This document shows, piece after piece, positions 1 to 44,398 of a DNA stretch of 44,398 nt. Within the stretch, counting starts at the first letter, position 1, and each line of letters starts with the position of its first letter. The stretch is from a virus: the IMG/VR virus record IMGVR_UViG_3300045988_090220, positions 1 to 44,398 of that record. One strand, given 5' to 3'. The translations under genes were made by a program, and so were the position numbers. The notes beneath the pieces were generated by a model. The model made no database searches. It saw only the letters and a program-made list of their open reading frames with translations, and had not been told where the DNA came from.

Positions 1-141
1 GCGCTGCCGTTGCCGCCCATCTCCTCATACGGCTCGTAGAGGTACACCTGTAAATTCTCGTACTCGTCCTGTGTGACGTAGCCCCGCTCGATGTACACCA
101 TGCCGAGGTGGATGATGCGGTCGTGGGCCAGCCCCACCAGC
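1..141. repeat. Terminal direct repeat copy 1 (identical to 44258-44398)
   Basis: Base-by-base identity with the last 141 nt of the window (gcgctgccgttgccgcccatctcc...gccccaccagc). Confidence 0.95.
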
Positions 142-287
142 ATCTTCCGCTCCGCCTCGTCCGCCTTGCTGCGCTTGGCCGTCAGCTCCATCCGCTTGAG
201 GATCACCTTGCTCACCACGCCCCACAGGGCGGTGGAGGTCAGCAGCGCCACGATCAGCGGCACGCCAACGTTCGTCCATGCTTCCAT
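1..287 (-). CDS. 5' part of a 109-aa N-terminally membrane-anchored protein that spans the circular junction (lysis-cassette associated)
   Basis: AGGAGGAGGTG RBS then ATG at 287. Translation MEAWTNVGVPLIVALLTSTALWGVVSKVILKRMELTAKRS... runs off the window start and continues in frame at 44398 down to a TAG at 44215. It is missed by the ORF track because it is split. Confidence 0.75.
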   Translation of the reverse strand, partial: MEAWTNVGVPLIVALLTSTALWGVVSKVILKRMELTAKRSKADEAERKMLVGLAHDRIIHLGMVYIERGYVTQDEYENLQVYLYEPYEEMGGNGS

Positions 288-304
288 CCGGTCACCTCCT
301 CCTA

Positions 305-2029
305 TTACAGCTCTGCCGACAGCAGCGGATTGAACCCGGTTGGATCAATGTAAACGTAGTTAGGAATTGTGCTTCCGAGTGGTGATAGCTGCACAGTGAA
401 CTGGCCATATATGCCGGGGGTGAATACAGTGACTACAGTTGCGCACTGGCCGCCGGAAACTTCGCGGACTGGTTGGGGCTTATAGTCACCGTTAACGATT
501 ACTGGTACTGCCCTCATGGGGTCGGGGTTGCCAAATGTGTTAGAGCCATACCAGTTTCCTGTTGCATTTGACACAATAAAGTTATACCCTGCTGGCCTCA
601 AATACCTCTGGCACCGTCTCAACTGCTCCCCGTAATCAGGAATCTCGTTCAGTACCCACACACCGTTTTCCTGATGGGCGAGGGTCTGTTGAGAGCCAAG
701 TTCCAGCTTGCAGGCGAGGATTGACTGTGTATCAACAGTTTGCGCCGGTCGCACATACAGCAGCCATGAGCTGGTGGAATAAATAGCAAACGGGCCAACG
801 ATAAGGACACCAGCGCCATTGCCGACCAGAAATGGTTTGGAATACAAGTTACCTTCGGGCGTAAGAATGGACACTACAACCTGCTTACCCATCAATTTTG
901 CGAGTTGTTCACTATTTTGAGTAATCCCGTTCCCGTTTGTGGTTGAGATAGTAAGCCCATCATTACTTAATGTAATAGTTGTGCTGTTCTCCACTCTCCA
1001 CCTGTCGATTCCGTACCCCTCTGCGCTATAGCTCGTCTGCCCCCTCTGATTCACCGGATTCCCGAAATACCAGTTGTCCAGCAGGTTGGGGTTACACGGA
1101 AACGCCTTGGTAGCAATGACGCTGCCGCTGATGGAGATGTTCTCCCCGGCGGTCAGCGTCTCCTGCTTGTCATCCAACGCAGCCTGTACGCTTCCGCCGC
1201 CGCTGGTTGGGATATCCTCCGCCGACAGGGACACGTTGCCGCTCTCGTCGGGGGATTTTTCGTTGACAGAGCTGACAGACCCCGCGCCGTCAATGCCCAT
1301 CCGCGTCACGGAATAGCTGATAGCCGGACTGCCGGTGTTAAAGGTGGTCGCAACCCGCGTCCACAAATATTTACCCTGCGGTACGGTGGGGATTGTCGTA
1401 CTCCAACTGCCACTGGGGACAATCGTCCCAGAATCAGATACCATGTACTCCACCGTTGTACCCGTCACAGTGGCGGCGGCTCCGGTGTCGCCCTTTTCTC
1501 CCTTGATTTGATACCACGTGTATTGCTGCCAGTCATCCGGGGCTTCTGCCGCCGTGCCGGAATACACGCCCATCCACGCATCCGGCAGGTCACCCATGCT
1601 GTGGCTGTCCGCCGTGGGCTGCTGGCTGGCGTATTTAATCCACACGTGGCTGTCATCACCCTTGTCGCCCTTGGCTCCGTTGTACACGGAGAAGTCAAAG
1701 AAAGTCCCGTCCGTGCGCGTAAAGCGGTAGTTGTCCACCAGCCCCACCGTGGACAGTTTTTCAAAGTTTGTCAGGCCGTTGCCGTTTGTCACGGTAAAGG
1801 TTTTCGTGGTGGTGTCGGCCAGTGTAATGGTGTAGGTGTCCACAAGCCCATCCGTACCTGTTTTGGCAATATTGGAAATACCGCCGTGACCGTCAGCCGC
1901 CGCCGTCAGCCAGTTTAATAGCGTCTGCCCTTGCAGGCGCTTTGCCGTGCCGTCCTGCTCCAAAACGAACATGTCTGTTGACTTGATCTGCTCCGCTGCT
2001 ACCAGCTCGGATATCGCTTTATCAGCCAT
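305..2029 (-). CDS. Tail fibre / receptor-binding protein
   Basis: 574-aa ORF at the distal end of the tail module, just upstream of the lysis genes. Short collagen-like GxxGxx stretches (GAKGDKGDD, GEKGDTGAA) and a beta-rich C-terminus. Confidence 0.7.
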   Translation of the reverse strand: MADKAISELVAAEQIKSTDMFVLEQDGTAKRLQGQTLLNWLTAAADGHGGISNIAKTGTDGLVDTYTITLADTTTKTFTVTNGNGLTNFEKLSTVGLVDNYRFTRTDGTFFDFSVYNGAKGDKGDDSHVWIKYASQQPTADSHSMGDLPDAWMGVYSGTAAEAPDDWQQYTWYQIKGEKGDTGAAATVTGTTVEYMVSDSGTIVPSGSWSTTIPTVPQGKYLWTRVATTFNTGSPAISYSVTRMGIDGAGSVSSVNEKSPDESGNVSLSAEDIPTSGGGSVQAALDDKQETLTAGENISISGSVIATKAFPCNPNLLDNWYFGNPVNQRGQTSYSAEGYGIDRWRVENSTTITLSNDGLTISTTNGNGITQNSEQLAKLMGKQVVVSILTPEGNLYSKPFLVGNGAGVLIVGPFAIYSTSSWLLYVRPAQTVDTQSILACKLELGSQQTLAHQENGVWVLNEIPDYGEQLRRCQRYLRPAGYNFIVSNATGNWYGSNTFGNPDPMRAVPVIVNGDYKPQPVREVSGGQCATVVTVFTPGIYGQFTVQLSPLGSTIPNYVYIDPTGFNPLLSAEL

Positions 2030-2183
2030 TGTCAGCGTCCTCCTTGTTTTCAGTATTCATCGCCGCCGTCAGCGCTTCCAGCGCATTGATACACGCCAAC
2101 AGCCGGTCAAGGTTACTTTTACCCCGCACCTCCACACCGTTCAGTGTGGTGATGATGGCAGATAAGGTTTCCTTCATGTGCAT
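2022..2183 (-). CDS. Small 53-aa tail-module protein
   Basis: Hand-translated MHMKETLSAIITTLNGVEVRGKSNLDRLLACINALEALTAAMNTENKEDADNG. TAATG overlap with the upstream gene and ATGGCTGA overlap with the fibre gene. Below the size cutoff of the ORF track. Confidence 0.55.
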   Translation of the reverse strand: MHMKETLSAIITTLNGVEVRGKSNLDRLLACINALEALTAAMNTENKEDADNG

Positions 2184-2461
2184 TATTTCTCCCCCTCATA
2201 CGGTCGCCGCAGCGCTACACGCACGGCGCTGGAATCGTTGTAGGCGTATTCAACGCCGATAACCTTCGTGTATCCGTCATAGACTGCCGTTTCGCCGCCC
2301 GCAATGTATTCCATGTGCCGAGTGTTGGCGGACGCGCTGAACGCAGTCAAAGCGTCTATCAGAGTCACACCCAGAATATCCACGTACAATATGCCAACAG
2401 ACGCCAAACCACAAAATGGGCAGTCATACGCAGTGCCATTGGCAATTTTGAATTTTGGCAT
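2183..2461 (-). CDS. Hypothetical tail-module protein
   Basis: ORF 2183-2479, with the likely start at MPKFKIANG (2461) just after the upstream stop at 2466. Confidence 0.6.
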   Translation of the reverse strand: MPKFKIANGTAYDCPFCGLASVGILYVDILGVTLIDALTAFSASANTRHMEYIAGGETAVYDGYTKVIGVEYAYNDSSAVRVALRRPYEGEK

Positions 2462-2465
2462 AGCT

Positions 2466-3704
2466 CTACGCCCTCCCAATCACATAAGTTGCCGCATCTT
2501 TCTTCATCGGCCTATAACTGTCGCCGTTAATGATAAAATTGTTTCCCGCAACAGTTAGCGAGGATATTTCTGCGATAGCGGCGTACATCCTGTTCGCCCA
2601 CAGCTTTTCGGATTGAACTTGCCCGGTTACGACCTTATTTGCATAGATCACATCCGCAAAGTAACCGTTGATTGTGCTATTACATGTGCTTGGGTAGACT
2701 GACCCGGACGTGATATGCCTGTTCACAATGGCATCTGTTCCGATCTGGCCGCCGCCCACAGAAAAGCTTGCAAGTCCCGCTCCGTCAAAATACCCAGCGT
2801 TGCCGCCGTAGTCGATGTTCCCAGCCTGCACCGTTCCCAAAAATTTGCCGCTGTAGGCGGTCAGATTGCCGCTGCTGTCAACCGTGAAATATTTGCCAAG
2901 CTGGATACCGTTTGGGCCAAAATAAATGCCGGTGGTATTCGTGCCGCCCCATGTCTGGCCGTTGGTACTCAGATATCCGTCTTTGATCGTCAAACCACCA
3001 ATAACGCCGCTGGTGGCGGTGATTTTACCCGTGACACTCAGGCCGCTTTTATCGGCTTTCAGCACCGTACCGCCGTTGCTGGTCAGCGTCCATCCGTCCG
3101 CTGTCAGGCTCCATCCGAAACTCGCATTATCTCCGCCCTTGCGGTCTACCTTGGCACTGATTTTCCCAGCCTGAATGTTCAGCGCCGCCGTAAGAGATTC
3201 GGTATCGCTCTCCCGCGCTTTGACCTCTGCCGAAATCTGATCGGCCATAATCAGCAGCTGCGAGGATACATCCTTAAACTTTCTTGCCACGCGCCGCGTT
3301 GCAGGCGATTTGTACGGGGCTTCTTCATTCAGGTCTTCATCTGCTGGGGCGGAAGCAGTACACCGCATAAGCGAATTAAAATTGATTTCTGTCGAATAGA
3401 TTCCACTGTATATTTTATCCAGCGTAATCGCATCACCAATTTCCGCCGATGGGTCGAGCAGCGCATCTTGCGCGGTATAAGGTTGGTATTGAAACCCTTT
3501 CAGCCGTTTTAAGATGTCTTCTCCAATTTTTCTTGTGATCCACGGACTGGTCACATCAATATTTCTGCCGGAATTTGACCCGATTTTTACACCCTCGCCG
3601 TCCTCATCCGTATATACTGTCACCGCAGAAATTCCGGTCAGCACAGGCGAGGACTCAATGCTGCTGGCCGCACGACCGACTTTGAAGTTTGCACTTTCAG
3701 ACAA
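2466..3704 (-). CDS. Tail fibre / baseplate-associated structural protein
   Basis: 412-aa ORF with a central coiled-coil-like segment (QISAEVKARESDTESLTAALNIQAGKISAKV) followed by Gly/Thr-rich beta repeats. Sits in the tail module. Confidence 0.6.
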   Translation of the reverse strand: MSESANFKVGRAASSIESSPVLTGISAVTVYTDEDGEGVKIGSNSGRNIDVTSPWITRKIGEDILKRLKGFQYQPYTAQDALLDPSAEIGDAITLDKIYSGIYSTEINFNSLMRCTASAPADEDLNEEAPYKSPATRRVARKFKDVSSQLLIMADQISAEVKARESDTESLTAALNIQAGKISAKVDRKGGDNASFGWSLTADGWTLTSNGGTVLKADKSGLSVTGKITATSGVIGGLTIKDGYLSTNGQTWGGTNTTGIYFGPNGIQLGKYFTVDSSGNLTAYSGKFLGTVQAGNIDYGGNAGYFDGAGLASFSVGGGQIGTDAIVNRHITSGSVYPSTCNSTINGYFADVIYANKVVTGQVQSEKLWANRMYAAIAEISSLTVAGNNFIINGDSYRPMKKDAATYVIGRA

Positions 3705-4479
3705 GAATCCTCACCCCTCCGAAGGTAATTGCGTATCCGGTTTTTGTTACCAGATACCGCGTTTCAGGCGGAATGCCGTTTAACGCCAGCAGCCTCAGTT
3801 CTCCCGAATCCGTCATGAGCCAGTTGGCTCCATACATTGCCGCAATATACCCCAGCACCTCCCGGCAAGAATAGCCGGAAGGATACTGTATCGTATATTT
3901 TTTATTCAGCACATCCCATGTTCGTGCATCAATGCCAAACCCCAGATAATCGGCAATCTCTCGAACCACTTGTTCGTCTGTTGACGGCCACGCAAGCGAT
4001 GTATCCGGCGGATAGTCCTTTTCTGCCATCAGCATAGCGTCATAGCCTGTCAGCAGCAGCGTTGGGAAAACGCTGTCCGGGTTCAACGTCTCGCGTTTAT
4101 CTAAATAGTACACGCCCTTTTGCAGCCACTCTGAGGTGAGCGTTCCGTCTGTCAGCCTGACAAAAGGCACGATTCGCGCCCGTTTCGGGATTTCACCGAG
4201 CGGAACCCGCATTTCAACTGAAATTTTGCCAGCAACACAATTCCCAACACCGGGTGTATCGCCGGGGAAAACCGAATGTGAAGTCTTAACGTTTTTCAGC
4301 ATTCCTTCCCGATATCCACCGTCTCCGCCAGCAGTCCCCGTCAAGATCGACACACCGCCGAATGTAATGCACTCGCCCTGCTTTGTGATAAGTCTTGAAT
4401 GCTCACCAACAGCAACAGAAACTTCCGCCCAATGCGGCTTTTCCATTAACTGACGATAGATATTCGATACATTCTGCAT
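3697..4479 (-). CDS. Tail tip / baseplate component
   Basis: 260-aa ORF in the tail module, with an 8-nt overlap with the next gene. Confidence 0.55.
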   Translation of the reverse strand: MQNVSNIYRQLMEKPHWAEVSVAVGEHSRLITKQGECITFGGVSILTGTAGGDGGYREGMLKNVKTSHSVFPGDTPGVGNCVAGKISVEMRVPLGEIPKRARIVPFVRLTDGTLTSEWLQKGVYYLDKRETLNPDSVFPTLLLTGYDAMLMAEKDYPPDTSLAWPSTDEQVVREIADYLGFGIDARTWDVLNKKYTIQYPSGYSCREVLGYIAAMYGANWLMTDSGELRLLALNGIPPETRYLVTKTGYAITFGGVRILV

Positions 4480-4483
4480 GTCG

Positions 4484-4852
4484 TTACCTCTCGATCAGCG
4501 GAAATGTGATCCCACCCCACCAGTCATCGTCCGGTTTCGTCAGCAAGAAACTGGCAGGATTGTTGTTGCTATACATGGTTACACCGCTGCGGTATCCAAA
4601 CATCGGGTCATAGTAATCCACGGTGACGTATTCCGGGAAAATCGTATTCAGCACCAGCTTGGCTTCTGTCGCCGTCAGCGGTCGGCACGTAACGTCCAAT
4701 CTGATTTTGGTCGCCACCCTTCCGCGCTGCATCTGACCATCCATTGTTCGCCCAGAATTGGGGGCATCTATGTCCCCTCTCTGCCACTTCACGCCCTGCT
4801 TTGCAATAAACGGGTTAAAGTCCACGCCGTTAATGCGTAACGTCATTTTCAT
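4484..4852 (-). CDS. Distal-tail-protein-like small tail component
   Basis: 122-aa ORF immediately downstream of the tape measure gene, the usual Dit position. Assigned by position only. Confidence 0.45.
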   Translation of the reverse strand: MKMTLRINGVDFNPFIAKQGVKWQRGDIDAPNSGRTMDGQMQRGRVATKIRLDVTCRPLTATEAKLVLNTIFPEYVTVDYYDPMFGYRSGVTMYSNNNPASFLLTKPDDDWWGGITFPLIER

Positions 4853-4865
4853 GCGCGTCCCTCCT

Positions 4866-7800
4866 TTATCCGTTCATTCTGGCGGTTTCACGCTGCTGCC
4901 GTGCGATATACGCCCCGAGGTCAAAGCTTCCGTTCCCGCCGTTCTGTTCTCGCATTGCGCCGATAATCTGCTGGGCAACAGCGTAAATCGCAGTAACAAC
5001 ATCGTCGTTAGCTTCCCGCACACCGTAGGTAATGCCCTCTACAATTTGGTCGTTGTTGGCAACAGCCGTCCGTCTGCCGATAGAGCCGACCATTTCTGCA
5101 CCGGCTTCCCGTGCGATAAACAACTGTCCCTCGTCAACAAACCCGCCGTCTGCCAGCCGGGGCAGGCTCACCGTTGGGATCAGACTCAACCCGCTCCAAC
5201 TCGCGCCGATAATGTTGGCCGCCCACGATACAACGCGGTTGAACCCGGAAATCAAGCCGTTAATCGCGCCAATAATGCGGTTTACCATCGTCTCTACGCG
5301 CCCGATCACGCCGTTAAAGACGGACACCGCAAAATTCCCGATGGCGGTAAAAGCCGCTTGAAAAGCGTATTTGATGTTTCCCCACGCATCAGAGAAGAAC
5401 TTCGTGATCGGTTGGATCACGTTCGTGTTAAACCACTCCGCAACAGGTGCCCATTCGGTGGCAATGTCATCCCACAGGTTCGTGAAGAACGCCGAAACGT
5501 TTGTCCACACACCACGGAAGAACCCCACAATGGGCTGAACGACCTTTGTGTTGAACCACTCAGACGCTACCTGCCATACTGCTTGAACGATGATCCAGCA
5601 TCCCCGGAAGAATTCGCTGATCCACCCCACAATAGGCGCAAATACGTCTACAACGGGCTGAACCACGTTTTTGTCGAACCAGTCAGCAATACCCGCAAAG
5701 AACACCTTGATCTCGTCCCATTTGTTTACGATCAGCGCAATTAAATCTGTAATCGCGCCGACAACCACACCGACCAAAGCTCCGATTCCTGCACCTATTG
5801 GGCCTCCCAGCATGCCGATGATCGCACCAATTCCCGCCCCGGCCATCGTTGAACCGATCGGAACAAGAAGTCCGTTTAGCCAATTCAGCCCGTTTTTAAT
5901 GGCATCATAAGCGCCCGCCACAAACATAGGAATGCCCGCTACGATTCCGCCAATGGCTGCGCCGATCAAACCAGTGCTGATTGCTCCTCCACCCGCAGTA
6001 ATGGCTTTTGCAACGGCACCGTCTTTGAAAGCTTTTGCGATAAACTGCCCAATTGCCTTGCCGAGCAAAGCCGTTCCTCCTGTGCCCAGAAGGCCCCCAC
6101 CGACAATCGTTCCGAAATCTAAGCCGGAAAGGCCGTTTTTGATTGCATCGTTTAAGCCTGTCAATTCAAGGCTAAATCCGGCCAAAGAAAGCGTAATCCC
6201 GCCAAAAAACGAGCCAAGCGCGGACAAAGATTTGATCGCCTCGATTGCAGCTATAAAGCTTTGCGATACCTTCCAACCTAAAAACGCGGCCCCGATAAGC
6301 CCAGCCGTTATCAAAATTTGCTTCAAATTATCCTTTACCCAAGTGACAAACGGCTCAAGCTTTTTTTGCCACATGTCGATATTTTTGCTGACGGCGTTTG
6401 CAAGAAAGTCATATCCCGGCAAGTCAATGCCTAAGTCTCCGCCGCCAATGCCACCAAGACCGCCGCCCGATGCGCTTTTCGTTTGATCCGGTAAGACATT
6501 CAGCTCGTCAAAGCCAGCCAGATATCGCTTTAATTCTTTCGCGGAATTTGTGGCGTCGCTCAGGTTGTCCGCAATGTTCCCGGAATCCATTGCAGCATTA
6601 GAAAAACCGTTTTTCCATTCCGGCTCCTTTAGCGTCACGCCGAACAATGCTGCAATAGCCGCGATGATCTCCCGCAGTGCTTTGGCGAATGCAATCAGCA
6701 CGGGGAGTACCTTTGTCAAAATTGGAATAAACAGGTTGCCGATGGCTCTCGCCACCTGTTCCAATTGCGCCTTGAGTACGCGCAGCATATTGGTGGGGTT
6801 TTCCAGTGTTCGGGCCATATCGCCCTGCACCTGCGTCACCTGCGTCATCATGGCGTAATAGCGCAGCTGCGCTTTCTCTGCCTGTGTCATGGCAGAAACG
6901 CTTTTTGTGATGCCCAGATTCAGCGCTTCTTGCTGCAATCTCGCTACAGATAGGTCGTAGCCCAATCGCCGCAGAGGTTCCAGCTCACCCGCGATGCCGG
7001 ACTGCACCTTCTGCATGGCATCCGAGAAACTGATGTTGTAGAACGACGCGATATCATAGCCTAACTGCGTTAGATTTTTGGACATAAACGCCGCCTTATC
7101 CCCCACCACACCAAAGCCGGAAATAATGGTGTTGAACACGCCCTGATTCCGCATCCACTCCGCCGGGTCAATGCCCATCACCTCGGAAACCTGTTGCGCA
7201 TACCGATAGGCTTCTTTCGCATATTCGCTCATCGACACGGTGAACAGGTTCAAATCCTCCTGATATTCGCCCGCCTTTGTGATGGCATAACCCAAAAAAC
7301 TTGCCACCTTTCGGAACACATAGGCAATCGCGCTGAATTTCAGCCCCTTAATCGCCAGTCCAAGCCCATTGGTTTGCGTTCTGGCATTTTGCATGGCGTT
7401 ATTGTACTGGGCGGATGATGTGATAACTCTCTGGATACGGGACGGGAAAGACGAAAAGCCAGCGGAAACCTTCTGCATTTCGTCTGCAAAAGGCTTCATG
7501 GCGACGGCAAGGTCATTCATCTGCTGTGTGAACTTGTCAATATCCGCCGTTTCCAAATCCTCGATCACCTTCGGCAACTTGGAGAGCTGATTGATAAAGG
7601 TGGTCATGTTGGCCTTACCCAACTCGGAGAGAGGGCGTAAACCGTTGGCAAGAGAAGTCAGCTTGTCACCGTCCGTCCATTTCAGGCCAGCGAGAGCGGT
7701 GTTGATTGCCGTAAGCTGGTTGGCGATGGAAGAAGAAATCTTCACATTTCCAACCCGACTCAGAGCGGTCAGCGCATTAGTAAGCCGAGTGATCTTCTGC

Positions 7801-8006
7801 GAAGCATCACCGCTGTTCAAGCCTTTCAGAGAATTGGATAGCTCCCGAATACCCTGAGCGGTCTTGCTCAGACCCGTTGCGCCGCCGTTGGTAGCGGTTT
7901 TCAAACGATTGAGCGTGTTAATCAGGTTTTGAAGCCCTGCGACCGCCTGCGTACTGTCATTGACGATCTGAAACTCCAACCCCTGAATTTCCACATTGTC
8001 AGCCAC
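4866..8006 (-). CDS. Tail tape measure protein
   Basis: 1046-aa ORF following the G/GT chaperones. Helical N-terminal part and a long Gly/Ala/Ile-rich hydrophobic segment, typical of tape measure proteins. Confidence 0.9.
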   Translation of the reverse strand: MADNVEIQGLEFQIVNDSTQAVAGLQNLINTLNRLKTATNGGATGLSKTAQGIRELSNSLKGLNSGDASQKITRLTNALTALSRVGNVKISSSIANQLTAINTALAGLKWTDGDKLTSLANGLRPLSELGKANMTTFINQLSKLPKVIEDLETADIDKFTQQMNDLAVAMKPFADEMQKVSAGFSSFPSRIQRVITSSAQYNNAMQNARTQTNGLGLAIKGLKFSAIAYVFRKVASFLGYAITKAGEYQEDLNLFTVSMSEYAKEAYRYAQQVSEVMGIDPAEWMRNQGVFNTIISGFGVVGDKAAFMSKNLTQLGYDIASFYNISFSDAMQKVQSGIAGELEPLRRLGYDLSVARLQQEALNLGITKSVSAMTQAEKAQLRYYAMMTQVTQVQGDMARTLENPTNMLRVLKAQLEQVARAIGNLFIPILTKVLPVLIAFAKALREIIAAIAALFGVTLKEPEWKNGFSNAAMDSGNIADNLSDATNSAKELKRYLAGFDELNVLPDQTKSASGGGLGGIGGGDLGIDLPGYDFLANAVSKNIDMWQKKLEPFVTWVKDNLKQILITAGLIGAAFLGWKVSQSFIAAIEAIKSLSALGSFFGGITLSLAGFSLELTGLNDAIKNGLSGLDFGTIVGGGLLGTGGTALLGKAIGQFIAKAFKDGAVAKAITAGGGAISTGLIGAAIGGIVAGIPMFVAGAYDAIKNGLNWLNGLLVPIGSTMAGAGIGAIIGMLGGPIGAGIGALVGVVVGAITDLIALIVNKWDEIKVFFAGIADWFDKNVVQPVVDVFAPIVGWISEFFRGCWIIVQAVWQVASEWFNTKVVQPIVGFFRGVWTNVSAFFTNLWDDIATEWAPVAEWFNTNVIQPITKFFSDAWGNIKYAFQAAFTAIGNFAVSVFNGVIGRVETMVNRIIGAINGLISGFNRVVSWAANIIGASWSGLSLIPTVSLPRLADGGFVDEGQLFIAREAGAEMVGSIGRRTAVANNDQIVEGITYGVREANDDVVTAIYAVAQQIIGAMREQNGGNGSFDLGAYIARQQRETARMNG

Positions 8007-8798
8007 TTACGCCACCACCTTTCTCTTGAAATTTCTTATTGACCGATACCATAAAGGCTTCCATGTATGCCTTGGCTTTGTCATCGTGTTTTTCTTGAAG
8101 CTGCTTCTGCTGTTTCTTGTCCTGCCGACTAAACAGTTCATAGGGGCTTTCACGATACGGTATAGGCTTGGTTCCCTTCTTGGCGAAAGCACGAAGAACC
8201 GGGGCAGCATCAATAAGAGCTTCGTAAAAATAAGCCCCTTGAAGCCAAGCGTCTTGATTTCTCAGGTCTTGCCTGATCTGCGCCGCCTTTCGGTAATACT
8301 TCACCAATTCGCAGTCCTGTTCCCAAAACTGCTCGTAGGTCATTCCAATGGAGAGATAATACGGGAAAACCTCATAAAACTTTGGCGTGTAAGCAAAAAA
8401 GGGGGTGGGGCGATTGTCGCCACCGCCCCTTTCTTGTCTGGAAGATTGGTCGCTTACCAGCCAGTCTTCCAGTTGAGGTTTCCCTCGCCGCCCTCGGTCT
8501 GCTCAGGCTCATCCAACAGACTCAGGAGAGGTTCGTTGTACATCTCCACCAGAGCGGCAATCAGCTCGTCCTTGTGATTCATACGAGCGTAAATGCTGTC
8601 GATCACATCACGCTTCACGAAGCGATGATGAGCGAGGAACGCACCAGCAAACAGAGCCGGGAGCAAGGTCATAGGCTTGCGCTCCACATCGTCAGCCACG
8701 AAGCCGCTCTTTTCCATCATCTCAACGGTCTTGCGAGTATATTCCAGTGTGTAAGTCACGCCGGTAGTAGGGTCATTGATAGTCAACTGCTTTGCCAT
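7999..8798 (-). CDS. Tail assembly chaperone GT fusion, made by programmed -1 frameshift
   Basis: The frame of ORF 7999-8343 stays open upstream to within the last about 17 codons of the G ORF (8454-8798). It is the -1 frame of G. The slippery heptamer G GGA AAC lies in that overlap window. Confidence 0.7.
8454..8798 (-). CDS. Tail assembly chaperone (gpG-like)
   Basis: 114-aa acidic-tailed ORF between the major tail gene and the tape measure gene. Confidence 0.75.
   Translation of the reverse strand: MAKQLTINDPTTGVTYTLEYTRKTVEMMEKSGFVADDVERKPMTLLPALFAGAFLAHHRFVKRDVIDSIYARMNHKDELIAALVEMYNEPLLSLLDEPEQTEGGEGNLNWKTGW
8478..8484 (-). promoter_or_regulatory. -1 ribosomal frameshift slippery site GGGAAAC
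   Basis: X XXY YYZ heptamer (G GGA AAC) in the G reading frame (GAG GGA AAC), inside the short window where both frames are open. Confidence 0.6.
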
Positions 8799-8836
8799 GA
8801 TAAATCCTCCTTATCTATGCGGCGATTGTTGGTGTC

Positions 8837-9268
8837 TTAGGTTGCGGAGAAAGTGATGGGAGTGGAAGGAGCGATGGTGATGTTCATGTTCACCACTTCG
8901 TTCACGCCGCCGCCCACGGGATACACGGACAGCTCACCGTCAAAGGAGAACTTACCGTTAGAGCCATCGGGAGTGACCATACCGGCGCTCTCCGTGCCGC
9001 CAAACCAGACCGCATAGCTGGCCTTCTTGCCTTCCAAAGCCTTGAGGGTCTGGAAATCAGCCAGCGTGTAGTTGGCGGTGAAGGACAAACCATCGAGGGA
9101 CTGGATACCGGCGATGTAGGTCCGCATATTGTCGCTCAGGGTGGTGGTTTCCAGCATTTCGGGTTCGCCGCCGAGGTCAGGGAACTCCTTAATATCGATC
9201 AGCTTGCTCCACTGTTCACCAGTGTCGGCCTTCTTCATCAGAAAAACCTTGTAGGTGGAAATAGCCAT
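8837..9268 (-). CDS. Major tail (tube) protein
   Basis: 143-aa ORF directly upstream of the chaperone pair, with a strong RBS. Assigned by position in the siphovirus gene order. Confidence 0.7.
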   Translation of the reverse strand: MAISTYKVFLMKKADTGEQWSKLIDIKEFPDLGGEPEMLETTTLSDNMRTYIAGIQSLDGLSFTANYTLADFQTLKALEGKKASYAVWFGGTESAGMVTPDGSNGKFSFDGELSVYPVGGGVNEVVNMNITIAPSTPITFSAT

Positions 9269-9273
9269 TTCAT

Positions 9274-9675
9274 TTACCTCCTATAAAGAGTGGTTCCGTC
9301 CGTTTCTGCCTTGTATCGAGCAACCAGACGGTAGATTGTTGCGTTCTCCAAATTGGGAACCGGGGACAGAGAAGTACGCCGGAAATTCTTGGCGTACATG
9401 AGATCGTCCACAAACCTCATGATTTTTCGGCAAACGGATTTCTTACCGCCTGCCTTATCGGAGTAGACATTCACCTCGTACATCAGCGTGGCGAACCTCT
9501 CCGTATCGCCGCTGTCCATGTGAGTTTCCGTGGTGTAGTTATCCTGCTCCACCAAGCTCACATAGGGGAAACGGGTAGGGGCATTGACATATTCGCCGCT
9601 GACCAAGATACCGGGAAACTGCGCTCTCAGGGCTTCCGCAATCGGCGTGTAGATTTGACTCTCCACATCGATCAT
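9274..9675 (-). CDS. Tail terminator / tail completion protein
   Basis: 133-aa ORF between the HK97 gp10-like protein and the major tail protein. Confidence 0.5.
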   Translation of the reverse strand: MIDVESQIYTPIAEALRAQFPGILVSGEYVNAPTRFPYVSLVEQDNYTTETHMDSGDTERFATLMYEVNVYSDKAGGKKSVCRKIMRFVDDLMYAKNFRRTSLSPVPNLENATIYRLVARYKAETDGTTLYRR

Positions 9676-10196
9676 GAAAACACCTCCTTCGCAATCTCCG
9701 TGAGCCGGTCTTGCAGCTCCTTTACCGTTTCATACATCGGCATATTGGCAGGGTTGCCGTGGGTGATGACCACGAACCCGCCGTTCTTCTTTTCTTTCAG
9801 CACTCCGTTCGTGCCGGGGTCGCCGTAATAACCCCAAGAGTGCTGTTTGCCGTGACCCTGACCGTATTCGCCACGTTTCATACCGAGTTCTCCGGCTTCC
9901 GGGTGATCGTCCGGGTAGGTCACGCCTGTACCGAACTCAATGAACAAGGTAGCTCCGCCTGTCGCCACCACCGCTCGGACGTTGTTCCCACGGGGTTCCA
10001 CCGTCACGGAAACATCGTTCGTGCCATCATAAACAGCCCGCCCGAACTTGGCGGAAGCGATCTCTAAGCCCTCCTGCGCCACCCGGTCGAGAAAGACCGT
10101 AGTCCGCTCTTGAAGCCGGTTCTTCCGGTTCTCGGTTTCCCGTATAAGCCGCTCAATTCCTCTCCCGGAGAGCGGAGCATGGATCGTCTGACTCAC
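9672..10196 (-). CDS. HK97 gp10-like tail/head-joining component
   Basis: 174-aa ORF with 4-nt overlaps on both sides. Assigned by position in the connector block. Confidence 0.5.
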   Translation of the reverse strand: MSQTIHAPLSGRGIERLIRETENRKNRLQERTTVFLDRVAQEGLEIASAKFGRAVYDGTNDVSVTVEPRGNNVRAVVATGGATLFIEFGTGVTYPDDHPEAGELGMKRGEYGQGHGKQHSWGYYGDPGTNGVLKEKKNGGFVVITHGNPANMPMYETVKELQDRLTEIAKEVFS

Positions 10197-10567
10197 GATA
10201 CCGTCACCTTACTGACCGCATAGGAAATGGAATTGAGGGACTTGGCGACCCGCTTGACCATGTAATCGTAGAGCGGTTTCCCGTCCTCGTCATACTGCGG
10301 TTCCTTGTCAATGAACAGCACGGTATTCTCGTCAATGGGGCAGCTCAGGTCATCGGTGACGATCACCTTGTCGTACCCGGCGAAATTACCGAACTGCTCC
10401 ACCTGAGCGGAACCGGTCGCCGCCGAGATATTGGCGTTCATCGCCACGGCAGGCTTGTAAACCACCAGTTCCTCGCCGGTTTCATTGCCGTACTCGTCCT
10501 TTGCAGGCCCCTTGTGGTCATATAGCAGATACCAGAAAGGCGATTTGTTGCGGTTCAGTGTTCTCAT
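10193..10567 (-). CDS. Head closure / head-tail adaptor protein
   Basis: 124-aa ORF downstream of the gp6-like connector. Confidence 0.5.
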   Translation of the reverse strand: MRTLNRNKSPFWYLLYDHKGPAKDEYGNETGEELVVYKPAVAMNANISAATGSAQVEQFGNFAGYDKVIVTDDLSCPIDENTVLFIDKEPQYDEDGKPLYDYMVKRVAKSLNSISYAVSKVTVS

Positions 10568-10571
10568 GCAC

Positions 10572-10898
10572 TCAACCTCCCATTACAGCGGCAAAGGGAA
10601 CAATGTCCCTCAGCAGCGTAGGCGGCACATCGCCGTCTTCATAGGAGCGGGAGATACCATTCTCGCTGTGAGCGGTCTGCCCTTCGGCTCCCCGCTTGTT
10701 CAGCAGATACACGGCAACCTCTACCTGAATGTGAGCGTACTGGTCAGGAACAGCGGTCACGGTGGGGTCAAAGGGATATGCCTTGCGACACACCTTGCTT
10801 CCGGCGATAGAAAGGTAGGTGGAAAGCGTGTCCTCGTCTGTCTCGCCGGTCATGGCTTTTACCATTGTCAACTTCTCAGCGTCCGTCATGCTTTCCAC
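10572..10898 (-). CDS. Head-tail connector (gp6-like, DNA-packaging QLRG-type)
   Basis: 108 aa. N-terminus MESMTDAEKLTMVKAMTGETDEDTLSTYLSIAGSKVCRKAY resembles the Phage_connect_1 family. Position is after the capsid gene. Confidence 0.6.
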   Translation of the reverse strand: MESMTDAEKLTMVKAMTGETDEDTLSTYLSIAGSKVCRKAYPFDPTVTAVPDQYAHIQVEVAVYLLNKRGAEGQTAHSENGISRSYEDGDVPPTLLRDIVPFAAVMGG

Positions 10899-10904
10899 CT
10901 CCTA

Positions 10905-11222
10905 TCACTCAGCGGGTTCCTCGGACTCAGCGGGTTCCTCGGACTCAGCGGGTTCCTCGGACTCAGCGGGTTCCTCAGTTTTCTTGCGGGACTTCTTGAT
11001 AACAGGAATGGGATTTTTCTCGGACAGGTTGAACTTGGTAATGATTTCCTCGCGGGTGAGGGCTACGGGGTTGTCGAGAGTATCAACAACTACCGTACCC
11101 ATCACCACAGAGGTGCTTTCCAGTTCACGCCGAGTAATCACCTTGTCCTTTGCGGTAAAGCCTACGTTACGGAAGTGATCTCCCTCCCGCACATACACTT
11201 TTCCGTCAGAAACATAGAACAT
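10905..11222 (-). CDS. Small head-associated protein with C-terminal (EEPAES)x4 repeat
   Basis: 105-aa ORF immediately downstream of the major capsid gene. The C-terminus is encoded by an 18-bp x4 tandem repeat. Confidence 0.6.
   Translation of the reverse strand: MFYVSDGKVYVREGDHFRNVGFTAKDKVITRRELESTSVVMGTVVVDTLDNPVALTREEIITKFNLSEKNPIPVIKKSRKKTEEPAESEEPAESEEPAESEEPAE
10908..10979. repeat. 18-bp tandem repeat x4 (ctcagcgggttcctcgga), coding
   Basis: Four consecutive units read directly from the sequence. The last unit diverges at its end. Confidence 0.9.
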
Positions 11223-11233
11223 GGTGAACCTCC

Positions 11234-12262
11234 TTAGCCGTTGGTGATGATCTTTGCCAGCGCAATCGTCTTGGGGTCAGCCACGATAGACCAGTTGGCG
11301 GTAGCCGCAAGCTGAGCGTCCGTGGGAGAAGCGGTGTAGCCGGAAGTGGGCTTGGTAAAGCTGAAACCGTTGGGGTGCATGGTTTCACGGATACGAGTCA
11401 CCAGCGCGTCATAGCCGCCGCCCTTGAGAGCGTCACGGGTCAGCTCGGAAGGAACCTTCACGGGTGCGGGAGCGTACTGGATAGCGCCCAGACCAAGAAC
11501 GTAAGTGGTGTAGGTCGCTGCCTTGGAAGTATCCGCTGCGGTGGTGGGACAGCCATCGTCCACGATCACGGTCATGCCGTTCACCGTACCGATACGCAGG
11601 GGGCGCTCCACGCCGTTTGCGTCCGTGTACTTGAGGAAGTCCAGCAGTTTCAGGCCAGCCATGTTAGTGGCGACCTTGCTGTGCATAAACACAAGCTGGA
11701 AAGCGTCCTGATTGTCACCCACGGCCTTCTGGATAGCGTCACCGATGGTGGTAGCGCCCATCTTGTTAGCGTCCGCAACGGTGGTAGAAGCGGAAGACAG
11801 GTCGGTGGTGTGGTTCGCCCAATCAGCAAACTCACCGCTGCCGGTCACGCCGAAGACCGCATTGAGGATTTTCAGCATGATGGACTGGCGCTGCTTCTGC
11901 CAATACTTGGACACCTGAGACACGATCTGCTGCATGGGGTCGGCACCGCTGTTGTAGTCAACGATGAAGTCCTTCTCCTTCCAGCCGTGCGCGCGACCGA
12001 ATACGATACCATTCTGAGCGCCGCCAGCGGGGTCGGTCAGGGTGATGTCGGTTGCGCCATCGTAGTTCTCAGGAGTGCCGCCGATGACCTTGTAGAAGGG
12101 CAGGGTGTAGAAGTCAGAGCCGTTGGCAATCAGCCGTGCCAGCTCTGCGTTCGGAGCGACAGCGCCGCTCTCAAACATAGCGGTCAGGGTGGGGTCTTTC
12201 GCATTTGCCCAGTTGTAGTTAAACAGCTCAGGGTCAAACGGAAAACCGAGATAGGTAGCCAT
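11234..12262 (-). CDS. Major capsid protein
   Basis: 342-aa ORF following the scaffold gene, with a strong RBS. Length and position are typical of an HK97-fold capsid protein. Confidence 0.8.
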   Translation of the reverse strand: MATYLGFPFDPELFNYNWANAKDPTLTAMFESGAVAPNAELARLIANGSDFYTLPFYKVIGGTPENYDGATDITLTDPAGGAQNGIVFGRAHGWKEKDFIVDYNSGADPMQQIVSQVSKYWQKQRQSIMLKILNAVFGVTGSGEFADWANHTTDLSSASTTVADANKMGATTIGDAIQKAVGDNQDAFQLVFMHSKVATNMAGLKLLDFLKYTDANGVERPLRIGTVNGMTVIVDDGCPTTAADTSKAATYTTYVLGLGAIQYAPAPVKVPSELTRDALKGGGYDALVTRIRETMHPNGFSFTKPTSGYTASPTDAQLAATANWSIVADPKTIALAKIITNG

Positions 12263-12280
12263 AATGTTTTACCTCCATGA

Positions 12281-12841
12281 TTACTTCAAAATTGTCTGCC
12301 AGTCAGAGTGTTCCTTGATAAACTCCAACTGGGCTTTGGTGTCGAGTTTCAGAAAATCAGCCTTGGTCATCTCGCCGCCCTTACCACCGGCAGGAGGCTT
12401 GGGGGTTTCTTTCAGAACCTTGGCTTTCACATCTTTTTCATACTGTTCCAGAAACGTCTTCTGTGCTGCAAAGACCTTATCCATCTCACCGTTCGCCATA
12501 GCGGTAGCGGCTTCGGTCGCCAGCGGCTCAGGATAGCCCTGTGCGGCGAAACTCGCCTTGTAACTGGAAACGGTCTTCTCCTTTTCCAGCCCCGCCAACT
12601 TGTTCTTCATTTCCTCGAACATCTGCTCATTTTCCAACTTCTTGCGTTCTTCCTCAGAAAGCAGCTCATTGTGCTTCTTCTTCCAAGACGCAAGCTCGGA
12701 AGCGGTCTTGTCAAAGACATCTTTCTTCACATAGCCGGTATAATCAGGGTCGGGAAACTCGTAGTTTGCGAGGGCTTCCGCTTTCTGCTCTGCGGTCATA
12801 TTTGCAAAGCCCTCAATGGTGGAAACATCAATCTTTGCCAT
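12281..12841 (-). CDS. Capsid scaffolding protein
   Basis: Likely start MAKIDVSTIEGF (12841) after a GAAAGGAA RBS. Highly charged K/E-rich helical protein between portal and capsid genes. Confidence 0.7.
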   Translation of the reverse strand: MAKIDVSTIEGFANMTAEQKAEALANYEFPDPDYTGYVKKDVFDKTASELASWKKKHNELLSEEERKKLENEQMFEEMKNKLAGLEKEKTVSSYKASFAAQGYPEPLATEAATAMANGEMDKVFAAQKTFLEQYEKDVKAKVLKETPKPPAGGKGGEMTKADFLKLDTKAQLEFIKEHSDWQTILK

Positions 12842-12963
12842 ACAATCGTTCCTTTCTGCGCTTTTTAGAGTGCATCTCCGCACTATACCTTTGTGTTTAC
12901 GGTTCTCTCCGTTTTGTGATTTAAGGCTTCTCTGCCTATTCAACGCCTTACGGCGATTAAACC

Positions 12964-13006
12964 AAAAGAAAAAGGGCTACCAATACCTTTTCGGTATCAG
13001 TAGCCC
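12964..13006 (-). terminator. Rho-independent terminator-like hairpin
   Basis: Minus strand GGGCTAC..ATACC-GAAAA-GGTAT..GTAGCCC followed by TTTTTCTTTT. Directly preceded by a 27-nt box also found at 16372-16398. Confidence 0.55.
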
Positions 13007-13026
13007 GTAATGGCTGTCCCTACCGC

Positions 13027-13179
13027 CTATGCGATAGGCTGTTCATATTTCTTTTTGCTGCTGACCGCCCAAACAACCACCTTCTCGTGCCGCTCGGCGA
13101 TCTCAACAGTCTTTCCCGTAGTCAAGATTTCCTCAATCTTTCTGACCACTTCCGGGGTCAGGCGGATTTCCTTTTCCAT
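13027..13179 (-). CDS. Small hypothetical protein (50 aa)
   Basis: MEKEIRLTPEVVRKIEEILTTGKTVEIAERHEKVVVWAVSSKKKYEQPIA, with a GGAGG RBS. Overlaps the portal 3' end. Confidence 0.4.
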   Translation of the reverse strand: MEKEIRLTPEVVRKIEEILTTGKTVEIAERHEKVVVWAVSSKKKYEQPIA

Positions 13180-14560
13180 CAGGATTAACCTCCTTCTGCT
13201 TGCTTGCGAGTTCAGCGGCCTTTTTCTCCTGTTCCTCAGCATAATCCATACTCATACGGTAGGCAAGCTGCGGATCGGAGAACATACCGCAATGGGTAAA
13301 GGCCAGAACGGGAGCAATCTTGGGATTACTGAGCATAGTGGTCAATACGGTCGCTTTCTGAGCAATATTTTCATAATTGCGCCGAGTAAAGCGAACCTCC
13401 ACGTTCGACAACTTCAATTCCAGATCACTCAGATCGGAACAGATATGCAGAACCAACTTCAAGAACTCTTTTTCGGAGAGCTTGAACATCAGCTCGGAGT
13501 CCTTAGCTCTGGCTTCCGCTGCCGACCAACCGTCACGCATGATGACCGCAGAGCCGGTATCGCTGGTGGAAGAACCACCGTTGCGGTTCGGCATACCGCA
13601 AATCGTCAGCACCGTGTTATAGAGGTGATCGACCAGCGTTTGTGTCTGACTCTGGTTCAGTTCGGAAGTCAGATATTTGATCTCCGCTTTATACTGCGGG
13701 TCAATGTCCTTGAACTTAATTGCACCCTCGTCCCGCAGCTTGGAGAAATCATTGCCGGAAATGTCCACATTGTGAAACAGCATGAGCGCCTGAACGAACT
13801 GCTCCACACCGTCAAGACGGTTGCTGTCCACCGTATTGATAGCGTCCAGCAAGGGAAGGACGATCTCGAAAGCACCCAACCGGGCATTGTTCGCCGGGTA
13901 TTCAATAATGGGAATACCGAGTGATTGGGCTTCTTCCCGGACGATCATACTCTGGTTTTCAACCTCGAAATAGCGGTCTTTCGTATAAATGCTGTAAATC
14001 ACCGCACCGTCCGACCGCTGAATATACTTCACACCCATTACGGGCGGTTCCCCGATGGAATTGGCATATACCACGAAAGCAAACCGAGGGTCGAGGGTGT
14101 AAATCTCGAAGGGAGCTTCATCGCTTTCCTTCTCAAACACGCTGTCAGGAAGCACCATGCGGTATGCCGTGCCGCAGATGTGAAACCAATCTGCCAGTTC
14201 CTTATCCTTTGCGGCCTTATCCTCGGAAAGACAGTAGCCGTTCAGAGTGGTGATCTTGTCGGCAACCATCTTATCATCGCTTCGGCTGACATACTGAATG
14301 GGTTCCCCCATCAGATAGCCGACCTTGAAGGACACGATCTCATTGGCACGGTTCTCGACCACATTGTTTTGAATCTCAGGGCGGACTTCCTTTTTGCGGT
14401 TCAAAATCGGCTGTCTGCCTTTGTAGTAGGCATAGAGATATTCCATATCCGCTTTGTTCGACCAATGTGTGATAAGTGCCTTTCTCAGCACTTCCAGCAC
14501 ATTATCCCGTGTGATCTCCGTCACATCGGTAAAGATTTTCTTACGACCGAAACAGCCCAA
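13133..14560 (-). CDS. Portal protein (SPP1 gp6-like)
   Basis: 475-aa ORF downstream of terL. The start appears to be TTG preceded by GGGGAGG. N-terminal FGRKKIFTD..EITRDNVLEVL and YYKGRQPIL motifs resemble SPP1-family portals. Confidence 0.85.
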   Translation of the reverse strand: MGCFGRKKIFTDVTEITRDNVLEVLRKALITHWSNKADMEYLYAYYKGRQPILNRKKEVRPEIQNNVVENRANEIVSFKVGYLMGEPIQYVSRSDDKMVADKITTLNGYCLSEDKAAKDKELADWFHICGTAYRMVLPDSVFEKESDEAPFEIYTLDPRFAFVVYANSIGEPPVMGVKYIQRSDGAVIYSIYTKDRYFEVENQSMIVREEAQSLGIPIIEYPANNARLGAFEIVLPLLDAINTVDSNRLDGVEQFVQALMLFHNVDISGNDFSKLRDEGAIKFKDIDPQYKAEIKYLTSELNQSQTQTLVDHLYNTVLTICGMPNRNGGSSTSDTGSAVIMRDGWSAAEARAKDSELMFKLSEKEFLKLVLHICSDLSDLELKLSNVEVRFTRRNYENIAQKATVLTTMLSNPKIAPVLAFTHCGMFSDPQLAYRMSMDYAEEQEKKAAELASKQKEVNPDGKGNPPDPGSGQKD

Positions 14561-14598
14561 GACAGAATACCTCCCCTCTACCTATTTTCTCTCTTATC

Positions 14599-14627
14599 AT
14601 TGTATCAAACTCTCCAATGCTTGTCAA
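14599..14627 (-). promoter_or_regulatory. Consensus sigma70-type promoter upstream of the portal gene
   Basis: Minus strand TTGACA-17 nt-TACAAT, about 40 nt upstream of the portal start. A TGGTATAAT extended -10 also lies at about 14641-14649. Confidence 0.5.
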
Positions 14628-14673
14628 TAGTAAACTCTTAATTATACCATTCGCCACAACGAAAGTAAAGGAC

Positions 14674-16326
14674 TCAAATAGGCCGTTTGAAAACTTCCAC
14701 CTTGCCCCCGGACAGCATACGGATTTCGTTCTCCAACAGGGAGAGAGAGTCAGGAGCGTCATCGTGCGGAACCTTACCGGAGCGGGTGTAGGTGGTCACT
14801 TCCTTCATGAAATTCCAATACTGACTGCCCCGCTTGTAGGTGGAGGGGTGCTTGAAGTAGAAGTTCTTCTTGATGTTGTCGGAAGCGAACTCAATACGGG
14901 TCTGCTTGTTGGATATCGTGCGCTTCGTGCGGATACCAACAGAGTACCCACGCTCCCGAATGATCTGGTCAACATCTCTGGCATAATATTGACCGGCATT
15001 GTTGGACTCAAAGACAGCGGAAGCCGCCTTGTTCTCGATCAGGCACTTGGCACATTCCGGCTTCGTTACCTCAGCGGGAGAGTCATCAAAGACCACATCA
15101 ACGATATACACAGCATTGCCGTATATCATCGCCACCGGCATAGAGGTCGAGTCAGAGCCGCTTTCCGCCGTATCGCCAACGGCGATGATGGTGTCCGGGT
15201 CACGGTCTTTCGGCAGCTCAAAGAAGTAGTTCAGCTCGTCCTTGCCGAACAGCAGACCCTTCGCTTCAAAGGGCTGTTGCTGGAACTCACTCTCAAACTG
15301 CTCTGCGCTCAGAAGCTCCCGCTGCTCCCGGAAGTAGGCGGTAGTAAAGACCTTCTTGCCCTCCCGCTCGTATTCATAATTGCTCTCGTCCGTCACGAGA
15401 TCGAGGGCGGGTATCTCAATCGCTCTCCAAGCCCAGCCCTCCCGCTGTGCGTGTTCCTGCACACGACCGATGGGGTCATACAGGGAATAGCGAGTGCCGG
15501 TGAAAACCATCGGCGTACCTTCAATGGCACGACCCATAATATCGCCGGAGATCACTTCCCACTTGTCATCAAGCCGCTGGCGGTTCTTCGCCTCCTCACG
15601 ACCCTCCACACAGTCATCGAGGTAGAGGACATTGGTGGCTTCGGACAAGCCCACCTGTCGAGCGTCAATGGAACGACACATGATGGTGGGGAAACGGGAC
15701 TTGCTTTTCAGGTTCGCCGTCTTCGTGTCGGCATTGGTCTGTACCAGCCGTGCGTCCGGGAACACATCGTAGAACAGGTACTCGTTGGGAACTGTCAGGT
15801 ATTCCAGACAACCATTGTAGAAGCTCTTTACAAGGTCATCGCCTGTCCCTTCCATCAGAGTCGAGCGGTCAGGGAACTTGCCAGAGATCATATTCACAAA
15901 ATTGATACCCGTTTGAGACTTTCCCGCTCGTTTCGGCATGGAGATCGTCAAAAGACGCAGCTTCCCGTCCAGAACATCTTGAAACCCCTGTACCATCGGC
16001 CTGAGATAGTGCTTACGGGGAGCATAGAACCGCTTTTCCGGCTTGCGGTCGAGTTCGATATAAGTCATGAAGGAGTCAAAATCATGGGGCGCTTCAAAGA
16101 GAAGACACCGCCGCCACTGTTCATAGAACTTCGCCCCGCCGCCACGGACTACCTGATCTGCGGAGAGTGCCAACAACTTCTTGTTCATCTTATGTGCCGC
16201 CGAGAAATCCTCGGTTTCCCACTCCCGGCACAAAGAAAAGAGATCGCTGTACGCCCCGTTATCTCCCGGTCGGCGGTCGATCACGGCTCGAATAGAGCCG
16301 GAGAGTTTTTCATAATTCATGTGCAT
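14674..16326 (-). CDS. terL: Terminase large subunit
   Basis: 550 aa. Walker A-like MPKRAGKSQTG and a C-terminal nuclease-type region. Followed by the portal gene. The second ATG (16320) has better RBS spacing. Confidence 0.9.
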   Translation of the reverse strand: MHMNYEKLSGSIRAVIDRRPGDNGAYSDLFSLCREWETEDFSAAHKMNKKLLALSADQVVRGGGAKFYEQWRRCLLFEAPHDFDSFMTYIELDRKPEKRFYAPRKHYLRPMVQGFQDVLDGKLRLLTISMPKRAGKSQTGINFVNMISGKFPDRSTLMEGTGDDLVKSFYNGCLEYLTVPNEYLFYDVFPDARLVQTNADTKTANLKSKSRFPTIMCRSIDARQVGLSEATNVLYLDDCVEGREEAKNRQRLDDKWEVISGDIMGRAIEGTPMVFTGTRYSLYDPIGRVQEHAQREGWAWRAIEIPALDLVTDESNYEYEREGKKVFTTAYFREQRELLSAEQFESEFQQQPFEAKGLLFGKDELNYFFELPKDRDPDTIIAVGDTAESGSDSTSMPVAMIYGNAVYIVDVVFDDSPAEVTKPECAKCLIENKAASAVFESNNAGQYYARDVDQIIRERGYSVGIRTKRTISNKQTRIEFASDNIKKNFYFKHPSTYKRGSQYWNFMKEVTTYTRSGKVPHDDAPDSLSLLENEIRMLSGGKVEVFKRPI

Positions 16327-16338
16327 TTCCTTTCCAAT

Positions 16339-16377
16339 AAAAAACGAGCTACCCGTGTATTTCTACACAGATAGCCC
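16339..16377 (-). terminator. Terminator-like hairpin just upstream of terL
   Basis: Minus strand imperfect stem GGGCTATCTGTGTA-GAAA-TACACGGGTAGCTC followed by GTTTTTT. Preceded by a conserved 27-nt box (16372-16398). Confidence 0.45.
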
Positions 16378-16483
16378 GTCATGGCTGTCACTCCCGCCCT
16401 TGCAGAAGCCTTATTTATTTAACTTCAACAACTCCGCCAGTACAAAAATCGGCAGGAGAAGTATTAACAAAACGATATACATA

Positions 16484-17329
16484 TCACTCCACCACCAATT
16501 CACAGTCAATCCAGCTACCAGCACTCAAACATTCACCAACAAAGGTAATGGTATCTCCGACCTTGACTGTTTTAAGATTTTCTTCTTGCTCTTTCTCGAA
16601 CTCGGCGTAGAAAATAACGATTGTATTTCCTACCGTCTTCTCCAAGGTCAAGGTGGCTCCGCCTGTCAGATTAAACAATCCATCATTGGTCATGCCATCA
16701 ATTTTAGCAGTCACTCGATAGCGATTGTTTTTATACAGGTCATCGGCAACCAGTTCGTTTTCCTTATATGCCTTATAGATTTCCTCGAAAGTAGCAGTTC
16801 CTACCGTATCTTCTTCCTTCTCAGTTTCCTGTTTAGGGACAGTTTCGGACTTCTCGCTATTTTCTTGATTATCATTGGACGTTGTTTCTTTGGAGGGTTC
16901 GTTTAATTTTTTGAGAACTTCGGTTTCCTCGTAACCGCACCGGCTGCACCTTGTTACAAATTCACCATCACTCTCGGAGGTAGGTTTAATCCGGCTAACC
17001 TCCCGCATATCGTGTCCTAATCGTTTAATCGTCTCAGTCGTATCCCGGCCACACAAGTCACAATGATATTTTGTATATCCATCCTCTGTACAACTTGCTT
17101 CTTTCGTCTCAACGAGCCTATTCTCATGCTTGCACCATGTGGCTGGGGAGGTAAGTACACCGACTGTAATAACCGCCGCAAAGGAAATCCAAAACCACTT
17201 GAACCACTTCCATTTCGGCTTCTTTCTAATCTTTCGGATAATCCAAATCACCAAGAGAACGGGGGCGGCTATCAATTCGAGGGTGGCTATAAAGGAACAA
17301 ATGTTAGAAATTATTTGCATTTCAACCAA
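16484..17329 (-). CDS. Membrane protein with Zn-ribbon repeats and a C-terminal OB-fold (tRNA_anti-like) domain
   Basis: 281 aa. Two N-terminal hydrophobic helices, CxxxxxxxxC..CDLCG and CSRCG motifs, an acidic linker, and a C-terminus (YKENELVADDLYKNNRYRVTAKIDG...VKVGDTITFVGEC) that resembles the tRNA_anti-like OB family. Confidence 0.6.
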   Translation of the reverse strand: MVEMQIISNICSFIATLELIAAPVLLVIWIIRKIRKKPKWKWFKWFWISFAAVITVGVLTSPATWCKHENRLVETKEASCTEDGYTKYHCDLCGRDTTETIKRLGHDMREVSRIKPTSESDGEFVTRCSRCGYEETEVLKKLNEPSKETTSNDNQENSEKSETVPKQETEKEEDTVGTATFEEIYKAYKENELVADDLYKNNRYRVTAKIDGMTNDGLFNLTGGATLTLEKTVGNTIVIFYAEFEKEQEENLKTVKVGDTITFVGECLSAGSWIDCELVVE

Positions 17330-17942
17330 CCTTTCTTACTCGATCATACCATGTAGACCGACTAATGCCGAGTTCTCGACAACAGTCCGCTACGGTAATA
17401 AGACCGTCTTTTTGTTTTTGAGCGAGTTTTTCAAACTGCTCGTCATCAATCTCGGAAGCGGGTCTGCCGAACCCTCTGCCAGTCTTCACCGACACCCGCT
17501 TGCCATCGACAATCGGCATGGCGGCGATACCCTCAGCCTGCCGCTGCTTGGTCTTCTTACGCTCCTGCTCGGCAACAGCGCCAAGGACTTCAATCAGAAT
17601 GTTGTTGACCATTTCCAGCACCCATGTCTGGTCTTTGAAGTCAATCAGCGTGGTCGGAATGTCGAGGATACGGACGATCACACCCTTCTGCTTGAACCAT
17701 TCCAGTTCTCGCTTCATTTCGTCCTTGTTGCGCCCAAAGCGGTCGAACTCCTTGACGATGACTTCATCACCTTCCCGCACAATGGCCTTCAAAGCATTGT
17801 ACTGAGGACGGTCGAAGCTGCTTCCCGTGATCTTGTCGCAGTACACATTCTCGTCAGGAATATCGAACTTCTCACGGGCGACCTTGAGTTGCCGAGCAAG
17901 GTTCTGTTCCTTACTGGACACACGACCAAGGAAGTATTTCAT
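17322..17942 (-). CDS. Small serine recombinase (resolvase/invertase family)
   Basis: 206 aa. GRVSSKEQ catalytic-Ser motif, DRFGRN, AVAEQERKKTKQRQ and a C-terminal HTH (ELGISRSTWYDRV). Confidence 0.9.
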   Translation of the reverse strand: MKYFLGRVSSKEQNLARQLKVAREKFDIPDENVYCDKITGSSFDRPQYNALKAIVREGDEVIVKEFDRFGRNKDEMKRELEWFKQKGVIVRILDIPTTLIDFKDQTWVLEMVNNILIEVLGAVAEQERKKTKQRQAEGIAAMPIVDGKRVSVKTGRGFGRPASEIDDEQFEKLAQKQKDGLITVADCCRELGISRSTWYDRVRKVG

Positions 17943-17945
17943 GGT

Positions 17946-18179
17946 TCACTCCACCTCGTATCCACCGTCCGGCAGACGGGTATTGGCAGGAACAACGATG
18001 ACCTTGTAATCCATCGCTCTGAGCATAGTGGTCAGCAGGGACACGGGAATGTCCTTGACATTTTTGTTGTTCAAGCGTTCCCAAATGGTAGCGTTAGATA
18101 CCTTGAGCCTTTTTGCGAGTTCAGCGTTGGAAAGAGACTTGGAAGTCATGATCTCTTTCAGGATTTCTCGACCTCTCAT
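17946..18179 (-). CDS. XRE-type HTH DNA-binding protein
   Basis: Start MRGREILKEIM at 18179, set by the GAGGTG RBS and by the consensus promoter lying over the longer ORF start. HTH is LSNAELAKRLKVSNATIWERL. Confidence 0.75.
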   Translation of the reverse strand: MRGREILKEIMTSKSLSNAELAKRLKVSNATIWERLNNKNVKDIPVSLLTTMLRAMDYKVIVVPANTRLPDGGYEVE

Positions 18180-18197
18180 GTTTATCACCTCGGCTTT

Positions 18198-18226
18198 ATT
18201 ATACATATCAAGCGTTTTATTGTCAA
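18198..18226 (-). promoter_or_regulatory. Perfect consensus sigma70 promoter for the HTH-resolvase-membrane protein operon
   Basis: Minus strand TTGACA-17 nt-TATAAT. The spacer is made of the repeated motif CAATAAAACGCTTGA. Confidence 0.7.
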
Positions 18227-18237
18227 GCGTTTTCTTG
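18208..18237. promoter_or_regulatory. Two tandem copies of 15-mer TCAAGCGTTTT(A/C)TTG (operator- or res-like)
   Basis: Copies at 18208-18222 and 18223-18237. The same motif occurs four times at 20353-20438. Confidence 0.6.
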
Positions 18238-18521
18238 AAATTGATCTTTTTATTTTTTGCGGGTATTTTTCAGCTTACCCCGCCCTCGCTGCCGCTGGTA
18301 TATCCCCCGCCCCCGTCACCCATTCACGCCGCTCAGATCAGGCCGGAAAAGCGCAAAAAACAGGGCAGCTCTGCACCGCCCTAACACCCCCGCATTATAA
18401 CACCGCCGCAAACCCCATTAGAACGCCATACACGGCGTTTAGTATAGGCGGTAGTACCAGTATACCACCAAACCGCAAAAGCCCGTAAAACGCCCTTAAA
18501 ACGCCTTTACGGATAAAGCAT

Positions 18522-18554
18522 AAAAACAACCGCCCCGGAATAGCACCGGGGCGG
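18522..18554 (-). terminator. Rho-independent terminator of the five-gene operon
   Basis: Minus strand CCGCCCCGG-TGCTATT-CCGGGGCGG followed by TTGTTTTT, about 95 nt downstream of the stop at 18648. Confidence 0.75.
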
Positions 18555-18647
18555 CGTTCACTTATTCAATTTCAGTATTTCAATCAGGATTTGAAACGGC
18601 AGCAAAAGCAACAAAAGAATTAAATACATAAAAAAATATATCTCCTT

Positions 18648-18914
18648 TCAAGAAAATGTAAAGCGCCTTGTTTCCGTGGCTCTGGTGTACTGTGCTGCCA
18701 CTCCCGGCAACTCTCGCTTTAATGCCGTAGTATCAATGCGGGAGCTTGTAACGGCCTTATATGTGGCCTTGTGTTCCGTCCCTGTTAGCGTGTCCGTGTT
18801 CTGTTCCTGCATAATCTGCTTTAACTGGTCTTTCAGGCCGTCCACCGTGGCGGCAATCTCTTCACCCATGCGGATATACTCCGCAAGCTCTTTCATAATA
18901 CTATCAATATTCAT
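18648..18914 (-). CDS. Hypothetical protein (88 aa)
   Basis: AT-rich ORF. N-terminal coiled-coil-like helix, then KATYKAVTSSRIDTTALKRELPGVAAQYTRATETRRFTFS. No domain I can name. Confidence 0.65.
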   Translation of the reverse strand: MNIDSIMKELAEYIRMGEEIAATVDGLKDQLKQIMQEQNTDTLTGTEHKATYKAVTSSRIDTTALKRELPGVAAQYTRATETRRFTFS

Positions 18915-18926
18915 ATTGCACCCCCG

Positions 18927-19274
18927 TTAAAATACCGTATCAACAACGGTTAGAATTGTTACCCACAGATCAATATACTGTGTGCTGTATCCGGTATAAT
19001 CGCCCCTGTCAAACTCTGTTTTGCCCGTGATAACATAGCCAACTTGTTTTGCGCCCCCGTCTGATAGATCAACGAACATTTCCGACTTGTTTTTAATGGC
19101 ATTTTTGGAAATGGTGATACAGTACTTTTCTTTCACCCGTTCCCGGTAAATTTCAAGCGCATTTTCCACGCTATCCGCATCTATGCGCATATCCGAAACA
19201 ATGCCGCCGTCAATGTACCACTTTTTATTGTTGTATTCTTTCATTGTTGCCGTTGTTTTGAAAATGTAATTCAT
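18927..19274 (-). CDS. Hypothetical protein (115 aa)
   Basis: ORF in the tightly packed island operon. Confidence 0.65.
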   Translation of the reverse strand: MNYIFKTTATMKEYNNKKWYIDGGIVSDMRIDADSVENALEIYRERVKEKYCITISKNAIKNKSEMFVDLSDGGAKQVGYVITGKTEFDRGDYTGYSTQYIDLWVTILTVVDTVF

Positions 19275-19276
19275 AA

Positions 19277-19525
19277 TTAAACCCCCATTCTAATACATTC
19301 ATCAAGTGGAATTTTATACCCATGCACCCGGAAAAATGCGCTATCTTTCCCGTTTGCGGGATAGTAGATTTTGCACCGGTGGAACGCTTTACCGCCGCCC
19401 CACGCCCCGGAAACACAATAAACATAATCGTTAACGCCGTATTCAATGCCTTTAATTTCAAGGCCATTTAAGCCGCTATAATATGCAATGCTTTCCCGGC
19501 TTTCGCAATATTCCCGTTTATTCAT
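19277..19525 (-). CDS. Hypothetical protein (82 aa)
   Basis: ORF in the tightly packed island operon. Confidence 0.6.
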   Translation of the reverse strand: MNKREYCESRESIAYYSGLNGLEIKGIEYGVNDYVYCVSGAWGGGKAFHRCKIYYPANGKDSAFFRVHGYKIPLDECIRMGV

Positions 19526-19862
19526 GATTGCAAACCCCCTTTATAAAATCCCTTGCAAGGCTTTTCAGGCTTTCCCGCTGCTGTTCATAGGAAAGGCTAT
19601 AATCATAGCGGATTTTTTCGGCCTGTTCTTCCACGGCTTTCACCTGTTCATAAGTGGGGCGGATATTTCCGAAAGGGGCATACCCGGTTACAATGGCAAC
19701 CCCGCCGCCCATATCGTAAATATCAGCCGCCCACCCTTCCCGGCGTTGTGTATAGGCAACCGGGCTTTCATAATTCAAAAGATACTGTAAACTACAATAG
19801 GAAACGCAAATAATTGTGGAATAACCGGCCTTTACTGCCTTTTGCGTTGTCTTGAATTTCAT
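19518..19862 (-). CDS. Hypothetical protein (about 114 aa)
   Basis: ATG at 19862 (MKFKTTQKAVKAGY) with an AAAGGGGTG RBS. The longer form starts at a TTG inside the upstream stop region. Confidence 0.6.
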   Translation of the reverse strand: MKFKTTQKAVKAGYSTIICVSYCSLQYLLNYESPVAYTQRREGWAADIYDMGGGVAIVTGYAPFGNIRPTYEQVKAVEEQAEKIRYDYSLSYEQQRESLKSLARDFIKGVCNHE

Positions 19863-19876
19863 GTGATACACCCCTT

Positions 19877-20230
19877 TCAATAATTCACGCTGTTAGCTGC
19901 ACGGCGTTTATACATGGCTTTCAAACTTTCGGCGGGGGTCATATCCGCCGCTTTCGGCTTTTCCATTTCTACCGGCTGCGTATCCCACCACGCTTTCCCG
20001 CCGCCGTTCATATCATAGAACGAAAGAAAACTATTCACATGGCGCATTGTAGTAGCAGAATAACCGCCCCACATACGAACGAACCGCCCCGCCGCCGTAA
20101 TACGGCAAACAAAAGTATTATAGGACTGTAAAACTTTTTCGCCGTTTTCCGTTTCAATGATTTTCGCCTTTCCGTAAAAACTTTTTGCTCGATCAGAACC
20201 GCAAACGGGTAAATCAAATATCTTTTTCAT
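19877..20230 (-). CDS. Hypothetical protein (117 aa)
   Basis: First gene of the island operon (MKKIFDLPVCGSDRAKSFYGKAKIIE...YSATTMRHVNSF). Confidence 0.65.
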   Translation of the reverse strand: MKKIFDLPVCGSDRAKSFYGKAKIIETENGEKVLQSYNTFVCRITAAGRFVRMWGGYSATTMRHVNSFLSFYDMNGGGKAWWDTQPVEMEKPKAADMTPAESLKAMYKRRAANSVNY

Positions 20231-20352
20231 AAAGTAATCAGCCTTTCATAATATATTCCATTCCGTTTTCCCATTTCGGCCTTGATACGCTGAAAGCCTA
20301 TTTCACCGGCCTACATGGGAAAATGTACGGGGATTTAATTTTCAAGGTGCAA

Positions 20353-20445
20353 TCAAGTGTTTTATTGATGGTTAGAGTATATCAAGCGTTTTATTGTTTG
20401 TCAAGCGTTTTATTGATATTTTATCAAGTTTTTTATTGACGCTTG
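20353..20445. promoter_or_regulatory. Four copies of TCAAG(C/T)(G/T)TTTTATTG plus one inverted half site
   Basis: Copies at 20353-20367, 20382-20396, 20401-20415 and 20424-20438. ACGCTTG (reverse complement of CAAGCGT) at 20439-20445. Confidence 0.6.
20376..20404 (-). promoter_or_regulatory. Consensus sigma70 promoter of the five-gene island operon
   Basis: Minus strand TTGACA-17 nt-TATACT. The spacer and -35 are built from the repeated 15-mer. Confidence 0.65.
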
Positions 20446-20619
20446 CAACCGTCTGAAAAACTACACTTTTTTGCACTATACATTATAAAGGGCAAAAACA
20501 CCGCCCCGATCAGGCCGGAACCCCGGCAACGCCCACGCCGCCGCGGTGGAACCCGCCGCCCCGATCAGGCCGGGAAAAGGAAAAGCCGCCGACCCCGTGA
20601 AGAGATCGGCAGCTCTGTC

Positions 20620-20774
20620 AAAGTCGCAGACCTTCGCCGGAAAGTCGCAAAGTCGCAAAGTCGTTCGGGCGAAAGTCGTGAAAGTCGCGGGATAGTTGCA
20701 AAGTCGCTCGGCATAGTCGTAAGCCATAGTCGCAAAAGTCGTGAAAGTCGCTCAGTCCTCCGGGTCATAGTCGC
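20620..20774. repeat. Array of 13 octamers (A/T)AAGTCG(C/T), read on the plus strand
   Basis: Copies start at 20620, 20641, 20649, 20657, 20672, 20681, 20692 (variant ATAGTTGC), 20700, 20713, 20726, 20735, 20744 and 20767. The array abuts the terS stop codon (20752-20754). Confidence 0.9.
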
Positions 20775-21321
20775 TGGACGAACCAACCACATCTTCGAGG
20801 TACTTCTTCTCCAAGTCCTCGGCGGGAACCTGATTTCCGAGCTGCTGGTTGGGTGTCAACACGACCTCCTGCTTGTCCGCATAGCCCATGTTGTTCTTCA
20901 TCAGGAAGATACCGGCAACCGGATTGATCTTTCCGTTCTGCATATAGTTTTCCATCTGAGCGTTCAAAAATTGATACGCCTTTTTTAGCAAGTCACGGCT
21001 TTCGGTGGGGATATAAGCACTTTCAATGCCATTTACCCATCTCCACAAAGTCATTCTATCAATGCCAAATGCCAATGCCATACCCGCAACAGAGGGTTTC
21101 ATGTCATCTTCGGCACAAATCCGAAAGTAATTTCTAATACGCTCAGTCACAGCTTCCGGCTTGGTCATATCCACAGCAGGCCAGTCCCACATTCTCAGAT
21201 CGTGTTCAAGAAACTTCCGATTATCTCCCGGTTGAAGCTGTGCCGTACTATCAGGCCGCTTATTGCCGCCAGTACCCTTCGGTCTGCCACGACCACGCTT
21301 TTTCACAATTTCATCTGCCAT
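20752..21321 (-). CDS. terS: Terminase small subunit (gp3-packaging type)
   Basis: 189 aa. Basic N-terminus KKRGRGRPKGTGG, HTH PSVAGMALAFGIDRMTLWRWVNG, and a C-terminal NPVAGIFLMKNNMGYADKQEV motif typical of small terminases. Confidence 0.8.
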   Translation of the reverse strand: MADEIVKKRGRGRPKGTGGNKRPDSTAQLQPGDNRKFLEHDLRMWDWPAVDMTKPEAVTERIRNYFRICAEDDMKPSVAGMALAFGIDRMTLWRWVNGIESAYIPTESRDLLKKAYQFLNAQMENYMQNGKINPVAGIFLMKNNMGYADKQEVVLTPNQQLGNQVPAEDLEKKYLEDVVGSSSDYDPED

Positions 21322-21348
21322 AGTCGTTTTCTCCTTTCAAAGTCGTCA

Positions 21349-21457
21349 AGGTGATAAAGGTGAGTAATCGGGTGCATTTTCCTATAACTATTTCTATATA
21401 CGCGCGTATAAGAGAGAGTTATAGGCATTTATGCCCGATTACTCACCTAACTCACCT
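21349..21457. repeat. Palindromic MITE-like element, copy A
   Basis: Left arm AGGTGATAAAGGTGAGTAATCGGG and right arm CCCGATTACTCACCTAACTCACCT. Inner inverted repeat CCTATAAC/GTTATAGG. Perfect 14-bp central palindrome TATACGCGCGTATA (21397-21410). Both arms are identical to copy B at 42960-43067. Confidence 0.9.
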
Positions 21458-21515
21458 AAAATACGAAAAACAATTTTTCAAAACACGCCAATTTGAAAAA
21501 AGTCTTTGCAGAAAC

Positions 21516-21541
21516 ACTCACCTTTATCACCTTTATCACCT
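21516..21541. repeat. Extra inverted arm ACTCACCTTTATCACCTTTATCACCT
   Basis: Nt 21516-21532 are the perfect reverse complement of 21349-21365. TTTATCACC is duplicated. Confidence 0.85.
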
Positions 21542-21543
21542 AA

Positions 21544-21873
21544 CTACCAGTCGGCATTGATGACCACCTTGTTTCCGTGAGCGAGTGCCGTTGCCACAAC
21601 TCTCTCCACGCCGTCCCAGTTGTAGACCTCTTTTTTCACAGCGTAATCGACAAGCTGCTTTGCCTGCTCGTTGTCAAGAACCATGTCCTTACCATACCAG
21701 TCGTTCTCCTTGGTTCGCTTTTCGTAAGGAACATAGTAGCCGAGCTTTTCCAGAAAGTCGTACCAAAGCCGACCACCGCTGTTAGTACCGTCAACCTCTA
21801 CCGTATTGACGACCTCACCACAATGAGGGCAGCGGACATCTCTGCGTTCCATGACCGTAATATCAAGACCCAT
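21544..21873 (-). CDS. Hypothetical protein with CPHCG zinc-knuckle
   Basis: 109-aa ORF with a GGAGGTG RBS. It is the last gene before terS. Confidence 0.6.
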   Translation of the reverse strand: MGLDITVMERRDVRCPHCGEVVNTVEVDGTNSGGRLWYDFLEKLGYYVPYEKRTKENDWYGKDMVLDNEQAKQLVDYAVKKEVYNWDGVERVVATALAHGNKVVINADW

Positions 21874-22078
21874 TTTCCAACACCTCCTGAGCCATCTTCA
21901 CCAGTTCGACCAAATCATAGAACCGCCGAGGGTCTAAACCGGTCTGCCGCTTCACCTTGTCCAAGTGATAGAGAACCGTGTTTCTGTGTGCAAAAATAGC
22001 ACGAGCAACATCGGTGACATTCATGTTGTGATTTGCCATCGCTATGACAATGTGAGCGTCTTCCTTATTCATAGTCAT
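21863..22078 (-). CDS. PucR/CdaR-type C-terminal HTH protein (candidate late regulator)
   Basis: MTMNKEDAHIVIAMANHNMNVTDVARAIFAHRNTVLYHLDKVKRQTGLDPRRF matches the HTH_30 pattern (..HrNTl.Yrl.ki...tG.d). Confidence 0.6.
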   Translation of the reverse strand: MTMNKEDAHIVIAMANHNMNVTDVARAIFAHRNTVLYHLDKVKRQTGLDPRRFYDLVELVKMAQEVLENGS

Positions 22079-22238
22079 CTGCTCCCCCTTTGGATTGCTG
22101 TCCAAAAATATTGGCGGCGATAAAGGCTTGGGTCAAAGTCATTGCTTCCTTTGAGGATGCTCCTGCGTCAATGAGATTGCGGTAGAAATTCAAAGAAGTT
22201 TCAGCCAAAATACCAATGGCTTTTAGAAATTCATTCAT
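22065..22238 (-). CDS. Small hypothetical protein (57 aa)
   Basis: Hand-translated MNEFLKAIGILAETSLNFYRNLIDAGASSKEAMTLTQAFIAANIFGQQSKGGADDYE. ATGA overlap with the FolD-like stop. Fills an otherwise empty gap. Confidence 0.5.
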   Translation of the reverse strand: MNEFLKAIGILAETSLNFYRNLIDAGASSKEAMTLTQAFIAANIFGQQSKGGADDYE

Positions 22239-22891
22239 GCCCTATGCTCCTTTCTTGCAAAGCGGTTGAGCAACACGCTCACGGTGAGCTGACCAATCCT
22301 GTTCACATAGGGACAGTTGAAGAAGTCAGGGAGAGGGACGCTGTTGCCGAGGTCGATGACCAGATCACGGGTGTTGTAGGAAATGTCCTTCGTGATAGTC
22401 GGCGTGGCGTAGATCACCACATCACGGTTTATCGTGGCCTGTAAAAGACTCTTAGTCTTGGAGTGCGCCACCGTCACCGTTGCGTTGTTGAGAGTGAGGT
22501 ACTTTGCCAAGTTCTGAACGGCGTGACCCCGGCCTACGATGGTAATGTCCTTGGCGTGAACCAAGTCCAGCGCAAACAAAAGGGTTAAAGTCGCCTGAGA
22601 GACAGCCGACATTCCCGGCGAGTAGGAGTTATCAATGTCCACATCGGCGGAAATCTGAACGCTGGCAGGGACAGTCTCACCGTCCACGATGACTCCCTGA
22701 TAGGGAGGGGTGAAGTGAAAGGTGTGGTCGCACTCGATACCGAAAGCGTCTGCTTTGCGGTGGACTGCTTTCAGGAACACGCTGTCCTGAGAACCCAGCA
22801 GAAGCAGCTTTCCAGAAGTGGGGAGCAAGCTGGCAGTCTCTTTGTCCAGAGCGGCAGAGAGGTCGTGGATTTTTGCCATTACATCATTCAT
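22235..22891 (-). CDS. Divergent FolD-like methylene-THF dehydrogenase/cyclohydrolase
   Basis: Start MNDVMAKIHDL (22891). ITIVGRGHAVQNLAKYLTLNNATVTVAHSKTKSL...DVVIYATPT...VIDLG...IGQLTVSVLLNR aligns by eye with the FolD NAD(P)-binding domain (VVIGASNIVGRP..LLL..ATVTxxHxxT..ADLLIVAVG..VIDVG..VGPMTVA.L). Confidence 0.55.
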   Translation of the reverse strand: MNDVMAKIHDLSAALDKETASLLPTSGKLLLLGSQDSVFLKAVHRKADAFGIECDHTFHFTPPYQGVIVDGETVPASVQISADVDIDNSYSPGMSAVSQATLTLLFALDLVHAKDITIVGRGHAVQNLAKYLTLNNATVTVAHSKTKSLLQATINRDVVIYATPTITKDISYNTRDLVIDLGNSVPLPDFFNCPYVNRIGQLTVSVLLNRFARKEHRA

Positions 22892-23069
22892 AGTGCTTCT
22901 CCTTTCTTTCAAAGTCATGGAGGGAGATCATCTTCTCACGGGTGAGCTTGTCAACCACCCGCCCGATCTCCGAGTAGCCGCAAACCGCTGCCAGCCGTTC
23001 AAGGTTTCCCTTGGTCTGTGCCGTGACTACGATAGAAATACGGCGGAGGTTCTTTTTCTCAGTCTTCAT
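22884..23069 (-). CDS. Ribbon-helix-helix (CopG/Arc-like) small protein
   Basis: MKTEKKNLRRISIVVTAQTKGNLERLAAVCGYSEIGRVVDKLTREK, with a GGAGGA RBS. Only the last 61 codons of track ORF 22884-23327 are plausible. Confidence 0.5.
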   Translation of the reverse strand: MKTEKKNLRRISIVVTAQTKGNLERLAAVCGYSEIGRVVDKLTREKMISLHDFERKEKHYE

Positions 23070-23364
23070 CGCTTTCCTCCGTGAACACGGTTCCCTCGAA
23101 CCCTTCCGCTCGACCGAGAAGTCTCCACAGTCCCTCGTCCTGTTCACCGCAACAGGGGCAGGATTTGGCGGCAATTTTTCCGAGTTTCTGAGGAAAATTC
23201 TCGTCTTCCTCGACATACAGAAGGTGTTCGCACTTGCGGCACATGAAGACGGTGAACATCGGGGGTAGTGGGATAGGTCGCTTTCGTCCACAACGATGAC
23301 AGACCCACTCGTGCTTCCAGTCTTCACGAGTCATTTCATTGCCACATACACACTTTTTACTCAT
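23059..23364 (-). CDS. Zinc-ribbon protein (four CxxC pairs)
   Basis: Start MSKKCVCGNEM (23364) after GGAGG. Motifs CVCG, CHRCG, CRKC and CPCCG. Confidence 0.55.
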   Translation of the reverse strand: MSKKCVCGNEMTREDWKHEWVCHRCGRKRPIPLPPMFTVFMCRKCEHLLYVEEDENFPQKLGKIAAKSCPCCGEQDEGLWRLLGRAEGFEGTVFTEESDED

Positions 23365-23554
23365 GTTTATCCTCCATTCGGTCGCAAACGTCAGAGATTG
23401 CACAGTCTTCACAGCCCTTATAATAAAAGCAGTCCCGGCAACAGGAAATGACAGGCATACACCGCTCAGCGTATTCTTCACAGTTAGCAACAGGGCAAGT
23501 GCCATCAACGCAGGCAACGCCCACATAATCGGGGCAGTATTCAGGCTTCATCAT
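23357..23554 (-). CDS. Cys-rich small protein (12 Cys in 65 aa)
   Basis: MMKPEYCPDYVGVACVDGTCPVANCEEYAERCMPVISCCRDCFYYKGCEDCAISDVCDRMEDKHE. Confidence 0.55.
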   Translation of the reverse strand: MMKPEYCPDYVGVACVDGTCPVANCEEYAERCMPVISCCRDCFYYKGCEDCAISDVCDRMEDKHE

Positions 23555-23906
23555 CGCTGTCCCCTTCCGTCAAAGCTCTTGCGAGATCGTCAATCGTCTG
23601 GTGCATGACTCTATCTCCAATATCATCTTCGTTCTGACACCAGAAAGAGAATTTCAGGTGTAGCAGCTCATGTACCAGCGTCTGTTCAAAGTCGAACGGT
23701 ACAATGCGGTCGCCGTAGTAGGCGGGGTCAATGATCTCGACACGAGCAACCTTGATTGATTCTGACCACTCGGTACAGCCTGCGACATCATTCATCGTCA
23801 TTTCTTCGGGGCGAAGGTGAGTCAACAGCTTTATTCGCCACTCCTGCAAGCAGAGTTTTCGCTTCCACTTTTCCAGCAGGGCGAGTTCTTCTTTACAGGC
23901 GACCAT
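23541..23906 (-). CDS. Putative zinc metallopeptidase-like protein (HExxH)
   Basis: 121 aa containing the HELLH motif (TLVHELLHLKF). Confidence 0.45.
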   Translation of the reverse strand: MVACKEELALLEKWKRKLCLQEWRIKLLTHLRPEEMTMNDVAGCTEWSESIKVARVEIIDPAYYGDRIVPFDFEQTLVHELLHLKFSFWCQNEDDIGDRVMHQTIDDLARALTEGDSDDEA

Positions 23907-24081
23907 GCTGACGCTCCTTCACAATACGAATTTTTCTCAGGCGTTTGCCGCACCGCTTACAGACTTCATAATTGCTCTGCCAGCGGTGAGAACCATTACG
24001 GTACTTGACCTGAATATGAACATACGGGTCTGCTGTGTGGATACCGAAGCGGCATAGGATAGAGTTACATGACCGGTTCAT
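23893..24081 (-). CDS. Small basic zinc-finger protein
   Basis: 62 aa. CNSILC...CKRCG. TAATG overlap with the helicase stop. Confidence 0.5.
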   Translation of the reverse strand: MNRSCNSILCRFGIHTADPYVHIQVKYRNGSHRWQSNYEVCKRCGKRLRKIRIVKERQHGRL

Positions 24082-25589
24082 TAGGACGCTCCTTTCAGTC
24101 TGAGGTTCTTGTAGACAGGGTAGCCCTGATACACAACCTTGCCGCCGTGCCGCTCAGGGTGAGTCTCCATGTCGGCGTTGAACCGCTTGGCGGAACAGGC
24201 GAAGTACCCGTTGGACTTGCACCAAATCTTGTAAGCGTCAAACAGAGACTTCGAGCGGGTGTTGACCCCCTCAGCCTGCTCACAGCGTTCTTCGAGGAAC
24301 TGCAAGCACAGGTCGTTGTCACGCTCGTATTGGTTGACCACCTTCCGCATGGCGGGGGACATTTTCAGACCGAACCGTTTGTACTTGAAGTATCCGGCGA
24401 CCAGCCAAGCGAAAATGCCCTGCATGGCTTCCTGCGTCTGAAACTCATTTTTCAGGTTCTTGTCCTGCTCCGCTTCGGTGAAGTGACGGTTGAACTCAAT
24501 GACCCGCACACGGTCGGAAGCGAACAGGGACTTGTCGCTGACGGTGGGAAGATCGTTGCAGGAAAGCCAAAGAGTGAACTGCGGCAGAAAGGTTGTAGCA
24601 GTCTCATAGAGATTCCGGGCCTTGATTTCTTCACCGCCCGTGAGCTGCTTGATCGTTTCCTCGTCCAGCTTGCCGTACTGATTACTCTCAGCCATCGTGA
24701 CAAACCGTTTGCCTTTCAGGGAAGCCAGCATGGGGTTCGCTGCTTCGGCGTTCTTCGACCGCTCTGCCTTGCAGATGATCGATACGGGGGACACGGAAGC
24801 ATAATCACCGAGAAGGTGATGAATTGCTGAGAGCATGGTGGACTTGCCGTTGCGGGTGGTCTTGCCGTGAAGAATAAACATACATTCCTCGTTCGCCATA
24901 CCCAGCATAGAGTACCCCAGCGCCTTTTGCAGATAGTCCGCCTTGTCTTCGTCATTACAAGTGACCTCTGCAACGAACTTCTCCCAGCGGCGACACCGTG
25001 CGTCCTGCAAGGTATAGTTGAAGTTGGTCTGCATGGTCAGGAAGTCGTGCCAGTCATGCTCTCGGAACTCCATCTTTTCGAGGTCGAAGGTGCCATTCTT
25101 GCAGTTGATAAGGTAGGGGTTTGCGTCAAACTCCGTCGAAGCGATAGGAAGCACACTGGCAGCGTCCTTCATCAGCCGGTCACGGAAGCGCCGGTCGCCC
25201 ATCTTTACGATGAACTTCATGTACTCGGTGCGGCGTTCTTCATTGGTAATCTCACCGCAGTAGAGCGCCATCAGGCGGCAGAACTCTTTGATCTTCTCTG
25301 CTACCAGTAGAGAACCCGTGTCCTTGCGCCATGCACCCTCGGAATAGGTGAACCAGCTTTTCGCTTCGGGGCAGTAGCGGGTATCATTCTTGTAGCACTC
25401 GGAGAACAGCTCCGCCATGCCGGACTCGTCCCACGAATACCCCGTGCCGCTGATCGGGTGGCTATGCTCAGGCTGTGCTTCCTTGATTTGGAACATCACA
25501 CGGGACTGAGCTTCGTCCATGATGTAACGACCGTTGGAGAGCTGGAAAAGAGTCTGTTCTTCGGGGACGGTTGTAATTTCATCAGCCAT
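24081..25589 (-). CDS. D5/P4-type primase-associated SF3 replicative helicase
   Basis: D5_N-like NPYLINCKNGTFDL. Walker A LHGKTTRNGKST. Walker B-like KRFVTMAES. The ATG at 25589 (MADEITT) follows AGGAGAG. Confidence 0.8.
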   Translation of the reverse strand: MADEITTVPEEQTLFQLSNGRYIMDEAQSRVMFQIKEAQPEHSHPISGTGYSWDESGMAELFSECYKNDTRYCPEAKSWFTYSEGAWRKDTGSLLVAEKIKEFCRLMALYCGEITNEERRTEYMKFIVKMGDRRFRDRLMKDAASVLPIASTEFDANPYLINCKNGTFDLEKMEFREHDWHDFLTMQTNFNYTLQDARCRRWEKFVAEVTCNDEDKADYLQKALGYSMLGMANEECMFILHGKTTRNGKSTMLSAIHHLLGDYASVSPVSIICKAERSKNAEAANPMLASLKGKRFVTMAESNQYGKLDEETIKQLTGGEEIKARNLYETATTFLPQFTLWLSCNDLPTVSDKSLFASDRVRVIEFNRHFTEAEQDKNLKNEFQTQEAMQGIFAWLVAGYFKYKRFGLKMSPAMRKVVNQYERDNDLCLQFLEERCEQAEGVNTRSKSLFDAYKIWCKSNGYFACSAKRFNADMETHPERHGGKVVYQGYPVYKNLRLKGAS

Positions 25590-25899
25590 TTTCAGCACTC
25601 TCCTTTGCGAACTTTTTCAATGGTCGAAGGTCGGCTCTGACCCTCCTAATGTATTTCTCTACGATGGACTCAACCTCGTAGTAGGTGACGGGGTTGACCA
25701 CAGAGCGGTCAAAGGCTCGTGCGATCTCATTGACTTCCCGTGTGCGGTCGATTTCGTTGTGGTAGCTGACTGCAAACTGCTGACCGTTTCTCATGGCAAC
25801 CGTGAGAACAAAGGGGTATTCCGCTCGTTGACCTTTACTGGTTGAGATAGTCACAATGTCTGCGACATTGAGAAGGGTTCCATTGAAATTGTAAAGCAT
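25582..25899 (-). CDS. Hypothetical protein (105 aa)
   Basis: ORF with a GAAAGGAAG RBS and an 8-nt overlap with the helicase start. Confidence 0.6.
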   Translation of the reverse strand: MLYNFNGTLLNVADIVTISTSKGQRAEYPFVLTVAMRNGQQFAVSYHNEIDRTREVNEIARAFDRSVVNPVTYYEVESIVEKYIRRVRADLRPLKKFAKESAENG

Positions 25900-25903
25900 G
25901 AGG

Positions 25904-26047
25904 TCACTTCCTTTCCTTCATCGCTCTCGCCAATACCAAAATGGCACACTTCTGAGAGTCTTCGTCCCACCATGCACATAACTCGTGGCAATAATACCCT
26001 TCATCTATTTTAGGATTTAACGGGCATACCTTGTTCTTAATCTCCAT
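25904..26047 (-). CDS. Small Cys-rich protein (47 aa)
   Basis: Hand-translated MEIKNKVCPLNPKIDEGYYCHELCAWWDEDSQKCAILVLARAMKERK. Overlaps the MazF-like stop by 11 nt and ends 4 nt before the next start. Confidence 0.45.
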   Translation of the reverse strand: MEIKNKVCPLNPKIDEGYYCHELCAWWDEDSQKCAILVLARAMKERK

Positions 26048-26399
26048 CGTCTACACCCCCCCCATAAAAGAAAGCGTTCTTCAAAGCGGTGTCCACATGA
26101 CGCATGATCTCAGGCGGCAGAGTGCAGATGTATTCCCAATCATCGGACACATCTACAACACGCACCTGTTCACACTCAACCATGCTCGGCTGTAAAGACC
26201 CCCAAGTGACAGCCACATGGGTCGGCAGTTCGAGCCGCTTGATTTTAGTGGTCAGGGGAACGACAATGCTGGTGGAAGAAAACTGATTGCCGACATTGTT
26301 TTGCACAACCACCCACGGACGCTTACCAGCCTGAATATGACTGTTGGCAAGCATGGGAACATCAATGATGACGACATCGCCACGCTGATAAGGTTTCAT
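26037..26399 (-). CDS. MazF/PemK-family toxin-like endoribonuclease
   Basis: 120 aa. RGDVVIIDVP...GKRPWVVVQNN...SIVVPLTTKIKRLELPTHVAV...SMVECEQVRVVD follows the PemK/MazF pattern (G.v..v.f....E..k.RP.vVvs......v.v.piTs......p.hv.i....S.v...qir.id). Confidence 0.7.
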   Translation of the reverse strand: MKPYQRGDVVIIDVPMLANSHIQAGKRPWVVVQNNVGNQFSSTSIVVPLTTKIKRLELPTHVAVTWGSLQPSMVECEQVRVVDVSDDWEYICTLPPEIMRHVDTALKNAFFYGGGVDDGD

Positions 26400-26401
26400 A
26401 A

Positions 26402-27184
26402 TTACCTCCTGTATCTGGTCACGCTGTTGACAATCAACTCAACTTCTGACTGCGGGAGAGGGGGCTTGCAAGCCTGCTGATTGGCGTACAACAGCTCTTT
26501 GTAAATCTCTGCTTTGGTGTATCCTTGGTTATGGAGCTGACCCGCCAGAGAAGTCAGGCTGAGGTTCCGGCTTCCCGGTGTGATAGGCGGGTATTCAGGC
26601 TTCAAATGCAGTTTGCCGTTTTCAGGGCGGCGATAGATGGGGGAATAGATACGCTGAGGAGCAACCGTATCTGAACTACTTTCTTTCGGTGTGTCGGGAA
26701 AATACTTCTCGACCACATAGTCAATCGCTGACTGGTTTTCAACGATCTCGGAGAAGATCAGAACCTTGCCGGTCATGATGAAGTACCGATTGCTCTTGTA
26801 AATCTCCACGGCGGCACGGTTGTTCTTGCCCTTGAAGGGCAGCTTTCCACGAACGAGAATGTGAACCCCCCTCCCGCTTCTGGACTTTTCCGTGTAGGAC
26901 TGACAATGACCGATAATGTCAGCCGCCAGCGGGTTTAGAAGCCCATCAGTAAAGCCATCGTCAATGTCGATACCTACGACCCCTGTATCGTGAAATACAT
27001 AGCCAAGACCGTCATAGTAGCCGTGCTGGACATTGTGTTCAGCGTCAATGTAATTCGACCATGTATCAGGATTAGAGGAAGAAGCTGCCTTTCTCACGGT
27101 GGCCTGCATGGGAACCTTTGACCCGTCCCACACATTGACCCATGCCTTTTCCGCTCGGAGTTCGGCGGGTATATTCTCATACAT
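26402..27184 (-). CDS. AEP-superfamily bifunctional primase-polymerase (prim-pol)
   Basis: Start MYENIPAEL (27184) after GAGGTGG. DxD motif GIDIDDG and SRSGRGVHIL motif. The C-terminus looks PriCT-like. Confidence 0.7.
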   Translation of the reverse strand: MYENIPAELRAEKAWVNVWDGSKVPMQATVRKAASSSNPDTWSNYIDAEHNVQHGYYDGLGYVFHDTGVVGIDIDDGFTDGLLNPLAADIIGHCQSYTEKSRSGRGVHILVRGKLPFKGKNNRAAVEIYKSNRYFIMTGKVLIFSEIVENQSAIDYVVEKYFPDTPKESSSDTVAPQRIYSPIYRRPENGKLHLKPEYPPITPGSRNLSLTSLAGQLHNQGYTKAEIYKELLYANQQACKPPLPQSEVELIVNSVTRYRR

Positions 27185-27194
27185 TGTTGCCACC

Positions 27195-27746
27195 TCAGCT
27201 TTCATATGGACTGGGTAAACTCCAATCCCATTCGCTCCCGCCACGATACTCATTGCGAAAGTGATTTTGATATCCGTCACCTGAAAAGTACAAATAATCT
27301 TGTGGCAATACCCGTCCAACGTTTATTTGCCCTTGTTTTTCAGCGAAGTATCTGGATAGAACATCTTCGCATAGAGCTTTCAAACTCTCATCCACAGGGT
27401 TGTCCTTGCTGTAACCAACGAAATGTCCGGGTATCGTTACCGCAGCTACAATAGAGCCGTTCCCGTACCCCGCTTCGACATGATTTAGTGCGCACCATAT
27501 AACCGCTGCTTTTTCTGTATCGGACGCAACACTACCAGCCTCACTCCATAGCATTTTCGCCAGTACAATCACTTCTTCGTCTGTCCACGGCTGAGGTGTC
27601 ACCTCCGGCTCTGGCGCCGGGGTGACTACCTCTACCTCCTCGACAACGGGCGAGGGTTCTTCCATCTCAACCGTGGGCATTTTCCAGCAGAGAACGGTGA
27701 TAATGATGACGAACCATAGGGAGATTGTAATTGTTAGCTCTCGCAA
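27195..27746 (-). CDS. Membrane-anchored SleB-like cell wall hydrolase
   Basis: N-terminal TM helix (ITISLWFVIIITVLCW), a Pro/Glu-rich linker, then VLAKMLWSEAGSVASDTEKAAVIWCALNHV resembling the Hydrolase_2 (SleB) family. Confidence 0.55.
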   Translation of the reverse strand: MRELTITISLWFVIIITVLCWKMPTVEMEEPSPVVEEVEVVTPAPEPEVTPQPWTDEEVIVLAKMLWSEAGSVASDTEKAAVIWCALNHVEAGYGNGSIVAAVTIPGHFVGYSKDNPVDESLKALCEDVLSRYFAEKQGQINVGRVLPQDYLYFSGDGYQNHFRNEYRGGSEWDWSLPSPYES

Positions 27747-27964
27747 GGGTTCTTAGCCTCGCTGGACTTGGGCTTTGTCGAGGTTCCAGCAAAATAGAAC
27801 TTGTCATCTACACAGATGGGAAAATCGGGAAAGAGCTTGCTGGCGGTCTGCGTTCCACGAGAGCAAATCTGCTCTGCCGCCGCCAGCGACATTTCATCTT
27901 TCACGAAGTCCTTTCCAGCAGCCATGATATACGGCACTTTGCCGTCAATGCTTCTCAGTTTCAT
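27734..27964 (-). CDS. Hypothetical protein (76 aa)
   Basis: ORF with good coding context. Confidence 0.5.
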   Translation of the reverse strand: MKLRSIDGKVPYIMAAGKDFVKDEMSLAAAEQICSRGTQTASKLFPDFPICVDDKFYFAGTSTKPKSSEAKNPCES

Positions 27965-28039
27965 CGGGTTCTTTCCTTTCTTTGTTCCACGCTTCCACGA
28001 TCTGACGATTGATTTCCATATCCATCGCTTTCTTCACCC

Positions 28040-28681
28040 TCATGACTCAATATCCTCGAAGAACACAGGGTAAGCCATTTTGAATTTGTTGAGTAATTCA
28101 CTGGCAACCACTCGCATATCAGGGTGAGCCGCAGGAGCGCAACGGAGTTTACAGAAATGCCGCCATTCTCTGAGGTCGGCGGTCATAACCACCTCGGTTT
28201 TCAGGCTGTTCGGAAGGACAGATCGAGCTTCCTGCGGGGTGCAACCCTCATTCAGCAGATCGAAGTAGGCGACCTCAGCGTGTTCACACGACCGCTTCCA
28301 GATGTGGTAGGTCGAGTCGGTCTTGGTGAAGGTCGAGGGACAAATAACGGTGATCTCGCCGCCGAAGCCCTCCTTGCCGTAATTGCAATACCGAGTGGAC
28401 TCCTGACAGAACGCCGCCAGACGGTGGCGAACGATCTCGTGGCTCACGCCCCGGTCACAGATGAAGCGGACAGTGAGAGAGCCATGCTCAATGACAGCTT
28501 CGTGACCCCGCTTGATAATGCCCCGGACGAACTTCTCTGCACTTCCGTCCGTGATTTTGTCCTCGGACTTATAGCAAGTGCGCCCTGCGGCTTCGATGGT
28601 GGTCAGAAGGGTCTTATAATCGGGAGCGTTGATAAGCTCCACAGAAGGTTCAATGATTTTCACTTTCAGACTCCCTTTCAT
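28040..28681 (-). CDS. thyX: Flavin-dependent thymidylate synthase ThyX
   Basis: ThyX signature RHRLAAFCQESTRY (RHRxxSxxxxSxR-like), plus HEAVIEHGS and SLKTEVVMTADLREWRHF. The start is uncertain: ATG at 28681, or GTG at 28663 with an AAGGGAG RBS. Confidence 0.85.
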   Translation of the reverse strand: MKGSLKVKIIEPSVELINAPDYKTLLTTIEAAGRTCYKSEDKITDGSAEKFVRGIIKRGHEAVIEHGSLTVRFICDRGVSHEIVRHRLAAFCQESTRYCNYGKEGFGGEITVICPSTFTKTDSTYHIWKRSCEHAEVAYFDLLNEGCTPQEARSVLPNSLKTEVVMTADLREWRHFCKLRCAPAAHPDMRVVASELLNKFKMAYPVFFEDIES

Positions 28682-29024
28682 ACCAAGGTTTGAAGTTGAT
28701 AATCTGTTCATAGAGGTTATTTGCTCTGCCATCGAAACAGATTGTACGGTCATCAACATGAACGATGGAGGGAACTTTTCTTGCTTGAATTTGCACCATC
28801 GGGAACCCGTAGTGTTTCAGCCATTCAGCAATCGCCGCCTGTCCCTCAAAGGACTCCGCACGAGAAGAACAGATGACCACACATAAACCATCGCTTATGA
28901 GTTGTTCAATGACCTCTTTAATCCCTTCTACGGGAGGATCGGGGATAACAGCGGCACCCTTCCACCCGCTTCGGTAGGAATGAATTACGCCATCGAAATC
29001 GAAAGAAACCGTTGGAATATACAT
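28650..29024 (-). CDS. HAD-superfamily phosphatase (nucleotidase-like)
   Basis: 124 aa. N-terminal DxDxV motif (SFDFDGVIHS), VVICSSR and VDDR motifs. Confidence 0.6.
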   Translation of the reverse strand: MYIPTVSFDFDGVIHSYRSGWKGAAVIPDPPVEGIKEVIEQLISDGLCVVICSSRAESFEGQAAIAEWLKHYGFPMVQIQARKVPSIVHVDDRTICFDGRANNLYEQIINFKPWYERESESENH

Positions 29025-29027
29025 ACT

Positions 29028-29612
29028 TCACACCCCCGCAACTTGGCTTGCCAGCATATCGGCTTGGTGTGTCCACAGCACATTCGGGTAATTGCGAACC
29101 GCACGGGTGTAGTCATTCCACTCGGACTTGTCGGTGAAAGCACCCATGTGATAGCGGATACACATGATTTCTTCATCAGTCAGCGTGTAGAACTGAGAGA
29201 GAAGCATAACGGACTTATCGCCGTGGCCTTTCAGAAGGGTGTCGGGGTTGTACTCCCATTTGGACGGGTCAGGGAGCAACATTCCGTCTACGACCAAATC
29301 ACTTGCCGGGTGACGATACTGGTCGATCTTACATAGGTCATGGAACATACCCACGATGAAGGGAGAACGAGCCTTGCGCCAGATCAGGTGATTATCCTGA
29401 GTCAGCGTCAGGAGGAACTTCGTGACCATGTAGGAGTGTTCCAGAAGACCGCCCTCGTAATTACCGTGGTACTTGGTGGAAGCAGGGGCGGTGAAGAAGC
29501 CGTAAGCCATCAGGTACTCCATCATGTCATCGGAAACAACAGAGGTTCCGTCAGACAGCTTCATGAAGTTCATGAAATCAGTCACTTCGGACTTGGAGAA
29601 GCAGTCAGCCAT
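29028..29612 (-). CDS. HD-domain phosphohydrolase
   Basis: 194 aa. KYHG...GGLLEHS...MFHDLCK...GHGDKS residues are characteristic of the HD superfamily. Confidence 0.65.
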   Translation of the reverse strand: MADCFSKSEVTDFMNFMKLSDGTSVVSDDMMEYLMAYGFFTAPASTKYHGNYEGGLLEHSYMVTKFLLTLTQDNHLIWRKARSPFIVGMFHDLCKIDQYRHPASDLVVDGMLLPDPSKWEYNPDTLLKGHGDKSVMLLSQFYTLTDEEIMCIRYHMGAFTDKSEWNDYTRAVRNYPNVLWTHQADMLASQVAGV

Positions 29613-29841
29613 GATAACCCTCCCCGAAATATTTCTCGCACTCGCTCACAGAGCAATCGCACATATTGAGAGGGTGACTATCGTCCCACTCCCCAAGTTC
29701 TACTTCTTTCACCTCGACATGATGTGAAAAAATGTCCAGAGCGTTAGTTGTGACTTCTTCGAGAGCGGTCTTTACATCTCTCTTGTTACATTCGCCAGCG
29801 GGGTCAACGAAATAGCCTGTGAATTTGAAAATCTTAGCCAT
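29605..29841 (-). CDS. Hypothetical protein (about 78 aa)
   Basis: Likely start MAKIFKFTGYF at 29841. The longer track ORF would overlap the MazG gene by about 100 nt. Confidence 0.5.
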   Translation of the reverse strand: MAKIFKFTGYFVDPAGECNKRDVKTALEEVTTNALDIFSHHVEVKEVELGEWDDSHPLNMCDCSVSECEKYFGEGYHG

Positions 29842-30169
29842 TTTCGTACTCCTTTCTATGGATACTCTTTTCGCTGTCGAACCCGTCAGGGTAACGAGCC
29901 AGCAGCTTATCGACATTGTGCTGTGCCACATATTCGAGGGTCACACCCAAGCCGGTCGCCAACTGTGCGACATACCAGAGAACATCGCCCAGTTCGTCAA
30001 CCATCTTCATCGGGTCGAAAGCATGACCCTGAAACTCGGTCTTTTTCAGAATGTCAATGCACTCTCCGGCTTCGCCGTTCAGACCGTAACAGCCGTTGCG
30101 AACCTTATCCCACGAAGTCAGGTTGCCGGAGGTACGCTCGGCAGCTTTCTGATAATCATTCAGCGTCAT
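29834..30169 (-). CDS. MazG-like nucleoside triphosphate pyrophosphohydrolase
   Basis: Start MTLNDYQKAAERT. GLNGEAGECIDILKK and ELGDVLWYVAQLA motifs are typical of the all-alpha MazG family. Confidence 0.75.
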   Translation of the reverse strand: MTLNDYQKAAERTSGNLTSWDKVRNGCYGLNGEAGECIDILKKTEFQGHAFDPMKMVDELGDVLWYVAQLATGLGVTLEYVAQHNVDKLLARYPDGFDSEKSIHRKEYENG

Positions 30170-30356
30170 CGTCAGCGACCTCCTTCTCCAACTCGGCATA
30201 CAACATCGTGTGCATATAGACGGACTCGGACTGGCCGATAGGCCGCAGAACGGTTCTCTTTTTCAGAGTCCACCCGTCACGCAGAGCTGCATTTACTTCA
30301 TCATCGAAGCAGGTGTTATTGTCCAGACGGTTCCGAATGGTTTTAATCTGCAACAT
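30156..30356 (-). CDS. Small DUF1737-like protein
   Basis: 66 aa. FDDEVNAALRDGWTL resembles the DUF1737 pattern. Confidence 0.4.
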   Translation of the reverse strand: MLQIKTIRNRLDNNTCFDDEVNAALRDGWTLKKRTVLRPIGQSESVYMHTMLYAELEKEVADDDAE

Positions 30357-30651
30357 CTTCCGCCGCCTCCATTTCCAGCACCGTCATAATGGCGTAGTTG
30401 GCGAGGTCAATCAGGGTGTCACGGATAGACTCGTCATTGACCTTCTGCTCACCGCTACGGGAGAGGGTCTTAAAGCGGCTGAACTTATCTCCCAACCGGA
30501 TACGAGCCATCGCCATTCCTTCTTCCACGAAGGTCTGGTGGAAGCTGTCACCGTAGTCATGGTTCTTACGCTCATAGAGATTGTTGATCTCCTTGCAGAT
30601 TTCAGCGTGGCGCTGAACCTTGGAGAGCGAACAAATATAGGCTTCTGCCAT
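30343..30651 (-). CDS. DUF1599-like protein (all-alpha, nucleotide-metabolism associated)
   Basis: 102 aa. KNHDYGDSF...IRLGDKFSRFKTL...ESIRDTLIDLANYAIM matches the DUF1599 pattern as I recall it. Confidence 0.55.
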   Translation of the reverse strand: MAEAYICSLSKVQRHAEICKEINNLYERKNHDYGDSFHQTFVEEGMAMARIRLGDKFSRFKTLSRSGEQKVNDESIRDTLIDLANYAIMTVLEMEAAEDVAD

Positions 30652-30695
30652 TGTAGCTTATCCTCACTTTCAACATAGTTTTCAACATACCATTG

Positions 30696-30730
30696 GCGAG
30701 GGAGAGCCTTTCAAATTAGCCCTCCCTCGC
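30696..30730 (-). terminator. 9-bp stem hairpin after the DUF669-like gene, with no U-tract
   Basis: GCGAGGGAG-17 nt-CTCCCTCGC, immediately downstream of the stop at 30739. Confidence 0.3.
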
Positions 30731-30738
30731 ACTCGGTA

Positions 30739-31380
30739 TCAGCCAAGGAGAGCTGCCAAATCCATCGGGGTCTTAGGAGCGGCCTGAGAAGCCGCAGGAG
30801 CGGTTTTAACAGCGGGGGTAGTAACCGTATTGCCAGCGCCGCCCCAGCCCTCAGAGGGGCGCTTATCGACCAAACGGACGAAGGTAATGCTCTGTCCGGG
30901 CTTCTTCTTGTTCTCCTGAACATCATGTTCTACATCGCACTCGATGAAGTGACCAATCAGGTCAGTGTGGTCGATCTCGGTCAGGTCGAAATTGCCGAGG
31001 GCAGCCTTGGCGAAGTAGCTGAAAGCGTTGTATGCACCCTCGTTGGGAGAGCCATCGGATTTCAGCAGAGAGAAGCGCTCGATGTGCTTACTGCCGGTCT
31101 GCGTCTGCATATAGACTTCCAGCTTGCCGAAGTCTTCCTTGTACTTCACATCGGTAATCTGAAAGACATGAGTACCTTCGGGAATGAGGGTGAAGCCCTC
31201 GGTGAGTCCGATTTTAGCCATTGTTTTATCGTCCTTTCTTGATCTTATAATAGTGTCTGCTATATTAGCAACGAGAGTTATTAGGTTTTCGGCACAAGCG
31301 CTTTGACCTAAGCACCCACCTCCACAATAAACACCGAAATATTCATTGTAATAGATGGGGCAACCACCACAAACGCTCAT
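30739..31380 (-). CDS. DUF669-like phage protein (possible ssDNA-binding) with an optional Cys/Gly-rich N-terminal extension
   Basis: The core starts at MAKIGLTEGFTLIPEGTHVFQITDVKYKED (ATG 31221, GAAAGGA RBS). The in-frame upstream ATG at 31380 makes an ATGA overlap with the preceding stop. Confidence 0.55.
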   Translation of the reverse strand: MSVCGGCPIYYNEYFGVYCGGGCLGQSACAENLITLVANIADTIIRSRKDDKTMAKIGLTEGFTLIPEGTHVFQITDVKYKEDFGKLEVYMQTQTGSKHIERFSLLKSDGSPNEGAYNAFSYFAKAALGNFDLTEIDHTDLIGHFIECDVEHDVQENKKKPGQSITFVRLVDKRPSEGWGGAGNTVTTPAVKTAPAASQAAPKTPMDLAALLG

Positions 31381-31880
31381 GCTTCTTTTGTGGTGTAGAA
31401 ATTGAGCTGTTCTGTGTACTCGCAGGGGAAGATGATACCAACCAACTGGTCTTCGTCATCGGGGTACTTGGCGTACCGCTTGACCAACAGGGCTTTCGGT
31501 ACGCTCTTGTCGCTGTCCAGATCGTAAGCGTACAAGATTTCGCAGAAATCAGACTTCTCGATCAGCGACCAGTCATCATTGGTGATGGGAAGGGTCATGG
31601 TGCTGTCCTGCGTGGCGAAGATACGGACACAATCCTTGATTGCGCCGTCCGGCTCAGGCATGATTGCCTTGACCAGCGTGGCGTACTCGGTGCAACCGAC
31701 CTGAGAAATCAGGCGACCAATGCCGTCAGGCATTTTCTCGTTGCTGTACCCGGTCACGCTGCGGATACCATCGGGAATGAGCATAAGTACGGACGGGGAA
31801 GCAAGCCAGCGTTCGTCCATGTACTCGTAGATAGCGCCGCCATCAGGGGCGAGGGACTTCACAAACTTGGAAAATTTCAT
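31377..31880 (-). CDS. Hypothetical protein (167 aa)
   Basis: ORF in the recombination module. Confidence 0.6.
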   Translation of the reverse strand: MKFSKFVKSLAPDGGAIYEYMDERWLASPSVLMLIPDGIRSVTGYSNEKMPDGIGRLISQVGCTEYATLVKAIMPEPDGAIKDCVRIFATQDSTMTLPITNDDWSLIEKSDFCEILYAYDLDSDKSVPKALLVKRYAKYPDDEDQLVGIIFPCEYTEQLNFYTTKEA

Positions 31881-31883
31881 AGG

Positions 31884-32936
31884 TCAATCCTCCTTAATAA
31901 TTTTCGGCATAAGTTTGTAGCCATACTCGGTAGAAGTGTACTTATCCAGCACACCGTCCGCTTTCATGGCTTCCTTGTCGATTTTGCTGACCGTAGCTCT
32001 GCTGACCTCCCAATTATAGGCAGAACCAGCGATAGACACCTTCTTGTCACCGTCACGGAACTGAGCGATTGCGGCTTTCTTAATCATGTCGGTCAAGACC
32101 TTGTACCGCTTTTCGTCCTCAGCCACCTCAGCGGAGTGAGCGTCCAGCTTGGCTTTCAGGTCTTCGGCTTCTTTGACCAGCGCCGCCATATCCGTTTCAG
32201 GAGACAGGTTGTTGGTGCGAAGGGCTTTCAGGATTTCAGCGTCCTTACGCTCGTCAAAGGCAGGAGAAATACCGCTCTCAACGAAGTCCTTCCACCATTT
32301 CAGGGCAGGCTTTACATACTTCTTCTCGAAGTCAGGATACCGCTCAGACACCTTGAAGGGACGGGTGATGGTATTCTCACCGCTGCACACGAACTTCTCA
32401 GGGTTATCGTAGTCCTTGGGTTCGAGGAAGGAAGCGACCATGATAACCTCGTCCACGCCGAGAAGGTAAGCGTACAACGCCGCCTGCAAAGCGTAATACT
32501 CAGGAATGTCATCGACCCAATCCTCTATGCGTTTACTCGTCTTCATTTCGAGGACGGTGGTCGGCTTCCCCTCCTTATCCACCAGAAGGTAGTCCCAGCT
32601 ACCACCAAGGACTTTCTGATCGGGGAAGAAATCGCCCCATGTACGCTGGAAATAGTTCTCTCCAAACACATCGGTAGGGGTGATAAGGTTGCCCATCATG
32701 TAGGCTTCCTTCATGTACTGGGCCTGCTTCGGCTCAATAGTTTTACCGGCAACGGTATAGATCGTATCTTCAAAGGGTTTCTCATAGGTACGAGTGACGG
32801 CGCACCATACCTCAAACGGGGTTGTCCATGCGTTCAGCCCCATAACTGCGGCGAAACGAGTACCTGTCAACTTCTTAGGTCTGGCCGGGGGGATAACTTG
32901 AATACGGTTGCCGTCAAGCCATTCTACGGACTTCAT
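31884..32936 (-). CDS. YqaJ/lambda-exonuclease-like PD-(D/E)XK recombination exonuclease
   Basis: Start MKSVEWLDG (32936) after GGAGGT. LTGTRFAAVMGLN...WDYLLVD...VLEMKTSK...YYALQAALYAY fit the YqaJ-type nuclease pattern. Paired with the ERF gene. Confidence 0.6.
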   Translation of the reverse strand: MKSVEWLDGNRIQVIPPARPKKLTGTRFAAVMGLNAWTTPFEVWCAVTRTYEKPFEDTIYTVAGKTIEPKQAQYMKEAYMMGNLITPTDVFGENYFQRTWGDFFPDQKVLGGSWDYLLVDKEGKPTTVLEMKTSKRIEDWVDDIPEYYALQAALYAYLLGVDEVIMVASFLEPKDYDNPEKFVCSGENTITRPFKVSERYPDFEKKYVKPALKWWKDFVESGISPAFDERKDAEILKALRTNNLSPETDMAALVKEAEDLKAKLDAHSAEVAEDEKRYKVLTDMIKKAAIAQFRDGDKKVSIAGSAYNWEVSRATVSKIDKEAMKADGVLDKYTSTEYGYKLMPKIIKED

Positions 32937-33426
32937 CGTAATACCTCCATTCAATATTGTGAGTTTGTTTGATAATCCCTCTACAACACTTTGCAATCTG
33001 ACTGTGAGCAATACCGGAAGCATCAGAAGCAGCTTTTACGCCATCGAATGTCTTTGTTGACCCGTCAGGGAATAGTCCGATTACAGCCCTACGACATTTC
33101 GATTTGCTCATGCGCTGATTGCGAGTGCCGTGGTTATCGTTTTCCTTGTGTGTTGCCCATTCAAGGTTAGAAACGGCGTTGTTGCGCTTATTCTCGTCCT
33201 TGTGATTGACTGTCGGTTTGTTGTAGGGATTAGAAATAAATGCCAGAGCGACCAGCCGATGAATCGTGAAACACTTAGAGTGACCATGGACGGTGAGAGT
33301 TACAACCTCATATCCATAACGGTCAATTTTCGGTTTCAATTCCCGTTCCTTTCGGAGAGAGTAGACAGTACCTCTGTCACTCACGGCGTAGTAGCCCTCA
33401 TACCCGGGAACGGGTTTCCAGCTCAC
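32914..33426 (-). CDS. HNH homing endonuclease (NUMOD4 + HNH_3 type)
   Basis: WKPVPGYEGYYAVSDRGTVYS (NUMOD4), HRLVALAF..VNHKDENKRNNAVSNLEW.THKEN (HNH) and a C-terminal IENR-like HTH. GTG start after AGGAGGGG. Confidence 0.85.
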   Translation of the reverse strand: MSWKPVPGYEGYYAVSDRGTVYSLRKERELKPKIDRYGYEVVTLTVHGHSKCFTIHRLVALAFISNPYNKPTVNHKDENKRNNAVSNLEWATHKENDNHGTRNQRMSKSKCRRAVIGLFPDGSTKTFDGVKAASDASGIAHSQIAKCCRGIIKQTHNIEWRYYDEVRRMA

Positions 33427-33428
33427 CC

Positions 33429-34184
33429 TTACCCCTCCTTTGCCGTTTTCATTTCGTAGCCAGCCAACATATTGTTCACGCCCTCGATCAGAGCGTCACA
33501 CTTGTCGGCTTCGATCTTGGAAAAGCCCTCGGTCTTCATGGCGATGGTCTGCACGAACTGTTCCTGCTCTGCATCAATATCCATGAGCTTTTTCAGCAGA
33601 CTTTTCAGCGTACCGACCTGTTCCTCGGTAGCCGCACCAGCAGGAGCGCCGGTCAGTTCTTTCTTGATCTCCTGACGCTGTTCAGTGGTCACAGGGGGCT
33701 TCTTCGTGACGGTGGGAGAGGGGGCGGGAGTCGTGTCAAACTCGCCGCTGTCGATACTGTCATGCTCCACAATGTCCAAAACGAGCTGCCACAGGTAGCG
33801 GCGAATGTAGGTGATGGAGCTGCCGGTCGCCTGCATTTCATTTGTGACCTGATTGCCAGCGTTGGATACGATAGGAGCGATGGGGGTGTACGGTGCCACG
33901 AAGTCAATGTAGTCCTCACGGTCATTGACATTGTAGACACGAGCGGTCGCCTTGTCGCCGTACATGGACGGAACCATCATCAGACCGATTTCAAGGAAAA
34001 TCTGCTCGGCCGTGGGAACAATGTCCGCCAGCTCGAAATACTTATATTCGAGCTTCATGTGCTTGCCGCTCTTGTCCACGCCAGCTTCGAGGAAGCGCAC
34101 ACGGGCAAGCTGCAACTTCTGGAACACATTCATGGTGGAATAATCCACCGCCGCACTCTCGGCGGCTTTCTTGGTAGTAGCCAT
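33429..34184 (-). CDS. ERF-family single-strand annealing protein
   Basis: 251 aa. VFQKLQLARVRF...KHMKLEYKYFELADIVPTAEQIF resembles the ERF family core. Confidence 0.65.
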   Translation of the reverse strand: MATTKKAAESAAVDYSTMNVFQKLQLARVRFLEAGVDKSGKHMKLEYKYFELADIVPTAEQIFLEIGLMMVPSMYGDKATARVYNVNDREDYIDFVAPYTPIAPIVSNAGNQVTNEMQATGSSITYIRRYLWQLVLDIVEHDSIDSGEFDTTPAPSPTVTKKPPVTTEQRQEIKKELTGAPAGAATEEQVGTLKSLLKKLMDIDAEQEQFVQTIAMKTEGFSKIEADKCDALIEGVNNMLAGYEMKTAKEG

Positions 34185-34186
34185 AT

Positions 34187-36127
34187 TTATACCTCCAACA
34201 TTTCTAATAATTTTTTCTTGATGGAATTGACTCTGCGGGTATTTCGCTTGGGCGGCTTCTCTCCGAGGAAATCTCGGACATACTTTTTCGCCTGCCGGAT
34301 ATACCAGTCACGGTCAACCACATCAATCGTCAGGTGATTGTCGTTGTCTACGACACATTTTGCGGGGAGTCCGGCAATCTTGACGGGATTGCCAGTACCG
34401 AGGTGGATTTTGTAGAGGGTTCCGTACCGATGATCTTCCGTGGCATATACCCGGTTGACCTTCTGTACGACCTCCATCTGACCGTCTACCTCATGGAGAG
34501 CGTCACCGTATTTACTTCCGGCTTTAGCGACCAACTGGAAGTCCAGCAGGCGGTCGCAGCTCATGATAGTGTCTTCGACCGGGATACCGTAGGCCAGATA
34601 ATCCTTGACGGCCTTGGCAACCACGCAGGCGTTGTTGTTGATGTTGAACGCTCCTGCCGGGGCAATTCCACGAACGAGAACGCCGCCCTTGATTTTGGGG
34701 TCGCCCTCGAAGGGAACCTCGACATAATTGTTCACATCTTTCTGACAGATCATCTTGATAAGGTCTTCCTCTAACTCAAAGCCGGTTCTGTCCTGCCATT
34801 CCTGCGTGATTTCCTGATACACAGGAACATCGCAGTCATCAAGGCTGACCATGATACCATCGGTGTTGAGCTGAATGATCTTCAAGGTGGGGCAGTTCTG
34901 AACAAGATGTTCCGCCATTTCGAGCAACTGCAACTGGCCTGAGATACAGACCGAGCGCCCCATGAGCGGGTCATACAGGTCGTTGTAGCGGTTCAGCATG
35001 GCTCCGTAGGTGGTGTTCAGCACCAGCTTCAAGGCATTTGCCGTAGCCTTATCACCAGCCCTCTTTGCTTTAACACGCCGTTCAATGGTGGCGGCATACA
35101 CATCGGGAGAGGGAATGTTTCGGCTACAATAACCGTTCAAGGTCATCTGGTGTGGATAATAGCTTGCAACATCTTTGTTGCGGATAGAGCGGGTTTCCGT
35201 GGCTTCCTCTCGGTAGCATGGGATAGCTCCGTGAATACCACCGTAGGCGATGGTGCAAGGACAGCCGCCTACCATCAAATCGAGCTTTTCCTTGAACACC
35301 ACTTCGTCAGGAATACTCTTATCCTTCAACCGTTCAAAAAAGTCGAACACTTCCTGCGGAATGTACTGACGAAGCAATTTCGGCGGATACTGATATTCCC
35401 GCTCGTCATAGTGCGGCTTTTGCTCTGCGTCAAGGTAAGCAGCGGTCAGCTTGGCGTTGGTCATATAGAGGGCTTTTGCAGGATACAGCCCTTTTTCACG
35501 ACCCAGCGTGAGCTTGCTGGACAGATAGCCTTGACGAAGATCATCCAGCCTGTCGGTTGCGTCAACATCATGGCGGCAGTAGAACTCGACCTCTCGCTTC
35601 TCGTCCTCAGTCAGAGGGCGGTCGATGTTAAACGGAACGGTGGTTTCACGAATGTCCATTCCGAGGTGCGCTTCGATTGCTTTCAGGGACAACCCCATCT
35701 GGCAATCGTCCATCAGGTCATATTGATCGAAGAAAATTCTACAGTCACGGAGAGGGGCGTACTCCCAGCCCTCGTGACCGCCAACGATAATAAAATCGTT
35801 GACCGCCTTGATTTCCTCCGGCGTGAAACTTGAGAGAACCGCTTTTAGAATGAATTGGTCATAGTGCTTATTGTTGAACCCTGCCAACAGAGGTTCTTGA
35901 GTCATGAATTGTTCGACAGCTTCATTATCATTCCAAATCTCGGTGTATTCCTTCGTGATCTTGTTTTTGAAGGTAAAAAGCCAATCATAAGCAAACACCT
36001 CGCAGTCAAAAATGAAGGGTTCAAGGTTCAGCGGTATCACCTCCAAAGAGATTATCCAGATACCTTTCGGCAAGGACTTCTTGAACACCCTCCATGATGT
36101 AGAGCATACAAGGGAAAGCCATGCCAT
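34187..36127 (-). CDS. Family B DNA polymerase
   Basis: Exo I FDCEV, Exo II NKHYDQFIL, Exo III YCRHDVDAT, motif A DVASYYPH, motif B KLVLNTTYGAM, motif C LNTDGI. The start is uncertain (ATG 36127, TTG 36046 or GTG 36040), and every candidate overlaps the methyltransferase 3' end. Confidence 0.8.
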   Translation of the reverse strand: MAWLSLVCSTSWRVFKKSLPKGIWIISLEVIPLNLEPFIFDCEVFAYDWLFTFKNKITKEYTEIWNDNEAVEQFMTQEPLLAGFNNKHYDQFILKAVLSSFTPEEIKAVNDFIIVGGHEGWEYAPLRDCRIFFDQYDLMDDCQMGLSLKAIEAHLGMDIRETTVPFNIDRPLTEDEKREVEFYCRHDVDATDRLDDLRQGYLSSKLTLGREKGLYPAKALYMTNAKLTAAYLDAEQKPHYDEREYQYPPKLLRQYIPQEVFDFFERLKDKSIPDEVVFKEKLDLMVGGCPCTIAYGGIHGAIPCYREEATETRSIRNKDVASYYPHQMTLNGYCSRNIPSPDVYAATIERRVKAKRAGDKATANALKLVLNTTYGAMLNRYNDLYDPLMGRSVCISGQLQLLEMAEHLVQNCPTLKIIQLNTDGIMVSLDDCDVPVYQEITQEWQDRTGFELEEDLIKMICQKDVNNYVEVPFEGDPKIKGGVLVRGIAPAGAFNINNNACVVAKAVKDYLAYGIPVEDTIMSCDRLLDFQLVAKAGSKYGDALHEVDGQMEVVQKVNRVYATEDHRYGTLYKIHLGTGNPVKIAGLPAKCVVDNDNHLTIDVVDRDWYIRQAKKYVRDFLGEKPPKRNTRRVNSIKKKLLEMLEV

Positions 36128-37463
36128 TTCCCCACATCTTGTACTCCGCAGAGTCCTTATGAGGAACCAGCGCACACCAATCTTTCTCGAACCCTTGAAG
36201 GGAAGCACACTCGGTAGGGGTGAGCTTTCGAGCCAGATAAATGACTTCGCCGCTCTCCGTTTTTATGGGAAGGAAAAGGGTCTGGTCGTTGTTGCATGAG
36301 AGTGTTGCGCTCTTATCTTCCTGTATCAAAGCACCCTTCCCACCGCCCTCACAGCCAGAACGGATTTTCAGGGTGTACGGAATTGCTACAACGGGAGCTT
36401 GAAGCCCACTTGCGCCCGCTTTCAAAGTGGGCGAAACCTCTTTAGAAAAAGCGATACTTCCGGCCTTTTTACCAGCGCCGCCATTTGCGATTCCGACGTC
36501 AGCTTTGCACGGAACTAACACCAAATTCTCAGTCCCGCCTCCGTAATTACCACCAGTGGCTTTCGGAGTAACGGCTTGTTCCGTGGGTGCATATTCATCA
36601 TAGGAAGCCTGTCCGAAGCATGGAACAAGAACTAAAGGGACATTACCTCCCCCTGTTCCCATTCGTCCAGCGAGGGTTTGGACTGTGTTATCGGGTCTGA
36701 GGGACACTCGGCTATCTTGGGCGTGGTTTTCGACTGCATAAACACGATGGTGTTCAGCAGGGCTTGTTTCAGAAGCGGGTCTAAGGGCTTCCCACGTTCG
36801 CCTGACCTTCTTAAAATCCCTTCGCAAGCCCTCACGCTCAAATAATATCCGTCCGGCACATTGACCTCCAAGATCGAGGACAACGAAGACACGCTTGCGT
36901 CTTTGGGGAACTCCCCAACCTTGCGCATCAAGTCCTCTCCAAGCGATAGAGGAATGATCTCCCAAGACAAATCCGGTGTGTGGCCATTTTTGCCGTCCTT
37001 GCTTGTCTTCCGCATATCGAGGAACGCTATCGTTTCCCTCGCAGATTTTCCAGAGAGTTTCAATGACTGTTCGGAAGTCTTCTCCCTGTGTCGAGCTAAA
37101 AGCTCCATAAACATTTTCCCAAATGACGATTTGAGGAAATCTCCCATTGGTGGCACACCTCATTTCCTGAATAACTCGGATTGCTTCAAAGAATAGGGAA
37201 GACTCCTGACCAGCAAGACCCTTACCATTTCCAGCGATCGAGAGGTTTTGACACGGAGAGCCGAAGGTGATAACATCGACCGGCTCGATTTCTGCGCCGT
37301 TCATCTTGATAATATCGCCAAGGTGAACCATCTTGGGAAAACGGGACTGTGTGACGGCTTTCGGGAAAGGCTCGATCTCACTCGCCCATGCCGGGATAAT
37401 ACCGACCGCAGAAGCGGCAAGAGGACAAGTCCCGCTGCCATCAAACAGACTGCCTAACTTCAC
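36021..37463 (-). CDS. Orphan DNA (cytosine-5) methyltransferase
   Basis: Motif I LFDGSG, motif IV GSPCQ, motif VI ENV, C-terminal TPTECASLQGF and GNGMAFP. GTG start with a GGAGGT RBS and a GTGA overlap with the helicase stop. No adjacent restriction endonuclease gene. Confidence 0.85.
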   Translation of the reverse strand: MKLGSLFDGSGTCPLAASAVGIIPAWASEIEPFPKAVTQSRFPKMVHLGDIIKMNGAEIEPVDVITFGSPCQNLSIAGNGKGLAGQESSLFFEAIRVIQEMRCATNGRFPQIVIWENVYGAFSSTQGEDFRTVIETLWKICEGNDSVPRYAEDKQGRQKWPHTGFVLGDHSSIAWRGLDAQGWGVPQRRKRVFVVLDLGGQCAGRILFEREGLRRDFKKVRRTWEALRPASETSPAEHHRVYAVENHAQDSRVSLRPDNTVQTLAGRMGTGGGNVPLVLVPCFGQASYDEYAPTEQAVTPKATGGNYGGGTENLVLVPCKADVGIANGGAGKKAGSIAFSKEVSPTLKAGASGLQAPVVAIPYTLKIRSGCEGGGKGALIQEDKSATLSCNNDQTLFLPIKTESGEVIYLARKLTPTECASLQGFEKDWCALVPHKDSAEYKMWGNGMAFPCMLYIMEGVQEVLAERYLDNLFGGDTAEP

Positions 37464-38869
37464 TTCGACACCTCCTGTTCGATGAATTTACAACCGCACT
37501 TGCGGTAGGCGGTACACCGCTTCTTATAGCTTCGCACGAGGTACTGGATGCCATCGTCCACATAATCGTAGGCAATAGGCTCACCCTTTCCCTCGAAGGT
37601 ACGAGCGATACGACCAATGCTCTGAGTTATCACAGCGTAGTCTTTCTGCGGTGTAGTCAGGTACAGCCGGTCGAGCCGGGGAATGTCCAGCCCCTCTTTC
37701 GCCAGAGAGTAGGTAGCGAACAGATACCGCTTGCGCCCCTGCCGCATTTCCTCAATGGCCTGCTCCCGGAGAGCCTTGGCTTTCTTCGTGGTCATCTTTC
37801 CATCAATCATGACCGCCTGTTTTCTCAGGGGAAGTGGAAGACGGTTCATCAGAGTTTCCAACTGAGCCAGCCGGTCGGAAAGAATAAGATTGTAATGATC
37901 TCGATTTAATATAAGATCATCGACAATCAGGCTGTTCCGCTCATGGCGGTCAGCAAGGTAATTGACCAACTTGGCATAGATGATCGTACCGTCCGTGTCC
38001 AAGAACTCACGGCTGAGTCCTTGATGGGTAGCACGGGGCAGAACGCTGACGGTCATGATCTTGTCTTTCACCGCTTCCTCCGGCACCTGATAGGCAATCC
38101 CACCCAGCAGAGCGTAGGTGGCGGCAATCATACCGTCTGCCCTGTGAACCGTAGCGGACAGGCCATACTTGTGTCGAGCTGCCAGAGCGTTCAGCACCTT
38201 TGAGAACTGCGTCATGGCGGTCGGGGTTCCGGCTACACGGTGACACTCGTCCACGATGATACAATCCCAAACATCACGGTATTGACTCAGATCGAGGTTA
38301 CACATGGTCTGTACCGTTGCGAAAGTGATTGCTTTACCGATTTGAACCCTACCTTCGGTGATCGTGCCAGTCAGAGAAGGACTCATGTACTGCTCCGCTC
38401 GGCTTTTGCTCTGCTTTACAAGATCGAGTGTGTGGCACAACCAAAGGGTTCTTGCTCCGAGAGCTACCGCCGTTGCAATACCGATTTGAGTTTTCCCCGA
38501 ACCGGCAGGGCTTTGTAGAATACCCTTACCACACTCCACCAAAGCGTCCAAGGCTTTTTGTTGGTAGTCATACAGCGGAAGCGTACAGCCATAGTCAATT
38601 CGTTCATGCTCAACAAAGTCCATTCTAACTTCTGCCATCAGAGGGCAGAGCCGTAGAATTTCATTAAAGCAACCATACGGAAGAACCAGATCGTCACCGT
38701 TAATCTCATACAAGCTGAGGGTTTTCGGTGTATTACCGAGCCAAAACCCCATACGAGCTTTCTTGGCGTAGTCAGGGTTTGGGAGAACGAGGTTTTCCTT
38801 ACACCACTTTTCGACAAGCGGGTATTCATACTCGTATTTGGAGACACGCAGTTGGTTATACACTCGCAT
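37460..38869 (-). CDS. SF2 DEAD/DEAH-box (ResIII-type) helicase
   Basis: Start MRVYNQL (38869) after GGAGGT. Motif I SPAGSGKT, motif II DECH, motif VI QSIGRIAR. Confidence 0.8.
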   Translation of the reverse strand: MRVYNQLRVSKYEYEYPLVEKWCKENLVLPNPDYAKKARMGFWLGNTPKTLSLYEINGDDLVLPYGCFNEILRLCPLMAEVRMDFVEHERIDYGCTLPLYDYQQKALDALVECGKGILQSPAGSGKTQIGIATAVALGARTLWLCHTLDLVKQSKSRAEQYMSPSLTGTITEGRVQIGKAITFATVQTMCNLDLSQYRDVWDCIIVDECHRVAGTPTAMTQFSKVLNALAARHKYGLSATVHRADGMIAATYALLGGIAYQVPEEAVKDKIMTVSVLPRATHQGLSREFLDTDGTIIYAKLVNYLADRHERNSLIVDDLILNRDHYNLILSDRLAQLETLMNRLPLPLRKQAVMIDGKMTTKKAKALREQAIEEMRQGRKRYLFATYSLAKEGLDIPRLDRLYLTTPQKDYAVITQSIGRIARTFEGKGEPIAYDYVDDGIQYLVRSYKKRCTAYRKCGCKFIEQEVSK

Positions 38870-39506
38870 TTGCGTACCTCCACTCATAACCAGCAGCGGT
38901 CTTTCTACCACCATGGGCGCATCGAGAAACAGTCTCTTTAGATACGCCGAAGAACTTTGCCGCTGCCGTACAGCTCACAAAGGTCAATACAACCTCGTGT
39001 GTATGCGGGTCACAAGCCAAAATGGACTTATTACAACGCCGCTGCCGTTCTTCGGTGATTTTTCTCAAATGTTCACCCGATAAGGGTTTACCTTTATTCC
39101 AAGCTCCATGCTGAGAAACATACTCCTTGAGAACTTCGGGATTGCCGGGATAATTCTTCTGCCGATTGGCTTCTCCGATCTTTCGCTTCGTTGCTTCTGA
39201 CCGTTTCACACCAGTCAAACCGTCACCGCCGAAAGTGATGTTATATCCGTTTTCTACGGTGTCGAATTGCTTGATATAAAACTGTTCCCAAAACTTTGCT
39301 TCCTGCTCAGTTAGACCGACCAGAAGAACATCGTGCCGAACATTAGCCCAACCGTACTTTGTAATAGCATGAGCCATCTTTGGCTGGTGGCAGTAACCTT
39401 TCCCGTTCTGCCATCTACGACCAACGGGAGTTTTCTTTGTGATACCGATATACATTTTTCCGTTTGGGAAGGTATGACGGTATAACGAGTAGATTCTCAC
39501 TTGCAT
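38856..39506 (-). CDS. GIY-YIG homing endonuclease
   Basis: IYSLYRHTFPNGKMYIGIT (GIY-YIG), NGYNITFGG, NUMOD3-like repeats (KRSEATKRKIG, GKPLSGEHLRKI) and a C-terminal HTH (AAAKFFGVSKETVSRC). Confidence 0.8.
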   Translation of the reverse strand: MQVRIYSLYRHTFPNGKMYIGITKKTPVGRRWQNGKGYCHQPKMAHAITKYGWANVRHDVLLVGLTEQEAKFWEQFYIKQFDTVENGYNITFGGDGLTGVKRSEATKRKIGEANRQKNYPGNPEVLKEYVSQHGAWNKGKPLSGEHLRKITEERQRRCNKSILACDPHTHEVVLTFVSCTAAAKFFGVSKETVSRCAHGGRKTAAGYEWRYANASV

Positions 39507-39901
39507 TGGGACACCCACTCTCCGAGTGTGATACCGTATCGCCTAATATCGTTGGCAGACAGCACAGTTCGCAAAGCGGACAATTCCAAAAGCGTAGAGA
39601 AGGAGATAAATCGAACTTCACCGGTTATCAGCCTAATTGCAAACCAGCCCTCACCATTCCCGGTTTCCTTCCAGAGCGTCATAGCGGAAAACTGGTTTTC
39701 TTCGATACGCTCCATCTTGAAAATGTTCTTGGAACAATCCTTACAGTCAATGGGATAGCTGACACCGTTTCGAGCCGCAATTACATCGAACGGCTGACCT
39801 TGGCTGTTTTGTGCGAGGTTATGACACCAGAAACCATATGCCGACAAGCTACGGCACAGGTCTTTTTCAAAACTGTTGCCAACCTTGCGATTGACATTCA
39901 T
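39497..39901 (-). CDS. Hjc-like PD-(D/E)XK Holliday junction resolvase
   Basis: 134 aa. GNSFEKDLCRSLSAYGFW...PFDVIAARNGVSYPIDCKDC parallels the archaeal Hjc pattern (G..fEre....L...Gf...DiiA..g....iEvK). Confidence 0.55.
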   Translation of the reverse strand: MNVNRKVGNSFEKDLCRSLSAYGFWCHNLAQNSQGQPFDVIAARNGVSYPIDCKDCSKNIFKMERIEENQFSAMTLWKETGNGEGWFAIRLITGEVRFISFSTLLELSALRTVLSANDIRRYGITLGEWVSQCK

Positions 39902-39985
39902 GTTTTCACTCCTTTACAAATGGATAGGTTCTGATATAATCAGATTGAGCTTTTACGCTTGCCGTTGATGGAAGTACCAGTTCCG

Positions 39986-40198
39986 TCAGCGGCTCTTTCT
40001 TTTTCTCGGCGGGGCGGGATAAAACGCACCAGACAGCGCACAGAACAGCCAGAAGCAGCCAAGGCCGATACCCATGTGAATCATGCCCGCACCGAGAGCC
40101 ATCGTGTCTTGCTCTACCGCACCAATAACACCGAGAATGTAGAAAAATGAGAGAAATGCGAGGGTTCCAAAAACCTTTCTAAATTGTTTCATGGTCAT
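39986..40198 (-). CDS. Small two-TM membrane protein
   Basis: 70 aa with two hydrophobic helices (LAFLSFFYILGVIGAV and IGLGCFWLFCALSGAF). Confidence 0.55.
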   Translation of the reverse strand: MTMKQFRKVFGTLAFLSFFYILGVIGAVEQDTMALGAGMIHMGIGLGCFWLFCALSGAFYPAPPRKRKSR

Positions 40199-40367
40199 TT
40201 CCTCCCTTCATGGGAACCCATTGATAAGGCTCTCCATATTTCTGTAAGTGCCATTTTTCAAACTCCGCCCGGTGTTGAGGGTCACGGTAATACTCCCGAA
40301 CAATTCGAGCCAATGAACGGCACAACACCCGTGCCTGTGGCTGAACCTCCGGTGTAAAAACGCTCAT
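40179..40367 (-). CDS. Small hypothetical early protein
   Basis: 62 aa. ATGA overlap with the upstream stop. Confidence 0.55.
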   Translation of the reverse strand: MSVFTPEVQPQARVLCRSLARIVREYYRDPQHRAEFEKWHLQKYGEPYQWVPMKGGNDHETI

Positions 40368-40585
40368 ACCCGCACAGAACGAATAAAGTTTTCGTACTTG
40401 TCCAGAATTGCATGAGATTTGTCAACGATGGTCTTTGCCTTTTCGCCAGAAATTGTTCCACGCACCGCCGAAGACATCTCAGACTTGTCCGTGTGAATAC
40501 CAACTCGGTCGAGAACGGCAATCAGCCAAACAAAACTCAGGTTGTTTTCCCGCAGCCGGTCGTGGAGAGACTTGTTATTTTCCAT
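40364..40585 (-). CDS. Cro-like first early gene product
   Basis: 73 aa. GGAGG RBS. Divergent from the cI-like gene across the switch region. Function is inferred from position. Confidence 0.5.
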   Translation of the reverse strand: MENNKSLHDRLRENNLSFVWLIAVLDRVGIHTDKSEMSSAVRGTISGEKAKTIVDKSHAILDKYENFIRSVRV

Positions 40586-40610
40586 TCTGTCTACCTCCTT
40601 TCGATGTTTT

Positions 40611-40629
40611 TGTAAGCAACAACAACAAG
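40611..40629. repeat. Left arm of the perfect 19-bp inverted repeat TGTAAGCAACAACAACAAG
   Basis: Exact reverse complement of 40748-40766. Confidence 0.9.
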
Positions 40630-40633
40630 ATTA

Positions 40634-40662
40634 TTGACTTTGAAATTATCCAATGCTATACT
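40634..40662 (+). promoter_or_regulatory. Rightward promoter for the cI-like repressor and integrase
   Basis: TTGACT-17 nt-TATACT, with a TG at the extended -10 position (TGcTATACT). Confidence 0.55.
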
Positions 40663-40747
40663 GAGTGTGTCACCAACCAAATACCATTGGCTCACCCCCA
40701 CCGAAAAAAAGTAATCGGCAGGGGGCTGGATTTCTGTTGCCTATTGA

Positions 40748-40766
40748 CTTGTTGTTGTTGCTTACA
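40748..40766. repeat. Right arm of the 19-bp inverted repeat CTTGTTGTTGTTGCTTACA
   Basis: Exact reverse complement of 40611-40629. Confidence 0.9.
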
Positions 40767-40771
40767 ATGAG

Positions 40772-40800
40772 AGTATAACCCCATAATTGGGATTTGTCAA
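40772..40800 (-). promoter_or_regulatory. Leftward early (lytic) promoter
   Basis: Minus strand TTGACA-17 nt-TATACT. It faces the rightward promoter, so the predicted transcripts overlap by about 100 nt. Confidence 0.55.
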
Positions 40801-40844
40801 TATCTTTTTTGGGATTATTGGGAAAACTATTGGAGGGATATGTT

Positions 40845-41243
40845 ATGACTATTTTCATGGAGAGACTTCAAAAATTGATGGACGAACGCGACCTCACTGA
40901 TAAAGATTTAAGAGAACAGTGCGGTGGTATTAGTAAAAACAATATTACAAACTGGCGTAAAGGGACAAAACCGCAAGTAGCAATCGTCCATCAACTCGCC
41001 GATTTTTTCGGTGTATCGAGCAATTATTTGTTAGGTATTGATGATATGAAACAGCGAATATTAGATATACTCGACCAACCCACCCCTTCTTCTGCTCCAA
41101 CACAATCACAATTAGACACGCTGGTTAAGTATTTCTCTCTGTGCAACGAAGAAGGACGGTTCCGCATCATACAGCTTGCCATGAACGAATACGACCGAGC
41201 GGCAAAAGGAAAAACAGACTTGTCTAAAGAGTCTGCTGTCTAA
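40845..41243 (+). CDS. CI-like XRE-family repressor
   Basis: Start MTIFMERLQKLM (40845) after GGAGGG. HTH is LREQCGGISKNNITNWRKG...VHQLADFFGVSSNYLLG. Sits upstream of the integrase on the same strand. Confidence 0.75.
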   Translation: MTIFMERLQKLMDERDLTDKDLREQCGGISKNNITNWRKGTKPQVAIVHQLADFFGVSSNYLLGIDDMKQRILDILDQPTPSSAPTQSQLDTLVKYFSLCNEEGRFRIIQLAMNEYDRAAKGKTDLSKESAV

Positions 41244-41279
41244 GAAATTGATAGACTTGTCTGAGGTGAGAAAGCTACT

Positions 41280-42932
41280 ATGAAAACGAAGAAACTGCCT
41301 ATCGACCTATCTATGCTTACCGTAGAGGAACAGCAACAGTTTGTTGATGACCCCACCACACTGGTGAGAGGTAACATCAATGTGACGCTCTATCTGCGGT
41401 TCAGTTCTGATCGGCAATCTGAGCAATCCATTGAAGGGCAACTTCGAGACTGTATTGCATATTGTAAACGGAAAGAATACCGCATTACCGCCATCTACAT
41501 TGACCGCGCAACGACCGCTCGAAAGGATATTGAGAAGCGTGTTCAGTTTCAGCAGATGATTTCCGACAGCAAACATGGTCTATGGGAATTGGTCATCGTA
41601 TGGAAACTCGACCGATTTGCCAGAAATAGAGAAGACAGCGCCGTATTTAAAATGCGGCTGCGGAAGAATGGTGTTCGGGTGGAATCTGCAACGGAAGCGA
41701 TTTCCAACACCCCGGAAGGTATCATCTTAGAGTCCGTGCTTGAAGGAATTGCCGAATATTATTCCGCAGACCTCAGCCAGAAAATTACCCGGGGCATGAG
41801 AGAGTCCGCCTTAAAAGGTCACTCCATCGGTGGTCATGTTCCCTTGGGGTATAAAATCGAGAATCATAGACTTATCATCAACTCCGCAACTGCCCTGATA
41901 GTACAGGAGGCATTTGAGCGCTACGCCAACGGAGAAAGTATTGCCGACATTTGCCGACTGTTTAATCTGAAAGGCTATCGTACCGCCAAAGGAGCCGAGT
42001 TTAACCGTAGTTCTTTCAAAGCCATGTTCCGAAACACTCGTTATATTGGAACCTACACTTACAAAGAAATCACTATGGAAAATACCATTCCGGCCATTAT
42101 CGACAAAGAACTATTCGACACGGTGCAGAAACGGCTTTCTAAGGTCGCAGAAGCCCCAGCAAGGGGTAAAGCTAAGGTAGATTACCTCTTGTCTGGAAAG
42201 CTGTTCTGCGGTCATTGTGGGGCGTCTATGAACGGTGAAAGTGGCACCAGTAAGACAGGAGCCGTTCATAATTATTATTCTTGTTACAGCCGGAAAAGAA
42301 AACAAGGCTGTGATAAGCGACCTATAAGGAAAGAATGGATTGAAACCATCGTCGCGCAGGACGCTTTAAATTTGTTGACCGATGACACTATTGAAGAACT
42401 GGCTGATATGGCATTGTTTCAATCCGAACAAGACATGAAAGAAACCACCCGTATTCCAGCATTAACCGCACAGCAAAAAGAAATCGAACAAAGTATATCT
42501 AACATCACCAAGGCTATCGAAAAGGGTGTAGCTTCTGATACTCTCCTAAATCGACTTACAGATTTAGAGAAAGAGAAAAAAGGTGTCCTAAAACAAATCA
42601 CAGAAGAAAATAAACTGTTCTATCAGATCGACCGAAAGCAAATTACAGGTTGGCTCTATCAATTCAAAAACGGCGATATATCCGATGATAGTTTCAAGCG
42701 GCAGCTCATAGATTTACTGGTAAACTCTGTAACGGTGTGGGACGAACCTGACGGATATAGAATTACTACTGCATATAATCTCACTACTTGTAAAACTAAA
42801 ACTTTTAGAGTGGATAGTAGTGGTCAGGAGTTCGGATTAGAGGGGTTATCGTCCACCATTGGACGCATATCCGAACCCTACGTTGTGTGGGGAACGGTGT
42901 TCGTTCAAACCAAAAGACACTCCTTACCTTAA
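41280..42932 (+). CDS. int: Large serine recombinase (phage integrase)
   Basis: 550 aa. Catalytic YLRFSSDRQ, DRFARN, a recombinase domain, a zinc ribbon (CGHCG...YYSCYSRKRKQGC) and a C-terminal coiled coil. Confidence 0.9.
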   Translation: MKTKKLPIDLSMLTVEEQQQFVDDPTTLVRGNINVTLYLRFSSDRQSEQSIEGQLRDCIAYCKRKEYRITAIYIDRATTARKDIEKRVQFQQMISDSKHGLWELVIVWKLDRFARNREDSAVFKMRLRKNGVRVESATEAISNTPEGIILESVLEGIAEYYSADLSQKITRGMRESALKGHSIGGHVPLGYKIENHRLIINSATALIVQEAFERYANGESIADICRLFNLKGYRTAKGAEFNRSSFKAMFRNTRYIGTYTYKEITMENTIPAIIDKELFDTVQKRLSKVAEAPARGKAKVDYLLSGKLFCGHCGASMNGESGTSKTGAVHNYYSCYSRKRKQGCDKRPIRKEWIETIVAQDALNLLTDDTIEELADMALFQSEQDMKETTRIPALTAQQKEIEQSISNITKAIEKGVASDTLLNRLTDLEKEKKGVLKQITEENKLFYQIDRKQITGWLYQFKNGDISDDSFKRQLIDLLVNSVTVWDEPDGYRITTAYNLTTCKTKTFRVDSSGQEFGLEGLSSTIGRISEPYVVWGTVFVQTKRHSLP

Positions 42933-42953
42933 TCGGTAGGGAGTGCCTTTTTT
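42916..42953. terminator. Bidirectional Rho-independent terminator between the convergent int and endolysin genes
   Basis: GACACTCCTTACC-TTAATC-GGTAGGGAGTGCC followed by TTTTTT on the plus strand. The minus-strand reading ends in CTTTTGG. Confidence 0.7.
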
Positions 42954-42959
42954 ACATTT

Positions 42960-43067
42960 AGGTGATAAAGGTGAGTAATCGGGCGTTTTTCCTATAAACT
43001 CTTTATTATACGCGCATACTAAGAAGAAGTTATAGGGATTTTAACCCGATTACTCACCTAACTCACC
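42960..43067. repeat. Palindromic MITE-like element, copy B (attP candidate region)
   Basis: Same 24-bp arms as copy A (AGGTGATAAAGGTGAGTAATCGGG and CCCGATTACTCACCTAACTCACCT). Inner inverted repeat CCTATAA/GTTATAGG. Centre is TATACGCGCATA. The element abuts the endolysin stop codon. Confidence 0.9.
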
Positions 43068-43874
43068 TTACTGTCCCAGCAGCTTGCCCCACGTCCCCTT
43101 TCCGGCGATACCGTCCGCGCCCAGCCCGTACTTGGTCTGGAACTTCTTCAGCGCCGTCTCCGTGCCGCTGCCGAAGTCGCCGTCCGCACCGGCCGCGCCG
43201 CAGAAAAAGCCGTAGGCGATCAGCGCCGCTTGCAGGGTCTTCACGTCCGCACCCGCCATGCCGCGCTTGAGCATCCGCACCTGCATGGGGATGGTCACAT
43301 CCTGCGCCGCAGGTGCAGGCACCGGCACAGGCACGTTGGCGCTCTCCACAAAGGGTACGCCCAGCGCCGCACACAGCCCCTTGGCAATAGTCTCGCCGAT
43401 CAGGGTGGTATTGTCGATGATCCACTGGGCAACGCTGGGAACATCGTGGAAGTCCACCTCGATATACACCGTCGTAGCGGCAGGGTGCTTCACCTCGTAC
43501 AGCGCGGGATAGGCTCGAATCACGTCCGGCGCACCCGGCGTAATCGGGCCAAGTACATTCATTACGGCCTGACACGCCTTGTACCCTGCGCTGTTCCGGT
43601 CGCCGCTGTAACAGAACAGGTGCGTACCGCTGGCCTTGCCATTGCAGGCGTTGGAATGGATGGGGACGTGCAGGTCAGCCTTGAAGCGGTTGGACGCCGC
43701 CACACGGTTCTGCATGGTGTCGTACTGCCCCAGCATCACCTCCACACCGGAGCGCTCCAGAGCGGCCTTGCAAGCCTCTGCAATGCGCCCGCACTGGATG
43801 GCCTCGGTGGTGCCGCCCACCGCGTAGGTGTTCCTCCGCTGGTCGCTGGGGGACAGATACACCCGCTTAGCCAT
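43068..43874 (-). CDS. Endolysin: N-acetylmuramoyl-L-alanine amidase plus a PG_binding_1 domain
   Basis: Amidase_3-like N-terminal domain (VYLSPSDQ...LHVPIHSNACNGKASGTHLFCYS). C-terminal peptidoglycan-binding repeat (GADVKTLQAALIAYGF...DGDFGSGTETALKKFQTKYGLGADGIAGKGTW). Confidence 0.85.
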   Translation of the reverse strand: MAKRVYLSPSDQRRNTYAVGGTTEAIQCGRIAEACKAALERSGVEVMLGQYDTMQNRVAASNRFKADLHVPIHSNACNGKASGTHLFCYSGDRNSAGYKACQAVMNVLGPITPGAPDVIRAYPALYEVKHPAATTVYIEVDFHDVPSVAQWIIDNTTLIGETIAKGLCAALGVPFVESANVPVPVPAPAAQDVTIPMQVRMLKRGMAGADVKTLQAALIAYGFFCGAAGADGDFGSGTETALKKFQTKYGLGADGIAGKGTWGKLLGQ

Positions 43875-44082
43875 CGTTCTTCGCCTCCTTGTGATACTGC
43901 GCCGTGCTGATGCACAGCACCGCGCCGAGGAACGTATCGATGGCAGTGATAGTAGTCACCACCTCGTCGGCGTAGGGCCACGCCCACACACCCGCCAGCG
44001 CCGCGTACAGCGTGGCCACGGCGGGCATGACGATGATGACCAGCCATTTCAGGATGTCGTATACCTTGTTGTTCAGCTTCAT
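43867..44082 (-). CDS. Holin (Dp-1-type)
   Basis: Start MKLNNKVYDILKWLVIIVMPAVATLYAALAGVWAWPYADEVVTTITAIDTFLGAVL (44082). 8-nt overlap with the endolysin gene. Resembles the Dp-1 holin family pattern as I recall it. Confidence 0.7.
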   Translation of the reverse strand: MKLNNKVYDILKWLVIIVMPAVATLYAALAGVWAWPYADEVVTTITAIDTFLGAVLCISTAQYHKEAKNDG

Positions 44083-44117
44083 AACAAATTCCTTTCCGGC
44101 GCATCTGCGCCTGTCTT

Positions 44118-44192
44118 TTATTCCCCGCTCTTGAGCAGCGCCGCCGCACAAAAGCCGATGCACACGCCGATCATGATGTGTATGATCTCCAT
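44118..44192 (-). CDS. 24-aa hydrophobic peptide
   Basis: Hand-translated MEIIHIMIGVCIGFCAAALLKSGE, with a GGAGAGGTG RBS. Lies between the junction-spanning gene and the holin. Confidence 0.4.
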   Translation of the reverse strand: MEIIHIMIGVCIGFCAAALLKSGE

Positions 44193-44214
44193 TTTCTACA
44201 CCTCTCCGTATGCC

Positions 44215-44398
44215 CTATCGTATGGGCAGCTTCCGCACTTCCTCCATGACGCGCCGCGCGCTGCCGTTGCCGCCCATCTCCTCATACGGCTCGTAGAGGT
44301 ACACCTGTAAATTCTCGTACTCGTCCTGTGTGACGTAGCCCCGCTCGATGTACACCATGCCGAGGTGGATGATGCGGTCGTGGGCCAGCCCCACCAGC
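44215..44398 (-). CDS. 3' part of the junction-spanning 109-aa membrane-anchored protein
   Basis: In-frame continuation of 1-287: ...YEEMGGNGSARRVMEEVRKLPIR, then TAG at 44215-44217. The total is 330 nt when the window is circularised at the 141-nt overlap. Confidence 0.75.
   Translation of the reverse strand, partial: LVGLAHDRIIHLGMVYIERGYVTQDEYENLQVYLYEPYEEMGGNGSARRVMEEVRKLPIR
44258..44398. repeat. Terminal direct repeat copy 2 (identical to 1-141)
   Basis: Base-by-base identity with the window start. Confidence 0.95.

Follow-up and report, generated by a model that had tools for sequence, protein, structure and literature searches.

Why do the two terminase genes of a gut phage, terS and terL, both on the minus strand, stand 4425 bases apart, and what fills the space between them? 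An initial annotation of the 44,398-nucleotide stretch of viral DNA that carries them (the window) had described a 4.4-kb separation, and Pfam and PHROG assignments bear it out; it took the intervening DNA for a self-contained hitchhiking island encoding an undescribed defence system. Our analysis suggests instead that the terS-terL interval is probably a lineage-wide accessory-gene hotspot adjoining the packaging genes, with its own small regulatory circuit, and not a single insertion. The host belongs to the Oscillospiraceae, and one relative is a prophage of Dysosmobacter segnis.

The locus (Table 1) starts on the terS side with terS and, after it, a conserved array of CGACTTT heptamers; next come promoter P2, which has four operators, and an exchangeable cassette of genes for small, early-type proteins (cassette 1). 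A terminator and a conserved joint follow and, on the terL side, promoter P1 with two operators, a helix-turn-helix (HTH) gene, a serine recombinase gene, an exchangeable surface-protein gene (the cargo), a conserved terminator, and terL. Units of promoter, gene or genes, and terminator are thus embedded in the packaging/late region, as described before. The five small open reading frames (117, 114, 82, 115, and 88 aa) are present, and genes called independently on an identical contig agree with them.

Table 1. Features of the terS-terL locus, from the terS side to the terL side
Feature	Coordinates	Strand	Evidence or description
terS, small terminase, 189 aa	20752-21321	-	Pfam GP3_package, 5.6e-12; PHROG 606/309, terminase small subunit
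Array of ~11 (G/A)CGACT(T/A)T heptamers, terS 3′ end into intergenic region	20620-20774	-	Motif count
Terminator-like hairpin 3′ of terS	20582-20616	-	15-pair stem, then T-rich tail
D2 motif CCGGCCTGATCGGGGCGG, imperfect palindrome, two copies	20499-20584	-	Repeat family search
Four type-A operators at P2, TCAATAAAACGCTTGA-like 16-mers	20353-20439	-	Repeat and motif search
Promoter P2, TTGACA-17-TATACT with TG extension	20376-20404	-	11/12 consensus match
Optional structured 5′ leader, P2 to first gene	20231-20352	-	MFE -35.5 kcal/mol, z = -2.33
u1a, 117 aa, DUF8033 (PF26096)	19877-20230	-	Precomputed Pfam on homologues and identical contig; PHROG 4264, 9e-18
u1b, 114 aa (120 from TTG start), orphan family	19518-19862	-	915 homologues
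u1c, 82 aa	19277-19525	-	PHROG 17101 (unknown function), 2.8e-7
u1d, 115 aa	18927-19274	-	Weak matches only
u1e, 88 aa	18648-18914	-	PHROG 6244, 8e-12; C-terminal part of PHROG 434
Predicted intrinsic terminator closing cassette 1	18519-18555	-	10-pair stem, 9 GC pairs, then T-run; conserved in relatives
Optional ~160-nt insert with own promoter-like site and terminator (18383-18361)	18361-18528	-	Some type A and B loci only
Conserved non-coding joint upstream of P1: G-rich stretch, then A-tract GAAAAATACCCGCAAAAAATAAAAAG	18238-18314	-	Alignment of relatives
Two type-A operators at P1, one overlapping -35, one in spacer	18208-18238	-	Repeat and motif search
Promoter P1, TTGACA-17-TATAAT	18198-18226	-	12/12 consensus match
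Small HTH regulator, 77 aa	17946-18179	-	HTH_24, 6e-7
Small serine recombinase, resolvase type, 206 aa	17322-17942	-	PF00239, 8e-22
Cargo gene, membrane-anchored Cys-rich OB-fold protein, Sie-like (278-281 aa)	16484-17329	-	tRNA_anti-like, 2.3e-6
Terminator hairpin immediately 5′ of terL RBS and start codon	16333-16380	-	17-pair stem and T-run
terL, large terminase	14674-16326	-	PHROG 38, terminase large subunit, 2e-44

The locus was compared with 64 close IMG/VR relatives holding both terS and terL (terL identity 97-99%), many of them from one metagenome project and so not independent samples; with the window they make 65 loci. A distant set comprised 13 genome-derived relatives (terL 63-98%). 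The gap measures 2.9-5.3 kb in the 65 close loci and 2.8-7.6 kb in the distant set, and adjacent terS and terL were found in none of the 64 close and 13 distant relatives. Three segments assort largely independently: cassette 1, the regulator/serine-recombinase module, and the cargo gene. The module occurs in three non-orthologous types, A (28 loci), B (10), and C (27). Cassette 1 is of the u1a-d or the c18 type and the cargo is c11, c13, c21, or c48, in combinations that are mixed, though skewed. Across module types, conservation of the intergenic joints is 88-98%. Exchange takes place at conserved joints and at gene boundaries, with breakpoints exactly at the stop codon of the recombinase gene and the start codon of the cargo gene. 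Cassette content is wholly different between phages that are otherwise 98-99% identical, in keeping with the accessory, variable content proposed earlier, and families c16, c18, and c24/32 reappear in distant clades.

P1 and P2 are predicted near-consensus sigma-70 promoters, as first described, called by consensus match as the terminators were; the window has five promoter-like sites matching at 11/12 or better, whereas first-order Markov simulations of the window average 0.41 such sites and never exceed 2. Every module type has a promoter at the position equivalent to P1. The operators are 16-bp (pseudo)palindromes lying over -35, the spacer, and the start region; the four at P2 lie upstream of -35, across -35, throughout the spacer, and just downstream of -10. 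The type-A motif has 6 copies in the window (0.46 expected), sited only at P1 and P2, and occurs in all 28 type-A loci, whereas types B and C (37 loci) contain at most single chance-level matches. Types B, B′, B″, and C each have a motif of their own at both promoters. In all 65 loci, two promoters separated by 2.1 kb thus share a type-specific motif, whatever content intervenes, and the 77-aa HTH protein is therefore probably a repressor that governs the entire locus in a type-specific way, acting at P1 and P2. What is new here is this regulation, that is, type-matched operators at both promoters of the terS-terL gap.

The start codon of the HTH gene is the ATG at 18179 (RBS GAGGTGA, with start and RBS conserved), not 18206 as annotated initially; the -10 box of P1 falls within that longer reading frame. 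The protein is an HTH protein as claimed, but its best matches are of the winged-helix/AsnC type (HTH_24) rather than the claimed XRE type, for which HTH_3 reaches only 0.0055. The family supplies the first gene 3′ of P1 in types A and B as well as in distant relatives, and wherever operators differ, so does the helix-turn-helix segment of the protein. In type C, the motifs at P1 and P2 match each other but there is no dedicated HTH gene, and the recombinase may be the operator binder. The operators were also considered as resolvase sites; this was rejected because type A and B resolvases have an identical DNA-binding domain despite their different operators. The initial annotation took consensus promoters as a sign of prophage expression, an argument weaker than stated. 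Since a comparable near-consensus promoter pair stands directly upstream of the portal gene, such promoters may belong to the phage's own lytic programme, and since operators overlay both P1 and P2, these two are probably of a repressed rather than a constitutive type.

Several non-coding elements frame the exchangeable segments. Six of the window's seven exact GCGACTTT copies lie in the heptamer array, on a single strand, and nearly all relatives have 6-10 copies of CGACTTT within 240 nt of the terS stop codon, regardless of terS N-terminal variant; the array is a candidate pac or TerS-binding site. D2, which has a third copy at 18327-18357, is kept in module types A, B, and C but not in distant relatives. 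The joint upstream of P1 is 88-98% identical across all module types and recognisable even where TerL identity is only 65-68%, and type-specific sequence starts directly after it. Both terminators reported initially were recovered, at 18555-18529 and 16380-16343, and two further ones were found (20616-20582 and 18383-18361); the final 84 nt ahead of terL are 90-100% conserved in 64 loci. The 5′ leader occurs in at least 14 relatives, preceding different first genes, with weak covariation and no Rfam match. A structured RNA in the ~160-nt insert is unsupported (fold z = -0.33).

The small proteins of cassette 1 are without assigned function, and a role in host takeover or anti-defence is therefore a guess from context. 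The AF2 model of u1a (pLDDT 83.5) matches DUF8033 proteins in BFVD and, weakly, one TreP-named protein of Staphylococcus phage A3R; its fold has no match in the PDB. In an unrelated phage, DUF8033 is encoded in an early operon, adjoining the repressor gene. No Pfam domain was found among the 915 u1b homologues, and the u1b model (pLDDT 56) is unusable. Six of the 65 loci contain u1e, in most cases alongside c18/c16 cassettes, and in relatives the gene is a member of another cassette type.

Of the membrane protein with Zn-ribbons and an OB-fold described earlier, a strong N-terminal TM segment, a tRNA_anti-like OB fold exceeding the Pfam cutoff, and CxxC pairs at residues 90/93 and 128/131 stand. 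This cargo protein matches PHROG 8545, "superinfection exclusion Sie-like" (5.7e-10), a label that is a PHROG annotation and not experimental, and agrees with the exclusion-type function first suggested; its candidate functions are superinfection exclusion and, alternatively, conversion of the cell surface. Its name in nr is "putative nucleic acid-binding lipoprotein," and homologues are found outside prophages too. The 281-aa form occurs in 2 of 65 loci. Alternative cargo includes lipoprotein, PH_gly_zipper, and TM+OB proteins in close relatives and HicB/Panacea, YjcQ, Bro-N, and TM-Mrr nuclease genes in distant ones; type-B relatives carry a Bro/Ant antirepressor under the same promoter/operator control.

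The recombinase appears catalytically competent and plasmid-resolvase-like. The motif described as intact is so: catalytic residues R-S...D-R..R align with gamma-delta resolvase, and a C-terminal HTH is present. Of the proteins with solved structures, Sin/Tn552 Bin3 (3.6e-16) and gamma-delta resolvase match it best, and its closest annotated homologues are resolvases of small Firmicutes plasmids (38-45% identical). Its role is most likely the resolution or circularisation of replicating or injected phage DNA rather than the movement of cassettes. The hotspot model requires no role for a recombinase, though one is encoded in every close relative. An alternative is that the recombinase itself is the anchor: acting near pac, it would circularise terminally redundant headful DNA once injected or resolve replication multimers, and accessory genes would collect around it, on the model of phage P1, in which Cre/lox lies a few kilobases from pac. 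A serine recombinase is encoded in the gap of all 65 loci and of most distant relatives, three non-orthologous kinds share one slot, the catalytic residues are intact, plasmid resolvases are the nearest annotated homologues, the gene lies 2.7-3.3 kb from the candidate pac array, and promoter P1 would supply the enzyme immediately at DNA entry. We nevertheless consider this explanation unlikely. No candidate target site tracking recombinase type was found, and D2 and 113-nt palindromes are common to phages with unrelated recombinases. One sub-clade associated with Lachnospiraceae (terL 68%) carries HTH and cargo genes but lacks a recombinase. Classical resolvases require supercoiled substrates with accessory sites, so that linear injected DNA fits poorly, and the position of pac is, like the direction of packaging, only putative.

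Less probable still is a reading of the interval as core early or middle lytic functions, with P1 and P2 as ordinary lytic promoters and the variation as non-orthologous replacement of an essential function. A cassette is retained here in every relative, and the recurrence of c16, c18, and c24/32 in distant clades, the early-operon setting of DUF8033, the promoter-proximal joint conserved down to 65% TerL identity, and the similar promoter before the portal gene would all suit it. Against it, nearly identical phages differ wholly in their cassettes, the cargo consists of membrane/surface proteins or toxin-antitoxin/nuclease-type genes, and the locus has its own predicted repressor, with several specificities.

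The single mobile cassette proposed initially, inserted between normally adjacent terminase genes and bearing eight genes of an undescribed defence, anti-defence, or exclusion system, is very improbable. It draws on the promoter/terminator units, the encoded recombinase, the complete eight-gene order, which recurs in contigs L003 and L116, and a lower GC content (46.1%, against 51.5% in the rest of the window), a difference that is real but modest and uneven, with the resolvase gene at 51.4%. Those two contigs are the only others with the full set, so the eight genes are not a conserved packaging or structural block; u1e and the 281-aa cargo are rare, and the at least three segments recombine largely independently. 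No close or distant relative has the uninterrupted arrangement. A repeat search of the window found no flanking repeats, target duplications, or mobile-element ends around the interval, PADLOC models gave no match identifying a defence system in the window, and the resolvase operon is unlike any described defence system. The last reading considered is of the integron kind, with the serine recombinase taking up and exchanging cassettes at specific sites. In its favour are a recombinase always adjoining exchangeable cargo and repeated promoter/operator modules on both sides of cassette 1, but it is hardly credible, as cargo junctions lie at overlapping stop/start codons without a common core site, the same cassettes accompany unrelated recombinases, P2/P1 deletion hybrids were not found in IMG/VR, and inverted segments were not found among the relatives compared.

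For the accessory-gene hotspot with its own circuit, which we prefer, the following mechanism is proposed. A dimer of the 77-aa HTH protein would bind the type-specific 16-bp operators, which at each of the two host-type promoters lie over -35, the spacer, and the start region, and would thereby autoregulate its own operon and shut off P2. In a naive cell, P1 and P2 would fire on phage DNA entry without a phage factor, giving a burst of cassette-1 proteins, with probable host takeover or anti-defence action, after which repressor would accumulate. In a lysogen, autoregulated P1 would hold the repressor, resolvase, and extracytoplasmic OB-fold membrane protein steady, and P2 would be off, also on an incoming phage with the same operator type, which would amount to a second immunity. 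The terminators would keep transcription from P1 and P2 from reaching terL.

We take the terS-terL gap for an elaborate instance of a phage hotspot type already described rather than for a system of a new kind. It can be likened to the secondary immunity region of P22 (immI/sieA), which lies within the late operon, and to the P2/P4 hotspots, which are close to the packaging site and adjoin cos.

The window, a complete 44,398-bp viral contig, represents the genome of a temperate phage and is circularly permuted; its features are listed in the table below. The layout proposed in the initial annotation was confirmed, with corrections. The small and large terminase genes (terS and terL), both on the minus strand, are 4425 bases apart, and the gap contains five small open reading frames (ORFs) forming cassette 1 (u1a to u1e), a small helix-turn-helix regulator (HTH), a 206-amino-acid (aa) serine recombinase, and a 281-aa membrane/OB-fold protein, here called the cargo. 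Promoter P2, which heads cassette 1, and promoter P1, which heads the regulator/recombinase module and cargo, were borne out by consensus match, as were two predicted terminators, both kept in relatives; two further terminators are predicted. The HTH gene start first given was wrong, and the corrected gene encodes 77 aa. The gap had been called visibly AT-rich; its GC content is lower (46.1% versus 51.5%), but the difference is modest.

Coordinates of genes, predicted signals, and repeats in the window
Feature	Coordinates	Strand	Details
Tandem promoters	14599-14669		Near-consensus sigma-70 type: TTTACT-17-TATAAT and TTGACA-17-TACAAT, both with TG extension
terL	14674-16326	minus	Large terminase
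Terminator	16380..16343		Predicted
HTH gene start	18179		Corrected start
P1	18226..18198		TTGACA-17-TATAAT, 12/12 by consensus match
G-rich stretch, then A-tract	18238-18314		Non-coding, upstream of P1
Terminator	18383..18361		Predicted, additional
Terminator	18555..18529		Predicted
Structured leader	20231-20352	minus	Optional, about 120 nt, z = -2.33
P2	20404..20376		TTGACA-17-TATACT, 11/12 by consensus match
Terminator	20616..20582		Predicted, additional
CGACT(T/A)T heptamers	20620-20774		About 11 copies, all on one strand, starting in the last terS codons
terS	20752-21321	minus	Small terminase
113-nt imperfect palindrome	21348-21460		Just upstream of terS
Tetrahydrofolate dehydrogenase/cyclohydrolase NAD(P)-binding-domain protein	22235-22918		
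C-5 cytosine DNA methyltransferase	36021-37463		
20-nt inverted repeat	40610-40629 and 40748-40767		Perfect; flanks 118 nt with a TTGACT-17-TATACT promoter
Large serine integrase	41280-42932		
113-nt imperfect palindrome	42957-43069		Between the integrase and endolysin gene ends
Endolysin	43068-43874		

A TerL search of IMG/VR gave 516 relatives, and the best 80 of the 516 (97 to 99% identical) were retrieved; the 64 of these with both terS and terL make up, together with the window, the 65 loci compared here. terS lies 2.9 to 5.3 kb upstream of terL in all 65. A scan of bacterial genomes assigned the lineage to Oscillospiraceae; Dysosmobacter segnis BX15 has a 98% match, and other relatives reached down to 51% TerL identity. 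The scan yielded 13 loci with both genes (terL, 63 to 98%), and the gap measures 2.8 to 7.6 kb in every one. An empty site, with terS and terL adjacent, was found in none of the 64 close and 13 distant relatives, and the earlier picture of a self-contained island splitting two adjacent genes does not hold. A transposon or integrative island is rejected: a repeat search found neither terminal inverted repeats nor a target-site duplication flanking the 4.4 kb, and the borders of the interval sit inside sequence kept in all relatives. What stands of the earlier interpretation is the accessory, moron-like content with a gene resembling those for superinfection exclusion (Sie).

Clustering of the ORFs from the 65 intervals into families (c-numbers) revealed a fixed order: terS, a CGACTTT array, P2, cassette 1, a terminator and non-coding joint, P1, the module, one or occasionally two cargo genes, a conserved 84-nt terminator region, and terL. 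Cassette 1 is u1a-u1b-u1c-u1d or an unrelated set (c18-c24, c18-c16-c32, and others). The module is of three non-orthologous kinds. Type A, found in the window and 28 loci in all, consists of the window's HTH and a 206- or 213-aa resolvase. Type B (10 loci) has a 43%-identical HTH, often a Bro/Ant antirepressor, a second HTH, and a 194-aa resolvase. Type C (27 loci) lacks an HTH gene, and its recombinase, of 256 to 273 aa, carries a Resolvase and a Recombinase domain. The four cargo alternatives are a lipoprotein, a PH_gly_zipper protein, a 160-aa protein with a transmembrane (TM) segment and OB fold, and the window's 281-aa protein, a version of the 160-aa protein with a Cys-rich insert.

Cassette 1, module, and cargo are combined in mixed though skewed fashion across the 65 loci, which show many gene arrangements between the conserved terS and terL (98 to 99% identical). 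Intergenic joints are 88 to 98% identical across module types, and cargo breakpoints fall exactly at overlapping stop and start codons. Together, these are the usual signature of mosaicism through recombination at linkers and gene boundaries. Integron-like or other site-specific cassette capture is rejected, as the boundaries are stop and start codons without a common core recombination site. Genes at the same place in distant relatives encode HicB/Panacea antitoxin-type, YjcQ, Bro-N, TM-Mrr (TM-Mrr_cat) nuclease, and FtsK-like proteins, a content that fits a conflict-gene hotspot. In five Lachnospiraceae-associated contigs (L095 and L097-L100), the terS-terL gap holds a terS-adjoining cassette on the opposite strand, encoding a 242- to 244-aa FtsK/SpoIIIE-family ATPase and homologs of families c16, c18, and c24; a small HTH gene and a membrane cargo gene (Bro/Ant-like in L098) precede terL, without a recombinase gene. 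The G-rich stretch and A-tract are kept even in relatives as distant as 65 to 68% TerL identity, some with upstream genes on the opposite strand, and may serve to bind a protein or act as an element upstream of the promoter.

The predicted regulatory circuit of this locus is the main new result of the analysis. The putative type-A operator, a 16- to 19-nt repeat (TCAATAAAACGCTTGA), occurs in six copies in the window, against 0.46 expected: four at P2, two at P1, and none elsewhere. At each promoter, one copy overlaps the -35 box, the TTGA of the repeat plus CA forming TTGACA, and one fills the spacer; P2 has two more, one upstream and the other covering the start region. All 28 type-A loci have the motif at both promoters, whatever the cassette between them, and it is essentially absent from the remaining 37 (types B and C). 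Other motifs shared by both promoters are TCAAGTTAAAACTTGA in type B, CATTTAC-based repeats in type C, AACACGAAAGCGTGTT in locus L011, and AACGCGATAACGCGTT in locus L024. All these motifs overlap the core promoters, and they co-vary with the HTH or module type in 65 of 65 loci. Homologous exchange should find a suitable substrate in the joint that links cassette 1 to P1 and should thereby create unmatched operator sets; no mismatched combination of operator and module was found in the 65 loci, which argues that matched sets are under selection.

Judging from the sequences compared, the binder of the operators is most likely the small HTH. In types A and B, as in distant relatives, the gene that immediately follows P1 encodes a member of its 70- to 84-aa family, and where operators differ, the helix-turn-helix segment of this protein differs too. 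Repression is implied by operators that cover the core promoter. The HTH would autoregulate P1, and P2, with four sites, would be shut more tightly than P1.

Promoter-like sites of P1/P2 quality number five in the window, against 0.41 expected. The tandem promoters occupy the 113 nt separating terL from the portal gene, an unexpected location inside a late operon. Consensus promoters within the late operon had been read as suggesting moron-like expression from the prophage; in this phage such a promoter does not by itself identify a moron, since a comparable pair directly precedes the portal gene. The structured leader, situated between P2 and the opening gene of the cassette, is shared by at least 14 relatives and precedes three different first genes; its covariation is weak. 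An unrelated phage (L113-L115) also has the 3' half of this leader in front of a DUF8033 gene. The leader has no Rfam match and may be a cis-regulatory RNA. The search for known RNA families returned nothing from Rfam at gathering score and matches no better than chance at E<1, a tRNA search found none, and a small RNA in an optional 160-nt insert is rejected (fold z = -0.33). The 20-nt inverted repeat sits between divergent cro-like and cI-like genes. It resembles an invertible promoter, but its arms are more likely operators.

Of the cassette proteins, u1a is a DUF8033 protein (PF26096) with a confident predicted model (pLDDT, 83.5), which matched no solved structure and otherwise only DUF8033 phage proteins and, weakly, a TreP-named protein of Staphylococcus phage A3R. 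DUF8033 genes also occur in the early operon of an unrelated tyrosine-integrase phage, beside the repressor gene. u1b belongs to an orphan family of 915 homologs, none with a Pfam domain, and its predicted model was too poor for structure search. u1c, u1d, and u1e match only PHROGs of unknown function. NCBIfam and PADLOC searches returned nothing for the small proteins, and PADLOC gave no meaningful match for the eight window proteins and no recognized anti-phage system in the window. The cargo protein has an OB fold by Pfam, above cutoff, and matches PHROG 8545, annotated "Sie-like" (5.7e-10). By comparison with the single-TM 160-aa relatives, its OB domain should face outward. Homologs with about 53% identity are also encoded at chromosomal loci outside prophages, which suggests that the family is a general surface protein borrowed by the phage. 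In another gut phage contig (GenBank MT835537.1, 103-1509), a 33%-identical resolvase is followed directly by a 57%-identical OB-domain protein, so the adjacency of recombinase and OB cargo recurs beyond close relatives.

In all 65 loci, as in most distant relatives, the gene position preceding the cargo is taken by a serine recombinase, of which three unrelated forms occur. The window's resolvase has an N-terminal catalytic domain (PF00239, 8e-22) that keeps the R, S, and D-R..R residues in alignment with gamma-delta resolvase, so its catalytic residues are intact. Its C-terminal HTH (HTH_7, 0.0057) also aligns with that of gamma-delta resolvase. The closest solved proteins are Sin and gamma-delta resolvase, and the closest annotated sequences are resolvases of Firmicutes plasmids. 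The type A and B resolvases are about 40% identical in their catalytic domains and identical in the 42-residue DNA-binding domain.

Five candidate targets of the recombinase were tested and rejected. The operators are not resolvase sites, since they differ between types A and B while the DNA-binding domain is identical. D2, an imperfect palindrome motif repeated near P2 and P1, is unsuited as a res site, being common to phages with unrelated recombinases and missing in distant relatives that have a recombinase. As for the two 113-nt palindromes, the terS-proximal copy keeps 99% identity across every module type, and inversion isomers were not seen. The possible invertible promoter of the cI/cro-like switch is collinear in all five aligned relatives. 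Deletion of cassette 1 by the resolvase would leave a P2/P1 hybrid junction, and none is present in IMG/VR; the sole match in a search for inverted intergenic segments among relatives was a palindromic terminator. Near the resolvase gene, no type-specific res or inversion site was found besides the operators, and no inversions or deletions were found among relatives. Our preferred guess, held with low confidence, is that the resolvase resolves or circularizes phage DNA, because the gene is close to a possible pac array and its nearest relatives are plasmid resolvases. Literature searches returned nothing relevant on a terS-terL split holding a recombinase. The constant presence of a serine recombinase beside the packaging genes is the most promising thread.

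The CGACTTT array directly follows terS and has 6 to 10 copies in nearly all relatives, whatever the N-terminal variant of terS, making it a candidate pac or TerS recognition site. The late region as a whole lies between the two 113-nt palindromes (arms, AGGTGA-N3-AGGTGAGTAATCGGG; center, TATACGCGCGTATA). With 99% identity in 65 of 65 loci, the terS-proximal copy surpasses terS itself in conservation; the palindrome may serve in regulation or as a terminator, or be related to att or pac.

A broader joint reading, which we consider improbable, would make the locus the phage counterpart of a plasmid leading region. Lying just downstream of pac, in or by the terminal redundancy of the first headfuls, it would count among the earliest DNA to become available in the cell. 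Transcription from P1 and P2 by the host RNA polymerase would begin immediately, producing a self-limiting burst of anti-defense proteins, and the recombinase from the same burst would circularize the terminally redundant genome as Cre/lox does, though with a resolvase. The diverse HTH/operator specificities would then form a second immunity, by which prophages silence the entry program of incoming relatives.

Oscillospiraceae are abundant gut commensals whose phages are almost unstudied experimentally, and more than 500 near-identical TerL matches in IMG/VR indicate that this lineage is common. A hotspot with conserved borders offers candidate exclusion, defense, and anti-defense genes of gut Clostridia phages, including orphan families with hundreds of homologs each. 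The matched repressor/operator sets represent a clean natural diversification of specificity outside the main immunity region. The locus is a well-delimited candidate source of conflict genes with a neat, testable regulatory logic.

Several known systems resemble parts of this locus. Bacteriophage P1 has Cre-lox near pac; Cre is a tyrosine recombinase, and its likeness to the window recombinase is functional only. The plasmid and transposon resolvases Sin, beta, and gamma-delta share its domain order and catalytic residues, but here no res-like site was found, and the gene belongs to the packaging region of a phage, where it follows a separate small HTH gene. Morons of lambdoid phages, reportedly described by Juhala and colleagues in 2000, are promoter-gene-terminator units in late operons. 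The locus shares with them accessory content, a somewhat different base composition, and its own predicted promoter and terminator. It differs in that no relatives are empty, the flanking genes not being adjacent in related phages, and its units are predicted to be co-regulated by a locus-encoded repressor rather than being independent constitutive insertions.

The P2/P4 hotspots, each flanked by two conserved genes, are 1 to 5 kb long; their gene turnover is high, and they have their own promoters and a position beside the packaging signal (2022, PMC9122126). The locus is likewise small, with high turnover between two conserved genes and its own promoters, and lies beside a putative packaging signal; its distant relatives carry toxin-antitoxin-type and nuclease-type cargo. 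It differs in having no recognized defense system in the window and in possessing a recombinase as well as a predicted repressor/operator circuit of its own, of which several specificities occur.

In P22, immI (mnt-arc-ant) and sieA lie between genes 16 and 9, in a region that is within the late operon yet not expressed from it, is highly variable among relatives, and has immI small repressors controlling strong promoters, with an antirepressor and sieA alongside (bioRxiv 10.1101/2020.10.05.325894). The present locus is also variable, with a predicted small repressor whose putative operators lie on strong late-region promoters, and a gene that is Sie-like by annotation alongside; type-B relatives place a Bro/Ant-type antirepressor under the small HTH. 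The position differs, being terS-terL rather than between injection and tail genes, and the profile matches of the window proteins include no antirepressor. P22 Arc and Mnt are ribbon-helix-helix proteins, whereas the predicted repressors here are HTH proteins. The locus also has a second promoter, predicted to be regulated, with a small-protein cassette, several operator specificities, and a resident serine recombinase. It belongs neither to the morons nor to immI, since none of the relatives has the flanking genes side by side and the window encodes no antirepressor. The system is not new in kind; by analogy, it appears to work like both the P22 immI region and the P2/P4 hotspots, with these differences.

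Follow-up and report, generated by a model that had tools for sequence, protein, structure and literature searches.

Six short repeats flank a five-gene segment of a phage genome, and judging from the sequence they are very probably operators of the adjacent 77-amino-acid, XRE-like helix-turn-helix (HTH) protein, which is predicted to control both its own promoter (P_HTH) and the promoter of the five-gene cassette (P_cas), rather than a recombination site. The window, which is the whole 44,398-nt stretch of DNA that was analysed, is a temperate gut phage, and its only matches in the GenBank phage collection are two unannotated faecal contigs. The repeats lie in an accessory island between the genes for the small and large terminase subunits (terS and terL). 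From terS to terL, the island holds a terminator, P_cas with four putative operators, five small open reading frames (ORFs), terminators, P_HTH with two putative operators, and the genes for the HTH protein, a small serine recombinase and a Sie-like membrane protein. The terminator-insulated units of the island have a GC content of 38-47%, against about 52%. The ORF coordinates given in an earlier note on this DNA are correct, and the start of the HTH protein at MRGRE is backed by 25 homologues. The features are collected in Table 1.

Table 1. Features of the island between terS and terL, in window coordinates, from the upstream to the downstream border.
Feature	Position	Strand	Details
Small terminase subunit (terS)	20752..21321	-	Upstream border of the island; Pfam GP3_package, 5.6e-12; PHROG 606, terminase small subunit
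Terminator-like hairpin and T tract after terS (upstream C-rich block)	20582..20616	-	15-pair stem, tail TCCTTTTCCC
Second, weaker hairpin after terS	20503-20521	-	Terminator-like
Putative operator O1 of P_cas	20424..20439	-	TCAATAAAAAACTTGA; about -70..-55 relative to the predicted start; abuts the inverted half site 20439-20445
Putative operator O2 of P_cas	20401..20416	-	TCAATAAAACGCTTGA; TTGA and CA form the -35 hexamer TTGACA (20404-20399)
Putative operator O3 of P_cas	20382..20397	-	ACAATAAAACGCTTGA; occupies the 17-nt spacer, directly next to the -10 element TATACT (20381-20376)
Putative operator O4 of P_cas	20353..20368	-	TCAATAAAACACTTGA; about +2..+17
Conserved but optional 5' leader of the cassette mRNA; structured-RNA candidate	20249..20351	-	
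Five-gene cargo cassette	18648..20230	-	ORFs 19877-20230, 19518-19862, 19277-19525, 18927-19274, 18648-18914
Intrinsic terminator closing the cassette transcript	18529..18555	-	10-pair stem, 9 GC pairs, tail TGTTTTTATG
Second terminator-like hairpin past the cassette, inside the conserved C-rich block	18361-18383	-	
Two abutting putative P_HTH operators	18208..18238	-	TCAAGAAAACGCTTGA / CAATAAAACGCTTGA; about -47..-17
HTH protein, proposed repressor	17946..18179	-	77 aa; XRE-like four-helix fold and C-terminal tail
Small serine recombinase (resolvase/invertase type)	17322..17942	-	Pfam Resolvase, 8e-22; PHROG 125, DNA invertase; co-transcribed with the HTH gene
Sie-like membrane protein, tRNA_anti-like/OB domain	16484..17329	-	Last gene of the HTH operon; Pfam PF12869, 2e-6; PHROG 8545, superinfection exclusion Sie-like, 6e-10
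Terminator past the Sie-like gene	16343-16380		
Large terminase subunit (terL)	14674..16326	-	Downstream border of the island; PHROG 38, 2e-44

The motif TCAAGCGTTTTATTG occurs on the + strand at 18208 and 18223 in the P_HTH cluster (0 and 1 mismatches) and at 20353, 20382, 20401 and 20424 in the P_cas cluster (1, 0, 0 and 2 mismatches). At up to 3 mismatches, the only other match in the 44-kb phage is a single 3-mismatch site at 25989, on the opposite strand. None of 100 dinucleotide shuffles attained 7 motif matches (shuffle mean 1.14). The mismatch scan and the shuffles bear out the six copies in two clusters that the earlier note had described, and the inverted half site that it had placed beside O1 is also there, as ACGCTTG. 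On the coding strand the operator consensus is tCAATAAAAC[R]CTTGA, 15/16 bp long with the pseudo-dyad ends TCAA-N8-TTGA. The interior of the site, TAAAACRC, is conserved yet asymmetric and the dyad arms are just 4 bp each, so the binding mode is uncertain.

Both clusters fall at the positions of the two best promoter matches in the 16.3-21.4 kb region, which agrees with the earlier claim that the motif forms the -35 element and spacer of a consensus promoter in both places. P_HTH, on the - strand, reads TTGACA-17-TATAAT (18226..18198, with the -35 element at 18226-18221 and the -10 element at 18203-18198) and is a 12/12 match to the sigma-70 consensus, while P_cas, also on the - strand, reads TTGACA-17-TATACT with a TG extension (20404..20376) and is an 11/12 match. 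The two copies at P_HTH lie over the -35 element and spacer, 19 nt 5' of the start codon region of the HTH gene.

The C-rich blocks said to be common to both modules are real as well: 18327-18357 matches 20554-20584 at 81%, and GGCAGCTCTG is shared in addition. Intrinsic-terminator-like hairpins of the - strand lie at the same places, namely the two after terS and the second one past the cassette. The block at the first hairpin after terS has CCGGCCTGATC...GCGG and CAGAGCTGCC in common with 18327-18385. Similarity between the two modules is confined to the operator/promoter core of about 45 nt and about 35 nt of terminator block, and the sequence between these does not align. The shared blocks stand, but it misleads to call the two regions a direct repeat around the ORFs. 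What repeats is two successive transcription units, each with a terminator, operators and a promoter.

Some 75 related phages from metagenomes have retained both promoter modules. Between the modules, over 0.9-2.8 kb, about 30 ORF families form a mosaic, and cassette content differs among about 55 loci. Homology with the relatives stops right past O4, at 20352, and restarts at the terminator, at 18628-18522. The motif travels with the HTH family at 55-99% identity, whether the layout is tandem or divergent, and in the divergent layouts the four-copy module, on the opposite strand, retains the 29/19 spacing. In loci of this kind (type A), with relatives at 55-78% identity and divergent layouts counted in, at least two copies lie within 120 nt 5' of the HTH gene in 63 of 76 cases and at least one copy in 70 of 76. 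A scan of IMG/VR with the motif only gave 63 single-copy matches without the HTH gene, and multi-copy loci were on HTH-family contigs or encoded an HTH relative in 17/17 cases. A common promoter element, another possible identity for the motif, was rejected: in IMG/VR the motif clusters only with the HTH gene, and the window has no further copy of the same quality.

A different HTH protein (25% identity, E 0.25) is encoded at the same position in 80 sister loci, called type B here. Their promoters carry ATTCAGT/ACTGAAT repeats at positions equivalent to the type A operators: P_HTH-B reads TTGACAACAAAATAAATTCAGTGTATAGT, whereas P_cas-B has TTGACAACTGAATTTATTCAGTGTATATT and, about 20 nt past the -10 element, also ATTCAGTG. 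Because P_HTH adjoins the HTH gene, co-inheritance alone proves little at that promoter, and the argument for HTH operators rests on the distant P_cas. The A-type P_cas core was found in 51 of 59 type A loci versus 1 of 61 type B loci, and the B-type core in 0 of 59 versus 24 of 61, although these locus counts include many close relatives and are not independent events. The two promoters are 1-2.6 kb apart across a recombining cassette and nonetheless match in type. The earlier suggestion that the repeats are HTH operators for autoregulation and cassette repression is thus strongly supported by the comparison of loci, as the motif follows the HTH gene and is swapped at both promoters together with HTH type.

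One contig (L094/L198) is an exception. Over the roughly 17 kb examined, it pairs an A-type P_cas, whose operators are orphans, with an HTH gene (12394-12681 in L094) and a P_HTH that are both type B. This pairing would fit repeats that are regulatory but are acted on by the CI-like repressor of the phage (40794-41243) or by a host factor, and the compared loci span about 6 kb on each side, which places other phage regulators beyond the co-variation test. Alternatively, the HTH protein may activate: the C-proteins, which are controllers of restriction-modification systems and resemble it in structure, are able to do either. We consider both variants unlikely. The repeat is present in the HTH gene's own promoter in 70 of the 76 type A loci and switches with HTH type, and the motif is found at only two promoters in the 44-kb phage. 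As for activation, the sites lie over the -35 element, spacer and +1 of 11-12/12 promoters, which is the geometry of a repressor, and promoters so close to consensus have no need of an activator.

The predicted structure of the HTH protein also argues for operators of this protein. According to its AlphaFold model (pLDDT 90.6), the protein has an XRE-class helix-turn-helix fold, and its top Foldseek matches are without exception XRE-family proteins, HipB, C-proteins or DdrO, with TM about 0.6, probability about 1.0 and weak E values (0.009-0.2). The support comes from the confident XRE-like model, whose neighbours HipB and the C-proteins are small dimeric repressors that act on multiple operators. 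In Pfam, HTH_24 was above threshold (6e-7) and HTH_3 below threshold. A PDB sequence search found no chain at E <= 0.1, solved Aca proteins included. The family has 45 homologous clusters, none of them named, and the recognition-helix region is almost invariant among the homologues.

The operator of HipB is TATCC-N8-GGATA. The window protein resembles HipB and the C-proteins in being a small XRE-fold regulator, probably a dimer, with several operators across the -35 and -10 elements and proposed negative autoregulation, and it resembles HipB in its short half sites about 8 bp apart (here TCAA-N8-TTGA). Unlike hipBA or restriction-modification loci, it has no toxin or restriction partner, and its fold similarity to HipB and C-proteins is weak (E of at least 0.009), with sequence identity of 14-24%.

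The earlier note had also proposed that the clusters are res-like sites at which the serine recombinase could excise or resolve the cassette. A broader form of this proposal takes in crossover sites and inversion, with the HTH protein possibly serving as an accessory or architectural factor. The gene order invites this proposal: the recombinase gene is co-transcribed, 3 nt past the HTH gene, and the repeats lie upstream of the HTH-recombinase operon as res lies upstream of tnpR. Most HTH-bearing relatives also have a serine recombinase, and some relatives have the cassette inverted. Tn3/gamma-delta, Sin/beta and Hin/Gin likewise have a promoter with repeats and, downstream of it, the gene of a small serine recombinase, and in Tn3 the res site also serves as operator. 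Unlike in those systems, the window motif is untied to the recombinase. It is retained with recombinases of 99%, 43% (L041) and 39% (L057-61) identity to that of the window, with long Resolvase+Recombinase proteins of 254-276 aa (L076), and without any recombinase (L062-67, L074), whereas a recombinase 82% identical to that of the window (L245) sits with a different HTH gene and, in place of this motif, another one. In L077, which also has the 254-276-aa form, the P_HTH copies are too diverged to detect at up to 3 mismatches.

The site architecture also differs from that of res or hix. The sites are 16 bp long with 4-bp dyad arms, their copy-to-copy spacings vary (15, 19, 23 and 29), and they are seated exactly on promoter elements. 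The clusters showed neither an inverted repeat like site I nor a longer crossover site of inverted 12-14-bp half sites around a central dinucleotide with accessory subsites at fixed spacing. Nor were recombination products seen, as none of the approximately 75 related loci has terS joined to the HTH gene via a single hybrid cluster. Inverted cassettes take P_cas along, so the inversion breakpoints lie outside the repeats. Cassette excision by the adjoining resolvase was an attractive idea, but it is unsupported and has now been removed, and we regard recombination at the clusters as very unlikely.

Two loci were considered as deletion products and rejected: L003 has kept cargo genes and is preceded by an integrase/CI module, L037 is without terS and has an RT-like ORF, and a hybrid-site junction is present in neither. 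Separately, a 113-nt palindrome considered as a recombinase target occurs in 55 of 90 loci with a recombinase versus 0 of 22 without, a difference that is confounded by relatedness.

Tandem short repeats beside a small DNA-binding protein with presumed autoregulation resemble ParR/parC and omega-type systems, and the resemblance raises the possibility of iterons or centromere-like (parC/parS-type) sites, with the HTH protein as centromere-binding or initiator protein. This is extremely improbable here, given that no ParA/ParM or Rep gene was found in the island by Pfam or PHROG, that the phage has its own large serine integrase and D5-type primase elsewhere, that a search of a plasmid collection gave zero matches, and that the sites are limited to two promoters.

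The preferred reading, operators of the HTH protein, suggests how the island may work. It would consist of two autonomous, terminator-insulated transcription units on near-consensus sigma-70 promoters. P_cas, with four operators over about -70 to +17, would drive a swappable cassette of small accessory genes, and P_HTH, with two operators over the -35 element and spacer, would drive the HTH protein, the small serine recombinase and the Sie-like membrane protein. We infer that the HTH protein binds the repeats, probably as a dimer, and represses rather than activates. When it is absent, on entry or after dilution, both promoters would fire strongly. As it builds up, it would occupy the operators and block RNA polymerase at the -35 element, the spacer and +1, which would throttle its own synthesis through negative autoregulation and turn the cassette off. 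The conserved promoter/operator module and the terminator/P_HTH module may act as homology anchors for cassette exchange between related phages.

At that position about 30 gene sets alternate, and the window cassette is one of them. Searches of Pfam, NCBIfam, PADLOC and PDB gave no relatives of its five ORFs; the main alternative cargo families matched nothing in Pfam, and two of these families also matched nothing in NCBIfam and PADLOC. The PHROG matches of the window ORFs and of the main alternative families are all of unknown function. The first ORF of the cassette (19877-20230) is DUF8033, and its predicted structure matches DUF8033 folds in BFVD. No known Acr or anti-defence gene was found among the cargo in Pfam, PHROGs, NCBIfam, PADLOC and PDB, or with the folds of the first ORF against PDB and BFVD.

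By analogy, the logic of the island appears to match that of Aca-type regulators and of phage morons; most likely, the kind of switch is familiar and the HTH protein family is an uncharacterised one. Morons, a concept of Hendrix and Juhala, are autonomous promoter-gene-terminator units inserted in the late operons of temperate phages. The island is like them in its terminator-insulated units of lower GC with their own sigma-70 promoters, placed between two essential late genes, and in its superinfection-exclusion-like gene. It is unlike them in having a proposed dedicated repressor with multiple operators, and in a cassette-exchange architecture that is conserved across a broad phage group, with TerL identity as low as about 33%.

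Aca regulators repress strong promoters, both those that drive the variable genes upstream of them and those of neighbouring operons (PMC9410906, PMC13551039, PMC12282945), and in acr-aca loci this control extends to neighbouring anti-defence operons (PMC9410906, PMC6765145, PMC12282945, PMC13551039). The likenesses to the window are several: variable small genes followed by a small HTH gene (77 aa here), a promoter that is very strong and has repeats over its core elements, a regulator behind its own copy of the sites (predicted autoregulation here), two adjacent operons under one regulator (proposed here), a locus embedded among morphogenesis and packaging genes, and in some loci a conserved, possibly structured 5' leader. 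Unlike in Aca systems, no cargo gene here matches a known Acr or anti-defence gene, and the PDB search gave no sequence similarity between the HTH protein and solved Aca proteins. The HTH gene lies in its own terminator-separated operon with its own promoter, rather than last in the cargo operon, and shares its transcript with the genes for a serine recombinase and a Sie-like protein. The putative operators are mainly same-orientation pseudo-dyad copies and not clear inverted repeats.

A wider reading, which we offer tentatively and regard as possible rather than probable, is that abundant phages of human-gut Clostridia (Oscillospiraceae-like) have, in the terS-terL island, a hotspot of Aca-like kind for genes of anti-defence or other host takeover, gated by a repressor. 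The interchangeable specificity types, A (CAATAAAACRCTTGA) and B (ATTCAGT/ACTGAAT), would then be diversifying like immunity groups, perhaps because an incoming phage could have its cargo promoter silenced by the regulator of a resident prophage if both are of one type. As part of the same reading, the optional leader of about 100 nt would be a new cis-regulatory RNA and a second, regulator-independent layer of control. A literature search for an already described terS-terL anti-defence hotspot gave nothing specific. If the reading is true, the approximately 30 cargo families are a ready list of candidates for new anti-defence proteins.

A single protein family of two proposed specificity types, each with its defined operator motif, provides a regulatory handle that marks a cargo-exchange hotspot across a large group of uncultured phages from the human gut. 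The motif and the HTH protein can be used for guilt-by-association gene searches, as Aca proteins were for anti-CRISPRs, and the natural swap between type A and type B gives a testable prediction on operator specificity.

The leader itself is found only in some type A and type B loci, before differing first genes. Rfam gave zero families at gathering thresholds across the window, with sub-threshold chance hits only at 20.2-20.8 kb. RNAalifold predicts nested helices in the leader, with 97% of cells paired versus 25-44% in slid controls, and compensatory changes in 2 pairs.

The window is a temperate phage, which encodes a CI-like HTH protein, a large serine integrase, a D5-type primase and an amidase endolysin; the - strand carries its portal, head and tail genes. 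Between the genes for its small (terS) and large (terL) terminase lies a 4.4 kb accessory island with a GC content of 38-47%, versus about 52%. Read along the - strand, the island consists of terminators, the cassette promoter P_cas with four putative operators, an optional leader of ~100 nt, five small ORFs and terminators, followed by the promoter P_HTH with two putative operators, a 77-aa HTH gene, a small serine recombinase gene, a gene for a Sie-like membrane protein, a terminator and terL. The recombinase gene starts 3 nt past the HTH gene, and the Sie-like gene overlaps. With so many terminators between the two terminase genes, island transcripts would be insulated from the packaging genes. 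In many relatives the Sie-like gene is swapped for other genes. Separately, an early-region ORF resembles PF02882, the NAD(P)-binding domain of tetrahydrofolate dehydrogenase/cyclohydrolase (6.6e-10), and is a possible auxiliary metabolic gene.

Features of the island and related elements in the window; operator positions are relative to a predicted start site ~7 nt past the -10
Feature	Position	Strand	Details
Large terminase gene	14674-16326
Terminator-like hairpin	16343-16380		strong; ~17 nt before terL start
Sie-like gene	16484-17329		membrane protein, Cys-rich motifs, tRNA_anti-like/OB domain; precedes the hairpin at 16343-16380
Copies of TCAAGCGTTTTATTG	starts 18208, 18223, 20353, 20382, 20401, 20424	+	<=2 mismatches
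P_HTH	18226..18198	-	sigma-70 match TTGACA-17-TATAAT, 12/12
P_HTH putative operators	-47..-32; -31..-17	-
G-rich stretch	18255-18330	-	GGGGGATAT(A); ~60-100 nt upstream of P_HTH
Terminator-like hairpins with T tracts	20616-20582; 20521-20503; 18383-18361	-	coincide with the C-rich blocks
Strong terminator	18555-18529	-	closes the five-gene unit
Conserved leader	20249-20351	-	between last operator and first cargo gene
P_cas	20404..20376	-	sigma-70 match TTGACA-17-TATACT with TG extension, 11/12
P_cas putative operators	about -70..-55; -47..-32; -28..-13; +2..+17	-	second forms the -35, third fills the spacer
Inverted half site	20439-20445		7 nt
Octamer array	20620-20774		across terS 3' end
Small terminase gene	20752-21321
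Palindromic element, copy 1	21348-21460		just upstream of terS, at the late-operon start
PF02882-like ORF	22235-22918
CI-like HTH gene	40794-41243
Large serine integrase gene	41280-42932
Palindromic element, copy 2	42954-43074		between converging integrase and endolysin gene ends, at the late-operon end

The earlier note had described six copies of a repeat in two clusters with an inverted half site, and a search of the window found all of these. Elsewhere in the 44.4-kb window a limit of 3 mismatches admits a single further match, which has 3 mismatches and lies on the opposite strand; seven matches were attained in 0 of 100 shuffles. On the - strand, which carries all of the region's genes, the repeat reads CAATAAAACGCTTGA. 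The proposal that the motif forms part of consensus promoters also held, in that the two clusters overlie the top two sigma-70 matches of 16.3-21.4 kb. The logo of the copies is tCAATAAAAc[r]CTTGA, with a single variable position and TCAA-N8-TTGA ends, and the uneven distances from copy to copy (15, 19, 23 and 29) argue that each is a separate predicted binding unit. The idea of duplicated modules stood in part: the shared C-rich blocks are there, as terminator-like hairpins, and the two modules can be aligned solely over a ~45-nt operator/promoter core and ~35 nt of terminator block.

Homologues of the HTH protein bear out its MRGRE start and share a nearly invariant stretch, SNATIWERLNNKNVKDIP, which is consistent with a conserved operator. 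AlphaFold models the protein as four helices and a C-terminal tail (pLDDT 90.6). The top PDB folds for this model (TM about 0.6, E 0.009-0.2) are an XRE-family regulator, HipB, DdrO, CapH and R-M controller proteins, all small dimeric repressors working at several operators.

IMG/VR was scanned with the HTH protein, which gave 71 loci, and genome and metagenome look-ups supplied more. In nearly all close relatives the four-copy and two-copy clusters keep their order and internal spacing, and they lie 0.9 to 2.8 kb apart. DNA homology from terS ends exactly at 20352, the base following the last P_cas operator, and returns at 18628-18522, the terminator, and then from 18360 onward. Between the clusters, ORFs from about 30 families occur in many different combinations, and almost all of them are unannotated. 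Since these mosaic ORFs lie between conserved modules, the five-gene segment is a cargo-exchange hotspot with the regulatory modules as its conserved flanks. The cassette ORFs had zero matches in Pfam, NCBIfam and PADLOC, only families of unknown function in PHROGs, and no relatives found in the PDB; judged by its modelled fold, ORF1 is a DUF8033 protein. Two other insertions were seen in relatives. Four loci (L002, L005, L018, L053) carry a gene for a 315-aa HNH endonuclease (PHROG 3377, 3e-60) at the identical point, window position 18274, between P_HTH and the conserved terminator block, which looks like a homing-endonuclease insertion. About 30 loci (the L027-L055 group) have an extra ~300 nt with an added small ORF between the HTH and recombinase genes, and this gap is another exchange point inside the island.

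The earlier note had offered two readings of the repeats, as operators of the adjacent HTH protein or as res-like sites for the adjacent serine resolvase. The motif is kept before HTH genes whose neighbouring recombinase is only 43% (L041) or 39% (L057-61) identical, or is a 276-aa Resolvase+Recombinase protein (L076), and it is kept without any recombinase in L062-67 and L074; in L077, with a 254-aa Resolvase+Recombinase protein, the upstream copies are too diverged for detection at <=3 mismatches. In five loci with HTH proteins 55-72% identical (L075, L078, L079, L086, L122) the cassette promoter module is inverted, divergent from P_HTH. In L075, L078 and L079, the three with gene calls, the cassette is inverted along with its promoter and the 29/19 operator spacing is retained. 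Nothing was found in support of res-like sites: the repeats do not co-vary with the recombinase, crossover-site architecture is absent, inverted cassettes take their promoter along, and there is no hybrid-site deletion among about 75 loci. L003 and L037, inspected as deletion candidates, both turned out to be something else.

A motif-only scan of IMG/VR gave 80 loci. Single copies without the HTH gene (63 of 80 loci) are chance-like. Thirteen multi-copy loci encode an HTH relative; of the other four, three are on contigs already known to bear the HTH gene, and the fourth is the hybrid locus L094.

At L094 (12394-12681) the HTH position is held by a different, 96-aa HTH protein that is 25% identical to the window's (E 0.25), and P_HTH bears ATTCAGT repeats in place of the window motif. 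Searching with this type B protein retrieved 80 loci (L198-L277), laid out as terS-cassette-HTH-(recombinase)-terL like the window-type (type A) loci. In at least 80 viral contigs this second HTH type, with putative ATTCAGT/ACTGAAT operators, takes the place of the window-type regulator. The type B P_HTH reads TTGACAACAAAATAAATTCAGTGTATAGT, and the type B cassette promoter reads TTGACAACTGAATTTATTCAGTGTATATT, then another ATTCAGTG ~20 nt downstream of the -10. By these sequences the type B repeat fills the spacer and the stretch just past the -10 (about +16..+23 in L219), a placement that resembles type A in the window.

Repeat type follows regulator type at both promoters. Within 120 nt upstream of the HTH gene, at least two type A repeats are present in 63 of 76 type A loci and 0 of 77 type B loci, and at least two ATTCAGT repeats in none of the former and 39 of the latter. 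These 39 are all those >=89% identical to the query, and repeat variants are graded among more diverged type B proteins. Among loci with >=3 kb upstream, the A-type cassette-promoter core is found in 51 of 59 type A and 1 of 61 type B loci, and the B-type core in 0 and 24. Type B phages have TerL (85% to the window), leader and cargo genes in common with the type A phages of the L057 clade, so the swap is modular and does not reflect a deep split between clades. The sole exception and main counter-example is L094/L198, with a type B HTH and P_HTH yet an A-type cassette promoter, which appears to be a recombinant carrying orphan operators. P_cas and P_HTH types agree with each other and with the regulator across a recombining cassette. 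This co-variation supports the repeats as predicted operators of the HTH protein, and the promoter-regulator match is the strongest non-experimental evidence for that reading.

Given the geometry, in which the sites fall on the -35, spacer and +1 of consensus promoters, the HTH protein would repress both promoters and its own synthesis, by negative autoregulation. Morons are promoter-gene-terminator units within late operons, a description that the island also fits. The regulatory logic matches that of Aca regulators, where a co-encoded HTH protein represses strong promoters of variable small genes (PMC9410906, PMC6765145) and control extends to neighbouring operons (PMC12282945, PMC13551039). 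There is no known anti-defence gene among the cargo genes and no sequence likeness of the HTH protein to solved Aca proteins. Altogether, the HTH protein and the repeats are predicted to form a repressor-operator pair, uncharacterised but of a known kind, that guards a cargo hotspot of gut phages; its natural specificity swap makes the pair directly testable.

A palindromic element of ~113 nt, with arms GGTGATAAAGGTGAGTAATCGGG ... CCCGATTACTCACCTAACTCACCT, occurs twice. The copy upstream of terS is kept in 55 related loci, all with the small recombinase, a link confounded by relatedness. The element is a candidate insulator/terminator, antitermination element or recombinase target. The array of about 11 same-strand octamers (AAAGTCGC/ATAGTCGC/AAAGTCGT) holds 6 of the window's 7 exact copies and may serve as a pac or TerS-binding array. 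The leader is also present in L016, L022, L057, L094, L204 and L229-L241, with both regulator types and before differing first genes. RNAalifold gave it four nested helices, with 97% of cells paired versus 25-44% in slid controls and two pairs with compensatory changes; it has no Rfam family and is a candidate cis-regulatory RNA. The G-rich stretch upstream of P_HTH is conserved in both type A and type B loci, as seen in L073, L075, L078 and L094.

Follow-up and report, generated by a model that had tools for sequence, protein, structure and literature searches.

The DNA analysed here (the window; 44,398 nt, IMG/VR record IMGVR_UViG_3300045988_090220) is a complete, circularly closed temperate phage genome encoding a large serine integrase, PolA, a D5-type primase-helicase, Erf plus YqaJ and a lysis cassette (Table 1). 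A 574-aa tail-region gene and, across the junction, holin and endolysin genes occupy the window ends (1–2029 and 43068–44398; L214), across which the lysis cassette wraps; interpretation of these ends as host flank was rejected because the genome is circularly closed.

A small terminase gene (terS) on the minus strand is followed at its 3′ end by a dense array of short repeats. The terS product matches Pfam GP3_package (PF16677; E = 5.6e-12, 46.2 bits, curated cut-off 29.4), the family that also includes P22 gp3, as well as phrog_606, bearing out the assignment made when this DNA was described from its letters alone (the preliminary description). The AF2 core of TerS is helical, and its best specific match to a PDB fold, P22 gp3, is not significant (E about 2). 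Sequence searches of the PDB with TerS and TerL gave no hits for either. TerL has only 24–28% identity to TerL of TP901-1 and S. thermophilus phages, which we take to be pac-type, and a weak match to a T7-type RNaseH-like domain.

Within 155 bp the array contains 12 exact copies of WAGTCGY and a single degenerate one: nine match (A/T)AAGTCG(C/T) (20620, 20641, 20649, 20657, 20672, 20681, 20700, 20735 and 20744, within 20620–20751), three are ATAGTCGY (20713, 20726 and 20767) and the degenerate copy is ATAGTTGC (20692). The 13 octamers of the preliminary description are therefore obtained only with a looser consensus, whereas its account of the layout was confirmed. Every array copy is on the plus strand, the unit on the coding (minus) strand being (G/A)CGACT(T/A)T, and three copies (20641, 20649 and 20657) adjoin one another at 8-bp intervals. 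One copy abuts the terS stop codon (20752–20754), another (20767–20774) lies inside the last terS codons (S-D-Y-D), and of the two at the terS start one overlaps the ATG and the other is just upstream of the RBS. ORFs predicted across the array are likewise read as translated repeats. In the window and most relatives, class 2 phages (below) excepted, the array starts 0–2 nt past the terS stop codon. Over the whole window WAAGTCGY occurs 12 times, against 4.8 expected and with none of 100 shuffles reaching 12, and all 18 WAGTCGY copies are on one strand, 12 of them inside the 155 bp. No A+T-rich unwinding element adjoins the array in the window, Rfam covariance models gave only sub-threshold chance hits and no family in the array region, a plasmid search with the array as query returned no match, and a literature string search for the repeat found nothing.

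The last copy is followed directly by an intrinsic-terminator-like hairpin, retained by compensatory changes in divergent relatives, and then by G+C-rich repeats, a second small hairpin and a strong sigma-70-like promoter predicted to restart transcription into the cargo genes. Termination followed by a promoter after the array indicates that terS closes one transcription unit and that a new unit begins ~180 bp further on. The G+C-rich CCGGCCTGATCGGGGCGG repeats vary in copy number or form among relatives (L211 has (CCGGCTGA) x4), and a conserved CCCTTTATAATGTATAG-like element comes after them. Small ORFs and genes for a wHTH protein, a resolvase/invertase and a Sie-like protein make up the cargo between the array and terL in the window. 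Across phages this region is variable (2–8 kb), relatives adding an anti-repressor and RtcB (L081, L088, L126, L149, L176, L177 and others), and homologous small cargo ORFs are found in either orientation with respect to the array, suggesting inversion or shuffling; the only inverted repeats in the window cargo are one 15-nt pair. The terS–terL gap bordered by the array is a hotspot for cargo genes.

On the other side of terS, just upstream of the gene, are nested long inverted repeats of AGGTGATAAAGGTGAG, an element that also matches gut phage record MT838319; it may control terS expression, either as an operator or through RNA structure. A small PucR-type HTH protein encoded further upstream may regulate transcription of the terS unit. 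A gene for a MazF-like endoribonuclease lies between the PriCT-1 primase part and the D5-type helicase.

Table 1 Features of the window, with positions as numbered in the 44,398-nt genome.
Feature	Position	Strand	Remarks
Tail-region gene	305–2029		574 aa
terL	14674–16326	−	4.4 kb of cargo between terS and terL
Cargo, array to terL	16484–20230		
Inverted repeat pair in cargo	17309–17323 / 19801–19815		15 nt
Resolvase/invertase gene	17322–17942		
Sigma-70-like promoter	20376–20404	−	Near-consensus TTGACA-17-TATACT with TG
ORFs over array	20476–20727; 20565–20792		Read as translated repeats
G+C-rich repeats CCGGCCTGATCGGGGCGG x2 and second small hairpin	20501–20562	−	Between terminator and next promoter
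Intrinsic-terminator-like hairpin	20582–20616	−	15-bp stem, T-rich tail; directly after last copy
Heptamer array	20620–20774	−	12 exact WAGTCGY and one degenerate copy; conserved in relatives
terS	20752–21321	−	189 aa, GP3_package family (Pfam and phrog_606); stop codon abuts array
Two same-orientation copies bracketing terS RBS/start	21320–21346 (21320–21327; 21339–21346)	−	Pattern match; mostly conserved, individually mutable in relatives
Nested inverted repeats of AGGTGATAAAGGTGAG	21348–21541		47-nt arms 21349–21395 / 21411–21457; 18-nt perfect partner 21516–21533
Scattered same-orientation copies in upstream genes	21754–25048 (21754, 22587, 25042)	−	Window part of one-sided gradient
PucR-type HTH gene	21863–22105		HTH_30, E = 6.5e-13; 550 bp upstream of terS
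D5-type helicase	24081–25598		
MazF-like endoribonuclease gene	26037–26399		
PriCT-1 primase part	26402–27319		
YqaJ exonuclease	31884–33023		Recombination module
Erf	33429–34184		Recombination module
DNA methyltransferase gene	36021–37463		One of the phage's methyltransferases
Holin and endolysin genes	43068–43874		Lysis cassette wraps across window ends

Conservation of the array among relatives

The same heptamer, (G/A)CGACT(T/A)T, was found in about 170 related loci, in 5–15 copies with irregular spacing. As anticipated in the preliminary description, related phages keep the array beside terS: it lies directly after the gene in about 130 loci, a retention that places it in the packaging region. 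Nearly all of 80 IMG/VR relatives with TerS 71–94% identical carry it immediately past the stop codon, in 5–14 copies (mode 10), whole units having been gained or lost. Among 21 unique equal-length arrays, 9 of 63 motif columns are variable compared with 15 of 41 spacer columns, variation in the motif being tolerated at the first (G/A) and sixth (T/A) bases. A pattern scan identified dense arrays beside TerS homologues down to 26–47% identity, in widely different layouts that include, in L167, a run of eight CGACTTT units placed head to tail. Gaps measure 7 to 40 bp, some lineages having head-to-tail 7-bp tandems, and helical phasing of the repeats was rejected, as the best period is 7 to 13 bp depending on lineage. 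Every dense array found belongs to a phage with a TerS of the GP3_package family. Fixed genome ends at the array were also rejected: arrays are mid-contig at varied positions, with no pile-up at contig ends. Alternative arrays were sought in L208 and L210 and none was convincing.

In L014 (3083–3670) and L027 (6587–7180) a NUMOD4/HNH homing-endonuclease gene is inserted right after the terS stop codon, displacing most of the array, and six to eight motif copies are present within and just after the HNH ORF.

Hosts are Oscillospiraceae and other Clostridia, e.g. Dysosmobacter segnis. Relatives come from human-gut viromes (222 in one viral-contig scan; TerS homologues number 1751), and none of those found is a cultured phage. 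Annotation of certain large serine integrase homologues as fusions of 740–820 aa, e.g. with an Rce1/CPBP-like domain (P0203/L216 and P0198/L219), points to integration within a host gene of the CPBP family; the flanking host DNA of L216 starts at about 12464.

A second class of phages (class 2, about 58 kb) has the same heptamer in 7–18 copies, located in a non-coding gap of 1.1 kb that follows closely on genes for an O-like initiator and DnaB helicase, 6–8 kb downstream of a gene for a TerS-like protein with 34% identity. Near the array, class 2 and the window phage have only a handful of genes in common, namely those for TerS and TerL (about 33% identity), a resolvase, a Sie-like protein and some of the small cargo ORFs, whereas its replication module (O-like plus DnaB) differs from the D5-type primase-helicase of the window. 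The D5/P4-alpha-like gene is 3.3 kb upstream of the window array, and homologues are 2–5 kb upstream in most loci outside class 2. Gene order in every class is early genes and terS, array, 2–8 kb of variable cargo, then terL and portal. No protein family common to all array-bearing loci was found among the neighbouring genes, and a dedicated neighbouring reader protein was rejected on this ground.

Relationship of the repeat to TerS and TerL

Co-variation of the repeat with the DNA-binding domain of TerS, envisaged in the preliminary description, does not hold: the same heptamer is found beside TerS proteins of 26–100% identity, whose HTH recognition helices differ widely. Conversely, relatives of the L209 TerS (loci L224–L260) have other short direct repeats at the same position after the stop codon. 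Type B (CG-CACAAAG-G, CACAAAGG) is present as one to three copies after the stop codon and four inside terS, with none downstream; type C consists of two to six 17-bp tandems (AAAAATTTGACCGAAGC) that merge into the terminator stem; and type D (GCGCAGAA) occupies the same spot after terS. TerS of L232 (type B) and L227 (type C) are nearly identical over their full length and are followed by different repeats, which places a mosaic breakpoint at the stop codon. Type B is also found behind TerS whose N-terminal half, HTH included, is different (L257, L259 and L260). When TerL is clustered at 60% identity or more, types A (the heptamer), B and C occur together within clusters and type A is spread over at least five of them; TerL was rejected as specificity determinant since its clusters do not track the motif. 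By sequence comparison, the repeat follows neither TerS nor TerL.

Polarity of the repeat

Same-orientation copies were counted per kb by distance from the array at 174 loci. On the side of terS and the early genes their density falls from 2.4 copies/kb (0–1 kb) through 1.3 (1–2 kb), 0.56 (2–3 kb), 0.26 (3–4 kb) and 0.2 (4–5 kb) to 0.09 (5–6 kb), while on the terL side it is about 0 (four copies in a total of about 760 kb). Copies in the opposite orientation stay at 0.05–0.1/kb on either side at the same loci. This one-sided gradient was seen in four separate groups, including class 2, where the upstream genes are unrelated. When synonymous codons of the window were shuffled, 1.8 copies were expected in the upstream genes, where five are observed (P = 0.02), and 2.8 in the late genes, where there are none (P = 0.05). 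In the literature searched, no description was found of heptamers stacked densely in one direction at the terS 3′ end and thinning out over kilobases on one side only. Host flank obtained from integrase look-ups (20 kb only, too little for a test of Chi-like enrichment) has four copies against about 3.8 expected, both strands considered, all four co-oriented with genes.

Two further biases were noted in the window. CCWGG does not occur at all in the late half or in the early half (none observed against 13–25 expected for each of CCAGG and CCTGG), and CGACT/AGTCG is depleted ~2–3-fold outside the array side, CGACT being low on both strands. Together these suggest restriction-site avoidance; the phage itself encodes DNA methyltransferases (Table 1).

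Discussion

The array is a real, conserved, one-directional repeat stack just after terS, and it probably marks a DNA-packaging boundary. It appears to be a selected, direction-specific DNA element tied to the boundary between the terS unit and the part of the genome holding cargo, terL and structural genes. The packaging recognition site proposed in the preliminary description is retained in part, its TerS neighbour, conserved position and motif columns steadier than the spacers speaking for it and co-variation, phasing and the gradient against it.

The reading we tentatively favour, though we hold it well short of probable, is one in which additive polar sites are stacked for a DNA-tracking enzyme to read as it enters from a terminase-cut end, i.e. 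a Chi-like brake beside pac. The first terminase cut would fall immediately downstream of the array, with packaging toward terL, so that the array would be the first element met by an enzyme entering the left-behind end and tracking toward terS. Each heptamer would be an independent, additive site on the strand ending 3′ at the cut (5′-RCGACTWT-3′), and jointly the sites would save terS and the early genes from loss by halting degradation or triggering recombination in time; the reader could be a host AddAB/RecBCD-type enzyme or another tracking enzyme. The array, its conservation and polarity, its decoupling from TerS and TerL and the terminator and promoter beside it are observed; where and in which direction the cut is made, which enzyme reads the sites and what becomes of the DNA are inferred. 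Additive sites free of spacing constraints, a single orientation, decay from a sharp boundary and independence of phage protein lineage fit an enzyme tracking toward terS, for which entry of RecBCD/AddAB at an end left by terminase is the established example. All 18 window copies have one orientation, and density rises toward a boundary that would be a DNA end. The same polarity recurs in the four groups, class 2 with its unrelated upstream genes among them, and copies exceed the synonymous-shuffle expectation in upstream genes and are depleted from late ones. Free spacing, tandems and sites inside the inserted HNH ORF suit independent sites, the motif follows neither TerS nor TerL nor the replication module, no neighbouring partner protein is common to all loci, and the four host-flank copies are all co-oriented with genes.

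Several observations sit awkwardly with such a polar brake, however. The 20 kb of host flank shows no clear excess, types B and C occur in near-identical backgrounds, which would be awkward were the motif fixed by the host, and there is no obvious reason why the motif should be avoided downstream. The phage also has a recombination module of its own. An array of ~12 copies should leave little selection for single copies far away, unless each site is recognised poorly, and in most lineages the array abuts the terS stop codon. Known Chi sequences are G-rich, and this motif is not. A direct precedent is provided by lambdoid phage LLS and P. aeruginosa phage MD8, in which co-oriented Chi sites are clustered terminally at the end exposed after the terminase cut (PMC12315714). 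As in the array, many copies of a short asymmetric motif lie nearly all in one orientation toward the exposed end, presumed in our case. In LLS and MD8, however, the motif is the proven Chi of the host and is spread over kilobases in phages without Rec modules (PMC12315714), whereas 70% of the array copies lie in about 150 bp, the reader is putative and the phage has Erf plus YqaJ, a kind of module that the Chi-rich lambdoid phages do without.

In a more specific form of the proposal, which we consider unlikely as it stands, RCGACTWT would serve Dysosmobacter-like Oscillospiraceae as their Chi-type sequence, attenuating AddAB, or else be what a new kind of polar reader recognises, with 10–15 copies acting as a nuclease brake at the packaging end.

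The main rival, which we rate only slightly lower, is recognition of the repeats by TerS oligomers that would position TerL for the first cut; a simple landing pad is doubtful because the repeat is constant while TerS changes. Such a pac site would suit an array that lies beside terS in about 130 loci spanning 26–100% TerS identity, is confined in its dense form to phages with this TerS family and has further copies bracketing the terS start. The modal copy number of 10 is close to TerS ring sizes, and TerL is distantly related to TerL of presumably pac-type phages. Since the HTH of P22 gp3 is occluded and may not read DNA, variation in the HTH helices is not fatal. However, near-identical TerS proteins have different repeats and different ones the same repeat, TerL does not co-vary with the motif, and the class 2 array is 6–8 kb away from terS. 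The repeats also lack helical phasing, form 7-bp tandems in some lineages and extend into a 5-kb one-sided gradient that a landing pad does not predict.

Known pac sites show similar divided likenesses. Pac of P1 comprises clusters of TGATCA/G hexamers, bound by PacA and regulated by Dam methylation, that flank the cut on both sides. Both it and the array are dense, irregular sets of short repeats in or beside the small-terminase gene, with action that is additive in P1 and would be so here, but the array is one-sided, one-directional and decoupled from TerS sequence. Clustered repeats are also known from SPP1/SF6 pac, with its pacL, pacC and pacR boxes (PMC4737164). These too are direct repeats at the terS gene, thought to organise the TerS ring; unlike the array, the SPP1 repeats are few, lie at the terS 5′ end and involve DNA bending, and the SF6 DNA-binding domain binds non-specifically. 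P22, by contrast, packages from one asymmetric pac within gene 3 (core AAGATTTATCTG), not from an array (PMC10996546). Kinship with P22 pac via AAGTCG was considered and dropped, as AAGTCG is outside this essential core and the pseudo-pac consensus has no need of it.

Another DNA-binding protein is a distinctly less likely partner, whether the repeats were origin iterons for a P4 alpha-type primase-helicase, a polar fork barrier or an omega-heptad-like operator or centromere. The idea draws on the D5/P4-alpha-like gene upstream, on the class 2 array in the gap after the O-like and DnaB genes, and on the contiguous heptads of L167, which resemble omega-binding arrays. The octamer iterons of P4 ori/crr and the omega heptad arrays of pSM19035 have units of 7–8 bp, as the window array does, and they are bound by, and co-vary with, a replication or partition protein; in contrast, no partner protein was found for the array, and its motif spans different replication modules. 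One motif thus accompanies two unrelated initiator types, contrary to iteron–initiator co-variation. A small protein family common to all array-bearing loci and an A+T-rich unwinding element beside the window array are both absent, and a gradient into coding regions is not an iteron feature.

Very unlikely is an RNA-level role as a binding or cleavage motif in the 3′ UTR of terS mRNA, serving termination, stability or terS translation: the array is always sense, between stop codon and intrinsic terminator, copies bracket the terS RBS, the motif is in early and absent from late mRNAs and the phage has a MazF-like endoribonuclease gene, but no Rfam family matches, conserved structure is not evident, the class 2 array lies outside a 3′ UTR with a clear adjoining terminator, and MazF is not universal among array-bearing loci.

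Phages with the array are abundant in human-gut viromes, and a packaging-boundary marker readable from sequence would make genome ends, packaging direction and transduction potential predictable from assemblies. If the heptamer is read by terminase, it would be a pac code independent of the TerS DNA-binding domain, with a bearing on how TerS rings recognise DNA. If it is determined by the host, it would give a first handle on the Chi/AddAB system of Oscillospiraceae. Should the array prove to be a Chi-type sequence or the site of another polar reader, it would show where packaging starts in hundreds of uncultured phages and at the same time expose a recombination signal of their hosts.

Follow-up and report, generated by a model that had tools for sequence, protein, structure and literature searches.

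A temperate siphovirus of gut Oscillospiraceae, analyzed here over its whole available sequence (IMG/VR record IMGVR_UViG_3300045988_090220; 44,398 nucleotides, hereafter the window), possesses a circular genome of 44,257 bp, positions 1-141 being the same as 44258-44398, in which a 109-bp palindromic element occurs twice, as copies A and B. What are these elements for, and which protein, if any, reads them? They are real, and they are the only long palindromes of the phage genome: a scan of the window for palindromes of ~108 bp reports 36 of 54 pairs for A and 33 of 54 for B, nothing else above 32, and peak scores of 27-29 in shuffled controls (n=20). The palindromes belong to a family of conserved gut-phage elements, whose most likely role is that of replication origins to which the primase-helicase of the phage itself binds. 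The parts on which this reading is built are the following.

21349-21457: copy A palindrome, 109 bp, with AGGTGA at 21349 and 21358 (plus strand) and at 21443 and 21452 (minus strand)
42960-43068: copy B palindrome, 109 bp, with AGGTGA iterons at 42960 and 42969 (plus strand) and at 43054 and 43063 (minus strand)
21373-21433: interior of copy A, holding CCTATAAC, GTTATAGG and the central TATACGCGCGTATA
21381-21388: CCTATAAC of copy A
21397-21410: central TATACGCGCGTATA of copy A
21418-21425: GTTATAGG of copy A
21458-21517: AT-rich spacer 3' of copy A, GC 0.28
21518-21541, minus strand: three extra tandem iterons AGGTGATAA, oriented like the copy A arm next to them
21300-21543: conserved A block, comprising the extra iterons, the spacer, the palindrome, two CGACTWT units, the RBS and the start of terS (~8 codons)

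What a preliminary description had stated on the sequence of the two copies, their arms, inner boxes and central palindrome holds in every point. The 24-bp arm AGGTGATAAAGGTGAGTAATCGGG is exact at 21349 and 42960 on the plus strand and recurs with 3 mismatches at 21434-21457 and 43045-43068 on the minus strand, i.e. four matches in the genome against 0 expected from 100 shuffles. The arms of A and B are 100% identical, while their interiors are only about 75-86% alike. In both copies, each arm is made of two AGGTGA hexamers with a period of 9 bp, and the arms point towards each other across an AT-rich interior (GC 0.33 in A and 0.30 in B, as compared with 0.51 for the genome), which places two iterons on the plus strand and two on the minus strand, likewise in the palindrome-bearing variant lineages described below. 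A consistent lack of complementarity marks the 3-nt spacers that separate the hexamers and the 8 nt that border the arms. The segment 21516-21532, previously reported as a further 17-bp arm, in reality consists of the three tandem 9-bp AGGTGATAA units listed above. Copy A therefore has seven iterons, four in the palindrome and three past a 58-bp AT-rich spacer, and copy B has four; the pattern AGGTGAKWWAGGTGA returns 6 matches against 0.01 expected. The spacer is a candidate DNA-unwinding region, and the window's replication module does not contain any other cluster of iterons with an AT-rich segment.

Copy A is located 27 bp upstream of the terS ATG, whereas copy B abuts the endolysin stop codon and lies between it and the int terminator; in both cases a long run of genes transcribed from one strand has its 3' end there, and the arcs between them measure 21,611 and 22,646 bp. 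The GC skew differs between the two arcs, an observation confounded by transcription strand and gene content and given no weight. The view that the copies exactly bracket the late operon is valid for the window's phage group, but in the wider family the second copy is found elsewhere, in tandem, 3-5 kb off, or within the lysis cassette. Copies are repeatedly found within or adjoining the lysis cassette, and also adjacent to moron cassettes on the reverse strand. The conserved unit at A is ~240 bp long (21300-21541) rather than 109 bp, with a mean pairwise column identity of 0.96-1.00 versus 0.23-0.85 in the coding flanks, and its AT-rich spacer is 98% conserved among 62 distinct relatives. Similarity falls sharply at both edges of this block, B-type copies have unrelated flanks from phage to phage, and half-elements occur in new combinations that are joined at the centre. 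Metagenome assemblies are broken by such repeats, which also mark mosaic junctions, so that knowledge of them is of use in annotating gut viromes. A degenerate arm scan of IMG/VR returned the same loci and no added diversity among the matches listed, and scans with the TGTAGAG and TAGGGGGT arms of two variant lineages gave mostly single chance matches. The IMG/VR loci with a single arm are not half-sites: each is a whole element whose second arm has a single mismatch. Phage MT835537 has late genes in common with the window phage; no helicase or primase homolog and no such palindrome were found in the 37.7 kb available.

The candidate reader and the recombination proteins that come into play below are encoded as follows.

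24081-25598, minus strand: P4-family primase-helicase (D5_N / DUF5906 / Pox_D5), the proposed iteron reader
24081-24371, minus strand: C-terminal 96 residues of this helicase (about 410-505), a predicted winged helix and its fastest-evolving part
26402-27319, minus strand: PriCT_1 primase-associated protein of the same replication module
31884-33023, minus strand: YqaJ-type 5'-3' exonuclease, recombination-dependent replication toolkit
33429-34184, minus strand: ERF-family single-strand annealing protein, recombination-dependent replication toolkit
39497-39901, minus strand: Hjc-like Holliday-junction resolvase, a candidate for processing forks at a second site with bound initiator, on the SPP1 model

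A DNA polymerase also belongs to the replication module, together with the P4-family helicase and the PriCT protein, and no gp38-type replisome organiser, DnaB-type helicase or loader was found among the large ORFs of the window. The best solved relative of the helicase is SaPI5 PriRep5 (PDB 7OLA, E 5e-13), a modest sequence similarity in which the alignment enters the C-terminal domain. Homologs of the helicase number roughly 1,400. The model of the full-length helicase being too poor (pLDDT 43), the C-terminal domain was modelled alone, which yielded a winged helix (pLDDT 83). The best match of this model is the RFX-DBD 1DP7 (E 7e-4, probability 1.0), and it also matches the D5-type PrimPol C-terminal domain and Orc1/Cdc6 bound to origin DNA. 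P4 alpha, the prototype of the family, exhibits a winged-helix origin-binding domain at the same position (PMC2777425). In the reading that we favour, the elements would be iteron-type replication-origin modules, with their iterons recognised by the winged helix that ends the P4/PriRep-family primase-helicase of the phage itself.

Comparison of helicase lineages points in this direction. In ten of them a palindrome of 106-109 bp is built on one common plan, although eight iteron sequences are in use: AGGTGA in the window and L269, TAGTGA in L270, AAGTGA in L276, AAAGTG in L273, GGTAGTT in L272 and L278, GTAGAYGA in L271, TAGGGGGT in L137 and TGTAGAG in L135. Most palindrome-bearing relatives have two copies with that lineage's iteron in common, and copies from the same genome are alike in their iterons and diverged in their interiors (the window's A and B, L135, L270, L271 and L273), as expected if a genome-encoded reader constrains the iterons alone. 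The palindrome starts 9 bp past the helicase stop codon in L135, 45 bp in L137, 32 bp in L278 and 3 bp in L272, where nothing else separates the helicase stop from the terS start. Phages of the window's group have the element 0.9-3.7 kb downstream of the helicase gene with mosaic small genes in between, and the AGGTGA element accompanies a 98-100% identical helicase in 71 of the 71 loci, a search made with a helicase alignment that kept only relatives at this level of identity and is of use as a test of co-occurrence. Among all copy-A loci that reach the helicase gene, the protein is 95-99% identical. L269, whose helicase is 86% identical, retains AGGTGA as well as the three extra iterons and the spacer, and has lost the GTAATCGGG flank, while helicases of at most 83% identity come with different iterons or none. 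The C-terminal domain is the most divergent part of the helicase, and the helix SAKRFNADME accompanies RGTGA-type iterons in four of five lineages. The neighbouring genes behave differently: terS is 55-70% identical beside an element with at most 2 mismatches in 109 bp, and the repressor is 33-40% identical or not detected. Iteron type tracks the helicase and not terS, terL, the repressor or the adjacent HTH genes; the covariation is not exclusive, since terS and terL diverge across lineages together with the helicase and the comparison discriminates only partly.

Known origins offer a close precedent. Those of the Staphylococcus aureus pathogenicity islands (SaPIs) consist of 6-12 short penta- or hexanucleotide iterons around an AT-rich centre and are read by Rep/PriRep (PMC9371898). 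The present elements likewise combine hexanucleotide iterons, an AT-rich centre, at least two oppositely directed iterons per side and lineage-specific iteron sequences, the proposed reader being an SF3/D5-type helicase with a C-terminal winged helix, predicted here, and in L135, L137, L272 and L278 the element also directly follows the helicase gene. They differ from a SaPI origin in that the window's copy is displaced from the helicase gene by the distance given above for its group, the host element is a temperate siphovirus and not a satellite island, and the module is compact, a near-palindrome of 106-109 bp whose inner boxes are conserved, present in at least two copies per genome. P4 alpha itself recognises short iterons in ori and crr, two cis regions that lie a few kb from each other. 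It belongs to the same primase-helicase family, NCBI giving a homolog the name 'phage/plasmid primase, P4 family', but it carries a DnaG-type primase domain, whereas the PriCT_1 protein is encoded here by a separate gene. The P4 iterons and their layout also differ from those of the window, crr being two direct 120-bp repeats and not a palindrome.

The presence of two copies finds its best parallel in SPP1, which has two origins of similar organisation served by one initiator, with oriR located in the late region beside morons (PMC6316719). Both phages are Firmicutes siphoviruses of roughly 44 kb with an SPP1-type portal, both have two separated sites in which repeats accompany an AT-rich segment, the second one in the late region next to morons, and both encode a Holliday-junction resolvase, a 5'-3' exonuclease and a single-strand annealing protein. 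In contrast, SPP1 relies on the gp38 initiator with a DnaB-type helicase and a loader, where the window phage has a P4-family SF3 helicase; moreover, SPP1 oriL resides inside gene 38, and the SPP1 repeats are direct whereas those described here form a palindrome. In SPP1, the resolvase, exonuclease and annealing protein have been implicated in restart after a stall at the bound second origin (PMC6316719). By analogy, there is about an even chance that A is the main origin and B a second initiator-bound site similar to SPP1 oriR. Copy A, with seven iterons, an extra AT-rich spacer and a position at the end of the replication module, is the likely primary origin. Copy B, across the circle from A, may act as a secondary origin or, as has been put forward for SPP1 oriR, as a fork-stalling site with bound initiator, and a fork stalled there would switch to recombination-dependent concatemer synthesis, which the Hjc-like resolvase, the YqaJ exonuclease and the ERF annealing protein could carry out.

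The binding of the helicase to the iterons, the start of replication at them and the role of B are what we infer from analogy and from about 13 helicase lineages, and several observations speak against an origin. Copies A and B lie 2.6 kb and more than 17 kb, respectively, from the helicase gene, and the four iterons of B are below the SaPI range of 6-12, into which A falls. No palindrome was found within 10 kb on either side of the helicase gene in L139, L275 and L277. The recognition-helix sequence of L271 is that of the AGGTGA group, yet its iteron is different, and L278 has two adjacent palindromes with different iterons and a single helicase gene, where a second reader may exist. The proposal also does not predict the copies by the lysis cassette and the reverse-strand moron cassettes, and a hairpin or a cruciform would be maintained just as well when both arms change in concert.

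If the elements are indeed origins, they would make replication accessible from sequence in the temperate phages of human-gut Oscillospiraceae, a large group on which almost no work exists, with a recognisable origin module and, as candidate initiator, a self-loading helicase of the P4/PriRep family. They would point to C-terminal residues that may set iteron specificity and supply matched initiator/iteron variants for studying how origin specificity evolves. The SaPI-type combination of self-loading helicase and origin architecture would be extended from satellites to full phages, and the window phage would be the second siphovirus, after SPP1, with two initiator-bound origin copies.

Among the other explanations, the elements might be operators or upstream sites for a lineage-specific regulator of the late and lysis genes, functioning as activator sites or roadblocks, or else insulators, which we consider unlikely. 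Several lineages do have copies where the packaging genes begin and within or next to the lysis cassette, a near-consensus sigma-70 promoter is found about 30-40 bp past the element in L135, L270 and L271, and small HTH genes are often located just upstream. The preliminary description had, as one possibility, viewed the copies as protein-binding sites, which is supported in kind, the arms being iterons, and had put forward as binders the PucR-type HTH protein (21863-22105) and the 109-aa protein (21544-21873) encoded nearby. These two genes are absent from several phages with an unchanged copy-A block, an XRE-type HTH gene replacing both in L041 and L115; PucR is thus an unlikely binding partner, since its gene is missing beside an identical element. 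More generally, no regulator co-occurs with the element, the repressor included, and the elements are probably not operators of a neighbouring regulator. There is no room for a promoter between copy A and terS, neither an intrinsic terminator nor a sigma-70 promoter was found in either copy, a result that concerns equally the cruciform or terminator insulators raised in the preliminary description, and the window's copy B has no downstream gene. The copies that directly follow the helicase stop codon suit an origin better.

Alternatively, the palindromes could be recombination elements at module boundaries, either cruciforms cut by the resolvase or attC-like recombinase sites, that promote cassette gain and module exchange. 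This is a distinctly unlikely primary function, although much of the mosaicism would suit it: the reassortment of half-elements with a central joint, the break of similarity at the A block edges, the unrelated flanks of B-type copies, the pairs of copies that flank a segment with a reverse-strand cassette in L135, L270 and L273, and the presence of genes for the Hjc-like resolvase and for serine recombinases. The earlier suggestion of module-exchange hot spots is in line with these observations, but such exchange is probably secondary. Neither a cruciform nor a crossover site needs tandem hexamers with a 9-bp period or additional unpaired iterons, about half of the related phages lack the small serine recombinase, the hybrids can be explained by ordinary gene conversion between copies with common arms, box and centre, and any essential cis element should have mosaic edges around it. 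Gene conversion likewise accounts for the hybrids without half-genome circles formed by recombination of A with B, an idea that we discarded. A combined reading, in which origin-derived palindromes serve a dual purpose and also capture cassettes and shuffle modules at boundaries, seems to us no more probable than recombination elements proper. Helicase bound to secondary copies would stall forks, the resulting breaks would feed recombination-dependent replication, and foreign cassettes such as morons, lysis genes and FtsK-like cassettes on the reverse strand would enter preferentially at these sites.

That the elements are packaging signals, with AGGTGA bound by the terminase (terS or terL product), a pac or cos site next to terS and B as an auxiliary site, is very unlikely. 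The position of copy A immediately upstream of terS resembles that of SPP1 pac, the conserved block extends into the first terS codons, and terS is of the P22 gp3 type. However, the identity of terS varies between 55 and 94% while the adjoining element is unchanged, the terL of L272 is unrelated (35% identical) while the element architecture is the same, and in L135 and L137 the copy adjoins the helicase gene and not terS. A different iteron system, CGACTWT, with 12+2 copies flanking terS, is a more natural pac candidate, and a second pac half a genome away would be harmful.

A role in RNA, as a long hairpin that would be an RNase III site, an mRNA stabiliser or a terminator at operon ends, appears more doubtful still. 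Predicted hairpins reach -47 to -56 kcal/mol (z -9 to -11), both copies lie at the 3' ends of long transcription units, the arms change in concert between lineages, and AGGUGA resembles a Shine-Dalgarno sequence. On the other hand, neither strand of A or B folds consistently better, no G-U signature is present, the hexamer spacers and the stretches beside the arms fail to pair, and a hairpin has no use for direct repeats inside the arms or for additional unpaired iterons; the element matches no Rfam family, and no U-tract follows the hairpin. The central TATACGCGCGTATA resembles the N15 telO core, but a protelomerase (tel) site was rejected, as neither a protelomerase nor a tyrosine recombinase was found among the ORFs scanned.

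Lastly, a miniature inverted-repeat transposable element spread among phages, which the 24-bp terminal inverted repeats, the constant length of 109-110 bp and the different contexts would suit, is already largely refuted and hardly credible, since there is no target-site duplication (flanks gtcgtca / aaaatac for A and acattt / tactgt for B) and no transposase gene was found in the window genome, only 7 loci, all beside phage genes, were detected in 185,579 species' genomes, and the positions are few and conserved, with lineage-specific iterons common to the copies within a genome. Correia, RUP and ERIC elements are similar in being about 100-150 bp long and intergenic with terminal inverted repeats; unlike these, the present element is not dispersed in host genomes, lacks a target duplication and occupies two fixed positions per phage genome, and its arms are lineage-varying tandem iterons. 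Copy B is located where the attP of the serine integrase would be looked for, but it is not attP either: four integrated prophages and ARAGORN analysis place the crossover ~100 bp off, within the last ~30 codons of int. The homology between phage and prophage ends at ...CGTCCAATGGTGGA, at about 42852-42866 of the window, the bacterial side at the crossover leads to the 3' end of a tmRNA (ssrA) or tRNA-Ala gene, and B is intact within the prophages.

The window represents a circular genome of 44,257 bp, because bases 1-141 recur at 44258-44398, and its genes lie on the minus strand nearly throughout. The preliminary description had called terS, a PucR-type HTH protein, an integrase, a repressor and an endolysin, all of which are borne out, as are the positions that it gave for the inner boxes and central TATACGCGCGTATA of copy A, one of two palindromic elements. 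The features are as follows.

20752-21321, terS
21349-21457, copy A, 109 bp
21863-22105, PucR-type HTH protein
24081-25598, minus strand, P4-family primase-helicase (D5_N, DUF5906, Pox_D5)
40794-41243, repressor
41280-42932, large serine integrase
42960-43068, copy B, 109 bp
43068-43874, endolysin

Four matches to the 24-bp arm AGGTGATAAAGGTGAGTAATCGGG are present in the window, two exact ones on the plus strand and two on the minus strand that bear 3 mismatches, the chance expectation being 0. At this size, a palindrome scan of the window reports A, with 36 of 54 pairs, and B, with 33 of 54, and no others, against maxima of 27-29 in shuffles. The arms of A and B are identical, while their interiors are ~75-86% alike. 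Each arm comprises two AGGTGA hexamers with a 9-bp period, after which comes GTAATCGGG. Past a 58-bp AT-rich spacer, at 21518-21541, there are three additional AGGTGATAA units in the orientation of the nearer arm, so that A has seven iterons and B four. The GC content is 0.33 in the interior of A, 0.30 in that of B, and 0.28 in the A spacer, as compared with 0.51 for the genome. The 3-nt inter-hexamer spacers and the 8-nt stretches adjoining the arms are non-complementary between both arms, and the central run of the element alternates pyrimidines and purines in every case.

The arm core is found in at least 119 IMG/VR stretches, where it nearly always forms an inverted pair at a distance of 76 bp. 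Roughly 75 of 115 copies are directly upstream of a terS homolog, ~10 lie between a serine integrase and an endolysin, and ~29 follow another lysis-region gene pair, directly before a 136-aa gene and the gene of a 316-aa SH3-domain protein; at least 7 contigs possess both a terS-proximal and a lysis-end copy. Among the genomes of 185,579 species, the arm returns only 7 stretches, all from gut Clostridia, mostly Oscillospiraceae, and every one beside phage genes (Dysosmobacter segnis BX15 has both copies); the element is thus not a dispersed host MITE. The intergenic block 21300-21541 (extra iterons, spacer, palindrome, RBS, and the initial ~8 codons of terS) is 96-100% conserved across 62 distinct relatives, as compared with 23-85% for the coding flanks. 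The core genes of this phage group are conserved to the same level, with 96-100% identity for the helicase in 47 element-anchored loci and 85-99% for terL, and the genes in between are mosaic. Copy A therefore stands as a conserved island amid variable segments. In some related loci (L093, L111, L052, L088, L102), an additional ORF of 53-71 aa is inserted between copy A and terS, precisely where terS begins, and reuses the conserved AAAGGAGAAAACGACTATG cassette of ribosome-binding site and start.

Regarding the protein that reads the iterons, the neighbours put forward initially, the PucR HTH protein and a 109-aa gene product, are both missing from several loci with an unchanged A block; an XRE-type HTH gene takes their place in L041 and L115. 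TerS is 55-94% identical beside an element with at most 2 mismatches in 109 bp, and the repressor is 33-40% identical or not detected. By contrast, the primase-helicase is 95-99% identical in every copy-A locus reaching the gene. In a separate helicase-anchored set, the AGGTGA element lies 0.9-3.7 kb after the helicase gene in 71 of the 71 loci with enough downstream DNA. The best solved relative of the helicase is 7OLA (E 5e-13), PriRep5 of SaPI5, a self-loading initiator-helicase. The 96 C-terminal residues (CTD) of the phage helicase are confidently predicted to form a winged helix (pLDDT 83), and this model matches best the RFX DNA-binding domain (probability 1.0), then the CTD of a D5-type PrimPol and Orc1/Cdc6 bound to origin DNA. 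In P4 alpha, a winged-helix domain that binds the origin occupies the same place (PMC2777425). A MazF/PemK-like toxin gene (26037-26399) is located between the primase and helicase genes, and the early region encodes a FolD-like protein (THF dehydrogenase/cyclohydrolase C-terminal, 22235-22918) and ThyX (28040-28759).

By analogy with characterized replicons, we give about even odds to the elements being origin modules bound by the helicase CTD, which would read the iterons of both, copy A acting as the main origin and copy B as a second initiator-bound site; four rival readings are each considered less likely. In SaPI5, the C-terminal winged helix of PriRep5 binds penta- or hexanucleotide iterons, and the origin, immediately downstream of rep, comprises 6-12 iterons round an AT-rich centre, with at least two on each side in opposite directions (PMC9371898). 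This description fits the 109-bp element except for its position. Phage SPP1 provides a close precedent for the two sites: its two origins, similarly organized with repeats and an AT-rich unwinding region, are bound by one initiator, and oriR lies in the late region, adjoining morons, where the bound initiator is proposed to stall the fork, which would trigger concatemer synthesis via a HJ resolvase, a 5'-3' exonuclease, and an SSAP (PMC6316719). Genes for an Hjc-like resolvase, a YqaJ exonuclease, and an ERF protein are present in the window. There are earlier examples of iteron origins, of two-origin phages, and of P4/SaPI-type self-loading helicases; what is new is the compact palindromic form, duplicated within a phage genome with lineage-specific iterons, its distribution over a large group of phages from gut Oscillospiraceae, and, in the phage group of the window, the presence of one copy at each end of the late operon. 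A literature search aimed at the SaPI, P4, and SPP1 precedents, rather than at the element, returned no description of this compact palindrome.

Contigs with helicase homologs of 68-87% identity share a common palindrome design of 106-109 bp: every arm has two iterons (9-bp period), there is a T-tract with a CTATAA-like box, and the interior is made up of a CT-rich part, the centre, and an AG-rich part. The iterons vary between lineages.

Palindromes in the helicase lineages (contig; helicase identity to the window; iteron; location)
L269; 86%; AGGTGA; upstream of terS, 3 extra iterons and spacer kept, GTAATCGGG lost
L270; 80%; TAGTGA; upstream of terS, second copy at 3.6 kb distance
L276; 76%; AAGTGA; behind reverse-strand cassette
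L137; 76%; TAGGGGGT; helicase stop + 45 bp
L271; 74%; GTAGAYGA; 2 tandem copies upstream of terS
L272; 71%; GGTAGTT; sole content between helicase stop and terS start
L273; 70%; AAAGTG; upstream of terS, second set ~5 kb off
L278; 69%; GGTAGTT and AGTGTCT; 2 adjacent palindromes, first at helicase stop + 32 bp
L135; 68%; TGTAGAG; helicase stop + 9 bp, second copy 2.9 kb off

Copies in the same genome have common iterons and diverged interiors. The CTD is the most divergent part of the helicase (53-81% identity versus 70-91% for the core), and SAKRFNADME is the sequence of its third helix in four lineages whose iterons are of the RGTGA type; the helix differs in the TAGGGGGT, TGTAGAG, and GGTAGTT lineages. 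The terL of L272 is unrelated (35% identical), yet the element design is the same and the helicase is homologous. MT835537 has the late genes in common with the window, and its available 37.7 kb contain neither a helicase/primase homolog nor such a palindrome, even after the endolysin. L271 exhibits the recognition-helix sequence of the AGGTGA group with a different iteron, L278 has two iteron types next to a single helicase gene, the L139, L275, and L277 helicase lineages lack a palindrome in the 10 kb to each side, and other proteins diverge between lineages as well. Of note, the L278 prophage additionally encodes a Phage_rep_org_N replisome organiser, and this gene contains a repeat cluster of its own (GTGACGGTGACGTTACG...; L278 7337-7445). 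L278 thus seems to possess a pair of initiator systems, and this may be connected with the presence of two palindromes that differ in their iterons. A contig met by a chance TGTAGAG-pattern match, IMGVR_UViG_3300008255_000285 (L148 / L179), harbours two palindrome copies of TGTAGAGTA units with a 9-bp period, ~3 kb apart, and an array of at least 5 further TGTAGAGTA units, and therefore the design may extend beyond this phage group. CATGAW repeats adjoin promoters near the palindrome or its expected place (L135 12557-12612 and 12940-12975; L139 12590-12616), and in L139, which is devoid of arms, they are next to an interior-like CTTTCTCTTAGTAGTAGATATATAGAGAGG.

Regulation or recombination at module borders would fit two placements of the elements: copies are found repeatedly within the lysis cassette or next to it (copy B, those before the 136-aa and SH3-domain protein genes, and that of L274) and flank reverse-strand cassettes, and the origin model predicts neither placement. 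Concerted change of both arms would keep a hairpin intact as well; however, three features point to protein binding, namely hexamers in tandem, extra iterons that are unpaired, and spacers with consistent mismatches. The following relatives carry, closely behind terS or the replication module, a reverse-strand cassette with an FtsK/SpoIIIE-like ATPase, which in L135 and L273 lies between two palindrome copies.

L135 11078-12461, reverse strand
L273 17188-21101, reverse strand
L276 13426-16278, reverse strand
L277 12721-14369, reverse strand
L278 13383-15404, reverse strand

In L274, a phage of the TAGTGA lineage, a reverse-transcriptase gene (RVT_1, 7975-8721) adjoins the lysis cassette and may belong to a diversity-generating retroelement.

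Copy B was also considered as attP and rejected by comparing the free phage with four integrated prophages: homology stops at ...CGTCCAATGGTGGA (window ~42852-42866), ~100 bp from B and within the last ~30 codons of int, and copy B is intact within the prophages. The bacterial side of the junction is the 3' end of tmRNA (ssrA) in L122 and L123, and tRNA-Ala in L128.

Window 42845-42950, attP region
L122 2753-3171, attP region
L123 367-781, attP region
L128 5538-5684, attP region

The attP itself falls inside the serine integrase gene. A replacement for the 3' end (...TGGTGGA) is supplied by the phage, along with a bidirectional terminator (42918-42945), and integration should therefore alter the integrase C-terminus.

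The window holds further repeats and cassettes. Directly after the terS stop codon, 12 sense-oriented CGACTWT heptamers are followed by an intrinsic terminator (20590-20773), and another 2 units are situated between copy A and the ATG of terS (21320-21345). Such an array (8-14 copies) follows full-length terS in nearly all relatives, regardless of the terS allele; this iteron system is separate from the palindromes and may represent pac / a terminase-binding site. The 4.4 kb that separate terS from terL contain two moron-like cassettes (16484-20440), present or absent depending on the relative. Palindromic TCAAGCGTTTTxTTGA repeats overlap the near-consensus sigma-70 promoter of each cassette (TTGACA-N17-TATACT near 20380-20410 and TTGACA-N17-TATAAT near 18198-18226), and the genes of a small serine resolvase/invertase (17322-17942) and of a Sie-like OB-fold protein (16484-17329) belong to the second. 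A perfect 20-nt inverted repeat, TTGTAAGCAACAACAACAAG / CTTGTTGTTGTTGCTTACAA (40610-40629 and 40748-40767, 118 bp apart), in the repressor-proximal region may be part of the genetic switch. Lastly, an 18-bp unit, ACTCAGCGGGTTCCTCGG, forms 3.9 mismatch-free repeats at 10907-10976, inside the structural gene region.
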